Part shown: in pieces, positions 1-64,000 of the stretch
Layout of the letters: each line of letters starts with the position of its first letter
How positions within the stretch are numbered: position 1 is the stretch's first letter
Source of the DNA: Octopus sinensis
Lineage: Eukaryota
Length of the DNA stretch: 64,000 nucleotides
Reading direction: 5' to 3'
Assembly: GCF_006345805.1 (NCBI RefSeq)
Contig: NW_021833586.1
Location: forward strand, 1-64,000
Translations under genes and position numbers: made by a program
Notes under the pieces: model-generated
Told to the model about the DNA's origin: nothing
Seen by the model: only the letters and a program-made list of their open reading frames with translations
The model's database searches: none

Positions 1-300
1 CCATCCAACCGCCTCTCAAGCTTCTTTGATAACGTCCAGGTTTCTGAGCCATATAGTAGAATTGGTTCGACTGTGGCTTTGAAGATTTCAAGTTTGAAGT
101 CTCTACTTAGATTTGATGACCAGATCTTATGCATGTCATTACAGGCTGACCAGCCATATCCTTTCTAGTTAGAAAGTCTTTTCCAGATGATGATATGTAT
201 GACCCAAGATATTTGTAATCAGAAACCATATTTAAGGGGGCATTGTTGAGAGTATGGATGATGCAATCACTGTTGGACAGGCACTTGTTTATATATTCAG
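1..300 (-). mobile_element. RTE-clade LINE reverse transcriptase C-terminal fragment (frameshifted)
   Basis: The minus strand reads ...VSDYKYLGSYIS... then, after a frameshift near 160, WSACNDMHKIWSSNLSRDFKLEIFKATVEPILLYGSETWTLSKKLERRLD. YLG and LLYGSETW are typical RTE RT C-terminal motifs. Confidence 0.85.
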
Positions 301-956
301 TCAAAATACATAAACAGACTCTAGCTAAATCCTCCCGCTAGTTTTCGAAGTTACTAGGCAAGTGAAAGTTCCTCACTTTAGGTGAAGGAAGCTCATTTGT
401 TCTATTCGTGAAGGTGGATGCAGATATAAAATATTTGATCGCGTTCTTACAAGAAAATGAGCACTTAAATGGCGGATTTGTCATTCATTATTGTGTTCCA
501 GTTAAATAACTACAAATGTATTCGCACGAAACCTATGGTATCGAACAACTGAATACTATTAAATTCACACTTAACTATACATGCAGTGTTCAGTACCATA
601 TCATTTCAGTTTGTCCCTTACACATGTATATGAATACACATACGCACAAAAACACGCACGCGTGCATACACGCAAACTGACACACACGCAAAAAAAAAAC
701 ACGCGCGCACACAAACACACATATTATTTGTATGGTAAAGAAGCTAGTTTAATCACCATGAGATTCCAGGTTCATTTCAGCTGCGTGCCACGTTGAGCAT
801 GCATCTTCTATGATAAGCTTGTGTTCACTAATAGGCCTTGAGAACAATTTTTGTTTGAGGGGAAACAGTTTAAAAACTCTATACATGTCCCGTAGAGCTG
901 TGTCCGTGTGTCTATCTGTATATATATATAATATATACACATATATATATATATAG

Positions 957-1008
<52 letters not shown>

Positions 1009-1013
<5 letters not shown>

Positions 1014-1637
1014 ATGGTTGTATACTGTCAATCTAACAAGAACGTGACAGTAGGGGTACACCACCGTTATATAGCCCTAGGAGGCACCGAACGCCTCCTG
1101 ACAGCTTCGACACATTTTATCCTGTGTCCTTATATACACATACGAAGGGGAGACAAACACCCCCAACCGCCGGAACTGCATCTAGGGACACCGTGTTTCA
1201 GGATCAGTATATAACCATTATATCGCTCCACCACCGTACACCTCTCTACGAGAGATTTAGAAACTCAATATTTCTTATTTTGATAATCAGTGAATAGACT
1301 TCACTGACTATAGATATATACAGATGCGAAGTCGAGACAGATATCGCCAGCTGACCGGTGTCTGCTACTCTAGGCCGATGAAGGACAATGATCCTGAAAC
1401 ACGGTGTCCCTAGATGCAGTTCCGGCGGTTGGGGGTGTTTGTCTCCCCTTCGTATGTGTATATCAGGACACAGGATAAAATGTGTCGAAGCTGTCAGGAG
1501 GCGTTCGATGCGTCCTAGGGCTATTTAACGGTGGTGTACCCCCTACTGTCACGTTCTTGTTGGATTGACAGTATACAACCATTATATCGCTCCACCACCG
1601 TACACCTCTCTACGAGAGATTTAGAAACTCAATATTT

Positions 1638-1642
<5 letters not shown>
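1009..1642 (+). mobile_element. Fold-back Penelope-like pseudo-LTR or retrozyme-like element
   Basis: Inverted arms at 1009-1206 and 1389-1587. Direct repeat at 1205-1278 and 1569-1642 (period 364). A hammerhead motif lies at 1369-1414. Both flanks are (TA)n. Confidence 0.7.
1369..1414 (+). ncRNA. Type I hammerhead ribozyme (U4C core variant)
   Basis: TCTAGG-CCGATGA-AGGA(CAATGA)TCCT-GAAAC-ACGGT-GTC-CCTAGA. Helix I is 6 bp, helix II is 4 bp and helix III is minimal. Predicted cleavage after GUC (C1408). Confidence 0.75.
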
Positions 1643-1676
<34 letters not shown>

Positions 1677-2647
1677 ATATATATATATATTTATATATAT
1701 ATATATACATACAGATGTATTTTATATACTAGGAGAAAAAAGTTTACGAAAAACAAAGACAAAGACAGGTGGTGTACAAAACAAACAGATGTATTAGTAT
1801 AACGCTCAGGAATAGAAAAAGTCTTTTACGTATCGAGCCTATGCTCTCCTACAGAAAGGGATACAGAAAAAACAAGGAGAGAAACAAGGAGAGAAAAGGG
1901 AGAGAAAAAAGGAGAGAAAAAAGGAGAGAGAAAATGTGTGTAGTTGCTAGCAATCTATCATATATATATGTACATATATGTCTGTGTGTGTAAACATGTG
2001 TGTATGACTGTGTATATATCTATGTATGTATGCATTTGTGTATACGTGTATATAAAAGTTTGCAAAGAAATTTTAGGAATCCCTATAGGTTTGGTCGGAA
2101 ATTGCGTCGGAAGAGTTTTTGAGAGAATTGGTGGAGCGTAGGAGCAAGTTGGTGGGACCGGAAGACGGTACGTAAAAATCCAAATAAGTTCAGAAATATA
2201 AAAATCCCGAAACCAGCGAAATATAAAAATAATCCGAAGCGTATACATACATGTATACTTACTTACATACTTACACACACACACACACACAAGAACATAC
2301 ATATCTATTTATAAACGCATACATATAATATATATATGTTTATGTATAAATACATACATACATATATATATATGCACGTATGTATATATATATGTATGTA
2401 TGTATATATATATGTGTATGTATGTATATATATATGTATGTGTATGTATGTATATATATATGTATATGTATGTATGTATATATATATATATGTATATGTA
2501 TGTATGTATATATATATGTATATGTATGTATGTATATATATATGTATATATATATATATATGTATATGTATATATATATATGTATATATATATATGTGTG
2601 TGTATATATGTATGTAGGTATATGTATATATATACATATATATATGC

Positions 2648-2686
<39 letters not shown>

Positions 2687-3108
2687 TGTGGGTCTGTGTG
2701 AGTATGTGCCACGTATTCACATAGATACGAGCATACATATAGAAATAATTATAAAATAAAATTAAAATCTGTAAAAAAAAAAAAATACTCCAGCAAAACT
2801 AAATTTAAATAAAAGTGAACAGTAATAGATCAAGTTGATAACAAGAATTATTCGGTCTTGAACAAAGTGGATTTATGAAATCAATTTTAGCTTGTATTTT
2901 TTTTTTTTTGTTGTTGTTTTTTTTTTCTGTTAGTGAATGCAAAAATCAAGGAAACAGTATAAATTCAAACCGTATGTGATTCACATTTGCCAAACAGATG
3001 TCACGCTTACAGGCGCTAAGACATGCTGGAGCGTAACGTAACAACATGGAAATTGGTACATATATGTGTGTAGGAATGTACGTATGAGTGTATATCTATC
3101 TTTCTACT

Positions 3109-3168
<60 letters not shown>

Positions 3169-3469
3169 ATATATATATTATATATATATTAGATATATAT
3201 ATATATAAATATACATATTATAGATATATACATATATTACACATACATATAATAATATATATATATATATCCATATATATATATATATATATATCATACA
3301 TATAATCCATATATATATACATATATATGCATATATATATATCCATATATATATATATATATATCCATATATATATATATATATATATACATACATATAT
3401 ATCCATATAAATATATATACATATATAGCCATATATATATACATATATATGCCATATATATATATATAT

Positions 3470-3980
<511 letters not shown>

Positions 3981-4314
3981 GTATTCACACTATATATATA
4001 TATATAGATAGATAGATGCATAGATATATACATACAGACATATCTATATATATATTTGCATTTATATGTGTGTGTGTGCCTTTGTGTGTGTGTGTGTGCT
4101 TGTGGTGTGTGTGTGTTGTGTGTGTGCTTGTGTATGTGTGTGTGTGTGTGTGTATGTGCTTTGGAATTATTTTAATAGTGCGGCCCGCCATTGTTCATTG
4201 CGATACGCTTCTGAAAAAAAAGTTAGCCCATGTGCGTTCGGAAATAAACAATATATGTATACATGGAAAAGATGATAAATGTGGTGTGTGTGTGTGTGCG
4301 TGTGTGTGTGTGCG

Positions 4315-4345
<31 letters not shown>

Positions 4346-4580
4346 TGTGTGTGTGCTTGTGTGTGTATTCATATAGAGCAGTCCGATGATGGCTTAACTG
4401 GCCGAAACTTCGTAGTCACAGTCAACAACTTTCTTGTTGAAGAATAAACGTGTACTCCACAAAAGTATAGCGTAACAACTCACATTAATATAAGATTGCT
4501 TTTATCGTAACTCATCACATACATATACAGACCTACACAACCTCATACAGGTATATATACACACATGAACATGTATACAG

Positions 4581-4618
<38 letters not shown>

Positions 4619-4904
4619 GTGTGTAGTGAGGAATAAATTTATGTCTGTTTGGTTGTCTCCACCGTCATGTTAGTAAGTATATGTCTCTCCGTTGTCATCG
4701 TATATTAAAGTATGAACAACACCAAATATTCTGACAGTTTCGCCGCTCCCAGTATCAATGTCTTTGATGTTATCACGTCCTCTTTCTTCTGCAGCACTTT
4801 CACAACACGAACACCGCTACCACCACCACAACCACGACCACCACCACCACCACCAACAGCAATAACGACAAAAACAGCAACAATAATAATAATGATGATG
4901 ATTA

Positions 4905-5790
4905 TTTCTTCCATAACGATTTCAAGCTTTTGCCGCAAGTGCAGCTTGGGGGAAGGAATTAAGTCGATTACATCGACCCCAGTGCGTAACTGGTACTTAT
5001 TTAATCGACCCCAAAAGAATGAAAGGCAAAGTCGACCTCAGTGGAATTTGAACTCAGAACGTAGCGACGATTAAAATACCTATTTCTTTACTACCCACAA
5101 GGAGCTAAACACAGAGGGGACGAACAAAGACAGACAAACGGATTAAGTCGATTATATCGACCCCAGTGCGTAATTGATATTTATCTAATTGACCCCAAAA
5201 GAATGAAAGGCAAAGTCGACCTCGGTGGAATTTGAACTAAGAATGTAGCGACGTTCAAAATACCGCTAAGCATTTTTCCCGGCTGGCTAACGATTCTGCC
5301 AGGTAGACGCCTTTATTTCTTCCATAATAATGATAATGGTTTCAAATTTTGCCACATGGCAGAAATTTGGTGGGAGGGGATGAATCGCTGACATCACCCC
5401 CACTGTTCAACTGTTACTCAATTTATCGACTTCGAAAGGATGAAGGGCACAGTTGACCTCGGTGGAATTTGAACACAGAATGTAAAGACGGACGAAATGT
5501 CGCTAAGCATTTCGCCCGACGTGCTAACGATTCCGCCAGCTCATCACCTATCCCATAATAATAATAGTAATGATTTCTACGATAGGCACAAGACCTGAAA
5601 TTTGGGGAAGGGGACAGTTGATACATCCACCTCATTACGCAACTGGTATTTATTTTATCGATCCCCGAAAGGGTGAAAGGCAAACTCGACCTTGGTGGAA
5701 GTTGAACTCAGAGCGTTAGGACAGACGAAATGTCGCTAAGCATTTTGCCCGTCGTGCTAACGATTCTGCCAGCTCGCCACCTATCCCATA
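4905..5790 (-). mobile_element. Cluster of four co-oriented family A SINE copies (Nin/Deu-like central domain)
   Basis: Four repeats of the block ATCGACCCC.AAAG.ATGAA.GGCA.AGTCGACCTCGG.GGAATTTGAAC with variable tails. The reverse complement GCCTTTCATCCTTTCGGGGTCGATAAA resembles the Nin/Deu SINE domain. Other copies: ~9240-9387 -, ~21895-22110 + (degenerate), ~49855-49975 -, 56159-56382 +, 62758-63085 +. Confidence 0.85.
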
Positions 5791-7744
5791 ATAATTATGA
5801 TATTTCAGAGAGTGGGGTGAACGCTGTAGGTAGACGTTAGAAAAAGAAATGCTTATTATAGATTGAGTACAGAGGAAAACTCATATTTATTAGGAAACAG
5901 CTGATAGATCCTTCGATCGTTAGTCAGTGTTTCTTGCTACTGTCCACCCTCTCAGACTGAGTACAAATGAGCATGATGACAGGTTTTTGTGTCTGAAGAT
6001 CACGAGGACGAGTTGTACGCCTTCAAGTTCTATGTAAACCGATCCTTGACGCTGCAGGGTTTTTCATCCTGATTTACTAACTTTAAAGACAGGGTCAATC
6101 TGTGCAATTTCATCTTACTCTTTAGGCTTTGAGATCTGACCGCGGTGATTCGGCGAGCTAAGAATACTACAGTGAACAGTAAGCTGCAGGTTTTGCATTG
6201 TAGTGGCCTTCTCTTAGGTGAATTGCTTTACAAGGCTGAAGATCTCGGAAGTTATCGGAAGGTTGAGAAGGAAAGCAGTAGAATACTTGATGGACCTTTC
6301 TCAAGACACTCGTAATGCAATGAGAGATTATGCTTGGAGTTTCTTCTATATAAAATGTTAGTTAACCCATAGCTTAAAAATGGCGCTAGAGTTGCAACTA
6401 TTCTGGATTAAAGAAGAACTAGGAAGAACAGTGATTAAGAGTTGGTCCTACACTTCTCAAAGCTCTAGAACTCTCGAGTCAGGACCCCGCTCTTGAATGC
6501 AGTTTAAAGCCATACCCTGAACAGCTGAGTATAAACTTCAATTGAAACACCTGTAGTATTCGGTCCTCATTTGGTTAAGATAGAAGGTTGTGTCGTGCCT
6601 CAGTAACACTTGTGGTTTGTTGGCTTTTAATAAATCGTTGTTCATCTGTGCATGACTAACATGCATTTGAGCCATCATTCAATGAAGAGATATTACCATG
6701 CTTCGATTTGAAAATTTTAAACTTGAGAAATTGAAGAAAATTTCCCTGAAGAATATTACCAGACGAAATGGCTTTTTATTATTTGATAATTGCTTAGGAA
6801 TCTGTGACGGAGCATGTTTTCTCAGCACGTAAAACATTTCCACTAAGTAATTGTTAATAAATAAACCAATATCAGAACTATACAGAGATGATGGTTTAGC
6901 AATTTCTTAAAAGACTCGGACAAAAAATATAATAAATTATATTTAGAGAGTACAAATAAAACATTCACAATTAGCACCAGCTTACGAATAATTAACGTTT
7001 CTGACATCTCATTAAATTTCCCCATCAACGAACATGACTCATATATTGTACAACGACAAACAAGGAAACTTAATATATATGAACTTTAATCTCCTTACCA
7101 TAATTAACAACTTAAGAAAACTCCACAGATCTATCATTCAGCATAGATATTTTCAACTGTACCGTTGCTAAATTATAACGACTCAGTACAAAGAAGTGTC
7201 CTTAGCTAGAAAATAATAATGAAGACTTCACACGTACATACACTCTAGCGAACGGGAAACCGCAATGGGATGTACAAGAAAAAAAATAGTTTGATCCAAC
7301 CCACCCTACAACATGAATGTACTCTCAAAAATAGCTAGCAACTTCTGGCTCCTATAAAAAAATCTCATTTCATAAGTACACGTCTTGCTAAAACTTTTAA
7401 TAGCAAGACCGTAAACGTGAGCTATTGTTGCCAGGACTACTTTACTTACCATATTGCATATAACAATATAAGACATACATCTAGCCAATTCTCACTCTAA
7501 TATCAACCTTGTAACGACAACCCACTAAATTTACTACTTAGAGAAATTTACCTTTCTAAAGCGATGGTACAGAATGTTTAATTATAGAAAATATCTCAAA
7601 TTCTCGATTTCAGAGTATTTTCGTGGTTGGTAAAATAAAGCAACAGTCACGTACTGGGGTTGATGTAGTGAACTTACCCCTACACTTAGAAATATAGCGA
7701 CCTTGTACTAATCTATGAAATCACTTTATTTTTACAACAACTGC

Positions 7745-7795
7745 CACTGCTGCTGCTGCTGCTCTTCCTCTTCCTCTTCCTCCTCATCCGCCTCA

Positions 7796-7842
<47 letters not shown>

Positions 7843-8012
7843 TTACTACTACTACTACTACTACTACTACACAGCTGTTTGTAACGATACTACTACTATC
7901 GCATTCGTCATTAAAAGTAGTAGTAGTAGTAGTAGTAGCGGTGGTGGTGGTAGTGATAATGGTGGTGGTAGTAGTAGTAATTGTAATAGTAGTAGTAGTA
8001 GTAGTAGCAGCA
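7745..8012. repeat. Compound trinucleotide microsatellite (CTG/TCC/CTA/TAG/GGT)
   Basis: Directly visible (CTA)n, (TAG)n and (GGT)n runs. Confidence 0.95.
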
Positions 8013-8213
8013 GCGAAACTTCTGACCCGAGTGTTCAATGTAGTTAGGATGGAGAAAGAGAGACGGACGGACAGGGATACACAGAAATACAGATACTTTT
8101 AAGAATTGGAAACCGGCTGAAACCGGAATTTATGGACCAAACAAGTAACGAACGATTAAGCAGATAACATTGTCAAGCAGTGATGCGTACCTACAGATGT
8201 ATAGAGACTCAAT

Positions 8214-8249
<36 letters not shown>

Positions 8250-8396
8250 GTAGGTATGTAAATATGTATCGTATACATCGCCACGTATACATGGTGTTGT
8301 TACTGTTTAGAGCAAGGTTAGCTTGATTGAATAGACATATGATCAAAGGCAATCCAGGTATGACAATTCCATTTTTGGTTTATATATATTTGTGTG

Positions 8397-8449
<53 letters not shown>

Positions 8450-8452
8450 ATA

Positions 8453-8510
<58 letters not shown>

Positions 8511-8522
8511 TGTATATATATG

Positions 8523-8554
<32 letters not shown>

Positions 8555-8615
8555 ATGTATATATATATATAATATATATAATATATATATATATAATATA
8601 TATATATATGTATAA

Positions 8616-8962
8616 ACTTAGATAAACTTAGATATGTTTCGACCAAAGATTGGTCCAGGCCATGTCTAACTTAATAGCACCACCTGATAGGATTATTCGA
8701 ATCCTGTTTAAGTCAAGTTTTGTTTGAGTCAAGTTTTGTTCAAGTAGTGAGTTCTTGTTGGGTGAGTTGTATCCAATTATGGGTGGCTTATCTGGTATTC
8801 TTTGAAGGAATCTATCCAGACTCTGTTTAAAGTTGATGGGATCCTTTTCCTCTTTGATCTCCCTCGGGACAATGTTAAATAGGGTAGGGCCTGTTGAGGA
8901 AAAGAAATTATGTTGCAGTGTACATTATGTTGTGATCTTGAATTGGCAGAGGACGTATAGCC
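8616..8962 (-). mobile_element. 3' end of a CR1-type LINE, 5'-truncated
   Basis: Near-identical to 45300-45670 (TTAGATAAACTTAGATATGTTTCGACCAAAGATT...), which is the 3' end of the RT-coding fragment at 45300-46185. Confidence 0.8.
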
Positions 8963-9044
8963 CGATGTATATATATAATATATAATATATGCATATACAT
9001 ATATATATACACATACACACATGTTCACATACATACGTATATAC

Positions 9045-9108
<64 letters not shown>

Positions 9109-10140
9109 ATATATATATATATATTTAATACAAAATGGGACAAGAACGCAAAACATCCGGAGAGTTAGGTGATACAAAAATGGGAGAACAAAACATCCAG
9201 ATTTAGACGATACAAAGAAAATAAGGACGGGTCATTCGACAAACGGATTAAGTCGATTACATCGACCCCAGTGCGTAACTGGTACTTATTTAATCGACCC
9301 CGAAAGGATGAACGGCAAAGTCGACCTCAGTGGAATTTGAACTCAAAACGTAGCGGCAGACAAAATACAGCTAAGCATTCCACCCGCCTTTGTATACGCG
9401 AATATATGCCAAATCTACTTAGTGTATTAGTATGAGTCACATGCAAATGTTATCGTTATACATAGATATGTATAACGATTTTGCGTTAAGCCATTCTCCT
9501 ACATACTTGAGTACTATCCACTTAGAGATATTTTCCGTATTTCTCTACTCTTTGCGATTCGTTGTTATGATGTCCTCATCCTAGGTATAATACAAGTCAG
9601 GTGGGCCTCAGGTGACTTGCTGGGACCAATAAGTCATGGTGGTCTCTCGATAGCTACGACCACAGATAATAGCAATAGTTCGTTAAGTGGACTGGTTGAT
9701 CCAGGCCGTTGACAGTTTGTTGGCTGTTCATCCGCTCAGCATCTTGTGATGTCATTGATTCAATAAGTTCACCTACCCCCCAAAAAATCACATCCAACAT
9801 TATATCCCATGATTTCCATATAACTCTGGTTCGGGTGGTTACTGGGTGCTAGGTTTTGCAATGAGCCCCACCACCCCACCCCGTCATTTGATTCGGGGTT
9901 GGTTATTCCCATATTCACAGCCATCTTCTATTTACATGCTAATTAACCCATAGCCGGGACCTTGACAGACGCTACAACTTAGGATCAGAGCAGACATAGA
10001 AGCAATAATGGTTAAAAACTAGTTCTACACTCTTTAAAACCCTAGAACTCTCGAATCAGGGTCCCGTTACTGGATGCTCTATAATCACCGTAAACTCCGA
10101 TAAATAATACCGCTTACATGATTGTCTTCAATTTCCTACA

Positions 10141-10175
<35 letters not shown>

Positions 10176-10189
10176 GGTTTTTAACATAT

Positions 10190-13100
10190 GGGATTGAAGC
10201 ACTCCATCGGTTACGACGACGAGGGTTCCGGTTGATCCGATCAACGGAACCGTGTACCCTTAACGTAGTTCTTTTTCGGCACCCTCTTTGATCTTTGTCG
10301 GCACTCTTCTTTGATCTTTTTCGGCACCCCCTTTGATATTTGTCGGCACTCCTCTTTGATCTTTTTCGGCACTCCTCTTTGATCTTTGTCGGCACTCCTC
10401 TTTGATCTTTTTCGGCACCCCCTTTGATCTTTGTCGGCACTCCTCTTTGATCTTTTTCGGCACTCCTCTTTGATCTTTTTCGGCACCCCTCTTTGATCTT
10501 TGTCGGCACTCCTCTTTGATCTTTGTCGGCACTCCTCTTTGATCTCTTTCGGTACCCCCTTTGATCTTTTTCGGCACTCCTCTTTGATCTTTTTCGGCAC
10601 TTCTCTTTGATCTTTGTCGGCACTCCTCCTTGATCTTTGTCGGCACTCCTCTTTGATCTTTGTCGGCACTCCTCTTTGATCTTTTTCGGCACCCCTCTTT
10701 GATCTTTGTCGGCACTCCTCTTTGATCTTTTTCGGCACTCCTCTTTGATCTTTTTCGGCACCCCTCTTTGATCTTTGTCGGCACTCCTCTTTGATCTTTG
10801 TCGGCACCCCTCTTTGATCTTTTTCGGCACCCCTCTTTGAACTTTTTCGGCACCCCTCTTTGATCTTTTTCCGCACTCCTCTTTGATCTCTTTCGGCACT
10901 CCTCTTTGATCTTTGTCGGCACTCCTCTTTGATCTTTGTCGGCAATCCTCTTTGATCTTTGTCGGCACCCCTCTTTGATCTTTTTCGGCACCCCTCTTTG
11001 ATCTTTTTCGGCACCCCTCTTTGATCTTTTTCCGCACTCCTCTTTGATCTTTGTCGGCACCCCTCTTTGATCTTTGTCGGCACTCCTCTTTGATCTTTGT
11101 CGGCACTCCTCTTTGATCTTTGTCGGCACTCCTCTTTGATCTTTGTCGGCACTCCTCTTTGATCTTTTTCCGCACTCCTCTTTGATCTTTGTCGGCACTC
11201 CTCTTTGATCTCTTTCGGTACCCCCTTTGATCTTTTTCGGCACCCCTCTTTGATCTTTGTCGGCACTCCTCTTTGATCTTTTTCCGCACTCCTCTTTGAT
11301 CTCTTTCGGCACTCCTCTTTGATCTTTGTCGGCACTCCTCTTTGATCTTTGTCGGCACTCCTCTTTGATCTTTGTCGGCACTCCTCTTTGATCTTTGTCG
11401 GCACTCCTCTTTGATCTTTGTCGGCACTCCTCTTTGATCTCTTTCGGTACCCCCTTTGATCTTTGTCGGCACTCCTCTTTGATCTTTGTCGGCACCCCTC
11501 TTTGATCTCTGTCGGCACTCCTCTTTGATCTTTTTCGGCACCCCTCTTTGATCTTTGTCGGCACTCCTCTTTGATCTCTTTCGGTACCCCCTTTGATCTC
11601 TTTCGGCACTCCTCTTTGATCTTTGTCGGCACTCCTCTTTGATCTTTGTCGGCACTCCTCTTTGATCTTTGTCGGCACTCCTCTTTGATCTTTGTCGGCA
11701 CTCCTCTTTGATCTTTGTCGGCACTCCTCTTTGATCTCTTTCGGTACCCCCTTTGATCTTTGTCGGCACTCCTCTTTGATCTTTGTCGGCACTCCTCTTT
11801 GATCTTTTTCGGCACCCCTCTTTGATCTTTGTCGGCACTCCTCTTTGATCTTTTTCGGCACTCCTCTTTGATCTTTTTCGGCACCCCTCTTTGATCTTTG
11901 TCGGCACTCCTCTTTGATCTTTGTCGGCACCCCTCTTTGATATTTTTCGGCACCCCTCTTTGATCTTTTTCGGCACCCCTCTTTGATCTTTTTCCGCACT
12001 CCTCTTTGATCTCTTTCGGCACTCCTCTTTGATCTTTGTCGGCACTCCTCTTTGATCTTTGTCGGCAATCCTCTTTGATCTTTGTCGGCACCCCTCTTTG
12101 ATCTTTTTCGGCACTCCTCTTTGATCTCTTTCGGTACCCCTTTGATCTTTTTCGGCACTCCTCTTTGATCTTTTTCGGCACTCCTCTTTGATCTTTGTCG
12201 GCACTCCTCCTTGATCTTTGTCGGCACTCCTCTTTGATCTTTGTCGGCACTCCTCCTTGATCTTTGTCGGCACTCCTCTTTGATCTTTGTCGGCACTCCT
12301 CTTTGATCTTTTTCGGCACCCCTCTTTGATCTTTGTCGGCACTCCTCTTTGATCTTTTTCGGCACTCCTCTTTGATCTTTTTCGGCACCCCTCTTTGATC
12401 TTTGTCGGCACTCCTCTTTGATCTTTGTCGGCACTCCTCTTTGATCTTTTTCGGCACTCCTCCTTGATCTTTGTCGGCACTCCTCTTTGATCTTTTTCGG
12501 CACTCCTCTTTGATCTCTTTCGGTACCCCTTTGATCTTTTTCGGCACTCCTCTTTGATCTTTTTCGGCACTCCTCTTTGATCTTTGTCGGCACTCCTCCT
12601 TGATCTTTGTCGGCACTCCTCTTTGATCTTTGTCGGCACTCCTCCTTGATCTTTGTCGGCACTCCTCTTTGATCTTTGTCGGCACTCCTCTTTGATCTTT
12701 GTCGGCACTCCTCTTTGATCTCTTTTCGGTACCCCCTTTGATCTTTGTCGGCACTCTCTTTGATCTTTGTCGGCACTCCTCTTTGATCTTTGTCGGCACT
12801 CCTCTTTGATCTTTGTCGGCACTCCTCTTGATCTTGTCGGCACTCCTCTTTGATCTTTGTCGGCACTCCTCTTTGATCTTGTCGGCACCCCTCTTGATCT
12901 TTTTCGGACCCTCTTTGATCTTTGTCGGCACCCTCTTTGATCTTTGCGGCACCCCTCTTTGATACTTGTCGGCAATCTCTTTGATCTTTTTCGGCACCCT
13001 CTTTGATCTTTGCGGCCTCCTCTTTGATCTTTTTCGGTACCTCTTTGATCTCTTTCGCAATCCTCTTTGATCTTGTGGCCCCCTCTTTGATCTTTGTCGG

Positions 13101-14224
13101 CAACCCTCTTGATCTTTGTCGGCACTCTCTTTGATCTTGTCGGCACTCCTCTTTGATCTTTGTCGGCACCCCTCTTTGATCTTTTTCGGCACCCTTTGAT
13201 CTTTGTCGGCACTCCTCTTTGATCTTTGTCGGCACTCCTCTTTGATCTTTTTCGGCACCCTCTTTGATCTTTTTCGGCACTCCTCTTTGATCTTTTTCGG
13301 ACTCCTCTTTGATCTTTGTCGGCAACATCCTTGATCTTGTCGGCACCCTCTTTGATCTTGTCGGCACTCCTCTTTGATCTTTGTCGCACTCTCTTTGATC
13401 TTTGTCGGCACTCCTCTTTGATCTTTTTCGGCACCCTCTTTGATCTTTGTCGCACTCCTCTTTGATCTTTGTCGGCACTCCTCTTGATCTTTTCGGCACC
13501 CTCTTTGATCTTTGTCGGCACTCCTCTTTGATCTTTGTCGGCACCCCTCTTTGATCTTTTTCGGCACCCCTCTTTGATCTTTTTCGGCACCCTACTGATC
13601 TTTTTTCGCACTCCTCTTTGATCTTTGTCGGCAATCCTCTTTGATCTTTGTCGGCATCCTATTTGATCTTTGTCGGCATCCTTTGATCTTTTTCGGCACT
13701 CCTCTTTGATCTTTGTCGGCACTCCTCTTGATCTTTGTCGGCACCATCTTTGATCTTTGTCGGCCTCCTCTTTGATCTTTTCGGCACCCTCTTTGATCTT
13801 TGTCGGCACCTCTTTGATCTTTGTCGGCACTCCTCTTTGATCTTTGTCGGCACTCCTCTTTGATCTTTGTCGGCACTCTCTTGATCTTTGTCGGCACCCT
13901 CTTTGAACTTCTTGTCGGCACTCCTCTTTGATCTTTTTCGGTACCCCTCTTTGATCTTGTCGGACACCTCTTTGATCTTTTTCGGCACCCTCTTTGATCT
14001 TGGTCGGCACTCCTTGAAATACAGGTACAACAGAAACAGGAAGTAAGTGAGGAGAGAGTTGTGGTGAAACAGTACAGCAGGGACCCACCACCCTGCCGGA
14101 GCATCGTGGAGCTTTAGGTGTTTTCGCTCAAAAAAAACACTCACAACGCCCGGTCTGGGAATCGAAACCGCGATCCTACGACCGCGAGTCCGCTGCCCTA
14201 ACCATTGGGCCATTGCGCCTCCAC
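10190..14224 (-). mobile_element. tRNA-derived SINE family C split by a 3.7-kb minisatellite
   Basis: 10190-10272 and 14014-14224 align with the two halves of the intact copy at 58761-59148. Both ends are flanked by (CTA)n-CTCAGGTTTT(T)A.CATAT (about 10136-10189 and 14225-14275). Confidence 0.85.
10272..14013. repeat. 23-bp minisatellite array, about 160-170 units
   Basis: Unit CCTCTTTGATCTTTGTCGGCACT with recurrent variants (TTTTT/TTTGT, CACC, GGTACC). The right-hand third is richer in indels. Confidence 0.97.
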
Positions 14225-15063
14225 CCTACTACTACTTCTACTACTACTACTACTACTACTCAGGTTTTACCATATAGACACATCAACAACAACATCGCAA
14301 ACACTCTTGTTTTGTATCCTATAAATTCCGCGCACATGCACAACTACATCTTTCATGCTCTGATGGTCCGAAACCTCTTATAATCCGCTCAAATTTATGA
14401 GCAGGAACTTCTAATTCTCACCGGCCTCGGACTAGTTTATTGGTACTTTGCGCAGTGCAGCATTAATAAACTTGTATCATTCAGATCAAGGGTTCCCAAC
14501 CAGTTTTTTGTAATCTATGGAGCCCTTTGATTACTATATTATTCTGGTGGATCCTCATAGCTTTTGAAGTTCAAACGCTAGTTTTATAGAAACTTATTCC
14601 AAAATTCCTATTTTGTTTTTCACACATAAACTTGTGAAGGTTGAACTATATAAAGCATTAGAGAAAGTAACGAAGCTGTTTCTTGCAATACATACCAACA
14701 CATACATCTAAAACAAAATTTTTTCAGGGGCCCTTTAAATACTATTATGGATCCTTAGTTCGCTATTCTGCTTGAGGACGCCAAAAGTCTTTTATGGACC
14801 CTCATGGGTCATGTGAATCCCGACTGAGACTCACTGATTTGGACTAATGTACAGGCACCGGTATTTCATTAATTATTTAAGTAAATTTAATATTTGTTAA
14901 AATTTAGAGGGTACTGACGAAGGTGACCAACCCTAGTTCGGCAAAAGTCTAATATCCGGATTGGCTTTGGAACTAAAGGTCCCGGAAATTTGATGCTGTG
15001 CTTGCATAAGATTACATTACCACCACCAACGCCACAACCGGCACTATCACCACCACCACCACC

Positions 15064-15106
<43 letters not shown>

Positions 15107-15555
15107 ACAACAACAACAACAACACCAACACCATAATCGCCATCACTACTACTAGTACTACCACAATCAAGAAAAGAAATAATACAACCACTACTACTGC
15201 TACCTCCAATACCATCGCCACCATCACTGCAACCATCATTAATTCTACCACCATAACTGCCGCCACTACCACCTCTAGTATCACTACAGCCACCACAACC
15301 ATCAATACAACCACCGCCACCACAGCTCCCATCATCAACACCACCATCATTACTACCAACACCACCACTACCACCATCACCACAACCATAACCACAAAAA
15401 ACAACAACAACCATAACAACAATAGTAACATACAATGAAAGTAAAAATCGGGGTCTTTAATGAGGTTGATCAAATGTACTAGAAATAGCAGCCAAATCAT
15501 CTTTACACCTTCCAGCTATTGGTCTTTTCAATCAGGAATTGACCAAGAAGCTAAT

Positions 15556-15597
<42 letters not shown>

Positions 15598-16239
15598 ACT
15601 ACCACCACCACCACCACCGCTGCTGCTGCTGCTGCTGATGCTGCTACTACTACTACTACTACCAGTACCACCACCACCATCACCATCACCAACACCAGAA
15701 CCAGCACCAGTATCAGCACCACCACCATCACTATCATGTTAAATAACAAACATCTTCAATAGCAAAAAGGACCGCATCTTCTACGTGGTTAACTGCTATG
15801 CAAGAAATAAGAACCAAATCACTTTAAACTGCATCCTAACCGCATCGCTAAAAGAGGCATTGGCATTAAAAATTGTGATCCTGGGGGTCGTGCATGTACA
15901 GAACAGGGAGGGATGGTCATATCTGGAATACGTTTAAATACATGATCGCTCTATAAACAACAACAAAGTGCACCTGTTGTTTTGAATTAAAGTGTAACGA
16001 AAGATAATTAGATGAAGAGAAAGAAACACGCCCTCTCACACAGACGCGCGCGCAATACACATATACGCACACGTAAGCACACACACACACATTAAAAGTA
16101 AAACGAGTATAATTATATCTCCTTCCTCCCAGCCTCTCTCTATTTCACTCTCTCATATATGTATATATATGTATGTATATATATATATGTATGTATGTAT
16201 GTATATATATATATGTATGTATGTATGTATGTATATATA

Positions 16240-16470
16240 TATTTCTTTACTACCCACAAGGGGCTAAACATAGAGGGGACAAACAAGGACAGACAAAGGG
16301 ACTAAGTCGATTACATCGACCCCAGTGCGAAACTGGTACTTTATTTATCGACCCCGAAAGGATGAAAGGCAAAGTCGACCTCGGCGGAATTTGAACTCAG
16401 AACGTAACGACAGACGAAATACCGCTAAGCATTTCGCCCGGCGTGCTAACGATTCTGCCAGCTCGCCGCC
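16240..16470 (-). mobile_element. Full-length family A SINE
   Basis: Reverse complement of 17223-17452, about 90% identical by eye. Confidence 0.9.
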
Positions 16471-16662
16471 CTATGTATGTATGTATATATATGTATGTAT
16501 GTATATCTATATATATATATATATATATATGCATACATACACACACATATACTTACACATGCACACACACACACAAAACAATATAGATACCTATAAACAC
16601 AGATATAAACGCATAAATATATACATACATAGACGCATATATAAATATATATCTATATAGAT

Positions 16663-16698
<36 letters not shown>

Positions 16699-16789
16699 TA
16701 TATATATACATACATATATATTTTATTAATGCTTGTATACACTTACATAAACATACACACACCAATATATATAAAACTATATATATATA

Positions 16790-16832
<43 letters not shown>

Positions 16833-16927
16833 CATGTGTATATTTGTATACACACACACATACACACACCAACAACTTTAACGAACTACACACATTTCCT
16901 ACTGAAGCGGGAGGTGACAAACAACCC

Positions 16928-17105
16928 ATGTTCGGGAAGAGCTGCTTTAGGTTGGATCCACCACCTGCCATTTGGTTACCTACGTTACAAGAAAAACATT
17001 ATGAAGATGATGATGATGATATAAGGGAGAACGAGGACTTCAAGAAAACTAAACACCAAGGTGATACCATTTTTCCTTGGATGCAGAAACGTCACTCTCT
17101 AATAG
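16928..17105 (+). CDS. Hox gene exon 1 (hexapeptide exon); the start codon is provisional
   Basis: [60 protein letters not shown]. It contains the IFPWM hexapeptide. Donor AG|GTATGT at 17105/17106 is phase 1, matching the acceptor at 25560. The frame is open further 5' (to 16844) into a microsatellite, so the true start or an upstream exon is unresolved. Confidence 0.8.
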
Positions 17106-17140
17106 GTATGTACTCTACATATTACATATAAACCTTTATT

Positions 17141-17182
<42 letters not shown>

Positions 17183-17222
17183 CTCAATCTATCTATCTAT
17201 CTACCTTTCTATCTACCTTTCA

Positions 17223-17452
17223 GCGGCGAGCTGGCAGAATCGTTAGCACGCCGGGCGAAATGCGTAGCCGTATTTCGTCTGCCGTTACGTTCTGGGTTCA
17301 AATTACGCTGAGGTCGACTTTGCCTTTCATCCTTTCGGGGTCGATAAATTAAGTACCAGTTACGCACTGGGGTCGATATAATCGACTTAATCCGTTCGTC
17401 TGTCCTTATTTGTCCCCTCTGTGTTTAGCCCCTTGTGGGTAGTAAAGAAATA
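17223..17452 (+). mobile_element. Full-length family A SINE
   Basis: GGCGAGCTGGCAGAATCGTTAGC head, GGTTCAAAT B-box-like motif, Nin/Deu-like core, tail ending GGGTAGTAAAGAAATA. Confidence 0.9.
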
Positions 17453-17511
17453 TCTACCTTTCTAACTATCATTCTATTTCTCTCTCCCTCTTATTCACTC
17501 TCTCCCTTTGA

Positions 17512-17545
<34 letters not shown>

Positions 17546-17560
17546 TATATATATAATATA

Positions 17561-17592
<32 letters not shown>

Positions 17593-17668
17593 TATATGTG
17601 TATGTATATATAGAGAGAGACAGAGAGAGAGGGAAAGAGAGATAAATCATAATATCTATGTATGTATG

Positions 17669-17699
<31 letters not shown>

Positions 17700-18034
17700 C
17701 TACATATATATATATCTATATATATATGTATAAGTATATGTATGTATATATGTATGTATGCATGTATGTTTGTATGTATACACACATTCATATATGGGCA
17801 CATACAAACATAGATACGCATACATATATTGATATGTAAAAGTAGAAATACGGACGCATGCACACACATACACACACACTCACTCACATATGTGTATGTC
17901 TGGATATATTCCATATGTACATATACATACATATACGTATAATACACTGAAACATATATTTAATATAATTCTGTTCGTGTGTAAACTTGTGTATGTGATA
18001 TACGTATGTATGTATGTATATATATATACATATG

Positions 18035-18074
<40 letters not shown>

Positions 18075-18151
18075 TAATTTACATATATATTTACATATAT
18101 ATATAAGATAGATAGATGTATATATATATATATAATATATACGTATGTATA

Positions 18152-18186
<35 letters not shown>

Positions 18187-18659
18187 ATATTACGTATGTA
18201 TATAAACATAGCTATTTAAAAATTGATATACATATCTAAATATATATATAGATGCATATGGACATACAAGCATACACACACGACACACACACATATAATA
18301 CATATATACATTATATAATGTTTGTATATATATGTATATATACGTTTATATTTTATAAGTTTGTTTGTGTGTGTGGGGGTAAATTGTGTGTGTGCGCATG
18401 CGTGTGTGTGTCGGTGTTTGTGTTCATGTGCATACATAAATACTTACTCTCACACGTACATATTTCCTGCACTCTATTAGAAATTTGCAAAGCAATCTGC
18501 TAAAATACGTCTGAGACAGTACATTTGGTTCGCGGAGTTGAGCATGGAAGCTCATCTACCTGCAGTGGCTAAAGTCATGAGCAGTCATAGATGATGCTGA
18601 TGTTGACGGTGACGACGACGACGATAATAAAAAAGATGAATGTTTCCTCCTCTAGCAAT

Positions 18660-18828
18660 GCCACGCTCCTAAGGGCCGGTTTCCCGGTTTCAGTGGCGTA
18701 GAAATTTTCCACCTGGACAGAACGCCGGTCCGTCCCAGGATTACTCATCGCCCTGTCCGGGAATCGAAACCACAATCTTACTATCATAAGTCCAGGAACT
18801 TAACGACTAAGCCACGCGCCTCCACATA
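18660..18828 (-). mobile_element. tRNA-derived SINE head related to family C
   Basis: Reverse complement GTGGAGGCGCGTGGCTTAGTCGTTAAG...GGTTTCGATTCCCGGACAGGGCG. Related degenerate copies at ~21540-21850 - and ~49440-49700 +. Confidence 0.65.
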
Positions 18829-19698
18829 GTCCCCCATGTTCTTAATCGTCAACAGGTACCATTCCACTGTTCCGAAGCATGTTGTCCACATAGGTTAGAC
18901 GTTTTCTTCCCCAGTTGACACGCAGGTTCTGGATGCCTGACCCAATGACCAGCAATTCTCGTTCTTCTCCGCTAAATCTTCCCAGTCACACTGGATATGT
19001 CTTGATAAAGCTGCTCGTTGGTTAAATGAGCTGTCCATATAACATTCAGAGCCAACACCTTAACCACTAAGCCACACACCCCACAATGGGGATTATATAT
19101 ATATATATATTGAAATATAGAAAGAAAATCGCAGATTTTGCTGAGGAGTGCAAAACTTTGAGCTGAGCTTGGAGTGTACTTGATTACAGAATTTCTCTAA
19201 ATTCACTTCATGTAGCAGAATACATAAAATACATCAAGTAAATGGATTTTTGAATATTGGGATAGACCTGGTAACTACATTGTTTCTGGCTGCTTTGTCT
19301 TAGCCAAGATGATAGTGTTAGGAGCTTTCATAGCCTTAAATTAGTTTAACGATATATAATACCATCAGAAACTAGAAAGTATAAGATTATAATAGGAAAG
19401 AGCTTAGAGAATAACAATGTAACCATACTTTGCGATATACCAATGTGCACAGACAAGGGAATCATTACTGATCGGTAAAGTATTGCCTGATCGACCCGGT
19501 GCTGCTATCAAAGGTCTTCTGAAATGGTAGTGTCTCCTAATGGATGTCTCAGTCCAAACTGATGACAATGAATTTCGCAAATGATTGGCAAAATTAAAGA
19601 AAAAGAAAAACCTGGAAATAGAGATAAACCGGATATGCGAACTGGAAAGAGAAACAATATCTACGACAACTATTGTCTTGGAAAGGATAATAATAATA

Positions 19699-19837
19699 TT
19701 AGGTTGTCCCAAAAGTTCGTAAACACTTGCGAAAATTGAATTTTTACTCGCCAAGTACTAACAAAAACAACAAAAATTATTCCTCAAAATAAAGACCATT
19801 ATTTTCCAAGACTTTCTACGAACTTTTGGGACAACCT

Positions 19838-19839
<2 letters not shown>
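19699..19839. mobile_element. Mariner-derived MITE
   Basis: Terminal inverted repeats AGGTTGTCCCAAAAGTTCGTA (19701-19721) and TACGAACTTTTGGGACAACCT (19817-19837). They resemble mariner TTAGGTTG..CAAAAGT ends and sit in a TA context. Confidence 0.75.
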
Positions 19840-19885
<46 letters not shown>

Positions 19886-20860
19886 CATGTACACAGATAT
19901 ATAACGCAAACTATACGAAATTATAAATATGCACAACCGCGCACCAACCCACATGCTTATTTAGGTTTGGCGGCCTACGCACACAATCAATAAAATAATA
20001 TTTACTGATTTCTTATAGAGGGGAACTAAGATTTACAGCCATCTCATATTTGCTTCTCTAGGTTTGTAGCACTTAAGAGAACTTAGGAGCGCATAATGCG
20101 TCTGCTAATTCATGAATAGCGCTCTGAACTGGCTCTGGTATTCCAACATCGTGTTGCCTAAAGTGAGAATGTTTGATCCAAAACAAACTTCAGTGAAAGG
20201 CCTTTACAGGTTCGAATACGTGTCAAACATATTTGAAATGGCAGAAACTAAAAATGGCCAATTTTCAAAGCAATTCACATTGCTTGTGACCTTTTCTGTA
20301 AGAAAGATATGTTCGTATGCGAAATTTAATGTAATTCGGTGCAAAACACTGGCCTGCATTTTCAAACATCCATTTTTTAAAATAATATATTAAGAAGAAA
20401 AACAATAAATTAAACATTTTGCAAAAAAAGCAACTAGGAATTGACGTTTGCAATTAAATTGATTTATAGAAATATAAAGACAAACAACCAGAATTTTATA
20501 AAGTTCAAAGTATTTTAGTTTTAATTATTTCATTAACGGATTTAAAGATAAACAAATAACCTAGAAAACGGCGTAAATCAAAGAGAAGGAAATTAGATTC
20601 TAAATCCAGGAAGAAGAGAGATTAAGATTTTTATTTATCCCCATTTGAATAGTTTAAATTTCAGAACTGATTTTTTTTACTGTTTTTTTTTGTACTGTGC
20701 ACTTTTTATTTTATTTATTTAGTCCTTTTTTTTTCATACAAAAAATATTTCTATTAATCAGCAATACTTAAAAATCTGGTGTAAAGTATCTTAGAGGAGC
20801 AATAGTTTCAAATATCTATGTTCAGAGTTCAAACCATCCTAGGGACAATATATATATATA

Positions 20861-21050
20861 TCTTATATAAAATCCGTTCTGTCTGTCTGTGTGTGGCTTC
20901 TAGGATCTCGGGCATCCTCCATCCGATTGCGCTCAAATTTGATATGTAGACACCGACGGTATCAGGACGTGTATAAGTCTTGAAAACATTTACAAAAATC
21001 GATTCCAGGTGAGAATGCGATCGATAAAGCCGTGGGAAATCGTTTTTATT
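20861..21050 (+). mobile_element. Probable non-autonomous Helitron 5' end fragment
   Basis: A|TCTTATATAAAA followed by (CTGT)n and CCGATT..AAATTTG, a common invertebrate Helitron 5' pattern. No 3' CTRR or hairpin was identified. Confidence 0.45.
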
Positions 21051-21250
21051 TGGAATAAAAATAAGTCTATCTTTATTTCTTCTTTTGCTGGTGTCTCAAA
21101 TTTAGGTTAAATCAGAGTTTCTCAAAGGGGAGACCTATGGGAGGGTCGGGCAAGTTGTTTTGAGAAAATTTGGTTTAAATGTTTGACAACTCAGCACAGT
21201 CCATTGGACGAGGGGAGGGCGTTTTGCTCGTATATATATATTCATATACA

Positions 21251-21281
<31 letters not shown>

Positions 21282-22457
21282 GCGCGCGTGTGTGTGTGTG
21301 TGTGTGTGTGTGTGATAAGAAGCTTGCTTGGCATTTGGGCTAGTGTCTTCTACTCTAGCTTCGGCCGACTAAAGCCTTGTATATGAGTAAACACAAGAGT
21401 ACTCGGAAATTTGCATTAGCTTCGGTTGAATTTTATTTAATGCATTCATAAACGATTACTTCATAATGCACAGTACATCATCATATGGTAAAACTTTTTC
21501 ACAGATAAAATTTTAGCATCGCCCCTTCGGTCACGACACAGACCATGGGATTGCACCTAGAAAGTTACCCTCCCAGGCACAAGTCCCAGCAAAGTTGTTT
21601 TACGGAAGACCAGCCGTCGCTCATGTATACCGGCCTCCCCTCTCCACGCCACCAGTGTTATCGAAGGGAAAGGCAAAGGCCGATACAGTTTGGCACCTGT
21701 GACGTCGCAATTCATTTCTACAGATGAGTGAACAACGTGAGCAACGTGAAATAAAGTGTCTTGCTCAAGAACACAACTCACAACCCGGTACTGGATTCGA
21801 GCTCACAACCTCACGATCGTAAGCTCGACGCTCTAACCACAGAGCCATGTTGTTCCATGACAATACCTATAATATTATTCCCTCAAACTCTTGAGGCTAG
21901 CGAGCTGAAAGAATCGTTAGAGTGATGGAAGAAGGCGGCGAACTGGCGAAATATTTAGAGCGTCGGAAAAACATGCCTTGTCATTTGAATTATTCAGTAC
22001 ATTCCGTGTTCAAAACCCGTCACAATTATCTATACCTTTCATCCTTTACGGGTCGATAAAATAATCTGCCAGTGAAGTAGTGCAGTCGATGGTATCAACT
22101 TATCCTCTCCCGTCAAAATTACTGAAACTACCTACTGCAGTGATTCTCAACTCCCTCCTTTTTTTTTACCTTTGGATCCCTTTGACTGCTATTTTACTCG
22201 ACTGGATCTCCATCGCCATGAAGTGTTTAAAAAGTCTTATATTTTTATAAATAAGTATTATTAGGAAATGCAGTTAGAAAATTGTTAAGATATCTTATAC
22301 ATTATAAAAGTAAAATTAATTAATTGCACATAGGCGTAGGAGTAGCTGTGTGGTAAGTAGCTTGCTAACCAAGCACATGGTTCCGGGATCAGTCCCACTG
22401 CGCGGCATCTTGGGCAAGTGTCTTCTGCTATAGCTCCGGGTCGACCAAAGCCTGTCG

Positions 22458-22498
<41 letters not shown>

Positions 22499-23009
22499 GT
22501 GTGTGTGTTTTTGAGTCTGTGTTTGTCCCCCTAGCATTGCTTGACAACCGATGCTGGTGTGTTTACGTCCCCGTCACTTTGCGGTTCGGCAAAAGAGACC
22601 AATAGAATAAGTACTGGGCTTACAAAAAATAAGTCCCGGGGTCGATTTGCTCGACTAAAGGCGGTGCTCCAGTATGGCCGCAGTCAAATGATTGAAACAA
22701 GTAAAAGAGTAAAGAGAGAGTATATCATCAGGACACATAGGATCCCGGTTGAGGACTACTGGAATAAGGTCTACGTACGTAGCGCTTTAAGCAAACATTA
22801 TCTTAACAATTAAATGAAATCAAAGTCAGAGACGCAAATTGTCACAAATCAAACATTTAATTTATGTATACTAGATTGTTCAATGCCAGTAATAATATTT
22901 ATTAATTATGCACATACCTTCATAGAAGTCTGAGTTGCGTTGTCAAAATGTCGAAAGACAGAAAGCACACACACAATAACCAATAATTATATGTATATAT
23001 ATATTATAT

Positions 23010-23044
<35 letters not shown>

Positions 23045-23055
<11 letters not shown>

Positions 23056-23145
23056 AGGGATGACCATTAAGTGGACATCCATTATGCTAGAATCTACCTC
23101 TAGCATAATGGATGTCCACTTAGTGGTCATCCCCCTTATATGTAT
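23045..23145. repeat. Near-perfect hairpin (about 47-bp stem, 7-nt loop) in the Hox intron
   Basis: ATACATATAAGAGGGATGACCATTAAGTGGACATCCATTATGCTAGA-ATCTACC-TCTAGCATAATGGATGTCCACTTAGTGGTCATCCCCCTTATATGTAT. Confidence 0.9.
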
Positions 23146-23271
23146 GTAATATACTTTTTTCTGAATCTTCAGATTTTTCAATATGCTAGGCCACTGGTTT
23201 TAAATTGATATTAATCAAATAAATATTTAATTTTTCACCCTTATTATTTAAATTATATATATATATATAGA

Positions 23272-23331
<60 letters not shown>

Positions 23332-23345
23332 CATATATATATAAT

Positions 23346-23390
<45 letters not shown>

Positions 23391-24001
23391 ATATACATAT
23401 ATATATATATATTATATAATAATTCTGATGCACACTCTATACGATCTTTTACTCTTTTCGTTTTCTCTCTCTTTTTCTCCCTCTTATTCTTTTAACTCCT
23501 CTTCTTCACTATTCTCTCCTATTATTCTGTCACACTCTCTCCCTCACTCCTCCTCCCTTGCTTACGTGACTCCCACATGACCATCGGCCATCTTTCTTTC
23601 TCTCTCCTCGTTGTAGCTGGAACAAGGAAGACGTTTATCTCCTGCCCTAACATGATTTACGCGTTTGCCACCACAACCTTGTTTAGGCTTAGCAGCTCTT
23701 CCTGTTTGTTTTCATTAACCTGTTTGTGTTACCTATTTTGGCCCTCCGCAAAATCCCAAATTTTATTTAATTTGCTTTGCGGGAGCAACTGTTTTATCGA
23801 AAGCGTATGATTGTTGTTAAATGCTCGAAATATACGAGACTTGAAAAACAGCCACAACTGATGAAGGGTCGTTCTTTATGTTGTTTGTTTTGTTTTCCAT
23901 TTGTGTCTTTCGTTGATCGAAAGAACAGTTCATGTCCCATGTACTCGTGATCCGTACTGTTTTGTTGTACACGTTGTTTCAATACGTTCTGTGCCCACAT
24001 A

Positions 24002-24046
<45 letters not shown>

Positions 24047-24809
24047 TAATATATATATATATGTACGTATAGATATATGTATATATACATATGTATATAT
24101 GCAAATATATATTATCTATATTATATATATATATATTGCTCCAGCATGGCCGCAGTCAATATGACTGAAACAAGTAAAAAAAAAAGATATATATATATAT
24201 ATGATAGGCTTCTTTCAGTTTTCATCTACCAAATCCACTCACAAGGCTTTGATCGGCCTGAGGCTATAGTAGAAGACACTTGCCCAACGTGCCACGCGGT
24301 GGGATTGAACCCGGAACCATGTGGTTGGTGAACAAGCTACTTACCACACAGCCACGTATATATATACATATATATATGAGTACTTGTACGTGTGTGCGCG
24401 CGTGTGTGTGTGTGTATGCATATATGTATACATATATGCGTATATATGTGCACATATATATGTGACTCTATGAGTATGCGTGTGTGTGTATGTGTGTGTG
24501 TGTGTGTGTGCTCTTGTTTAAAAATGAAGCGTATTATATAATGTGGGATGCATATACAATGACACTTTATATGCGACACCCTAGATATAAACTGACTTTA
24601 ACAGTTTTTTTCCCCTTTTATCCATGTTCTGTAGACGTTTACACGTGTTGTTGGAACGTATGAGACTCTGAAATCTTTCATACTGAAGTTGGCACATTTA
24701 ATTCAGAACCATATATATTTCACAAATCCCATATGGAATCAGTTCTTGTTTTTGAGAATAAAACCTCTCTTTCGACTCCATTCCCTTCCGTCGCTCATAT
24801 GTAGTTATT

Positions 24810-24996
24810 AGTGCTGTTGTTGTTGTTGCTGTTGTTGTTGTTGTTGTTTTGTTGTTTTGTTGTTGTCGTTATTGTCGTTGTTGTTGTTGTTGTTGTTGTT
24901 GTTGTTATTCTTTATGTCCTATATTTTTTCTGAAATGTGTAAATCATAGACACACCCAATAATAATAACAATAATAATAATAATAATAATAATAAC

Positions 24997-25043
<47 letters not shown>

Positions 25044-25191
25044 TAGCAGCAGCAACAACAACAACAAAACAACAACAATAATAATAATAATAATAATAAT
25101 AGTATAATAATAATATAATAATATAATAATAATGATAGCAGCAGCAACAACAACAACAACAACAACAACAATAATAATAATAATAATAATA

Positions 25192-25227
<36 letters not shown>

Positions 25228-25310
25228 TAATAATAATTATTATATTATATTATTATTATTATTATTGTTATTGTTATTACCTCTTCTAAATAATAATAAT
25301 AATAATAATA

Positions 25311-25353
<43 letters not shown>

Positions 25354-25395
25354 TATTATTATTATTATTATTATTATTACCTCTTCTACTATTAT
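24810..25395. repeat. Compound (GTT)n/(AAT)n/(AAC)n microsatellite
   Basis: Directly visible, ending about 170 bp upstream of the Hox exon 2 acceptor. Confidence 0.95.
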
Positions 25396-25560
25396 AATTC
25401 TTTATAAATTTGGAACAAGGTCACGATTTTTAAGGGAAGGTGTAAGTCGATTACATTAACATCATTATTCAACATAAGTTTAATGATAACAATAACCAGA
25501 TTAATAAAAAATAATAATTTCTATGATTTTCTATGAATATTCTCTTATGGTTTTTCGCAG

Positions 25561-26117
25561 GACATGGTAAAAATGTTGAAGAGTCGAAAAGAAATCGGAC
25601 AACCTATAGCCAGCACCAAATTCTGGAATTGGAGAAAGAATTTCTCTTCGATAAATATCTTAACAAAAGAAGAAGAGTTGAAATTGCCGATTCTTTAAAT
25701 CTGAGAGAAAGACAAATCAAAATTTGGTTCCAAAATCGACGTATGAAGTGGAAAAAGGAACATCAATTCAACTGTAAAAACCGAATGGTTCAGTTGTCCG
25801 ATTGTCAACAACTGTTGAGTTTGAACACCAGTGGCATCCAGGTACCAAAACAGCCTCGGCAGCAGCTACAACTGGAACAACAGAGAATACAACTTCAACA
25901 ACTACTGCAAGAGCAGCAGCAGCAACAATATCAACAGCTTCAGCACCATGGTCCATATCATGAACAGCAACAGGACCACCGGCAACCGGAGCAGAGCGGC
26001 CCCCATCGACACCAGAAAGAAGATAAGCAACAACCTACGAACCATCAACAACATCGACAGTATCATCATTATTTTCAACATCTACAGCAAGTGGAGGCGC
26101 AATGGCCCAGTGGTTAG
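25561..26117 (+). CDS. Hox gene exon 2: divergent Antp-class homeodomain (Hox4/Dfd or Hox5/Scr) with a Q/H-rich tail
   Basis: Acceptor TTTTTCGCAG|GA at 25560/25561. Homeodomain 25584-25763: [60 protein letters not shown]. The spliced product from ATG 16928 is 244 aa. The last 8 aa and the TAG come from a SINE. Confidence 0.92.
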
Positions 26118-26473
26118 GGCAGCGGACTCACGGTCGGAGGATCGCGGTTTCGATTCCAAGACCGGGCGTTTGTGTGTGTTTATTGAGCGAAAATACCTAA
26201 AGCTCCACGATCTCCGGCAGGGGGTGGTGGCGACCCCTGTTGAACTCTTTCGCTCCAACTTTCTCTCACTCTTTCTTCCTGTTTCTTGTCCCCGATTTCC
26301 TACGCAACCGCTGAGCCTGGATGCGCATTCATCCATCCGTCGATGCTCTCGGTGTCGGGCGTTGACCTGCTTTCTCTTCTGCGGGTCTTACGAATAGCAA
26401 AGTACCACGTTTCGGACTTCTCCCACTACAGACGGGACGAAGACCGCTTCACTCAACAAACAAACAAAACAAG
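26091..26473 (+). mobile_element. Family C-headed SINE inserted in the Hox coding exon
   Basis: GTGGAGGCGCAATGGCCCAGTGGTTAGGGCAGCGG...GGTTTCGATTCC head is the same as the 14224 and 59148 copies. The 3' half differs and ends in a (CAAA)n tail. Confidence 0.9.
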
Positions 26474-26686
26474 CAAAAGCAGCAACAACAACATCAACAA
26501 CAGGTTCAGCACCATTGTCCATACCATGAACAGCTACAGGACCAACGGCAACAGCAGGAGAGTCGCCCCCATCGACACCAGAAAGAAGATAAACAACAAC
26601 AACCTACGAACCATCAACAAAACCGTCAGAATCATCATTATTATCAACATCGAGAGCAGTTAAATTATCACCAACAACAACACTAA
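26474..26686 (+). other. Orphaned, in-frame-compatible C-terminal coding segment of the Hox gene
   Basis: Reads [70 protein letters not shown]. It is a diverged duplicate of ~25918-26090. Confidence 0.7.
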
Positions 26687-27079
26687 CAACAGCAAAAACA
26701 ACATCATCGAGAGCAAAATAATGTCCATGTGTGCGTAATTCAAGTGTATGTAATAAACGAGATGCGGGAATTCACTCCCATTAAACCTGTATATTTTATC
26801 TTTTCTTTTACTTCTTTCAGGACTAACGGCCATGTTGGGGTACCACCTTGAAGACTTTTTAGTCGAATGAATCAATCCCAGTACCTTTTTAAAGTCTGGT
26901 ACTTATTCATCACAAACGATGAGCTTCTTTCAGTTTCCGCCTAACATATCCAATCATAAGTCTTTTGGTCGGCCCCAGGCTATAATAAAACAGACTTTCC
27001 CAAGTGCCACGCATTAGGCTGAACCCGTAACTATATTGCATAAATGCATGTATAAATACGTATATGCATCTATCTATCC

Positions 27080-27156
<77 letters not shown>

Positions 27157-28411
27157 ACTACCTACCTATCTATCTATGACACGTATATTATATTACTCTC
27201 TACTCTTTACTCTTTTACTTGTTTAAGTCATTTGACTGCGGCCATGCTGGAGCACCGCCTTTAGTCGAGCAAATCGACCCCGGGACTTATTCTTTGTAAG
27301 CCCAGTACTTATTCTATCGGTCTCTTTTTGCCGAGCCGCTAAGTGACGGGGATGTAAACACACCAGCATCGGTTGTCAAGCAATGCTAGAGGGATAAACA
27401 CACACACACAAACACATACATATATATATATACATATATACGACAGGCTTCTTTCAGTTTCCGTCTACCAAATTCACTCACAAGGCATTGATCGGCCCGG
27501 GGCTATAGCAGAAAACATTTGCCCAAGGTGCCATGCAGTGGGACTGAACCCGGAACGATGTGGTTGGTTAGCAAGCTACTTACCACACAGCCACTCCTGC
27601 GCCTATTAATGCATATATGTATAGTAACTTGTCTCACTATGTTCGCAGTTTTAGTAGCTGATAAACTGAACTATTATATATGAACTCCATCATGCACACA
27701 CGCGCACACGCACACACACAGTGCGTTTGTTGTTATCTTCTATGTCCTTCCTGTTGGGGCGTTAATTCTGGGCACCGGTGTGTAGTAATAATAAATGGAA
27801 TTTACCTGAAGCTTCCGAATGAGAGAGCGAGCCTACGTAAACAAAATTACAACAAAACAATAATGTCAGACTGAATGAGTAATAGAAAGTATGATAGGCG
27901 GGGGGGGGGAGATGAAGTGAGTAAGACAATGAGAAAGTGAATGATACAGGGACCACGTGGTTAATCGATAGAGCTCCTGAAGAGACATTTTTTTTTGGTT
28001 CTTTGTTTTCTAAGTGTTATCGCAATAACGAGAGTGCACTCGGTCACTGTTACCTAATGATCATAGGATCACTTTACAATATTGGCAGCAAGGCTAAGTG
28101 GACAGAAATTGATTATATCACATGCTGTGTGACGTAATGTATAATTAATTATAACGACACGCATATGTTTGCACGTATGTATGTATGTATGTATGTATGT
28201 ATGTATGTATGGAGGCTTTATGGCCTGTGAAAGGATGAAAGGCCAAAGATGAACATAAGTGCATGAATGTATTTGAAACCCAAGAGCGTGAAGCATGAAG
28301 CTAAATACTGCAATACATTTAGTTTAGCTTCAGTTTATTATTGCATATATATACATACATACATACATATATACACATGTATTAATGTATACATATATAT
28401 TATATAATATA

Positions 28412-28470
<59 letters not shown>

Positions 28471-29781
28471 ACAGGACCCGCAGGAGTGACTGTGTGGTTA
28501 GTTAGTAGCTTGCTAACCAACAACATGGTTCCGGGTTCAGTTCCATTGCGTGGCATCTTGGGCCAGTGTCTTCTGCCTTGTGAGTGGATTTGGTAGACGG
28601 AAACTGAAAGAAGCCTGTCGTATATATGAATATATATATATGTGTGTGTGTGTGTTTGTGTGTCTGTGTTTGTCACCCCTAGCATTGCTTGACAACCGAT
28701 GCTGGTGTGTTTACCTCCCGGTCACTTAGCGGTTCGGCAAAAGAGACCGATAGAATAAGTACTGGGCTTACAAAGAATAAGTCCTGGGGTCGATTTGCTC
28801 GACTAAAGGCGGTGCTCCAGCATGGCCGCAGTCAAAATAACTGAAACAAGTAAAAGAGTAAAGTGTAAAAAGTATATATATATATAAGTATATATATACG
28901 TGTTTGTGTATATATATATCTACGTATATATGTATCGTAGTAATAGTTCGATCACTGTATTCGCTATATAGTTTATATTGATCTTATGCAGCAAATGTTA
29001 AGAGCACTAGATAAACTTGATTTACTGTATATCACAGCTTTCATCTACATATCTACATAAATCTAACTAAGTTACTTAGCGGTTCGGCAAAAGAGACCGA
29101 TAAAATAAGTACTGGGCTTACAAAAGAATAAGTCCCGGGGTCGACTTGCTCGATTAAAGGTGGTGCTCCAGCATGGCCGCAGTCAAATGACTGAAACAAG
29201 TAAAAGAAAAAATATATATATATAAATGAATATTCACCTGTCACAGGTACTAATCCAACTGTCTAATATATCTTTGTTTATGAGTATATGCCTAAATAAT
29301 TGTGCGTGAGTGCTAAATATATATATATATATATACAGGATTGAAATTCGAGCTGCTGTTAGTTTCATACTGTAGAACCACAATGGTTGCACAAGCATAT
29401 CCAGCAGGCCGTTTGTTTCCAAGCAATCTTTGAGACTCAAATGCATAACATAGCTGGTATTTGAGAAAGAAAACGTGTAAAACCAGCGTCGTTTTTTTCT
29501 GCTTTTTTTGTTTTGTTTTAGAGACTAGTCATGTTGTATATTTAAACGGCCAAAATTGCTTGGAATCATACGGGGCAAAGCATAAGAGCTTTTCCGGTCA
29601 TCGTTGTTTCACAGCATGATACTAACACTGGTTTGAACTTAAATCCTGTGTGAAATAAACAATATTAATCTCTCACGCGATGGAGTGCTCGTTTGTTGAT
29701 CCCGCGAATAGCGGAATAGAGCATCATATACATAGATACCCATACATATACATACATGCACACACACACACACACACACAC

Positions 29782-29817
<36 letters not shown>

Positions 29818-29904
29818 ATGTAGGATAAAATTTTTTTCGAAAAAACATTTTATCAATGGCCAGCATATCAAAAAATACTTTTAAAGGTTAAATTTATAAA
29901 TAAC

Positions 29905-30307
29905 ATATAAAATAAGGGCAAAAGAAAAATTATAATGCCAAATATGCCGAAAAAGACAAAATTGTCAATAACCATTATAATTTAAGCGTCTCGAAATAAG
30001 CCGACAGAAATTTCTTTAAAAATCCGTTAATACCGTATTGGTCTCAATTTCGGGGTTAATTCATCTGCTCAGGACTTAGTGCTTGCTTTTTCCATGGGTA
30101 TGAGTAAGTATTTCATTTATGTCTTACGTATTTATCACTGAGGAGGGGAAAATTCTTATGAATTAACCCCGAAATTGGGACCAATACGGTAATAACGGAT
30201 TTTTTTAGAAATTTCTGTCGGCTTGTTTCGAGACGCTTAAATTATAATGGTTATTGACAATTTTGTCTTTTTCGGCATATTTGGCACTAGAATTTTTCTT
30301 TCGTCCT

Positions 30308-30317
<10 letters not shown>
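29905..30317 (+). mobile_element. Fold-back Penelope-like pseudo-LTR element
   Basis: Inverted arms 29905-30064 and 30158-30317 with a hammerhead motif at 30132-30192. (TA)n follows. Confidence 0.7.
30132..30192 (+). ncRNA. Type I hammerhead ribozyme
   Basis: TTATCA-CTGAGGA-GGGG(AAAATTCTTATGAATTAA)CCCC-GAAA-TTGGGACCAAT-A-CGGTAA. The core is intact and the cleavage triplet is AUA (A30186). Helix I has an A.C mismatch at its base. Confidence 0.75.
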
Positions 30318-30354
<37 letters not shown>

Positions 30355-30844
30355 ATATAATATATACAAAGGGCGGAGGAACTCTTGAGAGTCAACGGCC
30401 ATCCAATAAATGTCTTAAGGCTGTATCATGCGAAGGAACAAAGAAATAATCGGACTGTATACTTGATCGCGCGGTTAAACCATTGGGAGTGAAGGACTCC
30501 TAGCCTTTGTTAGGGCATCCTTCTAGGAGAAGGTAACTCGGGAAACTGGGATAACTCCGGCATAAAACCTGCGGCTCAGTGGTTACCGATGATGTTGATT
30601 TGTTCTTCTTTTCGGATTATGGCTGCTGTTGCTTAGTGAGTGGGATTGGCTCAGTGCACAGCCTTCCTTCACTTTAAAAAAAATCTTGTACAGGCATTGC
30701 ACGATAACAACATTGATTAAGCTTTGTGCAATGGCCATACTCGATAACGAGGAGGCAGCCACCATATATATATAGAGAGAGAGAAAGAGAGATGTACTTG
30801 CATAGCAAGTGATTTGATCTGAGATCGTGTGCTGGAACGAAAAT

Positions 30845-30970
30845 AATTGCAGCGTGGAAGGTGTTTGTAAGCCATATAAGAAGCACACAAAAGCCGTTCG
30901 ATTCAGTTCAACATTTAAGTTTAATTTGACAAATTAAACCTAAATGATAAAGTGAATCGAACGGCTTTGT
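30845..30970 (-). mobile_element. Truncated fold-back copy of the 42.7-42.9 kb hammerhead-bearing repeat
   Basis: 30848-30933 aligns with 42740-42823. A hairpin follows: 30887-30927 / 30931-30970 with loop GAC. Confidence 0.75.
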
Positions 30971-31370
30971 ACGATTTCTCTATAAGTGTGTTTACAAGGG
31001 GATCCTCAGAGAAGAGAATATGGAAGAGTTCAGAGTTGCAAATGTTACAGAATCTCCTGCCCTTATCAAAAGGAAAGGATACAGACACCACCACGACCAC
31101 TTATTAAGTCAATCCCACTCACTAAGCACCACCACCACCATAGCTTAACAACTGATGTTGATGTGTTTACGTCCCCGTCACTTAGCAGTTCGGCAAAAGA
31201 GACCGATAGAATTAGTAGTAGGCTCACAAAAGATTAAGTTCTGGGGTCGATTTCTTCGACAGAAACCCTTTAACGCAGTGCTCCAGCATGGCCGCAGTCT
31301 AATGACCGAAACAAATAAAAGCCTAAGAGCATAAAAGAACGTAAATATGTGTGCGGTGCTACCAACTCTT

Positions 31371-32282
31371 CCATGACCACCACCACAACAACAAACATTA
31401 CTACCACTATCACCACTACTATCTCAAACACCACCATCACGAGCACTACTACCATCAATACCATGACCACCACCACAACTACAACCATTACAACCACCGT
31501 CACCACTACCATCTCAAACACCACCACCACCAGCACTATTATCACCACTACCATAACCACCACCAGCACTACTACCATGACCACCACCACCACAACAACA
31601 ACCATTACCACCACTACTATCTCAAACAGCACCAGCACCAGCACTACTACAACCACTACCATGACCACCACCACAACTACAACCATCAGAACTACTATCT
31701 CAAACAGCACCACCACCAGCACTACTACAACCACTACCATGACCACCACCACAACTACAACCATCAGAACTACTATCTCAAACAGCACCACCACAGCACT
31801 TACAACCACTACATGACCACCACCACAACTACAACCATCAGAACTACTATCTCAAACAGCACCACCACCAGCACTACTACAACCCACTACCATGACCACC
31901 ACCCACAACTACAACCATCAGAACTACTATCTCAAACAGCACCACCACCAGCACTACTACAACCACTACCATGACCACCACCACAACTACAACCATCAGA
32001 ACTACTATCTCAAACAGCACCACCACCAGCACTACTACAACCACTACCAAGACCACCACCACAACTACAACCATCAGAACTACTATCTCAAACAGCACCA
32101 CCACCAGCACTACTACAACCACTACCATGACCACCACCACAACTACAACCATCAGAACTACTATCTCAAACAGCACCACCACCAGCACTACTACAACCAC
32201 TACCATGACCACCACCACAACTACAACCATCAGAACTACTATCTCAAACAACGCCACCACCACCACCCACAACAACAACAAA
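31371..32282. repeat. 78-bp ACC/ACT-rich minisatellite, about 11 units
   Basis: Unit ATGACCACCACCACAACTACAACCATCAGAACTACTATCTCAAACAGCACCACCACCAGCACTACTACAACCACTACC. Period 78 confirmed between 31971 and 32049. Confidence 0.9.
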
Positions 32283-32679
32283 AGCCTTCATTGTATTGCA
32301 GCAGGTAAAAGAGAAGGGATGTCAGAAATATCGAAGACCCACAATCCACCCCACCCAAAACCCACCCCACCCCACCCCAGCCCGACCCCAGCACCAGAGA
32401 TTCAGGTTTACGAAAGATCCTGTATTAAAATCTAAAGTGAAAACTCTTCTTCTTCCCGACATGTTGCTGCAATTTCACAATGCCTCTGCCATACTCACGC
32501 GCAGAACTCCTGGTTCCTAATTCTAGAGAAAATCGGTCGAATTAAATATATTTTGTTTTTGTTGTTGTTGTTGTTGTTGTCCAGCCCCCAAGAAAGCCTA
32601 ATCGAAGACATCCAGTCGTGACCAACCAACCTTTTATTCCGTGATCTTTATATAAAAATAACAGCCAAAAGAAGTGTTC

Positions 32680-35600
32680 GTTGGTTGGCTGGTTGGCTGG
32701 TTGGTCGGTTGGTGGGTGGGTCGGCAGAATGGCTGGAATGCCGTCTGTTTGGCTAGTTGGTTGGTTTGTCGGTTGGACGTGGAACGCCTGGTTGGCTGGT
32801 TTGTCATGTGTCGGCTGGTTGGCTGGTTTGTCGGTTGGTTGACTGGTTGGTTGGTCTGTCGGTTGGTTGACTGGTTGGCTGGTTTGTCGGTTGGTTGACT
32901 GGTTGGTTGGTCTGTCGGTTGGTTGCATGGTTGGCTGGTTTGTCGGTTGGTTGACTGGTTGGTTGGTCTGTCGGTTGGTTGAATGGTTGGCTGGTTTGTC
33001 GGTTGGTTGACTGGTTGGCTGGTTTGTCGGTTGGTTGACTGGTTGGTTGGTCTGTCGGTTGGTTGACTGGTTGGTTGGTCTGTCGGTTGGTTGACTGGTT
33101 GGCTGGTTTGTCGGTTGGTTGACTGGTTGGCTGGTTTGTCGGTTGGTTGACTGGTTGGTTGGTCTGTCGGTTGGTTGACTGGTTGGCTGGTTTGTCGGTT
33201 GGTTGCCTGGTTGGTTGGTCTGTCGGTTGGTTGACTGGTTGGCTGGTTTGTCGGTTGGTTGAATGGTTGGCTGGTTTGTCGGTTGGTTGACTGGTTGGCT
33301 GGTTTGTCGGTTGGTTGACTGGTTGGTTGGTCTGTCGGTTGGTTGACTGGTTGGCTGGTTTGTCGGTTGTTGACTGGTTGGTTGGTCTGTCGGTTGGTTG
33401 ACTGGTTGGTTGGTGTCGTCGGTTGGTTGACTGGTTGGCTGGTTTGTCGGTTGGTTGACTGGTTGGTTGGTCTGTCGGTTGGTTGACTGGTTGGCTGGTT
33501 TGTCGGTTGGTTGACTGGTTGGTTGGTCTGTCGGTTGGTTGACTGGTTGGCTGGTTTGTCGGTTGGTTGACTGGTTGGTTGGTCTGTCGGTTGGTTGACT
33601 GGTTGGTTGGTCTGTCGGTTGGTTGACTGGTTGGCTGGTTTGTCGGTTGGTCGTCGGCCGACTGGTTGGCTGGTTTGTCGGTTGGTTGAATGGTTGGTTG
33701 GTTTGTCGGTTGGTTGACTGGTTGGCTGGTTTGTCGGTTGGTTGACTGATTGGTTGGTCTGTCGGTTGGTTGACTGGTTGGCTGGTTTGTCGGTTGGTTG
33801 ACTGGTTGGTTGGTCTGTCGGTTGGTTGACTGGTCTGGTTGGTTGGTCTGTCGGTTGGTTGACTGGTTGGCTGGTTTGTCGGTTGGTTGACTGGTTGGTT
33901 GGTCTGTCGTTGGTTGACTGGTTGGTTGGTCTGTCGGTTGGGTTGACTGGTTGGCTGGTTTGTCGGTTGGTCGTCGGCCGACTGGTTGGCTGGTTTGTCG
34001 GTTGGTTGAATGGTTGGTTGGTTTGTCGGTTGGTTGACTGGTTGGTTGGTCTGTCGGTTGGTTGACTGGTTGGCTGGTTTGTCGGTTGGTTGACTGGTTG
34101 GTTGGTCTGTCGGTTGGTTGACTGGTTGGCTGGTTTGTCGGTTGGTTGACTGGTTGGTTGGTCTGTCGGTTGGTTGACTGGTTGGTTGGTCTGTCGGTTG
34201 GTTGACTGGTTGGCTGGTTTGTCGGTTGGTTGACTGGTTGGTTGGTCTGTCGGTTGGTTGACTGGTTGGTTGGTCTGTCGGTTGGTTGACTGGTTGGCTG
34301 GTTTGTCGGTTGGTTGAATGGTTGGTTGGTTTGTCGGTTGGTTGACTGGTTGGTTGGTCTGTCGGTTGGTTGACTGGTTGGCTGGTTTGTCGGTTGGTTG
34401 ACTGGTTGGTTGGTCTGTCGGTTGGTTGAATGGTTGGCTGGTTTGTCGGTTGGTTGACTGGTTGGCTGGTTTGTCGGTTGGTTGACTGGTTGGTTGGTCT
34501 GTCGGTGTGACTGGTTGGCTGGTTTGTCGGTTGGTTGACTGGTTGGTTGGTCTGTCGGTTGGTTGACTGGTTGCTTGGTCTGTCGGTTGGTTGACTGGTG
34601 GCTGGTTTGTCGGTTGGTCGTCGGCCGACTGGTTGGCTGGTTTGTCGGTTGGTTGAATGGTTGGTTGGTTTGTCGGTTGGTTGACTGGTTGGCTGGTTTG
34701 TCGGTTGTTTGGTTGACTGGTTGGGTTGGTTGGTCTGTCGGTTGGTTGACTGGTTGGCTGGTTTGTCGGTGGTTGACTGGTTGGTTGGTCTGTCGGTTGG
34801 TTGACTGGTGGCTGGTTTTGTCGGTTGGTTGACTGGTTGGCTGGTTTGTCGGTTGGTCGTCGGCCGACTGGTTGGCTGGTTTGTCGGTTGGTTGACTGGT
34901 TGGTTGGTTTGTCGGTTGGTTGACTGGTTGGCTGGTTTGTCGGTTGGTCGTCGGCCGACTGGTTGGCTGGTTTGTCGGTTGGTTGACTGGTTGGTTGGTT
35001 TGTCGGTTGGTTGACTGGTTGGTTGGTTTGTCGGTTGGTTGACTGGCTGGCTGGTTTGTCGGTTGGTCATCGGCCAACTGGTTGGCTGGTTTGTCGGTTG
35101 GACATATGTCAGCTGGTTGGTCGGTTGAATGGTTGGCTGGTTTGTCGGTTGGTCGTCGGTCGGCTAGTTGGTTGGTTTGTCGGTTGGACGTGGAACGCCT
35201 GGTTGGCTGGTTTGTCGGCTGGTTGGCTGGTTGGCTGGTTTGTCGGTTGGTTGACTGGTTGGTTGGTTTGTCGGTTGGTTGACTGGTTGGCTGGTTTGTC
35301 GGTTGGTTGACTGGTTGGCTGGTTTGTCGGTTGGTCGTCGGCCGACTGGTTGGCTGGTTTGTCGGTTGGTTGACTGGTTGGTTGGTCTGTCGGTTGGTTG
35401 ACTGGTTGGCTGGTTTGTCGGTTGGTTGACTGGTTGGCTGGTTTGTCGGTTGGTTGACTGGTTGGCTGGTTTGTCGGTTGGTTGACTGGTTGGTTGGTCT
35501 GTCGGTTGGTTGACTGGTTGGCTGGTTTGACGGTTGGTTGACTGGTTGGCTGGTTTGTCGGTTGGTCGTCAGCCGACTGGTTGGCTGGTTTGTCGGTTGG

Positions 35601-38600
35601 TTGACTGGTTGGTTGGTTGTCGGTTGTTGGTTGACTGGTTGGCTGGTTTGTCGGTTGGTCGTCGGCCGACGGTTGGCTGTTTGTCGGTTGGTTGACTGGT
35701 TGGTTGGTTTGTCGGTTGGTTGACTGGTTGGTTGGTTTGTCGGTTGGTTGACTGGCTGGCTGGTTTGTCGGTTGGTCATCGGCCAACTGGTTGGCTGGTT
35801 TGTCGGTTGGACATATGTCAGCTGGTTGGTCGGTTGAATGGTTGGCTGGTTTGTCGGTTGGTCGTCGGTCGGCTGGTTGGCTGGTTTGTCGGTTGGTTGA
35901 CTGGGTGGTTGGTTTGTCGGTTGGTTGACTGGCTGGCTGGTTTGTCGGTTGGTCATCGGCCAACTGGTTGGCTGGTTTGTCGGTTGGACATATGTCAGCT
36001 GGTTGGTTGGTTGAATGGTAGGCTGGTTTGTCGGTTGGTCGTCGGTCGGCTGGTTGGCTGGTTTGTCGGTTGGTTGACTGGTTGGTTGGTGGGTCGGTTG
36101 GTTGACTGGTTGGCTGGTTTGTCGGTTGGTTGACTGGTTGGTTGGTTTGTCGGTTGGTTGACTGGTTGGTTGGTTTGTCGGTTGGTTGACTGGCTGGCTG
36201 GTTTGTCGGTTGGTCATCGGCCAACTGGTTGGCTGGTTTGTCGGTTGGACATATGTCAGCTGGTTGGTCGGTTGAATGGTTGGCTGGTTTGTCGGTTGGT
36301 TGACTGGTTGGTTGGTGGGTCGGTTGGTTGACTGGTTGGCTGGTTTGTGGGTTGGTCGTCGGCCGGCTGGTTGGGTGGTTTGTCAGTTGGTTGACTGGTT
36401 GGTTGGTGGGTCGGTTGGTTGACTGGTTGGCTGGTTTGTCGGTTGGTTGACTGGTTGGTTGGTTTGTCGGTTGGTTGACTGGTTGGCTGGTTTGTCGGTT
36501 GGTCATCGGCCAACTGGTTGGCTGGTTTGTCGGTTGGACATATGTCAGCTGGTTGGTTGGTTGAATGGTTGGCTGGTTTGTCGGTTGGTCGTCGGTCGGC
36601 TGGTTGGCTGGTTTGTCGGTTGGTTGACTGGTTGGTTGGTGGGTCGGTTGGTTGACTGGTTGGCTGGTTTGTCGGTTGGTCGTCGGCCAACTGGTTGGCT
36701 GGTTTGTCGGTTGGTTGACTGGTTGGTTGGTTTGTCGGTTGGTTGACTGGTTGGTTGGTTTGTCGGTTGGTTGACTGGTTGGCTGGTTTGTCGGTTGGTC
36801 ATCGGCCAACTGGTTGGCTGGTTTGTCGGTTGGTCGTCGATCAGCTGGCTGGCTGGTTTGTCAGTTGGTTTACTGGTTGGTTAACTGGTTGGCTGGTTTG
36901 TCGGTTGGACATATGTCAGCTGGTTGGTTGGTTTGTCGGGGTTTTTACTGGTTGGTTGGTGGGTCAGTTTGTTGACAGGTTGGCTGGTTTGTCGGTTGGT
37001 CGTCGGTCGGCTGTTGGTTGGCTGGTTTGTCGGTTGGTTTACTGGTTGGTTGGTGGGTCGGTTGGTTTGACTGGTTGGCTGGTTTGTCAGTTGGACATAT
37101 GTCAGCTGGTTGGTTGGTTGTCGGGTTGTTTACTGGTTGGTTGGTGGGTCGGTTGGTTGACTGGTTGGCTGGTTTGTCGGTTGGTCGTCGTGGCGGGCTG
37201 GTTGGCTGGTTTGTCGGTGGTTTACTGGTTGGTTGGTGGGTCGGTTGGTTGACTGGTTGGGGATGTTTGTCGGTTGGACATATGTAAGCTGGTTGGTTAG
37301 TTTGTCGGTTGGTTGACTGGTTGGCTGGTTTGTCGGTTGGTCGTCGGTCGGCTGGTCGGCTGGTTTGTCGGTTAGTTTACTGGTTGGTTGGTGGGTCGGT
37401 TGGTTGGTGTGTCGGGTGGTTGACTGGTTGGTTGGTTTGTCGGTTGGACATATGTCAGCTGGTTGGTTGGGTTGTCGGTTGGTTGACTGGTTGGTTTGTT
37501 GGTCGGTTGGTTGACTGGTTGGCTGGTTTGTCGGTCGGATATTTGTCAGCTGGTTGGTTGGTTTGTCGGTTGGTTGACTGGTCGGCTGGTTTGTCGGTTT
37601 GTCGTCGATCAGCTGGCTGGCTGGTTTGTCAGTTGGTTTACTGGTTGGTTGACTGGTTGGCTGGTTTGTGGGTTGGACATATGTCAGCTGGTTGGTTGGT
37701 TTGTCGGTTGGTTTACTGGTTGGTTGGTGGGTCAGTTTGTTGACAGGTTGGCTGGTTTGTCGGTTGGTCGTCGGTCGGCTGGTTGGCTTGTTTGTCGGTG
37801 GTTTACTGGTTGGTTGGTGGGTCGGTTGGTTGACTGGTTGGCTGGTTTGTCGGTTGGTCGTCGGTCGGCTGGTTGGCTGGTTTGTCGGTTGGTTTACTGG
37901 TTGGTTGGTGGGTCGGTTGGTTGACTGGTTGGCTGGTTTGTCGGTTGGACATATGTAAGCTGGTTGGTTAGTTTGTCAGTTGGTTGACTGGTTGGCTGGT
38001 TTGTCGGTTGGTCGTCGGTCGGCTGGTCGGCTGGTTTGTCGGTTAGTTTACTGGTTGGTTGGTGGGTCGGTTGGTTGTCTGGTTGGCTGGTTTGTCGGGT
38101 TGTTTACTTGTTGGTTGGTCTGTCGGTTGGTTGACTGGTTGGCTGGTTTGTCGGTTGGACATATGTCAGCTGGTTGGTTGGTCTGTCGGTTGGTTGACTG
38201 GTTGGCTGGTTTGTCGGTTGGACATATGTCAGCTGGTTGGTTGGTTTGTCGGTTGGTTTACTGGTTGGTTGGTGGGTCAGTTTGTTGACTGGTTGGCTGG
38301 TTTGTCGGTTGGTCGTCGGTCGGCTGGTTGGCTGGTTTGTCGGTTGGTTTACTGGTTGGTTGGTGGGTCGGTTGGTTGACTGGTTGGCTGGTTTGTCGGT
38401 TGGACATATGTCAGCTGGTTGGTTGGTTTGTCGGTTGGTTTACTGGCTGGTTGGTGGGTCGGTTGGTTGACTGGTTGGCTGGTTTGTCGGTTGGTCGTCG
38501 GTCGGCTGGTTGGCTGGTTTGTCGGTTGGTTGGCTTGTTAGTCGGTTTGTCGTCGGCCGACTGGTTGGCTGGTTTGTCGGTTGGTTTACTGGTTGGTTGG

Positions 38601-39976
38601 TGGGTCGGTTGGTTGACTGGTTGGCTGGTTTGTCGGTTGGTCGTCGGTCGGCTGGTTGGCTGGTTTGTCGGTTGGTCGTCGGTCGGCTGGTTGGCTGGTT
38701 TGTCGGTTGGTCGTCGGTCGGCTGGTTGGCTGTTTGTGGTTGGTTGGTGGTCGGTTGGTTGTCTGGTTGGCTGGTTTGGTCGGTTGGTCGTCGGTCGGTG
38801 TTTGTTGGCTGGTTTACTTGTTGGTTGGTGGGTCGGTTGGTTGACTGGTTGGCTGGTTGTCGGTTGGACAATGTCAGCTGGTTGGTTGGTCTGTCGGTTG
38901 GTTGACTGGTTGGCTGGTTTGTCGGTTGATGAACATATGTCAGCTGGTTGGTTGGTTTGTCGGGTGGTTTACTGGTGGGTGGGTGGGTCAGTTTTGTTAC
39001 TGGTTGGCTGGTTTGTCGGTTGGTTCGTCGGTCGGCTGGTGGCTGGTTTGTCGGTGGTTTATTGGTGGTTGGTTGGTTGGTTGGTTGGTTGACTGGTTGG
39101 CTGGTTTGTCGGTTGGGCATATGTCAGCTGGTGTGGTTGGTTGTCGGTTGGTGTTACTGGCTGGTTGGTGGGTCGGTTGGTTGACTTGTTGGCTGGTTGT
39201 CGGTTGGTCGTCGGTCGGCTGGTTGGCTGGTTTGTCGGTTGGTTGTCTTGTTAGTCGGTTTGTCGTCGGCCGACTGGTTGGCTGGTTTGTCGGTTGGTTT
39301 ACTGGTTGGTTGGTGGGTCGGTTGGTTGACTGGTTGGCTGGTTTGTCGGTTTGTCGTCGGTCGGCTGGTTGGTTGGTTTTTCGTTTAGTGGGCTGGTTGG
39401 TTGGTTGGTCGGTGGGTCTGCTGGCTGGTTGGTTTGTCGGTTGGCCGTCGGTCGGCTTGTTTACTGGTTTGTCGGCTGGTTGACTGGTTGGTTTGTCGGT
39501 TGGTTGTCTGGTTGGTTGGTTTGACTGTGGGGGTGGCTGTTTGGCTGGTTGGCTGGTTTGTCGGTTTGTTTGCTGGTTGGCTGGTGCGCCGGTTGGTTGG
39601 CTTGTTTGTTGGTTGGTTGGTTGATTCGCTGGGTGGTCGGTGGATCGGTTGGTTGGTTGCTTAGTCGATTGGTCGTGGTTCAGCTGGTTGGTTGGCTGGT
39701 GGTTTGGTTGGTCGGTTGGTCGTGGGTCGGCTTGTTAATTTGTCGGTTGGTTGGCTGGTGGGCTGATTGGTCGGTTATTCGGCTGGTTGGTTTGTTGGTC
39801 GGTTGGTCATATGTCGGCTGGATTTTTGGTTGATGGTTGGTTGGCTGGTTTGTCCGTTGGTTGGCTGGTTGGCTTGTTGGTTAGTTGGTCAACTGGTTGG
39901 TTGGTCGGCGGGTTTGCTGTTTCGCTGGTTTGTCCGTCGGTTGGCTGGTTGGTAGGTTGGTCCGCTGGTTGGTTGA
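32680..39976. repeat. 7.3-kb 28-bp (GGTT)n-derived minisatellite with variant cassettes
   Basis: Unit GGTTGGTTGACTGGTTGGCTGGTTTGTC. Cassettes include GGACATATGTCAGCTGG, GTCGTCGGCCGACTGG and GTCATCGGCCAACTGG. It degenerates toward 39-40 kb. Confidence 0.97.
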
Positions 39977-40066
39977 AGTTGCAGTTGAAGCTGTAGTTTT
40001 AGTGGTATACGTGGTAAATATAACTGAGCACTTATTGTGCATTCATAATATATGTTGTGAACGACT

Positions 40067-40108
<42 letters not shown>

Positions 40109-40939
40109 ATATATACACATATATATATACATATATTCATATATGCATACACATATATATACATATATTCACATATATACATACTCTCTTTACTCTTTTA
40201 CTTGTTTCAGTCATGTGAATGTGGCCATGCTGGAGCACCGCCTTCAGTCGATCAAATCGACCCCAGCATTTATATTTTGTAAGCCTAGTACTTTTGTTAT
40301 CGGTGTCTTTTTGCCGAACCGCTAAGTTGCGAAGACGTAAACACACCAGCATCGGTAGTCATGCGATGTTGGGGGGGACAAACACAGACACACAAACACG
40401 CACATACATATATATATATACATATATACGACCGTCTTCTTTCAGTTTCCGTCTACCATATCCACTCACAAGGCTTTGGTTGGCCCGATGCTATAGTAGA
40501 AGACACTTGACCAAGGTGCCACGCAGTGGGACTGAACCCGGACCCATGTAGTTCGTAAGCAAGCTACTTGCCACACAGCCACTCCTACGCCTATATATAT
40601 ATATATGTTTGTGTGTGTGTGTATGCGTATGTGTGTGTGTGTGTGTCATTGTCCAGTTTATTTTAAGATTTCTTCTCAATCGAGAAAGAACCGGTTTCTA
40701 ACCTAGATCCAAGTTTCCTTCATTGGAATTTCAATATCAACAACAGGGCATTTTGTTTGTATGTATCTATGTATGTATGTGCATATTTGTATGATTTATG
40801 AATGTATTCTCCTGTATATAGTTGCATATCTAGATGTGTTCATATATATTTAAATGATAAACTTCTGGAAAGTTTTACAGATTTTTAAGGTTCCAGTGAT
40901 AGTTTGAATCTGCAGTTAAAACTCACTATTTCACTACCA

Positions 40940-41830
40940 GTGAAGTAGTGGGTTTTAACTGCTATTTCTAAATTTCGGTATGTGGTGAAGCAAATTTTTG
41001 CTGAACCTTAATTATAATTATACTCATAATTATAAAATTTTTGTTTAACTTTACCGATTATGGTTCTTTTAACATACCAAACTACTTGGTAAAATTATTA
41101 ATTATTAATCAATTAATTAATTTTACACTTTATTATTATTGATAATATAATTATCTTTCTGATAGTAAACTACAGTTTTTTTTCTGTAGAATTTTACTCA
41201 TTGGCACACGTGGGTACCCTAATTATAATTATACTCATAATTATAAAAAATTTGTTTAAGTTTACCGATTATGGTTCTTTTACCATACCGAACTACTTGG
41301 TAAAATTATTAATTATTAATTAATTAATTAATTTTACCCTTTATTATTATTGATAATATAATTCTCTTTCTGATAGTAAATTACAGTTTTTTTGTCAGTA
41401 GAATTTTACTCTTTGGCACACGTGGTTGAGTGAGGAGGAATACGAGATCTCATTCGTCTGTTTAAATTCGAAACTACTGGTCATTAGATATATATTGTCT
41501 GATGACGCCTGGTCAGATAAGTATGCTTAATTTTTGCAGTGCTCTCAAATCTTGATTACTGTACTGAAGAGGAGAATGATAAAGTGGAAATGTGATTTTA
41601 CATTTTTCACATCTATCTAACTCCGAAACGCGTATACAGTTAATCAAAGCCGGGTGGATTCGTTATTTTTTTCTTTTTACCTGCGTGGGTTGATGAGTAT
41701 TGCTGTCTGGTAGATTTTTTTATGGTAGTGAAATAGTTAGTTTTAACTGCTATTTCTAAATTTTGGTATGTGGTGAAGCAAATTTTTGCTGAACCCTAAT
41801 TATAATTATACTCATAATTATAAAATTTTG
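40940..41830 (+). mobile_element. Partial-tandem hammerhead-bearing repeat (pLTR or retrozyme-like)
   Basis: ~40940-41045 recurs at ~41727-41830. There is an internal ~210-bp duplication (41006-41213 / 41217-41424) and a hammerhead at 41552-41647. Confidence 0.7.
41552..41647 (+). ncRNA. Type I hammerhead ribozyme with a perfect 12-bp helix I
   Basis: TTGATTACTGTA-CTGAAGA-GGAG(extended hairpin)CTCC-GAAACGCGT-A-TACAGTAATCAA. Helix III is the palindrome ACGCGT. Cleavage after GUA (A41635). Confidence 0.9.
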
Positions 41831-42233
41831 TATATGAGTGGCTGTGTGGTAAGTAGCTTGCTAACCAACCACATGGTTCCGGGTTCAGTCCCACTGCGTG
41901 GCATCTTGGGCAAGTGTCTTCTGCTATAGCCCCGGGCCGACCAATGCCTTGTGAGTGGATTTGGTAGAGGGAAACTGAAAGAAGCCTGTAGTATATATGT
42001 ATATATATATATGTGTGTGTTTGTGTGTCTGTGTTTGTCCCCCTAGCATTGCTTGACAACCGATGCTGGTGTGTTTACGTCCCCGTCACTTAGCGATTCG
42101 GCAAAAGAGACCGATAGAATAAGTACTGGGCTTACAAAGAATAAGTCCTGGGGTTAATTTGCTCGACTAAAGGCGGTGCTCCAGCATGGCCGCAGTCAAA
42201 TGACTGAAACAGGTAAAAGAGTAAAAGAGTAAA

Positions 42234-42270
<37 letters not shown>

Positions 42271-42814
42271 CTGTTTTTTCTTCATTTGTATTGCTTTTAC
42301 GTCCTGTTCTTGTCATTTTTTTTTTACCTCTCAGCAAAAGAGTTTTATTTAATTCGTTTTGCAGGAATGACTGCTTCGGCCGGATCGTGTTCTGCCCTTA
42401 CCTTCGAAACACACATTGAGTCGAAACAGGGGCAGCTGATGAAGGGGAATATTCCTTGTATTGTTTGTCTGGTACTACTGTTTTTCCGTGTTAAAATGTC
42501 CGTTTCCTTGTTTGATTTTATGTCTTCGTTTCTCGTTGTGTTCTACGTTTATTTGTGGGTCTGTACTCATATATGCATGTATATATACATATAGATGTAG
42601 GTGTGTACATATATGTATGTATGCGTATGCAATGTTTTATTATTAAATTGTTATCATATATATATATTATATATAATATATTCCTGAGCGTGCCAATAAT
42701 CAAAATCAAAATCATATATATATATATATATATAACAATTGCAGCATGGAATGTGTTTATAAGCCATTTAAGAAACATAAAAATCATTAGATTCACTTCA
42801 ACATTTCAATTTAA

Positions 42815-42865
42815 TTTACCAAAATATTTTCGTCGCTTTGAGACCGCGACCTGTTCACTGATAAA
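42815..42865 (-). ncRNA. Type I hammerhead ribozyme with a G3-C8 swapped core
   Basis: Minus strand TTTATCA-GTGAACA-G-GTCGC(GGTCTCAAA)GCGAC-GAAAATATT-T-TGGTAAA. Helix I is 7 bp (one G.U), helix II is 5 bp, and helix III is the palindrome AATATT. Confidence 0.7.
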
Positions 42866-43005
42866 ATTCCGTGCTGCACCTTGTTAGTTGTCATCTGAAG
42901 TGTTAAGATTGTAATGCTACCTGTTATAGATATGTGCTCGCAACGAAAAAGTGATTAAGTTTCAAAATAAGTGGATGGCTAGTATGTGTGTACGTGTGTA
43001 TCTGT

Positions 43006-43071
<66 letters not shown>

Positions 43072-43476
43072 TTGTTGACGTTTGGTAGAACAAACCGTAT
43101 AAGCAGGAATCAATAGATCAATAGATGATCAAATATGTTCTGTTTATTAAGTTTCTAAATTTTGCCGAAATATGTGCGTGTATTTATGTTTACGTATATA
43201 CCTATAAATGTCTATATGTTCGTGTGTTTGTGTTAAGGTGCGTGTGTGTATCTGACTATCTTTCTCTCTCTCTCTCTGTATATATATATATATATATATA
43301 TGCATGTGTGTGTTTATACATATACATACATATATACACAGAAAAGCACATATTTGTATATATATACACACGGTTATACATACACACACACACAAAACAT
43401 ACACAACGTACACACACCACAAAAGCATACACAACGTACACACACATGTTCATGTACACACACATACATATATATA

Positions 43477-43507
<31 letters not shown>

Positions 43508-44510
43508 CCACTTACATTACATACCCACACTAACCTAACAAACCATACTCACCCCACACACACACACACACCACACATACTCACCCCGTTAATACCCATG
43601 TTTAATGACTATAACATAACCTATACTTAACACTCTTGTCATTGTGATAAACAGATAGATTACGGAATTTTAATGCCTCGTCGTATCATCTAGAATATTT
43701 TATTTCCCATTCTACGTACTCCACCGCCCAGCACCACGGAACACCACGCAACACCACACTCCACCATCCACAAAGCTCACACTTCTTTTAATCTGCTTAC
43801 CAATTCTCTTTGTAATTCCTCTCTTCATTTTACATTCGTACAACTCATTGAACCGCGCCGAGTTGTTGAGTCAAAATCCTTTAATTTGTGAATGTAATAA
43901 TGTACGCAATAGCTAATTAAGTTTACATTTTCTTTATTCATTTACTTGTTGAATTGTTTTATTTATTCTTTCTTATAATCAGTTATTTTATTTATTTGCT
44001 TATTCATCTATTAGTTTATGAGTTCTTTTAATTAGATTGTTTGTTATCTGAAGCGTTAAGTAAGACGAGAAATACAAATAAATAAACAAATAGAACTGAA
44101 GAGTTTGATGCGAAGTATACGATATATTCTTCACTGGTGTTATACTCTTAAGTTTTTTCTACGAGGATTCTTTAAAAATCTGTTTTCTGAAATAATGTTT
44201 GTCACGTCTGTGTTGCACAGAATTGTCTTAACTTGAACGAGAACATACGATATGTATGCGCGCATATATCCACATATATAGAAGAGGAAGAGTTTGAATC
44301 ACTGGTAGCCTAAACTAATAGGTGTGCGGTATGAGTGCTCCAATTAAAATCTACTAGGGTCCAAGTTGTGGCCACCGTCCAGTAGATATAATTTAAAGAA
44401 GAGGGAAACAAAATCAAGAAAGCAAAATCAAAATCAAAATCACACACACATGCACATACAAGTGCAGGAGGTGGTCAAACTCTGCATAAGGAGTAGACAA
44501 CCACCAAATT

Positions 44511-44545
<35 letters not shown>

Positions 44546-44619
44546 AAATATATGCATATATGTGTATATATATATGTATATGTATATCCAGATGTATATA
44601 TATATATATATATATATAT

Positions 44620-44666
<47 letters not shown>

Positions 44667-44695
44667 GATATATATGTATATATATATATATATAT

Positions 44696-45281
44696 ATAAC
44701 ATAAGGGACGTTAGCCATCCGAATGTGGCTAGGGACAGGGCAGGGCGGTGGGGGTGTTACTGATGCATTTAGCCCCAGGCGATCATCAACGTCACCAGGA
44801 GGGCTGACGCCATCACGGCGTCCTCTAGCCTGCAAAGGGAGATCATTCCCCGAAGAAGCGGATGCCACATACGGACCCAGGTTTCAAGGTGTTTGCCTAT
44901 CTCGTTTAGAGAATTATTATTGCTGTCGAACAGATTTTCTACATCAGTAAATGTATTTACTGTGAAAATCTTTATATAGATAGCCTGCACAGAGAGTCGT
45001 TCGTCGAGGGGCGGTGCCTGCCATACGTTGATAATAGGCAAACACCTTGAAAACTGGGCCCGTATGTGGCACCCGCTTCTTCGGGGAATGATCTCCCTTT
45101 GCAGGCTAGAGGACGCCGTGATGGCCGTCAGCCCTCCTGGTGACGTTGATGATCGCCTGGGCTAAATGCATCAGTAACACCCCCACCGCCTGCCCTGTCC
45201 ATAGCCACATTCGGATGGCTAACGTCCCTTATGTTATGGAGCAGTTACTGTCTATATCTCGTTTAGAGAATTATTATTGCT
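44696..45281 (+). mobile_element. Fold-back pseudo-LTR-like element with a decayed hammerhead
   Basis: Inverted arms 44696-44900 and 45034-45237. Direct repeat 44898-44924 / 45255-45281 (period 357). A hammerhead-like motif lies at 45022-45066. Confidence 0.7.
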
Positions 45282-45299
45282 ATATATATATATATATAA

Positions 45300-46185
45300 C
45301 ACTTAGATAAACTTAGATATGTTTCGACCAAAGATTAGTCCAGGCCATGTCTAACTTAATAGCACCACCTGATAGGATTATTCGATTCCTGTTTAAGTCA
45401 AGTTTTGTTCAAGTAGTGAGTTCTTGTTGGGTGAGTTGTATCCAGTTTTGTTCAAGTAGTGAGTTCTTGTTGGGTGAGTTGTATTCAATTATGGGTGGCT
45501 TATCTGGTATTCTTTGAAGGAATCTATCCAGACTCTATTTAAAGTTGATGGGATCCTTTTCCTCTTTGATCTCTCTCGGGACAATGTTAAATGGGGCAGG
45601 GCCTGTTGAAGAAAAGAAATTATGTTGCAGTGTACATGTATGTTGTGATCTTGAATTGGGCAGGGGACGTATATCCCGTGGTCCAAGTCTTGGATGAACC
45701 TTGAAGCTAATGTTTAGGTCGTTTGGGCAAAGTTGGCGGTATATTTTCCACATCGTACAAATGATGAACCGCTCACGGCGACGCTGGAGGGAGTAAAGTT
45801 TCAAGGCTTTAAGGCGATCCCAATAATCGAGAGCAGCCATGCCTTCAATGCGTTTTGTGAGTGCCCTCTGGGGTGACTCAATTCTGGAGATGTTTTGTCT
45901 TGTGTGAGGAGACCACAGTGGTCAGCAGTATTCAAGGTGTGGCCGTACAAAGGAGGAAAAAAGTGGTATGATGACACATTGTTCTCTGGACCGGAAAGTT
46001 CTTAAGATCCAGGAACTCATCCTACGAGCTATATCGACCTTCTTGTTGATGTGTGCACTCCAACTGAGATCGTCATCAACAATTACACCCAGGTCTCTGA
46101 TATTGTTAGAGGCTGTGAGCGGTTCCCCTGAAGGAAGAGAGTATGGCTGTTTTAGTGAGGAGTTTCTTCCAAAATGCATCAGCTC
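45300..46185 (-). mobile_element. CR1-type LINE RT C-terminus and 3' UTR (decayed)
   Basis: RDLGVIVDDDLSWSAHI...LFSSFVRPHLEYC and LKLYSLQRRRER are characteristic CR1/L2-group RT C-terminal motifs. Confidence 0.9.
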
Positions 46186-47199
46186 AAATGTACATATATG
46201 TATATATATTTGTATATATATGTATATATAATTTATAACTTAGCGTACATGCGATTATAACTAATTACCGTGTAATCAGCAATCGTTATGTTGACTACGG
46301 TAAAAACCGGTGTTCACATACTGCGTATACCCTGTGAAAATAACATTCGATGTCGTGATATATAAATATATGTATCTTTAAAACAAAATATTTTATGGAA
46401 ATATATGAGTGGATCTATTTTGTTATTTTGTGGCATTTTTAGTTTTGAGAAGCTCAATGCCTGCATGGATAGGATTATACCTCTTTTATTATTATTATTT
46501 ATTCATTTATTTATGTGTTGGACTTGATTTGTGGATATGTATGTGTATGAGTCTATGTGTGGTGTATACATATAATTATGTGTGTATGTGCGATTGATCT
46601 GTGGATGTGCGTGTGCGTATGTGCGTTTCTTGACTAACTAACCGTAAAATTTCTTTTGTGATTCAAATTTTAAACTATAAGCCAATCGAATTAATCTAGA
46701 ATAATCAATATCAAGCGGACAGAATAACCAGACACTTAGATATGTAGATATCCGATGGATGTACTTGGTGCAGACATAACTGTATCTATTATTATTATTA
46801 TTATAATATTAATAGTAATTATTATTGACTTTTACAGGTTTATAATTTTATGAACTGAAATGTGGTTTTTCATTACTTTTCATGTATAATTCTGATTTTA
46901 ATTTAAATGTGAGTGTGCACTATCTTCTTGTGTGGTAGTTTTTAGAACTATTAACTCAATATGTAGAATAACTGAGCTTATTAATATATATTGATATATT
47001 ATTTGTTTTTTTTGTTTTGTGTATCTTGTATTATTGTATTAGTGAATATATATATATATATATATATATTATTATATATATATATATATTATATATGTGT
47101 GTGTGTAGTATTATGGTGTCTATGCACACGTCTTTATATTTTACATTTTATATTGATATGTATGCAAAAAAACATTTTTCACAATTATAATTTTATGAA

Positions 47200-47314
47200 A
47201 TTCTCTGAAGAGGCCGTGGGGCATCCTTGTTAATGTCTCATTTATACCTGCCTTATATGGCTTATAGTTAAATGAGGCATGTTTGCCCTTGCTGCCGAAA
47301 CAGCTGTCAGATAT
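47200..47314 (+). ncRNA. Type I hammerhead ribozyme with a long branched helix II
   Basis: TCT-CTGAAGA-GGC...(inner stem ATGTCTCATTTA/TAAATGAGGCAT)...GCC-GAAACAGCTGT-C-AGA. Helix III is the palindrome ACAGCTGT and cleavage is at GUC (C47308). Helix I is short (3 bp plus a bulge). Confidence 0.75.
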
Positions 47315-47494
47315 GATATAATTACATATTATATTTTATATTTTATATTTCTATTTCCTTGTCTAATTATATTTACAATAATTTTGTATAATGCCTTTAC
47401 TGTATGTAATGGTGTAATAAAGTATTGATTGGGTATCATCGTTGGTATGATCTTTGATTGGTTGATGTCTCCATTTTCTAATTTTGTATGAGAG

Positions 47495-47670
47495 CGCAAT
47501 GGCCTAGTGGTTAGGGCAGCGGACTCGCGGTCGCAGGATCGCGGTTTCGATTTTCAGACTGGGCGTTGTGTGTGTTTATTGAGCGAAAAGACCTAAAGCT
47601 CTACGAGGCTCCGCAGGGGTGGTGATCCCTGCTGTACTCTTTCACTCTTTCACTACAATGGCGGTGCCCC
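47495..47670 (+). mobile_element. Partial family C SINE
   Basis: GCGCAATGGCCTAGTGGTTAGGGCAGCGGACTCGCGG head. A shorter head fragment lies at 50182-50222. Confidence 0.8.
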
Positions 47671-47840
47671 AGCATGCCCAGCTCAAGAGCGAAACTGGAT
47701 AAATCAAAACAAAACAAAACAAATATATATAATATATATATATTATATATATGTGTGTGGTGTGTGTGTGTAATATATACATATATACAAATATTATACA
47801 TATATATGTACATATATATATACACATATATATCTATTAT

Positions 47841-47882
<42 letters not shown>

Positions 47883-48290
47883 TTCTATATATGTCCCCTC
47901 CCACAATATTTCCGACCTTGTGCCTATTGCAGAAATTGTTGGCCTTGTGCGTGATTTTTGTTAGCCCTTGTGGCCAATAAACGAACGAATTATTATTATT
48001 ATTATTATTATTATTATCATTGTAACAAGGAGGTCTTTTATTTATTGGCTACGACGAAAATGAGGACAATAACGTAAACACACACAATGGCCAAATGTTA
48101 AACAGACTTGGTATTTGATACAACTTTGTATTTGAAATCTGTTTTTTTTCGTTTTACTCTTTATCAAACAGATAAGAATGAAAGTAAAGACTGCTGATTA
48201 GATGTGACTATATATATGTATGTATTTACGTATGTATGTATGTATGTACGTATGTATGTATGTATGTATACATATATGTATGTATATATG

Positions 48291-48322
<32 letters not shown>

Positions 48323-48365
48323 ATATATATATGCATATGTTGTATATATATATATATATATGTAC

Positions 48366-48397
<32 letters not shown>

Positions 48398-48534
48398 GTA
48401 CATATATATATATATATATATGTATATGTATATATATAATATTACATATATATGTATATGTATATATATATGTATATGTATCTATGTATATGTATATATA
48501 TATATATATACATATATATGTATGTATATATATT

Positions 48535-48603
<69 letters not shown>

Positions 48604-50041
48604 TATATATATACACATATATATATATTTGACAGTTATTTTAATTATCCCATTTTAATGTTATCAGTTACTTGTCATTGTTCATTTTTGTCTCATTAGA
48701 CGAGAGGAGCCGTGTTGTCCAACCTTGCTACTATTATATACGGATACGTGTATACACACATGCATAATGCGCGTGTGCGTGTGTGTATGTATGTTCATGT
48801 ATATATATATATATATATATGTATGCATGTAACCTTCTGTATTATGACTACTGTAAGAAAGACCAATCTGTGTGTTCGATATAAACATGAACTATTCAAA
48901 TAGCAATTTTGTCCAGAGGGTGTTGTTAAAGGCTCAGTCCAACATCCGAATTGGTCGTACAGGTGCATATTGTCATCTGGGATACTTATAAGAATACTCT
49001 TTTACCCTTTTACTTGTTTCAGTCATTTGACTGCGGCCATGCTGGAGCACCACCTTTAGTCGAGCAAATCGACACCAGGACTTATTCTTTGTAAGCCTCG
49101 TACTTATTCTTTCGGTCTCTTTTGCCGAGCCGCTAAGTTACGGGGACGTAAACACACCAGCATCGGTTGTCAAGCGATTTTGGGGGGTACAAACACAGAC
49201 ACACAAACACACACACATACATACATACATATGTACGACGGGCTTCTTTCAGTTTCTGTCTACCAAATCCACACACAAGGCTTTGGTCGGCCCGAGGCTA
49301 TAGTAGAAGACACTTGCCCAAAGTGCCACGCAGTGGGATTGAACCCGGAACCATGTGGTTGGCAAGCAAGCTACTTACCACACAGCCACTCCTGCGCCTA
49401 TGTCGAACTATTTGTCGTTTTTGTTAGAGCGTCGTACTCACAAACTTGAGATAGTGAGTTCGATTTCCGGACCGGGCTGCGTGTTGTGTTCTTGAGCAAA
49501 ACACTTTATTTCACGTGGCTCCAGTTCACTCAGCTGTGGAAAGGATTTGCGACGTCATAAGTGCCAAGCTGTATCGGTCTTTGCCTTTCCCTCGGATAAC
49601 ATCGGTACCATGGAGAAGGGGTGCTGGTATGCATGGGCGACTGATAGTCCTCCATAAACAAGCTCACTCGGGCTTCTGTCTTGGAAAGTACATTTCTAGG
49701 TTCAATCCCATCGTCATTCCTGACCGAAGGGTGTCTTTACGCTTACCCTTTATGTATGTACGCATTTTTATATGCTTGTATAGCTGAAAGAAGTTTAAAG
49801 AAATATATGTATATATGTATGTACGTATATTTACATTGGTTTAACATTTTAGCACGAGGCCAGCAATCTTCGGAAAGGGGCTAACCGATAACATTGACCC
49901 CACTACTCAACTTGTACTTATTTTATCGATCCCGAAATTATGAAAGGCGAAGCCGACCTCGCAGGAATTTCAGCTCATATTTTACTATACATATCCATCA
50001 TTTTCTGTTAAAAGGACTTATAGACGAGTTTCATTTCTTCA

Positions 50042-50128
50042 TTTTCCGGAAGAGAAGATTACATTGTTTTACACCATTATATTCCTTTGGAATAATACCA
50101 ATGATATCTTCGAAACATGTGTCGGAAG
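50042..50128 (+). ncRNA. Type I hammerhead ribozyme (U4G variant or mutated copy)
   Basis: TTTTC-CGGAAGA-GAAGAT(...)ATCTTC-GAAACATGTGT-C-GGAAG. Helix II is 6 bp plus an extension. Cleavage at GUC (C50123). Confidence 0.65.
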
Positions 50129-51367
50129 GAAAAGAATTTGAATAACACCTGTATTTAACTCCATATATTTATATATATATAGTGGAGGCACCACATGGCC
50201 CAGTGGTTAGGGCAGCGGACTCGCTATGATGCTATCTATGAAGCCTAACACCTAACCATAACCCTATTTTTAAAAGGGCCCGAGAACATTTACTGGATTG
50301 CAGTGTGTTTCAAAGCTGGATGTGAGATTATGGATAGAATGATGTCTATTTGATCAGTTTTCATTTGGGGCTATAGAACATCAACAACAATATCAAAAAC
50401 ATATATATTAAGCAGCTTACAAGCAACGACATTAAAATAATAAAGCGACAGCGATAGCACCTTTACGTGGTCGCACAAATTGCTAGAAACAGCAGTCAAG
50501 AATCTTTAAAACTGACTACCATCTAAAAAGTGTGTATATAAAAAATATCGGATAAGGACCCTCGGGTGACATCACACTTGAGAAAATAAGAGGAGATGGT
50601 CACAGCTGGAATGGTATTCATCATTGATCTATCCAGTTAGGGTTAACCTGTGGTCTAAACCATTAAAAGCAACAGTGACAAATCGAAGACAATAACGATG
50701 ATATACAGAGTGCGGTAAAAATTCTCACCCATTTACGTTTAATGTGAAAGGTGAATCTGGAAGATTGTTTTAGTCGCAAGTTATGTGACTGAAAGGAACT
50801 GCCATCCAACCAGGTTAAGAAACATGTCGCTTACGTCGTTGATTATTATAATATATTTAGTTGACATTTAGATAGTTGAATTTATTGTCATTGTTGCTCA
50901 AAACATGTTCATATTAAGAGAGAATGAGGTTTAGATGAGGGAGAGGGGAAAGAGAAAGGTAGGGTGATGGTGGTGGTGGTGGTAGTGGTGGTGGTGGCAC
51001 AAAAACAAATCTTAAGATATTTGATATCACATACGACAAGCTGAGTGGGTGGTCGCTGTCGTCAACGTCATGACGTAAGAAGCGAAATAAACATCTCGTA
51101 TTTATATATACTCCTTTGATATGTGTGTGCATGTGTATGTGTGTGCGCATGTGTGCGTGTGTGCGTGCCTGCATATGTATTTCATAAATACTTATTGACA
51201 TATTCTTCTTATGTGTGTGTCCGTGTGTGTGTGTGTGTGCGTGTGTGTGTGTGTGTGTGTTGTGTGTGTGTGTGCGTGTGTGCGTGTGTGCGTGTGTGCG
51301 TGTGTGTATGTGTGTGTGCGTGCGCGCGTGTATAATTATGCGCGCATGTATATGCAGAAATAAACAT

Positions 51368-51563
51368 ATATTAAGAGTTATCGCCAAGCTAATATGGCAG
51401 TCCAGAAAAATAGGACGAATGCTGCCGTTGATGAGGTTCACGAGATCATCGCACAAACCTAGCTAGAGGCGATGACCTCTTGGAGCTAATCAACGGCAAC
51501 ATTCGTCCTATTTTTCTGGACTGCCATGTTAGCTTGGCGATAACTATTAATATCCAGTATCGC
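51368..51563. repeat. Inverted repeat with ~65-bp arms (MITE or fold-back remnant)
   Basis: ...GTTATCGCCAAGCTAATATGGCAGTCCAGAAAAATAGGACGAATG.TGCCGTTGAT and its reverse complement at ~51499-51555. The spacer contains TCATCGC/GCGATGA. Confidence 0.85.
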
Positions 51564-51642
51564 TGCCGTAGTCTCCTTTAGAGAGAATTAGAAATAACGA
51601 TATTTTTATAACATATATTAATTTATACATTATATATATATA

Positions 51643-51957
51643 GAGCGGGGGCTACTAATCCCAAGGTTCCGAGTTCGATTCCAGGCAGTGACCTGAATAA
51701 TAAAATAATAATGATAACAACAACAACAAAAACAACAACAGCAACAACAAAAGCAATAACAACAACAACAACATCAAAAATACTTTAGAATTGAGAACCC
51801 AGGTACGAAATTTACCCTAAGACACCTGATGAAGGCTGAAAGGTATATCAGCCGAAACGTTGTGTTAACAACACAGAAGATGGGGACAAATATCCGTCGA
51901 ATGTAACTAATGTAAATACTGTACATAAATCCTCATCTCTTAAATATAGAACTGTAT
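51643..51957 (+). mobile_element. tRNA-like head plus (AAC)n plus hammerhead element
   Basis: GGGCTACTAATCCC anticodon-arm-like sequence and GTTCGATTCC B-box (51673-51682), then an (AAT/AAC)n tract, then a hammerhead at 51821-51866. Confidence 0.55.
51821..51866 (+). ncRNA. Minimal type I hammerhead ribozyme
   Basis: GACAC-CTGATGA-A-GGCTGA(AAGGTATA)TCAGCC-GAAACGT-T-GTGTT. Helix III is the loopless palindrome ACGT and the cleavage triplet is GUU (T51861). Confidence 0.8.
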
Positions 51958-52589
51958 TCGATAAAACAGTCCTTCCCGCTATGCAAATTAAATAAAATTT
52001 GGGATTTTTACGTATGGTGAAAATGGTAACAAAAACAGGACAGTGAGAACGAAACAGTAAAAACAAATGGTGAGGACGATGTGAAGTGGTGAACGCTGGA
52101 AAAAAGATATTTCAGAAAAGACAGATAAATTCGAAACGCAGAGTAGATAAAACGTGGACAACTGATGAAGGGAATGGTCTTAATGTTGCATGTCTCGTTT
52201 CTCTTTTTGTTTTTTTTTCGTTGTTCGAAAAGAAGTTCGTTTTCTATGTTTCCGTTTTTTTATGTTCTCGTTTCTCATTCTGTCTACGTTTTGTTTTTAT
52301 GTCCTGTGTTCATATATGCATGTATATATACATATATATGTAGGTACGTACATATATGTATGTATATATACGGTGCTGAGAGGGACAAACGCAGACACAA
52401 ACACATATATGTGTGTGTGTGTCTATATATATGTATATGTGTATGTATGTATCTGTGTGTGTATGTGTGTGTGTGTATAAACCCTTCAACAAAGTAACAG
52501 TCATGTGTACAACTTGAACAGACACATATCAGTACATAAACATACGCTCACATGTACATATACAGGTACACACATACAGACGCGTCTAC

Positions 52590-53040
52590 ATACTTATCTA
52601 AATACTCTCTCCAACGCCGCCGGAAGCGCCACACCATTTGTGTGATGTGGAAAATATTCCATCAATATTGCACAAATAATGTTGGCATAAATTTTAAAAT
52701 CCATCCAAGATTTGGCCCCCGTGCTATCCATCCACTACAAAAATTGAACTTCGGGACACATAACAACATTACGTCACAACTACTTTACCTCAACAGGTCC
52801 GGCTCTCTTTAATACCATACCAAAACACGTCAAAACGGAAACGGATCTCATAAAATTCAAAAGTTCACCGAACAAATTTCTTCAAAAAAGCCCGGACCAA
52901 ACTCTTACACCCGGATAAACAATAATAGCTCTTTGCTAGAACGGGCCATGGTGCCCCATATATGACTAAAAGACTTCACCAGGTGGTGCTCTTAAGTTAG
53001 ATATAGCCTGGGCCTATACTGGCCGAAGCCTATCAAAGTT
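52590..53040 (+). mobile_element. CR1-type LINE 3' fragment (related subfamily)
   Basis: YSLQRRRKRHTICVMWKIFHQYCTNNVGINFKIHPRFGPRAIHP matches the 45535-45840 translation. The 3' UTR ends GGTGGTGCTCTTAAGTTAGAT... Confidence 0.85.
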
Positions 53041-53041
53041 A

Positions 53042-53090
<49 letters not shown>

Positions 53091-53172
53091 TATATATATT
53101 TATACGTATTTTGCCATGGCAAAAATACGTCACGTTGTGTTACCGCTACTGTATATAACTCACATTGATATT

Positions 53173-53215
<43 letters not shown>

Positions 53216-53590
53216 ATATATATATAATATATATATATACATACAGACATAGATATTTACATGTAAACAGATACAGTTACGCCCAAATAAATATATATTC
53301 TATACATATCTATACATGTATATATATATATATGTATATATATATATACATATATATATATGCATGTATATACACACACACATACGCATGCATGCAAGCA
53401 TAATATATGTACGTATGTATGTATGCTTGTGTCTAGGTATTCTTTTATTCTTGTATTTGTTTCAGTCATCTAACTGTGGTCATGCTGGAGGACCGCTTTT
53501 AGTCGACCAAATTGACCCTAGGACTTATTCTATGTGTTTTTTTGGGGGTCAGTTGTCAAGCGATGACAGGGGAACAAGTGCAGGCACACA

Positions 53591-53636
<46 letters not shown>

Positions 53637-55082
53637 TTAATATATATATATATACGACGGGCTTCTTTCAGTCTCCCTCTACCAAATCCACTCACATGGC
53701 TTTGGTCGACCCTAGGCTATAGTAAAAGACACCTGCCCAAGTTGCCAAGCAGCGGGACTGAACCCGGAACTGTGATTGGAAAGCAAGTTTCATACCACGC
53801 AGCCATGCAGCCACGCCTGCGCCTATGTATGTATGTATGTATGTATGTATGTATGTATGTATGTATGTATGTATGTATGTATGTATGTATGTATGTATAT
53901 GCACACACTCATTATACAATTATACTTACATAAAACATGCACACAGAAATATATACATACGAAAATTAAATAGGTGCATACATACATATATGCATGTATA
54001 CATATATACACCCATATTGCCTCTCTTATTTATGAAATCATATAAAAGCCACAGATGGAAAAACTGGAACTGTATAGGTAGCTTTCCGGTGGAACGGCTC
54101 CTCGTTATATATCCCACACTCTGCCTCTGGTGCTATATGCTGTCACGTATGCGATAGCTCTTAAAGCATTCTGTACTCATTTACCTAGCTGTAATTACGA
54201 GTCAGCGAGGGTTCCAATTTGTGGTCATTAGACCTGCTAGAAATAGCAGCTAAATCTCTCTACCATTTTAATAGTGTGAAAAGCGTATTTTACTATGTGG
54301 TTCCATAAGAGGTGATGGTCGTGGTTGAATTGTGTTTCTTTATATGCTGTGCTCGCTCAGATGCTTAGATGAAGACTCCAGCTACAAAAACAATAAAAGT
54401 AGTAGCAATAAGAACAACAAACCATTCTGTGGAATTGCTGATGATGGATCCTGTATGTGGTCGCTCATTCTGTCAGAAATAGCAGTCAAATCTAATTCAC
54501 ATAACACACAGCACCTAGAGAAAAGGAAGGAGGAATGTATCCATGGTGGACGGAACGCTTTTGACCGCAAGTCTGCTCGATGTGTGTTGACCTGGGGCTA
54601 AATTGCAAAAGCAGCAGCAGCAATTTAACTAAATATAAGCTAACGAAGGAGTCTCTGCATATTCATACGAACTTCTAAAATTAGCAGCCAAATGTCCTTA
54701 AAATCAGGCCAATCTGTCTTCATAAAATGGAACAACACGTTAGGCAGACATCTTTGGATATAGAAAAGAACCCTAATAAACAAGATGGTCACGGAAGTAA
54801 TGTCTAATGTCATAGGTTTCCGCTCGATCAGAGCAAACCTGGAATTAAACATCTACAACATAATGATCTTTTTGGTATCAATGTATGTAAACTCAGGGCG
54901 ACCTCTCGGTCTGTTGGAAATAGTAGTCAAATCTCCTTTATATTAGCCCCCTACTGTCTTGACAAATGAAACGTAATAAATAACAAAAGAAATCGAATAT
55001 ATGGGTGGGGTCAGCTGGGGGTTTAGTCCTACTTTTACAAAAAAAAATTTGATCTACATATACATGCACAAATATATGCAAA

Positions 55083-55800
55083 CACAAACATATAGTGTAT
55101 GCCCGCAGGTGCATACACACAGTCATATATACAAACATACATATATACATACATACATGCATACATACATACATACATACATACATGCATACATGCATAC
55201 ATACATACATACATACACATACATACATACGTACATACGTACATACATACATACATGCATACATACATACATGCATACATACATGCATACATACATACAT
55301 ACATGCATACATACACGTACATACATATATGCATACATACATACATACATACATACATACATAACATACAACATACATACATACATACATACATACATAC
55401 ATACATGCATACGTGCATGCATACATACATACATACATACAAACATACATACATACATACATACATACATACATACATACATACATACATACATACAAAC
55501 ATACATACATACATACATACATACATACATGCATACATACATGCATACGTGCATGCATACATACATACATACATACATACATACATACAGCATACATGCA
55601 TACATACATCATACATGCATACATGCACAACATACATGCATACATGCATACATACATACATACATACATACATACAATACATACATACATGCATACATAC
55701 ATGCATACGTGCATGCATACATACATACATACATACATACATACATACATACATACATACATACATGCATACATACATACATACATACATACATACAAAC
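55083..55800. repeat. (TACA)n/(TGCA) tetranucleotide microsatellite, about 720 bp
   Basis: Directly visible. Confidence 0.97.
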
Positions 55801-56952
55801 ATAGTCCTAAATCAACCCGAAATAAAGTACATAAATTCAGTTGAACGAAGAAGCTGATTAACTATGACTTTAGATATTGAATCTTAAAAGAACTTGATAC
55901 TCTGCTCTGTATTTTCTATGCTGAGTTAATTTTCCGATAATTTAAATATACGCTTGACCAGAGAGGGAAGAATGGAAAAAATAAATAAATGAAAATGATA
56001 TAACGGACGCTAAGCCATTAGAGTTATTTCCCCTGAATCAGATATCTCATCGCAGGTTAAAAATTGCAAACCGCGACAAAAAGGCTAAGATTAAAAAACA
56101 AATTAAATGAACGTATGAATAAAAGAACGAATTTTAATGAACAAGGTGTGAATGATATAGCTGGCAGAAACGTTAGCACGCCGGGCGAAATGCGTAGCCG
56201 TATTTCGTCTACCGTTACGTTCTGAGTTCAAATTCCGCCGAGGTCGACTTTGCCTTTCATCCTTTCGGGGTCGATGAATTAAGTACCAGTTACGCATTGG
56301 GTTCGATGTAATCGACTTAATCCGTTTGTCTGTCCTTGTTTGTCTCCTCTGTGTTTAGCCCCTTGTGGGTAGTAAAGAAATAGATATATATATATTCTTT
56401 TAGTCTTTTATTTTTTTCGGTCATTTGACTGCGGCAATGCTCGAGTACCTTAAATTCGAAGAAATCGACCCCAGATTTTATTCACTGGTTCACAGGGTGG
56501 GTTGGGGAACAAACACAGACACAAAGACACGCATATACAGACACATATATATATAAATATATACGACGGGCTTCATTTAGTTTCTGTCTACGAAATCCAC
56601 TCACAAGGCCTTGGTCGACTCAGGGCTATAGTAGAAGACTCTTGCCCTAGGTGCAACGCTGTGTGACTGAACCTAGAACCATGTGGCTGGGAAGCAAGCT
56701 TCTTACCACACAGCCACGCCTGATGTTTTCTTTAGTATTTCTATAATCGGCAACAGTTGCGAAGTAGAAGTTGTAACTTTTGTCGATAAAAATGTTTTAA
56801 AAAATATACGTATATACCAATTCCACGTAGATACACGCCTTTATATATGAGTGTAGGTATGTGTGTGTATGCACAAATATGTATATGTGTAAATATATAT
56901 ATATATACATATATATATATACATATATATATATGTATATATATAAATACAC

Positions 56953-56984
<32 letters not shown>

Positions 56985-57672
56985 TATATATATATGCGGG
57001 TATGTGTTTACTCGTGTGTATGGATGTACACATACTCACACACGCATGCGTGCGCACGCGCACACACATACATATATATCTACAAGATTAGGGACTAGAG
57101 TACATATGTTTCGATCCTAGCAGAACCTCGGAAGTAGTAATTACCCAAACGAGAGATAATCCGCTAGCAACTTGTCGGGCCAAAGAACCCTTAGTCAAAT
57201 GAAGTTTACGTTGTCCTCAAGGGATCACAGGACGACAATGTCAACTCCATTCCCTAATTTTGGATTTGTTTTTTGTTTTTTTTCGCATACGCAGCAACCA
57301 AGTTGCTAACAGTGAACTATGAAAGCCGTCGGAAAACCGATTATAGCAGCGACTCCATTTAAGAATATCTGAAGAAGGAATTTTATTCCGAAATATCATC
57401 GTACTATGGATAACTAAATATGAAATATCTTGTTTCAGCTTATCGAACTTCGATATGAGAATATCGAAGTTCGATATTCCCATATAGTCAATAAACCATT
57501 ATTGTTCGTGAAGTTTTTTTTTTATCCTTCTACGGTTTTCTCGAACCTTACTAACTTCCTACACTTTGATTCTTGGATCATACCTTTACATACATACATA
57601 CGTACATACATACATTCATACATACATACATGCATACATACAAACACTTACATACATACATGCATACATACA

Positions 57673-58367
<695 letters not shown>

Positions 58368-58591
58368 TATGTGTGTGTTGTGTGTGTGTGTGTGTGTGTG
58401 TGTGTATGATTGGCTTTGTATCATTGGCCTGAAGATGAACCTGTGTTATACACTCCGCTTGGATATTTAACTCTTCTGAGGCTCCACTCGCTATGGAACA
58501 TATGTAGCCCAGATCTTATCAACTCCATTCCTTAACACTTGTATATGTATATATTATACGAAGAATAGAAAACACACAATACTTTCTTTTT

Positions 58592-58720
58592 TCCTACAGC
58601 TGTTTCGATAAATCATACGAGAACATTGCTAAATGGATAATGTAAAGTGCATAAATATTAGTTTTAGTTGTGAACTGATTTAAATTTAGTTAACTGAGTT
58701 AAAATTTACTTCATCAGGAA
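58592..58720 (-). ncRNA. Probable type I hammerhead ribozyme with a long helix II insert
   Basis: Minus strand TTC-CTGATGA-AGTAAAT...ATTTATC-GAAACAGCTGT-A-GGA. The core is intact and helix III is the palindrome ACAGCTGT. Helix I is only 3 bp and the base of helix II is imperfect. Confidence 0.5.
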
Positions 58721-58760
58721 TGTTTCTGAAATACGAAGACAAAATCACTGATGCTGGTAT

Positions 58761-59148
58761 GGATGGAAGCACTCCGTCGGTTACGACGACGAGGGTTCCG
58801 GTTGATCCGAATCAATGGAACAGCCTGCTCGTGAAATTAACGTGTAAGTGGCTGAGCACTCCACAGACACGTGTACCCTTAACGTAGTTCTCGGGGATAT
58901 TCAGCGTGACGCAGAGAGTGACAAGGCCGGCCCTTTGAAATACAGGTACAACGGAAACAGGAAGTAAGAGTGAGAGAAAGTTGTGGTGGAAGAGTACAGC
59001 AGGGATCACCACCATCCCCTGCCGGAGCATCGTGGAGCTTTAGGTGTTTTCGTTCAATAAACACTCACAACGCCCGGTCTGGGAATCGAAACCGCGATCC
59101 TATGACCACGAGTCCGCTGCCCTAACCACTGGGCCATTGCGCCTCCAC
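58761..59148 (-). mobile_element. Intact family C SINE with a target-site duplication
   Basis: TSD TGATGCTGGTAT at 58749-58760 and 59149-59160. A-box-like (TGGCCCAGTGG) and B-box-like (GGTTTCGATTCCC) motifs are present. Confidence 0.92.
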
Positions 59149-59174
59149 TGATGCTGGTATACATACGTACGAAT

Positions 59175-59450
59175 CGAGGTAAAAAATGTTACAAGTAAAA
59201 AAGGTCACAGGAAAAATAGTCACGGTAAAAAAGCCGCAGGAAAAAATGTCACAGGAGTTTGTCCAGGGTTGGGGAGATCCGAGGGGGTTTTGTCTGGATC
59301 CTATAAATGAATTATGATTTTTTTCCTGTGACTTTATTACCGATCACCATAAATTAATCGTAACTTTTTTTCCTGTGACTTTTTTTCCTCACCAAAATTT
59401 GTCACTTTATTACTGTGACTTTTTTTCCTACGATTTTATTACCGGTCATC
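59175..59450. mobile_element. DNA-transposon-like end with inverted clusters of short subterminal repeats
   Basis: AAAA..GTCACAGG units at 59175-59257 are mirrored by CCTGTGACTTT units at 59320-59450. The superfamily could not be assigned. Confidence 0.45.
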
Positions 59451-60499
59451 ATACATACATGCATGATTTCTAAATTTTCTTTATCTCCGTATTGTGAGTC
59501 TTCATGACGGTCAATGAGATGCTGGATGGTATCGCGAGATTGCGATTGCATTTCATTTACAGTGAATCTCTGCTGTGAGATCCCATGACTAACAAGCAAC
59601 AAGAACATGTACAGTACTTGTACTATCATGCGGAGAGCGAAAGAATATGATGATTTGGAATAGACTATTTCTCTGAAAGAAATGACTTTTTCAGTTGTTT
59701 AAATCAAATCTTCTTTTATTAGGTACATCGGCATAAAAGGACAATATCCTGCTGTCATTGTTTTTTGTTGTTTTTTTTGGTTTATTTTTGCCTTTTTTTT
59801 TTGGTAAAAGCTCAGTCCAGAAACATTAAGTGCTACTTCTCCAAACGGTATATACTCTTATCCAAATTTCCATACTTCACTCTTTAATCAGAATATGTTG
59901 GAAAAGTTTTTGCGAGTCCTAAATGTACATAATTCACAATAATTAAAGTACGTTAGGAAAGGAATGAGGGGTCCAAACTCACAGGGCCCACTAATTAAAT
60001 TATATTAGAAAATGAATAAAGTCAACAACCTCATATATTTCACAATATAATAAAAAAATATCGTAAGAAAAGAGTGAAAACCTCAAACTCGCATGATTCA
60101 TTCTAAGGAAGAGAAGTTTAAACTTTCGAATCATCGTTGAGTCCGCTTCAAATATAACTTATTTGTTGTTGTTGCTGCTGTTGATTTTGAACCCAGGTAC
60201 CTGCTATTCAAGTCGTTCATTCTCTTATATATACGTATACATGAGAATTGGTCTTGGGTTTGAAAATCTGTATATGTATATATGTATGTACATAAATATG
60301 TGTGCATATTATGTATATATGTGTTTATGAATGTATGTGTCTATATATATATGGACTGCGATGGACTGGCGTCCCATTGCAGCTCGGGCGAACACATACG
60401 CCACAGAAACCGGGAAACTGGGTCCATGAGCCTTGCTAGGTTTGAAAAGGGCGCACAAATAAAAAATATATGCATGCAAGTGTATATATATTTTTTATA

Positions 60500-60610
60500 T
60501 ATACATCGTACGGACATACATGCCATTATCATAGATGCATTAGGTTATATACCAACAAATTTGCACAAAAACCTAGAAATACTCGCTTTCACAACGAACA
60601 TAAGGAACTG
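60500..60610 (+). mobile_element. Possible RLE-type non-LTR retrotransposon C-terminal remnant
   Basis: AIIIDALGYIPTNLHKNLEIL resembles the IVIGALGxIPxxL motif at the end of RLE LINE ORFs. The match is short. Confidence 0.4.
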
Positions 60611-61782
60611 AAGCAGATTCTCCAACTCTAGTCTGTTAGAGTCACAGTGAAGATTTGTAAGACAATGGGAAAATTCTCCATGTGAGATTCTTATGTGAAT
60701 AGATGCACACACTTAGGTGTATGCATCGATAGTTCAGTCAACACACCAACTCAGTCTCATATTTGCAAACACGGGGAAATCTTTTAACTCAAAATGTCTT
60801 GCTTTGTGTAGAGAACGGCTTGAACTCTCTCAAGAACTTAAATTAAACTAAAAGAAAAAACATACGTACGCACACATGCACGCATACACACACACATACA
60901 TACATACATACATACATACATACGTACATACATACATACATACATACATACATACATACATACATACATACATACATACATACATACACAGGCTAATGTG
61001 GCTTCTATCTTTTAAGTGGTCGTGTGCTCATGCAGTTTCGAAATGCAATGAATCAAAGTTTGGAAGCCTGTAAACAGTCCATAAAAAAGTTACTATCAAT
61101 CACGACGCTATTGTTCACCAAAAATCATATCAAATAAAAGTAAATAAATAAATATATCACCATAGTTTATCAGAAACAAAAATGAGATTCAAATGTTTTC
61201 AAATGACCAGGCGGCAAAGATCAAAAGACTACGATACGTATCCATTCCAGTGAAAGAGCCAGACACGCTTGGACGCCCTTTTCACTAAGTGGTCAGCTGA
61301 CGATATACTGACCGACTGCAAAGGAGACTTAATTGTGAAAAGTCTCTCTACTTGTTCGCTGCTTGCTAGCACACATCAACAGTATTTTCTCTCTGCCGCC
61401 TCGGAACCCCACCAACTTCCTTCTGTTTTCCCCTCTCCACCTCCCCCGCTGCCATCTCTATCAAGCCCATCTAAACAAACACCCTTTTCTCCCTCCGCTC
61501 TATCATTCTCATCCACATCCATCTAACCTGTTTCAACTCACACCCTTAGAACCTCTTTAAGAGTTTCCCCTTCTTCTCACTTATTTCTCATAAGCCAACA
61601 CCATAACCACCACTATCACTACTGCTGCCACCACCACTACGATCGCCGACGCCGCCACCTACTCCATTTCGCTTCCTTATCAACTGATCCTTAACCGGAT
61701 TTCATGGGTCTCTGTGATCAACAGGGAGCGTGGTTGTTACGGTTGGTGTTAAGTTTATTTTCTCTCCCTCTCCCTCTCTTTC

Positions 61783-61816
<34 letters not shown>

Positions 61817-63280
61817 ATATATTTGTATGTATGTATGTATGTATGTATGTATGTATGTATGTATATGTCTAGCCCTCTCTCATAGCCGTCATATCATGTT
61901 ACCCGTTGCCTGTGAAAGATTTATATCAACTACCAAAACCCCTACACCTGTCCCCTAAAAACCCTTTACGTTCGACTAAATGGCTCCTCGCAATTTTTCG
62001 AAATAAATAAATAAATATACAAATAAATAACAGAAAGACTACACCAAGAAAATGCGTTTCAACGATAATGGTTTCTTTCGAACATAGGCACAAGGCCAAA
62101 ATTTTTTCTTCTAAGGGGTGAGTGAGAGATTTCGACAGTTGAATTTTATCCACCCCGAAACAACAAAATATAAAGTGGAGCCTAGCTGGATTCGAACCTA
62201 GAGCGTAAAGGGACGAAACTAAATGCTATACGTTTATACTGGTACACTAATAACCCTTTCTACTAAAGATACAAGGCCTTAAAGTTTGTGAGAGGGGTGG
62301 ATTAGAACGACCCTAGTGAATAAATAGGACTTAACTTGTTGACACCCAAAGGATAAAAGAGATAGTCGACCTTGGAGGAATTTGAACTCAGGACGCAAAA
62401 AGAGATACCTATTACGCACATTGACCATCTCGTAGCTAAGAATTCATAGACGATAGTATTTTCATATTATTTCTTAGATAAACTGCGGCATTTCTTTCGG
62501 TTATATCCATTGTGAGTTCAAATTCCACCGAGTTCAGCTTTCAATGAATTATCATTTAAAAATATTGTTATTTTATAAACATAGTTTTAGTAACCCGGTT
62601 ATTATTAACTGAATTGGGCTTGTTCTGAGGTAATTTTAATACGAAAAATTGTTACCAAATGATCGTGTGAGGTGTAGAAACATAGGTTGTGCTGCATTGA
62701 TAAAGCCTATGAACTTCCATCTGCAAGTTATCATTGTTATTATATTATATTCATAAAGGCGGCGAGCCGGCGGAATCGTTAGCACGCCGGGCGAAATGCG
62801 TAGCCGTATTTTGTCTGCCGTTACGTTCTAAGTTCAAATTCCGCCGAGGTGGACTTTGCTTTTCCTCCTTTCGGGATCGATTAAATAAGAACCAGTTACG
62901 CACTGGGGTCGATACAATCGACTTAATCCATTTGTTTGTCCCCTCTGTGTGTAGGTATTTCATCTGCCGCTATTTTCTGAGTTCAAATTCCGCCGAGGTC
63001 GACTTTGCTTTTCATCCTTTCGGGTCGATTAAATAAATACCAGTTACGAACTGGGGTCGATGTAATCGACTACCCCGTCGCCCAACTTTCAGGCCTTATG
63101 CCCATTGTCGAAAGGGCTATCATAATATATTTATCCTAAGCTGAAAGGAGTTCCACGGGTCAACCCATGCCATTGCCCCCGGGAAATGGAATTAACAGGT
63201 AATAGCCGACAAGAAACATATAAACTTATAAGAGAGCATTAAGTGTCTTTTCCCCAAATTAAACTAAATGGACGGATATA

Positions 63281-63525
63281 CAGGGCTATTCAAAAGAATG
63301 AACCGATTTCATTATGCAATAAGGGAAAGCAATAGAAAACTCCAGGTAACTCACAATCAACATTTATTTCCTCTCTTACAAGTTTTCAATGTGACCACCA
63401 CCTGCAGCACGGGCAATATCAATGCAGTAAAAGAATTCCTCCCAGACACTCTTTGTGCTTGGCCAGCGAGATCTCCAGACCTAACCGTATGTGATATTTT
63501 CTTGAGGGTACATCGAAGGTGAGTG
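63281..63525 (+). mobile_element. Internally deleted Tc1/mariner-superfamily element
   Basis: TA|CAGGGCTATTCAAAAGAATG terminal repeat-like start. WPARSPDLTVCDIF (from 63460) matches the catalytic WP.RSPDL.P.DFF motif. Confidence 0.75.
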
Positions 63526-64000
63526 GTAGCAGTGGAACATAAACGCGATCTTTTACATATATGTGATCCGGACAACCCCACCCCACCGGATAAAGACTCT
63601 TCGGACAAAACCTCCTCGGGTTGGGGTGTTGCGCTCACTAATGCGAGACTCTGATTTGAATTCTTGAACAGGGTAGTGCGTGGTGTTCTTGAGCAAAAAT
63701 CTTCATCTCATGCTGGTCTTCGATCATATCAACAGCTGAAGTGTTGCAACCTGTACACTTGGTTCAGGCAGCGTCAATTTGATAGGAGTGAACGAATGTA
63801 TAGCACAATTATTTGATCCCTGTAAACAAATAATTTGTGCAGGTATTTCGACTAAGGGCGAATTGAATTACATATATATGGATGGATGGATGGATGGATG
63901 GACTGATGTCAATTCCTTAACCCATGAGTAAAGGAAAAGCACTACAGTCCTAGGAGGAAGGGTACCACCTTCAAACCATGTGTCTTTCCTCACTGACACA

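What the first reader, a model, noticed from the sequence alone, without database searches (positions are those of the whole stretch)
26091..26686. A SINE inside a Hox coding exon either truncates the protein or acts as a new GT-AG intron
Seen: the SINE starts exactly at a codon boundary (CAA|GTGGAG, 26091). It donates VEAQWPSG and the TAG stop, which overlaps its A-box region. Its tail ends ...CAAAACAAG at 26473. Joining 26090 to 26474 gives CAA-CAA-AAG-CAG in frame and a stop-free 70-codon extension to TAA at 26684-26686 (306 aa versus 244 aa). The AGs at 26479 and 26482 are also in frame. Inference: this is either a recent truncating insertion, possibly polymorphic, or a SINE that became an intron or exitron and yields two C-terminal isoforms. 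The donor (GTGGAG) is weak and the acceptor has no polypyrimidine tract, so splicing is unproven.
Basis: partly seen in the sequence, partly recalled or inferred. Interest (0 to 1): 0.85.

Follow-up and report, generated by a model that had tools for sequence, protein, structure and literature searches.

The report
Old SINE ends octopus Hox4-like gene
An old mobile element (SINE) sits in the last exon of a divergent Hox4-like gene of Octopus sinensis and supplies its last eight codons and stop; the "in-frame extension" behind it is a decayed 183-base duplicate of the coding sequence just upstream, most likely made by the insertion itself, and nothing in the sequence suggests a new intron.

Summary
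The window is Octopus sinensis contig VCDQ01003319.1. The gene is a divergent Hox4/Dfd-like homeobox gene, with exon 1 at 16928-17105 and exon 2 starting at 25561.

A 383-nt tRNA-related SINE (26091-26473) interrupts the Gln/His-rich tail of the ORF. It adds VEAQWPSG and a TAG.

That is why joining 26090 to 26474 reads in frame. The "extension" is a second copy of the preceding 61 codons, followed by what is probably the original last 8 codons, the TAA and an AATAAA.

- **Timing.** Repeat divergence (14%) is about twice the SINE's private divergence (7%). This fits a long target-site duplication made at insertion.
- **Effect on the protein.** On that reading the protein was not shortened by 62 residues. 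Only its last 8 residues were swapped.
- **Age.** The insertion is old, not recent.
- **Intron model.** The donor matches 4/9 consensus positions, the acceptors are 20-35% pyrimidine, and an open downstream frame is expected about one time in three under neutrality.

No transcripts or orthologues could be retrieved, so splicing and the empty site remain untested.

The parts
16928..17105 (+). Exon 1 of the homeobox gene: ATG plus 59 codons and 1 nt. It holds the hexapeptide FPWM (17072-17083). Donor is TAG|GTATGT.
   Evidence: Identical to the N-terminus of RefSeq XP_036355485.1.
25561..26090 (+). Exon 2 coding sequence upstream of the SINE: homeodomain 25584-25763, then a Gln/His-rich tail.
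   Evidence: Pfam PF00046 is recorded for the RefSeq product.
25907..26089 (+). Upstream copy (A) of the direct repeat, 183 nt (61 codons). It ends at the SINE 5' end.
   Evidence: boundaries are sharp, and BLAST E = 1e-50 against the downstream copy. No other copy exists in the window.
26091..26473 (+). tRNA-related SINE in sense orientation, 383 nt, with a (CAAA)n-type tail.
   Evidence: other copies share nt 1-~210 and the same 5' end; tail. The 3' half (26300-26473) has no second copy in the window.
26097..26168 (+). tRNA-like head, with an A-box-like TGGCCCAGTGG (26103-26113) and a B-box-like GGTTTCGATTCC (26147-26158).
   Evidence: A tRNA-like fold is found only at a relaxed ARAGORN threshold. 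Default ARAGORN and Rfam at E<=1 find nothing.
26091..26117 (+). SINE-encoded C-terminus VEAQWPSG plus the TAG stop (26115-26117).
   Evidence: The TAG lies in GTGGTTAGGGC, which is conserved in all four copies.
26473..26658 (+). Downstream copy (A') of the direct repeat, 186 nt. It starts at the SINE 3' end. It has 26 substitutions and one in-frame 3-nt indel relative to A.
26660..26686 (+). Probable original last 8 codons (LNYHQQQH) and the original TAA stop, now in the 3' UTR.
   Evidence: They lie immediately after the end of the repeat. Their ancestral status is an inference.
26752..26757 (+). First AATAAA downstream, 66 nt after the old TAA. Probably the polyadenylation signal.
   Evidence: There is no AATAAA or ATTAAA between 26081 and 26751.
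58937..59148 (-). Another copy of the same SINE 5' module, with a different 3' module and an ordinary 12-15 bp target-site duplication.
14032..14224 (-). Another copy of the SINE 5' module. It runs into a 23-bp satellite.
47494..47647 (+). Another, shorter copy of the SINE 5' module, with a (CAAAA)n tail.

Best explanation
A tRNA-related SINE retroposed, in sense orientation, into the CAA/CAG-rich 3' end of the last exon of a divergent Hox4/Dfd-like gene. This happened long ago. Integration was by target-primed reverse transcription, with the second-strand break about 183 nt from the first. Fill-in therefore duplicated 61 codons of coding sequence as an unusually long target-site duplication.

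The upstream copy stayed joined to the ORF. The ORF now runs 8 codons into the SINE head (VEAQWPSG) and stops at the TAG of the SINE's D-loop-like GGTTAGGG. The rest of the SINE, the downstream duplicate, the original last 8 codons (LNYHQQQH), the original TAA and the AATAAA became 3' UTR.

The net effect on the protein is a swap of the last 8 residues (244 aa before and after), not a 62-residue truncation. The new stop is in the last exon, so no exon-junction-dependent decay is expected.

Shown directly by the sequence: the SINE, its stop codon, and the exact flanking repeat. Inferred: the repeat arose with the insertion, the SINE is not spliced out, and the gene still functions.
For: 1. Both ends of the 183/186-nt repeat coincide with the ends of the insert. 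Identity begins at 25907 (paired with 26473) and ends at 26089 (paired with 26658), and falls to background immediately outside.
2. The repeat occurs only at this site in the 64 kb window (E = 1e-50).
3. No ordinary-length target-site duplication flanks the insert. The best short repeat is CAGCAA (6 nt) in low-complexity sequence. The one other well-delimited copy has 12-15 bp.
4. Timing fits. A and A' differ at 26/183 sites (14.2%). The SINE has 14/190 (7.4%) private differences from the majority of three other copies. A ratio near 2 is what is expected if the two repeat copies began to diverge when the SINE arrived.
5. L1 insertions with target-site duplications above 100 bp are documented, at up to 10% of recovered events in HeLa cells (PMC5223499, read).
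6. The CAA-rich target resembles the SINE's (CAAA)n tail, which would favour priming there (inference).
7. The first polyadenylation signal is at 26752, just after the old stop.
8. Splice signals at the SINE ends are poor. The open downstream frame needs no selection (P = 0.29-0.36).
9. The 236 codons upstream are intact, which has P = 0.04-0.06 under neutral drift at d = 0.074. Differences between A and A' are biased towards synonymous changes only in the Gln/His frame: pN/pS 0.43 (one-sided P = 0.045), against 0.95 and 3.0 in the other frames.
Against: - A 183-nt target-site duplication is more than 10 times the one normal example seen for this SINE family here. Long ones are documented for human L1 in cultured cells, not for this SINE or its unknown LINE partner.
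- The age comparison rests on three other partial copies and about 190 sites, so confidence intervals are wide.
- The 3' half of the insert has no second copy in the window. Its SINE identity rests on the tail and on the flanking repeat.
- No empty-site orthologue, no second individual and no transcript could be retrieved.
- RefSeq models a different CDS that ends at 25963.
- pN/pS below 1 between the copies would also fit both copies being translated.
Confidence: 0.6

Rival explanations
1. Pre-existing tandem duplication. The ancestral protein already had two 61-residue Gln/His-rich units (about 306 aa). The SINE later landed by chance at their junction with a very short target-site duplication, truly removing 62 residues.
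For: CAGCAA is present at 26085-26090 and again at 26480-26485 and could be a 6-bp target-site duplication. Low-complexity Gln-rich tails do expand. pN/pS of 0.43 between the copies would fit both having been coding for part of their history.
Against: It needs two coincidences. First, the insertion must fall within a few nt of the junction of a 369-nt two-copy array (about 2%). Second, the repeat divergence must be about twice the SINE's own divergence. A 6-nt match in CAG/CAA-rich sequence is expected by chance, and the normal target-site duplication seen for this family is 12-15 bp. There are only two copies and no further array.
Confidence: 0.2
2. The SINE is a facultative intron (exitron). 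Some transcripts splice 26091-26473 (or to 26479 or 26482) and yield a 306-aa isoform with a duplicated unit and the old C-terminus.
For: GT at 26091 and AG at 26472-26473, 26478-26479 and 26481-26482 all restore the homologous frame. The downstream frame is open for 70 codons to the old TAA. The synonymous bias between the two copies is in the right frame.
Against: The donor matches 4/9 of CAG|GTAAGT, no better than 40% of nearby GTs. The acceptors have 20-35% pyrimidines and at most one T, against 75% and 12 T at the gene's real intron. The GT is simply the first two bases of every copy of this SINE. The open frame is expected in about one third of neutral simulations. The RefSeq annotation contains no such junction, which is weak evidence.
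Confidence: 0.06
3. The locus is a decaying relic of Hox4, neither ORF ending matters, and the SINE is one more hit on a dying gene.
For: Hox4/Dfd is reported as not found in O. bimaculoides and Argonauta argo, and was not recovered in O. vulgaris (PMC9635652, PMC10509229). There are only 59 codons before the intron, directly preceded by microsatellite. Thirteen homeodomain positions differ from the Hox4 consensus residue. RefSeq needs an odd 44-nt intron to model the gene.
Against: The 236-codon ORF is intact (P = 0.04-0.06 if neutral since the SINE arrived). Helix 3 and all columns invariant in the 18-sequence alignment are conserved. The hexapeptide and canonical splice sites are kept. There is a synonymous bias in the tail.
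Confidence: 0.15
4. Assembly artefact: the SINE and/or the second repeat copy were created by misjoining reads or haplotypes.
For: The assembly is long-read based and the region is repeat-rich. No reads could be inspected.
Against: The two repeat copies differ at 14% of sites plus one clean 3-nt indel, far beyond allelic or read-error differences after polishing, and both keep the reading frame. The SINE has its own private substitutions and complete ends.
Confidence: 0.04

Closest known systems
LINE-mediated (TPRT) insertions with long target-site duplications (human L1 events with duplications above 100 bp; Gilbert 2002/2005 and Symer 2002, as summarised in PMC5223499)
   Same: A retroposed element with complete ends and a 3' repeat tail is bracketed exactly by a direct duplication of target DNA much longer than the usual 5-30 bp. 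As that paper notes for large duplications in general, functional sequence is duplicated.
   Different: This is a SINE in a cephalopod with an unknown LINE partner. The event is ancient and inferred from diverged copies, not observed. The duplicated segment is coding and a multiple of three.
SINE exonisation or C-terminal replacement (for example Alu- or MIR-derived terminal coding sequence and stop codons in mammals; own knowledge)
   Same: A SINE inside a transcribed exon supplies a few codons and the stop, and turns the old C-terminus into 3' UTR.
   Different: No new splice site is involved. The ORF simply reads into the element. Because of the duplication almost no original residues are lost.
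Exitrons and transposon-born introns ('introners'; own knowledge)
   Same: A mobile element with GT...AG ends inside a coding exon, whose precise removal keeps an open frame.
   Different: Introners carry or create good splice signals and occur in many genes. Here the signals are poor, and the frame-preserving property is a by-product of the flanking duplication.
Lophotrochozoan Hox4/Deformed genes
   Same: FPWM hexapeptide, an ANTP-class homeodomain with an ESKRNRT N-terminal arm and HQIL, and an intron between hexapeptide and homeodomain. The sequence groups on the Hox4 side against Hox5 in 287/300 NJ bootstraps.
   Different: About 62% identity over the homeodomain plus flanks. Thirteen homeodomain positions depart from the Hox4 consensus residue. 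The LPNTK motif is degraded to F-NCKNRM. The N-terminal arm is very short. There is a long Gln/His-rich tail and a SINE-derived end.
tRNA-derived SINEs of cephalopods (octopus OR1/OR2/OK of Ohshima and Okada 1994; OR1 is listed as a CORE-SINE in PMC4824008)
   Same: A tRNA-like head with A and B boxes, a modular body, a simple-repeat tail, and high copy number in an octopus genome.
   Different: Family assignment was not tested because no SINE library was available. Copies in this window share the 5' ~200 nt but carry different 3' modules.

Membership tests
tRNA-derived SINE | Internal pol III A and B boxes in the 5' head | tested here: met
   TGGCCCAGTGG at 26103-26113 and GGTTTCGATTCC at 26147-26158, compared with the textbook consensus TRGCNNAGTGG / GGTTCGANNCC (own knowledge). 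The B box has one extra T.
tRNA-derived SINE | tRNA-like cloverleaf in the head | tested here: inconclusive
   ARAGORN at default settings finds none. Rfam finds no tRNA hit at E<=1. ARAGORN at the relaxed threshold -ps80 finds a tRNA-like fold at SINE nt 7-78 in both the focal copy and the 4-copy consensus.
tRNA-derived SINE | Dispersed copies that share the same 5' end | tested here: met
   Three further copies at 86-88% identity and one fragment in 64 kb. The full-length copies start GTGGAGGCGC.
tRNA-derived SINE | 3' simple-repeat or A-rich tail | tested here: met
   The element ends ...CAACAAACAAACAAAACAAG at 26473. Copy 47494 has a (CAAAA)n tail.
tRNA-derived SINE | Flanking target-site duplication | tested here: met
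   A direct repeat abuts both ends exactly, but it is 183 nt long. The ordinary length seen at copy 59148 is 12-15 bp.
Long-TSD retroposition event | The duplication is as old as the insert | tested here: inconclusive
   14.2% between the repeat copies against 7.4% private divergence of the SINE. The ratio is about 2 as predicted, but the samples are small.
Long-TSD retroposition event | The empty site in relatives carries a single copy of the duplicated segment | not testable with these tools
   No other cephalopod genome or orthologue could be retrieved.
Spliceosomal intron / exitron | GT...AG termini that keep the frame | tested here: met
   GT at 26091-26092. AG ends at 26473, 26479 and 26482, all in frame.
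Spliceosomal intron / exitron | Donor complementary to U1 (CAG|GTAAGT) | tested here: not met
   4/9 matches including the GT itself; 18 of 45 GTs nearby score as well or better. The gene's real donor scores 7/9.
Spliceosomal intron / exitron | Polypyrimidine tract before the acceptor | tested here: not met
   20-35% pyrimidines and 0-1 T in positions -22..-3, against 75% and 12 T at the real acceptor.
Spliceosomal intron / exitron | Spliced transcripts | not testable with these tools
   No transcript data were reachable.
Hox4/Deformed | ANTP-class homeodomain preceded by a hexapeptide | tested here: met
   PF00046 is recorded for the RefSeq product. FPWM is at 17072-17083. All columns invariant across the 18-sequence alignment are kept.
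Hox4/Deformed | Groups with Hox4 rather than its nearest class, Hox5 | tested here: met
   NJ on the homeodomain plus flanks places it on the Hox4 side in 287/300 bootstraps. The sampling covered Hox4 and Hox5 only, and the branch is long.
Hox4/Deformed | Post-homeodomain KLPNTK(T/S)R(L/M) motif | tested here: inconclusive
   The gene reads QF-NCKNRM. Only the N, K, R and M positions are retained.
Hox4/Deformed | Position between Hox3 and Hox5 in the Hox cluster | not testable with these tools
   This is the only homeobox in the 64-kb window, and the contig is 78.8 kb.

The most novel reading that the evidence does not exclude
The SINE is a newly born, weakly spliced intron (exitron) in a Hox gene. 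Its long target-site duplication supplies a second copy of a 61-residue module that is translated only when the SINE is spliced out. One retroposition event would then have created both a domain duplication and an alternative C-terminus.
Probability: 0.05. Interest if true: 0.7.

Novelty: new member of a known kind. Interest (0 to 1): 0.3.

Why it matters
As a SINE-born intron in a Hox gene the finding would have been striking, but the sequence gives that reading no support. Three smaller points remain.

1. It is a clean natural example of a retroposon insertion whose long target-site duplication copied 61 codons of an exon. This is a little-documented way to duplicate coding modules, and a trap for annotation, because it produces a false in-frame extension.
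2. A Hox-class protein apparently carries a SINE-encoded C-terminus.
3. The host gene looks like a fast-evolving Hox4/Dfd, a class reported as missing from octopods. This is worth a specialist's check against the other octopus genomes.

Tried and rejected
Searches that found nothing useful
- Orthologue C-termini. A full-length query found only the O. sinensis RefSeq model and distant Hox proteins. A C-terminus-only query found nothing. The all-representatives search gave only homeodomain-level relatives; the closest (77%) is a sea-slug Hox4.
- More SINE copies. A six-frame translation query found nothing. A 20-nt head probe gave one unrelated eukaryotic contig in metagenomes (L002) and nothing in viral or prokaryotic collections.
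- Independent assemblies or transcripts. Exact look-ups of four window ORFs that span the SINE junctions found nothing.
- Rfam. There was no tRNA or other meaningful hit on 25900-26700.

Readings considered and rejected
- Tandem duplication of a segment that included the SINE: rejected because there is only one SINE.
- Allelic duplication in the assembly: rejected because the copies differ by 14%.
- Rescue of the TAG by A-to-I editing: rejected because further stops follow in that frame within the SINE (frame +0).
- The open 70-codon frame as evidence of selection: rejected by simulation.

Full report
**Where we are.** The window is bases 1-64000 of contig VCDQ01003319.1 of the Octopus sinensis assembly GCA_006345805.1, with identical coordinates. 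It is AT-rich and full of microsatellites, satellites and SINEs.

**The gene.**
- Exon 1 (16928-17105) encodes 59 residues including the hexapeptide FPWM. It ends at a good donor, TAG|GTATGT.
- Exon 2 starts after a pyrimidine-rich acceptor at 25561. It encodes an ANTP-class homeodomain (25584-25763), the only homeobox in the window.
- Its best named relatives are lophotrochozoan Hox4/Dfd and Hox5 proteins, at about 60-64% identity over the homeodomain and flanks.
- In a Hox4-versus-Hox5 NJ test it falls on the Hox4 side in 287/300 bootstraps.
- RefSeq calls it 'homeobox protein Hox-C4a-like', XP_036355485.1.
- After the homeodomain the ORF continues through a Gln/His-rich tail to 26090.

**Checking the observation.**
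- From 26091 the frame reads VEAQWPSG and a TAG at 26115-26117.
- 26091-26473 is a real SINE. Three other copies in the window share its first ~160-210 nt at 86-88% identity, and the full-length ones begin with the same GTGGAGGCGC.
- It has A- and B-box-like motifs and a (CAAA)n-type tail.
- A tRNA-like fold at nt 7-78 is detected only at a relaxed ARAGORN threshold. Default ARAGORN and Rfam do not find it.
- Joining 26090 to 26474 gives 70 further sense codons and a TAA at 26684-26686.

The insert is bracketed exactly by a direct repeat of coding sequence: 25907-26089 (A) and 26473-26658 (A').
- Identity switches on at 25907/26473 and off after 26089/26658.
- The two copies match with E = 1e-50 and occur nowhere else in the window.
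- They differ by 26 substitutions in 183 aligned nt (85.8% identity) and one in-frame 3-nt indel.
- At the protein level...[51 protein letters not shown] is followed, after the SINE, by ...[52 protein letters not shown] and then LNYHQQQH*.
- The 'in-frame, stop-free extension' is therefore a second copy of the preceding 61 codons plus eight more codons and a stop. The first AATAAA lies 66 nt further on, at 26752. That is what the original end of the gene would look like.

**How the structure arose.** A single SINE sits exactly between two copies of target sequence. That is the signature of a target-site duplication, here 183 nt instead of the usual 5-30.
- Duplications above 100 bp are a documented minority outcome of L1 integration, at up to 10% of recovered events in HeLa cells and more in repair-deficient cells (PMC5223499).
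- No ordinary-length duplication flanks the insert. The best is CAGCAA in CAG/CAA-rich sequence. The one other cleanly delimited copy in the window has 12-15 bp.
- The divergence of the repeat copies (14.2%) is about twice the private divergence of the SINE from the majority of its three relatives (7.4%, 14/190). This is expected if A and A' were identical when the SINE arrived.
- The alternative is a pre-existing two-unit tandem repeat hit by chance at its junction. It needs a positional coincidence of about 2% plus the timing coincidence. I rate it about 0.2, against 0.6 for the best explanation, of which the insertion-coupled duplication is one part.
- A tandem duplication of a SINE-containing segment is excluded because there is only one SINE.
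- An assembly or haplotype artefact is very unlikely given 14% divergence and frame-preserving differences.

**Consequence for the protein.** Under the favoured model the pre-insertion protein ended ...HLQQ-LNYHQQQH (244 aa). The present one ends ...[12 protein letters not shown] (244 aa). The insertion swapped eight residues and lengthened the 3' UTR by about 570 nt. It did not remove 62 residues. The 306-aa form would be a new protein, not the ancestral one.

**Is the insertion recent?** No. The SINE differs at about 7% of sites and its flanking repeats at 14%. It should be shared with close relatives.

**Is the SINE an intron?** The sequence offers only GT and AG.
- The GT is simply the first two bases of every copy of this SINE.
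- The donor CAA|GTGGAG matches 4 of 9 positions of CAG|GTAAGT, which 18 of the 45 GTs in the exon/SINE region equal or beat. The gene's real donor matches 7.
- The three in-frame acceptors have 20-35% pyrimidines and at most one T in positions -22..-3, against 75% and 12 T at the real acceptor.
- The open downstream frame is not evidence of use. Starting from either copy, 29-36% of neutral simulations at d = 0.07 keep all 70 codons stop-free.
- The only hint of constraint is an excess of synonymous differences between A and A' in the Gln/His frame: pN/pS 0.43 (one-sided P = 0.045), against 0.95 and 3.0 in the other frames. Selection on the upstream, certainly translated copy explains that by itself.
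- I put the exitron reading at about 0.06. It needs transcript data, which I could not reach.

**Is the gene alive?**
- For: the 236 codons upstream of the SINE are intact, which happens in only 4-6% of neutral simulations at the SINE's divergence. Helix 3 and every column invariant in the 18-sequence alignment are kept. The hexapeptide and splice sites are intact.
- Against: thirteen homeodomain positions differ from the Hox4 consensus residue. The N-terminal arm is only 59 residues and abuts a microsatellite. Published surveys did not find Hox4 in O. bimaculoides or Argonauta argo, and did not recover it in O. vulgaris (PMC9635652, PMC10509229).
- The RefSeq model ends the CDS at 25963 through a 44-nt GT..AG 'intron' (25788-25831) with poor signals (donor 3/9, acceptor 50% pyrimidines) and a frame-shifted Ala/Thr-rich tail. 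The synonymous bias in the Gln/His frame beyond 25963 mildly favours the uninterrupted ORF over that model.

**Comparison with known things.** This is a SINE-supplied C-terminus (terminal exonisation without new splicing) combined with a long target-site duplication. Both are known kinds of event. It works like long-duplication L1 integrations. Membership could be tested only on structure (met) and timing (consistent), not on an empty site. It is not supported as an introner or exitron.

**Verdict.** This is a new example of known phenomena and of modest interest (0.3). The host gene's identity as a possible surviving octopod Hox4 is the more interesting lead.

Noticed in passing
window 16928-17105 and 25561-26117: The host gene groups with Hox4/Dfd rather than Hox5 (287/300 NJ bootstraps). 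Published octopod surveys report Hox4 as not found (O. bimaculoides, Argonauta argo) or not recovered (O. vulgaris). This may be a fast-evolving surviving Hox4: 13 homeodomain positions differ from the Hox4 consensus residue, and only 59 residues precede the intron.
   Followed up: partly
window 25788-25831: RefSeq XP_036355485.1 uses a 44-nt GT..AG 'intron' here. The donor is ATG|GTTCAG (3/9 to consensus) and the acceptor tract is 50% pyrimidine. It shifts the frame into an Ala/Thr-rich tail that ends at 25963. It looks like a modelling artefact. The uninterrupted Gln/His frame shows the only synonymous bias.
   Followed up: partly
window 10270-14014 and 14032-14224 (-): A 3.7-kb satellite of a 23-bp unit (about 166 copies, 90% matches) begins exactly where SINE copy 14224-14032 departs from its relative at 59148. 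Its unit (ATCAAAGAGGAGTGCCGACAAAG on the SINE strand) resembles the SINE's internal TTTCAAAGGGCCGGCC. The satellite appears to have been seeded from inside a SINE.
   Followed up: partly
window 32676-39975 and 31359-32266: A 7.3-kb strongly strand-skewed GTTG/28-mer satellite (GC 0.54, GC skew +0.56). Next to it is a 78/156-bp ACC-rich tandem array that creates long spurious ORFs on both strands.
   Followed up: no
window 26300-26473, 58740-58940 (-), 47590-47680: Copies of this SINE share the 5' ~200 nt but carry unrelated 3' modules and tails (a modular, 'jigsaw' structure). The 3' module of the focal copy has no second copy in the window.
   Followed up: partly
window 27195-27400 and at least 11 other places (for example 22520-22720, 28667-28873, 42032-42235, 48995-49178): A second, more abundant ~200-nt repeat family (contains ...TTGACTGCGGCCATGCTGGAGCACCGCC...), with 12 hits at 77-100% identity in 64 kb. 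One copy lies about 500 nt downstream of the gene's putative poly(A) signal.
   Followed up: no
L002 2205-2300 (JGI metagenome contig Ga0209781_1028822): An unrelated eukaryotic contig carries a tRNA-like element whose head shares the exact 20-mer GTGGTTAGGGCAGCGGACTC and similar downstream sequence. This suggests the same tRNA-like progenitor type in another animal.
   Followed up: no
window 24800-25400: The last ~600 nt of the 8.4-kb intron, ending about 160 nt before the acceptor at 25560, are almost pure (GTT)n/(AAT)n/(CAA)n microsatellite. The (TA)n/(CA)n run at 16560-16870 ends about 60 nt before the start codon. The gene is embedded in simple repeats.
   Followed up: no

What the first reader, a model, noticed from the sequence alone, without database searches (positions are those of the whole stretch)
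25584..25790. Strongly divergent central Hox homeodomain with mixed Dfd and Scr signatures
Seen: helix 3 is invariant, but the N-arm and helices 1-2 carry many substitutions at normally conserved Antp-class sites (S9, Q10, L21, D23, N27, K28, V32, D36, R41). Dfd-like traits are KRNR, HQILE and post-homeodomain EHQFNCKNR, which resembles a decayed EHKLPNTK parapeptide. Scr-like traits are K24, N39 and KKEH. From memory and unverified, Hox4/Dfd has often been scored as not found in octopod inventories. A fast-evolving Dfd would then be a missed gene; otherwise this is an unusually divergent Scr or a duplicate.
Basis: partly seen in the sequence, partly recalled or inferred. Interest (0 to 1): 0.7.

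Follow-up and report, generated by a model that had tools for sequence, protein, structure and literature searches.

The report
Divergent octopus Hox4-like homeobox gene
This is a real, intact but unusually fast-evolved Hox gene of Octopus sinensis that looks most like Hox4/Deformed, the Hox gene that published inventories say octopuses have lost, although the orthology is not yet proven.

Summary
Window 25584-25763 (+) encodes a 60-residue homeodomain (Pfam E = 1.5e-22). Helix 3 is invariant, and there are 14 departures from the Hox4 consensus, all in positions 1-41.

It is exon 2 of a two-exon gene. Exon 1 (16928-17105) carries a hexapeptide, IFPWMQK. The window is Octopus sinensis scaffold VCDQ01003319.1, and RefSeq already models the gene as XP_036355485.1, 'Hox-C4a-like'.

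The sole-Scr reading is refuted from the literature: a conventional Scr/Hox5 is reported in O. vulgaris and Argonauta. No octopod Scr sequence could be retrieved here.

Evidence favouring Hox4/Dfd is moderate:
- Profile scores give Hox4 117.5 bits against lophotrochozoan Hox5 112.9 bits.
- In neighbour-joining bootstraps Hox5 is the sister group in under 4% of replicates.
- N4, I13 and K after the hexapeptide's WM are Hox4-type residues.
- The tail N-x-K-x-R-M looks like a remnant of the Hox4 parapeptide.
- The best single-domain hit among 1.84 billion representatives is a Hox4-type protein sharing the otherwise unseen 'KKEHQxN'.

Against it, the diagnostic LPNTK motif is not intact, N39 is Scr-like, and the scaffold is unplaced, so synteny cannot be tested.

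The literature says octopods lack Hox4. If this gene is the orthologue, 'loss' becomes 'extreme divergence'. My confidence in Hox4 orthology is about 0.55.

The parts
16928..17105 (+). Exon 1 (coding part). It runs from the ATG through 59 codons plus 1 base: [59 protein letters not shown]. It is very short and lacks the usual Hox4 N-terminal motif (SSFLMN...PKFPP).
   Evidence: tblastn of P0001 gives 100% identity. Sequence and frame were read. No N-terminal Hox4 or Hox5 motif was found anywhere in the window.
17072..17083 (+). Hexapeptide core FPWM (context [11 protein letters not shown]), the motif through which Hox proteins contact PBC (Exd/Pbx) cofactors.
   Evidence: K at the second residue after WM occurs in 69% of lophotrochozoan Hox4 and 12% of lophotrochozoan Hox5. 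T at position -2 occurs in 7% and 0%.
17106..25560 (+). Intron of 8,455 nt, phase 1, with GTATGT at the 5' end and TTTTCGCAG at the 3' end. It splits a Gly codon 8 residues before the homeodomain.
   Evidence: The Hox4-type gene in locus L002 (P0005) has the same phase and position.
25561..25583 (+). Start of exon 2: the linker (G)HGKNVEE before the homeodomain.
25584..25763 (+). Homeodomain, 60 codons. Helix 3 is invariant and there are 14 substitutions in positions 1-41.
25764..25787 (+). Post-homeodomain QFNCKNRM. It is a possible decayed Hox4 parapeptide (KLPNTKTRL), keeping N, K, R and M/L if one residue was deleted. The intact LPNTK and HIAKNM motifs are both absent.
   Evidence: Alignment. 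The motif definitions come from PMC5103448. Flank profile scores are weak: Hox4 2.3 bits, Hox5 none or -0.8.
25788..26117 (+). Continuation of the open reading frame into a Q/H-rich tail, with the stop codon at 26115-26117. The last roughly 8 codons and the stop lie inside a SINE-like element. RefSeq instead removes a 43-nt GT-AG mini-intron (25788-25830) and reads a T/A-rich frame. Which 3' end is real is not settled.
   Evidence: The BLASTP alignment to P0008 runs past the RefSeq donor site to residue 141.
26090..26400 (+). tRNA-like SINE-type repeat, one of 5 copies of its head in the window. It terminates the long ORF. Its boundaries are approximate.
   Evidence: ARAGORN and Rfam find no true tRNA.
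26473..26658 (+). Second copy of the Q/H-rich tail segment, 82-84% identical to 25907-26089. It is still open in the same Q-rich frame as I read it from the printed sequence. Its relation to the gene is unknown.
   Evidence: (families D3 and D4).

Best explanation
This is a functional Hox-class transcription factor gene of Octopus sinensis with two exons: a hexapeptide exon, an 8.5-kb intron and a homeodomain exon. It is most probably the octopod orthologue of Hox4/Deformed, evolved far faster than the other octopod Hox genes.

How it works, shown: the homeodomain is predicted to fold into the canonical three helices. The residues that contact DNA in solved Hox structures are kept (R3, R5, Y8, Y25, R31, I47, Q50, N51, R53, M54). 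So are the hydrophobic core and the FPWM motif.

How it works, inferred: it binds TAAT-type sites through helix 3 and the N-terminal arm, probably together with a PBC (Exd/Pbx) partner held by the hexapeptide. The 14 changes lie in the N-terminal arm and helices 1-2, mostly at positions I take to be solvent-exposed. They would mainly alter protein-protein contacts or fine specificity rather than abolish binding.

The orthology assignment is also inferred. The confidence given (0.55) is for the Hox4 orthology; that it is a real, constrained Hox gene I hold at about 0.85.
For: Gene reality and constraint:
- Pfam E = 1.5e-22.
- The ORF is intact across both exons, with canonical splice sites and matching phase.
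- All 14 amino-acid changes lie outside helix 3 (p = 0.002-0.005). Helix 3 shows 10-11 synonymous and 0 non-synonymous codon differences against two related genes.
- AlphaFold2 gives pLDDT 94-97 over the domain. Foldseek fits it to the Antp homeodomain at 0.6-0.8 A.

Hox4 rather than another group:
- Homeodomain-only profiles, labelled independently by flank motifs, score Hox4 117.5, lophotrochozoan Hox5 112.9, ambulacrarian Hox5 107.3, arthropod/vertebrate Hox5 106.2, Hox6-8 101.1, Hox3 101.0, Hox2 89.3 and Xlox 84.5 bits.
- In leave-one-out tests, true Hox4 sequences score +1.9 to +15.1 bits and true Hox5 -13.5 to -10.0. This gene scores +4.6.
- With Hox4 subsampled to 19 sequences the margin is still +3.3 to +3.9 bits.
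- In neighbour-joining bootstraps lophotrochozoan Hox5 is the sister group in only 1.5-3.6% of replicates. Hox4 is the commonest pure sister group at 22-61%.
- I13 occurs in 62% of Hox4 and 0% of Hox5. N4 occurs in 17% and 0%.
- K at the second residue after WM occurs in 69% of Hox4 and 12% of Hox5.
- The best-scoring named hits after the self-match and three multi-homeodomain fusion models, in a 5.8-billion-protein search, are mostly molluscan Hox4.
- In an exhaustive search of 1.84 billion representatives the best single-domain hit is P0008. It has a canonical Hox4 homeodomain, a 15-residue linker of the same length with the shared pattern xKxHSxxGxG, and the tail 'KKEHQxN'. That tail appears nowhere else among about 250 proteins and 80 metagenome loci.

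By elimination:
- Published octopod sets contain Hox1, Hox3, Scr, Lox5, Antp, Lox4, Lox2, Post2 and Post1, and lack only Hox2 and Hox4.
- Hox2 fits this gene badly, at 89.3 bits.
Against: - The diagnostic Hox4 parapeptide LPNTK is not intact.
- N39 is invariant in lophotrochozoan Scr and found in 2% of Hox4. K24 is commoner in Hox5.
- A 12-residue hexapeptide profile slightly favoured Hox5, by -4.7 bits. That Hox4 set was a mixed-phylum one.
- Identity to the Hox4 and Hox5 consensus sequences is equal, 46 of 60.
- The homeodomain-only tree is unresolved. Its strongest signal, a sister relation to the divergent sacoglossan Hox4 in 50% of replicates, may be long-branch attraction.
- No cephalopod Hox4 or Scr sequence could be retrieved for direct comparison.
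- The organism behind P0005 and P0008 is unknown.
- The scaffold is unplaced, so position relative to Hox3 and Scr is untested.
- No expression data were available.
Confidence: 0.55

Rival explanations
1. It is a lineage-specific paralogue: a duplicate of Scr/Hox5 or another central Hox gene that diverged quickly, while the true Hox4 was lost in octopods.
For: - N39 and K24 are Scr-like.
- Identity to the Hox4 and Hox5 consensus sequences is equal.
- LPNTK is not intact.
- The gene sits on an unplaced scaffold surrounded by repeats.
- T7 is the state found in central-class (Hox6-8 type) genes.
Against: - It has I13, not the T13 that is invariant in Hox5, and N4.
- It lacks the HIAKNM motif and the Q/H at position -2 of the hexapeptide that all Hox5 sequences here carry.
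- Profile odds are 3-5 bits against Hox5 and 16 bits against Hox6-8.
- Hox5 is the sister group in under 4% of bootstraps.
- It needs two events, a duplication and a loss, where orthology needs only acceleration.
Confidence: 0.25
2. It is a decaying relic: a Hox4 or other Hox copy released from selection, effectively a young pseudogene whose reading frame happens to be open.
For: - It has more substitutions at normally conserved sites than any of 63 comparable Hox4 homeodomains.
- The N-terminus is very short and has lost the usual Hox4 motifs.
- The parapeptide is decayed.
- A SINE-like element sits in the 3' coding tail.
- No orthologue or transcript was found in any collection searched.
Against: - The ORF is open across both exons, with canonical splice sites.
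- Helix 3 is untouched while 14 changes accumulated elsewhere (p = 0.002-0.005), with only synonymous differences in helix 3.
- The DNA-contact residues, the core residues and FPWM are all kept.
- The predicted fold has high confidence.
Confidence: 0.1
3. It is the octopus Scr/Hox5 itself, unusually divergent, with no other Scr in the genome.
For: - N39 and K24 are Scr-like.
- Drosophila Scr is the best match among solved structures, but the PDB holds no Dfd/Hox4.
Against: This evidence comes from the literature, not from sequences retrieved here.
- O. vulgaris, the sister species, has a separate Hox5 transcript (OR250460) that clusters with the Euprymna orthologue.
- Argonauta Scr is 100% identical to giant-squid Scr over 79 residues.
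- This gene is at most 47 of 60 identical to any Hox5.
Confidence: 0.02
4. It belongs to another ANTP-class family: the ParaHox gene Xlox/Pdx, Hox2 or Hox3.
For: - Pdx1 shares L21, K24, V32 and N39 and also has an FPWM hexapeptide. It ranks third among the PDB matches listed (second among natural proteins), at 86.9 bits.
Against: - Q44, R29 and H60 are Hox states, not Xlox states.
- Profile scores are Xlox 84.5, Hox2 89.3 and Hox3 101.0 against Hox4 117.5 bits.
- Separate Xlox and Hox3 genes are known in O. vulgaris.
Confidence: 0.02

Closest known systems
Lophotrochozoan Hox4/Deformed, for example Nucula tumidula Hox4 (P0017), Lottia Hox4 (P0023) and Acanthochitona Hox4 (P0098)
   Same: - Two-exon layout with the hexapeptide and homeodomain on separate exons.
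- (S)KRNR at the start of the homeodomain, [10 protein letters not shown], and S37.
- K at the second residue after WM and 'HS' after the hexapeptide (the chiton has YPWMRKSHS).
- KKEH at the end of the homeodomain.
- N, K, R and L/M of the parapeptide are retained.
- Hox4 gives the highest profile score.
   Different: - 14 substitutions from the consensus. Q10, D36 and R41 were seen in no other homeodomain collected.
- N39 instead of C39.
- LPNTK is not intact.
- F replaces Y in the hexapeptide.
- The N-terminal SSFLMN/PKFPP motifs are absent and the N-terminus is only 59 residues.
- There is a Q/H-rich C-terminal tail.
P0008 and P0005: Hox4-type proteins of unidentified organisms (Logan transcripts SRR27666061-87 and SRR24189498; ENA assembly ERZ21867824)
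   Same: - P0008 is the best single-domain hit in the exhaustive search, 64% identical over 96 residues spanning hexapeptide, linker, homeodomain and tail.
- K24.
- The tail 'KKEHQxN', seen nowhere else.
- A 15-residue linker of the same length with the pattern xKxHSxxGxG.
- The same intron position and phase.
- They also lack an intact LPNTK and the N-terminal SSFLMN motif.
   Different: - Their homeodomain is otherwise canonical Hox4.
- P0008 has a long N/Q-rich N-terminus (288 residues in all).
- The organism is unknown, so a cephalopod origin is only a hypothesis.
Sacoglossan sea-slug Hox4 (Elysia marginata and Plakobranchus ocellatus 'Hox-D4', P0012 and P0010)
   Same: - Highest homeodomain identity, 49 of 60.
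- They share the rare S9, L21 and V32, plus S37.
- They are also fast-evolving Hox4 genes (8 differences from consensus).
- They are the neighbour-joining sister group in 50% of bootstraps.
   Different: - They keep the parapeptide (KQPNTK) and C39.
- The resemblance is probably convergence or long-branch attraction between two accelerated Hox4 genes, not close kinship.
Lophotrochozoan Scr/Hox5, for example Acanthochitona Hox5 (P0099) and Patella Hox-B5 (P0113)
   Same: - N39 and K24.
- KKEH, and 46-47 of 60 identity.
   Different: - I13 instead of the invariant T13, and N4 instead of S/T.
- No HIAKNM motif.
- The hexapeptide context is TIFPWMQK, not [QH]IYPWM[RK]R.
- The profile score is 3-5 bits lower.

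Membership tests
Homeodomain (Pfam PF00046), ANTP class | 60-residue helix-turn-helix domain with W48, F49, N51 and R53, and the three-helix fold. | tested here: met
   Pfam E = 1.5e-22. AlphaFold2 gives pLDDT 94-97 with helices at homeodomain positions 10-22, 28-38 and 42 onward. Foldseek matches Antp at rmsd 0.6-0.8 A.
Hox genes (paralogue groups 1-8) | Hexapeptide ([YF]PWM) upstream of the homeodomain on a separate exon, and helix 3 reading [13 protein letters not shown]. | tested here: met
   FPWM lies at 17072-17083 in exon 1, with a phase-compatible splice to exon 2. Helix 3 is identical to the consensus.
Hox genes | Location in, or descent from, the Hox cluster (linkage with other Hox genes). 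| not testable with these tools
   The gene lies on an unplaced 78.8-kb scaffold. No other gene is recognisable in the 64-kb window.
Hox4/Deformed (paralogue group 4) | LPNTK parapeptide just after the homeodomain (PMC5103448). | tested here: not met
   The sequence is QFNCKNRM. Only N, K, R and M/L line up with (LP)NTKTRL if one residue was deleted. The flank profile scores 2.3 bits.
Hox4/Deformed (paralogue group 4) | Homeodomain closer to group 4 than to any other group. | tested here: met
   Hox4 scores 117.5 bits against 112.9 for the next class. The +4.6 difference falls inside the leave-one-out range for Hox4 and outside that for Hox5. The margin is modest.
Hox4/Deformed (paralogue group 4) | Monophyly with Hox4 in a phylogeny. 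| tested here: inconclusive
   In homeodomain-only neighbour-joining bootstraps the sister group is Hox4 in 22-61% of replicates, a mixed group in 16-36% and Hox5 in 1.5-3.6%. No cephalopod Hox4 was available.
Hox4/Deformed (paralogue group 4) | N-terminal SSFLMN...PKFPP motif of lophotrochozoan Hox4. | tested here: not met
   It is absent from exon 1 and from all six frames of the window.
Scr/Hox5 (paralogue group 5) | Molluscan HIAKNM motif after the homeodomain, T13, S7, and the hexapeptide context [QH]IYPWM[RK]R. | tested here: not met
   None of these is present. Only N39 and K24 agree with Hox5.
Xlox/Pdx (ParaHox) | H44 (ERHIKIW), P29 (SRPRR) and KKEE at the end of the homeodomain. | tested here: not met
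   This gene has Q44, R29 and KKEH. The Xlox profile scores 84.5 bits.

The most novel reading that the evidence does not exclude
Octopods did not lose Hox4. The gene survives as a highly derived locus with a rewritten N-terminus, a decayed parapeptide and a remodelled helix 1-2 surface. The 'KKEHQxN' proteins P0005 and P0008 would then be the less derived decapodiform state, bridging canonical Hox4 and the octopus gene. That would point to a changed partner or target repertoire specific to the octopod body plan.
Probability: 0.45. Interest if true: 0.65.

Novelty: new member of a known kind. Interest (0 to 1): 0.5.

Why it matters
Cephalopod genome papers treat the absence of Hox4 in octopods as a lineage feature. 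One paper links the loss of anterior Hox genes to loss of the external shell.

If this gene is the Hox4 orthologue, that story changes from gene loss to extreme divergence of one Hox gene, while its neighbours stay almost unchanged. Argonauta Scr is 100% and Hox3 98% identical to the giant-squid genes.

It would also add a tenth Hox gene to be included in octopus expression studies. The 2023 O. vulgaris study could not examine Hox4 because it was not found or could not be amplified.

If the gene is instead a paralogue or a relic, it is a minor annotation note.

Tried and rejected
- Retrieving cephalopod Hox4 and Scr proteins. Searches with the Hox4-type P0005 and with chiton Hox5 listed no cephalopod entry in the top 120. 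The word-index search also missed P0008 when queried with its close relative P0005, so its silence is not evidence of absence.
- Finding sequences in papers or supplements. Only accession numbers are given. Albertin 2015 is not held.
- Identifying the organism of P0005 and P0008. I tried run accessions in the literature, cluster names, DNA similarity of flanks and UTRs to the window, and an A-to-G excess among 14 transcripts as a sign of coleoid RNA editing (AG 25 against CT 19, uninformative).
- Finding octopod orthologues for a dN/dS estimate. None turned up in the 5.8-billion-protein set, the 1.84-billion representatives or the JGI metagenomes, where the best match was 74% identical.
- Looking for an upstream exon with the Hox4 N-terminal motif. 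Only repeat-derived noise was found.
- Looking for neighbouring genes for synteny. The long ORFs in the window are translated minisatellites.
- One label was wrong. A group I first called 'Lox5' (tail NVKSISQL) is ambulacrarian Hox5. As a result no lophotrochozoan Lox5, Antp, Lox4 or Lox2 sequences were compared directly.
- A first Biopython neighbour-joining run timed out. A first flank-profile run returned stale scores. Both were redone.

Full report
**What the window is.** The window is identical, coordinate for coordinate, to the first 64 kb of Octopus sinensis scaffold VCDQ01003319.1 (assembly GCA_006345805.1). That scaffold is 78,846 bp long and unplaced. The finding lies in a gene that RefSeq models as XP_036355485.1, 'homeobox protein Hox-C4a-like', 178 residues.

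**Checking the observation.** Bases 25584-25763 (+) translate to a 60-residue homeodomain: [60 protein letters not shown]. Pfam Homeodomain scores E = 1.5e-22.

Q10, D36 and R41 occur in none of them. The domain differs from the consensus of 63 non-arthropod, non-vertebrate Hox4 domains at 14 sites, where the median is 4 and the maximum 12. Positions 42-60 are untouched. 'Strongly divergent with an invariant helix 3' is therefore correct.

**Gene anatomy.**
- Exon 1 (16928-17105) starts at an ATG and encodes 59 residues ending ...[15 protein letters not shown], which includes a hexapeptide.
- A canonical donor (AG|GTATGT) follows. After 8,455 nt comes an acceptor (TTTTCGCAG|). The phase-1 junction rebuilds a Gly codon 8 residues before the homeodomain.
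- After the homeodomain the frame stays open for 118 codons, through a Q/H-rich tail, to a stop at 26115-26117.
- The last codons and the stop lie inside a tRNA-like SINE-type repeat that has five copies of its head in the window.
- RefSeq instead splices out 43 nt (25788-25830) and reads another frame. The alignment to the nearest relative continues past that donor site, so I slightly prefer read-through. The 3' end is unresolved.
- A second copy of the tail segment, 82-84% identical, lies at 26473-26658.
- Nothing else in the window looks like a gene. The long ORFs are translated minisatellites.

**Is it a working gene?**
- The 14 replacements all fall in positions 1-41 (p = 0.002-0.005 if placed at random).
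- Against two related genes, helix 3 has 10-11 synonymous and no non-synonymous codon differences.
- The residues that contact DNA in solved Hox structures are retained (R3, R5, Y8, Y25, R31, I47, Q50, N51, R53, M54). That list rests on established structural knowledge. The hydrophobic core and FPWM are retained too.
- AlphaFold2 predicts the three canonical helices with pLDDT 94-97. The model fits the Antp homeodomain at 0.6-0.8 A.

The protein should therefore still bind TAAT-type sites, probably with a PBC partner. The changes sit in the N-terminal arm and helices 1-2, mostly at positions I take to be solvent-exposed. Binding and function are inferred, not shown. No expression evidence was available.

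**Which Hox gene? Not the sole Scr.** This rests on the literature.
- O. vulgaris has separate Hox3, Hox5, Lox4, Lox2, Gsx and Xlox transcripts. The paper reports its Hox1, Hox5 and Xlox clustering close to Euprymna orthologues, and its Hox3, Lox4 and Gsx closest to Xipholeptos and Euprymna orthologues.
- Argonauta has nine Hox genes. Its Scr is 100% and its Hox3 98.3% identical to the giant-squid genes.
- I could not retrieve any octopod Scr sequence myself.

**Which Hox gene? Evidence favouring Hox4.**
- I labelled comparison sequences only by their flank motifs (LPNTK-type or HIAKNM-type) and built profiles from the homeodomain alone. Scores were Hox4 117.5, lophotrochozoan Hox5 112.9, ambulacrarian Hox5 107.3, arthropod/vertebrate Hox5 106.2, Hox6-8 101.1, Hox3 101.0, Hox2 89.3 and Xlox 84.5 bits.
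- In leave-one-out tests true Hox4 sequences give +1.9 to +15.1 bits (Hox4 minus Hox5) and true Hox5 give -13.5 to -10.0. This gene gives +4.6. With equal sample sizes it gives +3.3 to +3.9.
- The region from hexapeptide to 16 residues past the homeodomain gives +4.5 bits.
- The site-by-site picture is mixed. I13 (62% of Hox4, 0% of Hox5) and N4 (17%, 0%) point to Hox4. N39 (2%, 100%) and K24 (21%, 47%) point to Hox5.
- Around the hexapeptide, K at the second residue after WM (69%, 12%) and a non-Q/H residue at -2 point to Hox4.
- After the homeodomain, QF-NCKNRM lines up with KLPNTKTRL at N, K, R and M/L if one residue was deleted. The Hox5 motif HIAKNM needs two gaps.
- Neighbour-joining bootstraps on the homeodomain alone are unresolved, as expected for 60 sites and a long branch. 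Lophotrochozoan Hox5 is the sister group in only 1.5-3.6% of replicates and Hox4 in 22-61%.
- The strongest single attraction is to the fast-evolving sacoglossan Hox4, which shares S9, L21 and V32. That may be long-branch attraction.

**The nearest relative.** An exhaustive HMMER scan of 1.84 billion representatives found no second octopod protein. Once multi-homeodomain fusion models are set aside, the best hit is P0008 (122.9 bits).
- P0008 is a 288-residue transcript product from RNA-seq runs SRR27666061-87 and SRR24189498. P0005 is a relative from an ENA assembly.
- Both have a canonical Hox4 homeodomain with K24 but no intact LPNTK.
- They share with the octopus gene the tail 'KKEHQxN', seen in no other of about 250 proteins and 80 metagenome loci.
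- They also share a 15-residue linker of equal length with the pattern xKxHSxxGxG and the same intron position and phase.
- If these come from decapodiform cephalopods, they would be the missing link to canonical Hox4. I could not establish the organism.

**Comparison with the literature.**
- Three papers state that Hox4 was not found in O. bimaculoides, Argonauta or O. vulgaris. [quoted passage not shown]
- The Nautilus genome paper lists only Hox2 as missing in Euprymna, and the giant-squid paper includes Hox4 among the cephalopod homeodomains it compared, so decapodiform squids appear to keep Hox4.
- No paper in the library mentions this gene or 'Hox-C4a' in octopus.
- The gene model is therefore public, but the octopod Hox inventories read here do not include it.

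**Verdict.**
- A real, constrained, unusually divergent Hox gene: confidence about 0.85.
- Hox4/Dfd orthologue: about 0.55.
- Lineage-specific paralogue: about 0.25.
- Decaying relic: about 0.1.
- Sole Scr or another family: 0.02 each.

The defining LPNTK motif is not met and cluster position is untestable here, so I call it a candidate Hox4 rather than filing it as one.

Noticed in passing
window 10270-14014: A 23-bp minisatellite (TCTTTGTCGGCACTCCTCTTTGA, about 166 copies, 90% matches). On the minus strand it produces artefactual ORFs of more than 1,000 codons, 3-7 kb upstream of the Hox gene's first exon.
   Followed up: partly
window 32676-39975: A 7.3-kb G/T-rich array (28-bp unit CTGGTTGGTTGGTTTGTCGGTTGGTTGA, about 237 copies). 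GC skew reaches +0.57 and AT skew about -0.8. It also yields very long spurious ORFs on both strands.
   Followed up: partly
window 31556-32266: A tandem repeat of 78/156-bp units (about 9 and 4.4 copies, 93-95% matches) just upstream of the large G/T-rich array.
   Followed up: no
window 14186-14211 (-), 26104-26129 (+), 47501-47526 (+), 50197-50222 (+), 59110-59135 (-): Five copies of a tRNA-like SINE head (GGCCCAGTGGTTAGGGCAGCGGACTC; none expected by chance). ARAGORN and Rfam call none of them a tRNA. The copy at 26104 supplies the stop codon of the Hox gene's long ORF.
   Followed up: partly
window 25907-26089 and 26473-26658: The Q/H-rich C-terminal tail segment is duplicated (82-84% identity), with the SINE-like element between the copies. 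The second copy is still open in the same Q-rich frame as I read it from the printed sequence, and ends at its own TAA. It could be an ancestral or alternative 3' end.
   Followed up: partly
window 25788-25830: The RefSeq model XP_036355485.1 removes a 43-nt GT-AG 'intron' here and then reads a T/A-rich frame. The intron is very short, and the alignment to the nearest relative continues through it, so the modelled C-terminus is doubtful.
   Followed up: partly
loci L002 (5001-5438) and L003-L016: P0005 and P0008 are Hox4-type genes of unknown organisms. They have a canonical homeodomain but a decayed parapeptide (EHQSNHSK) and no SSFLMN N-terminus. P0008 was assembled in about two dozen RNA-seq runs. 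Identifying the species would settle much of the question.
   Followed up: partly
proteins P0010 and P0012 (Plakobranchus and Elysia 'Hox-D4'): These sacoglossan Hox4 genes are also accelerated (8 differences from consensus). They share S9, L21, V32 and S37 with the octopus gene, which suggests that fast-evolving Hox4 genes repeatedly change the same helix 1-2 positions.
   Followed up: no
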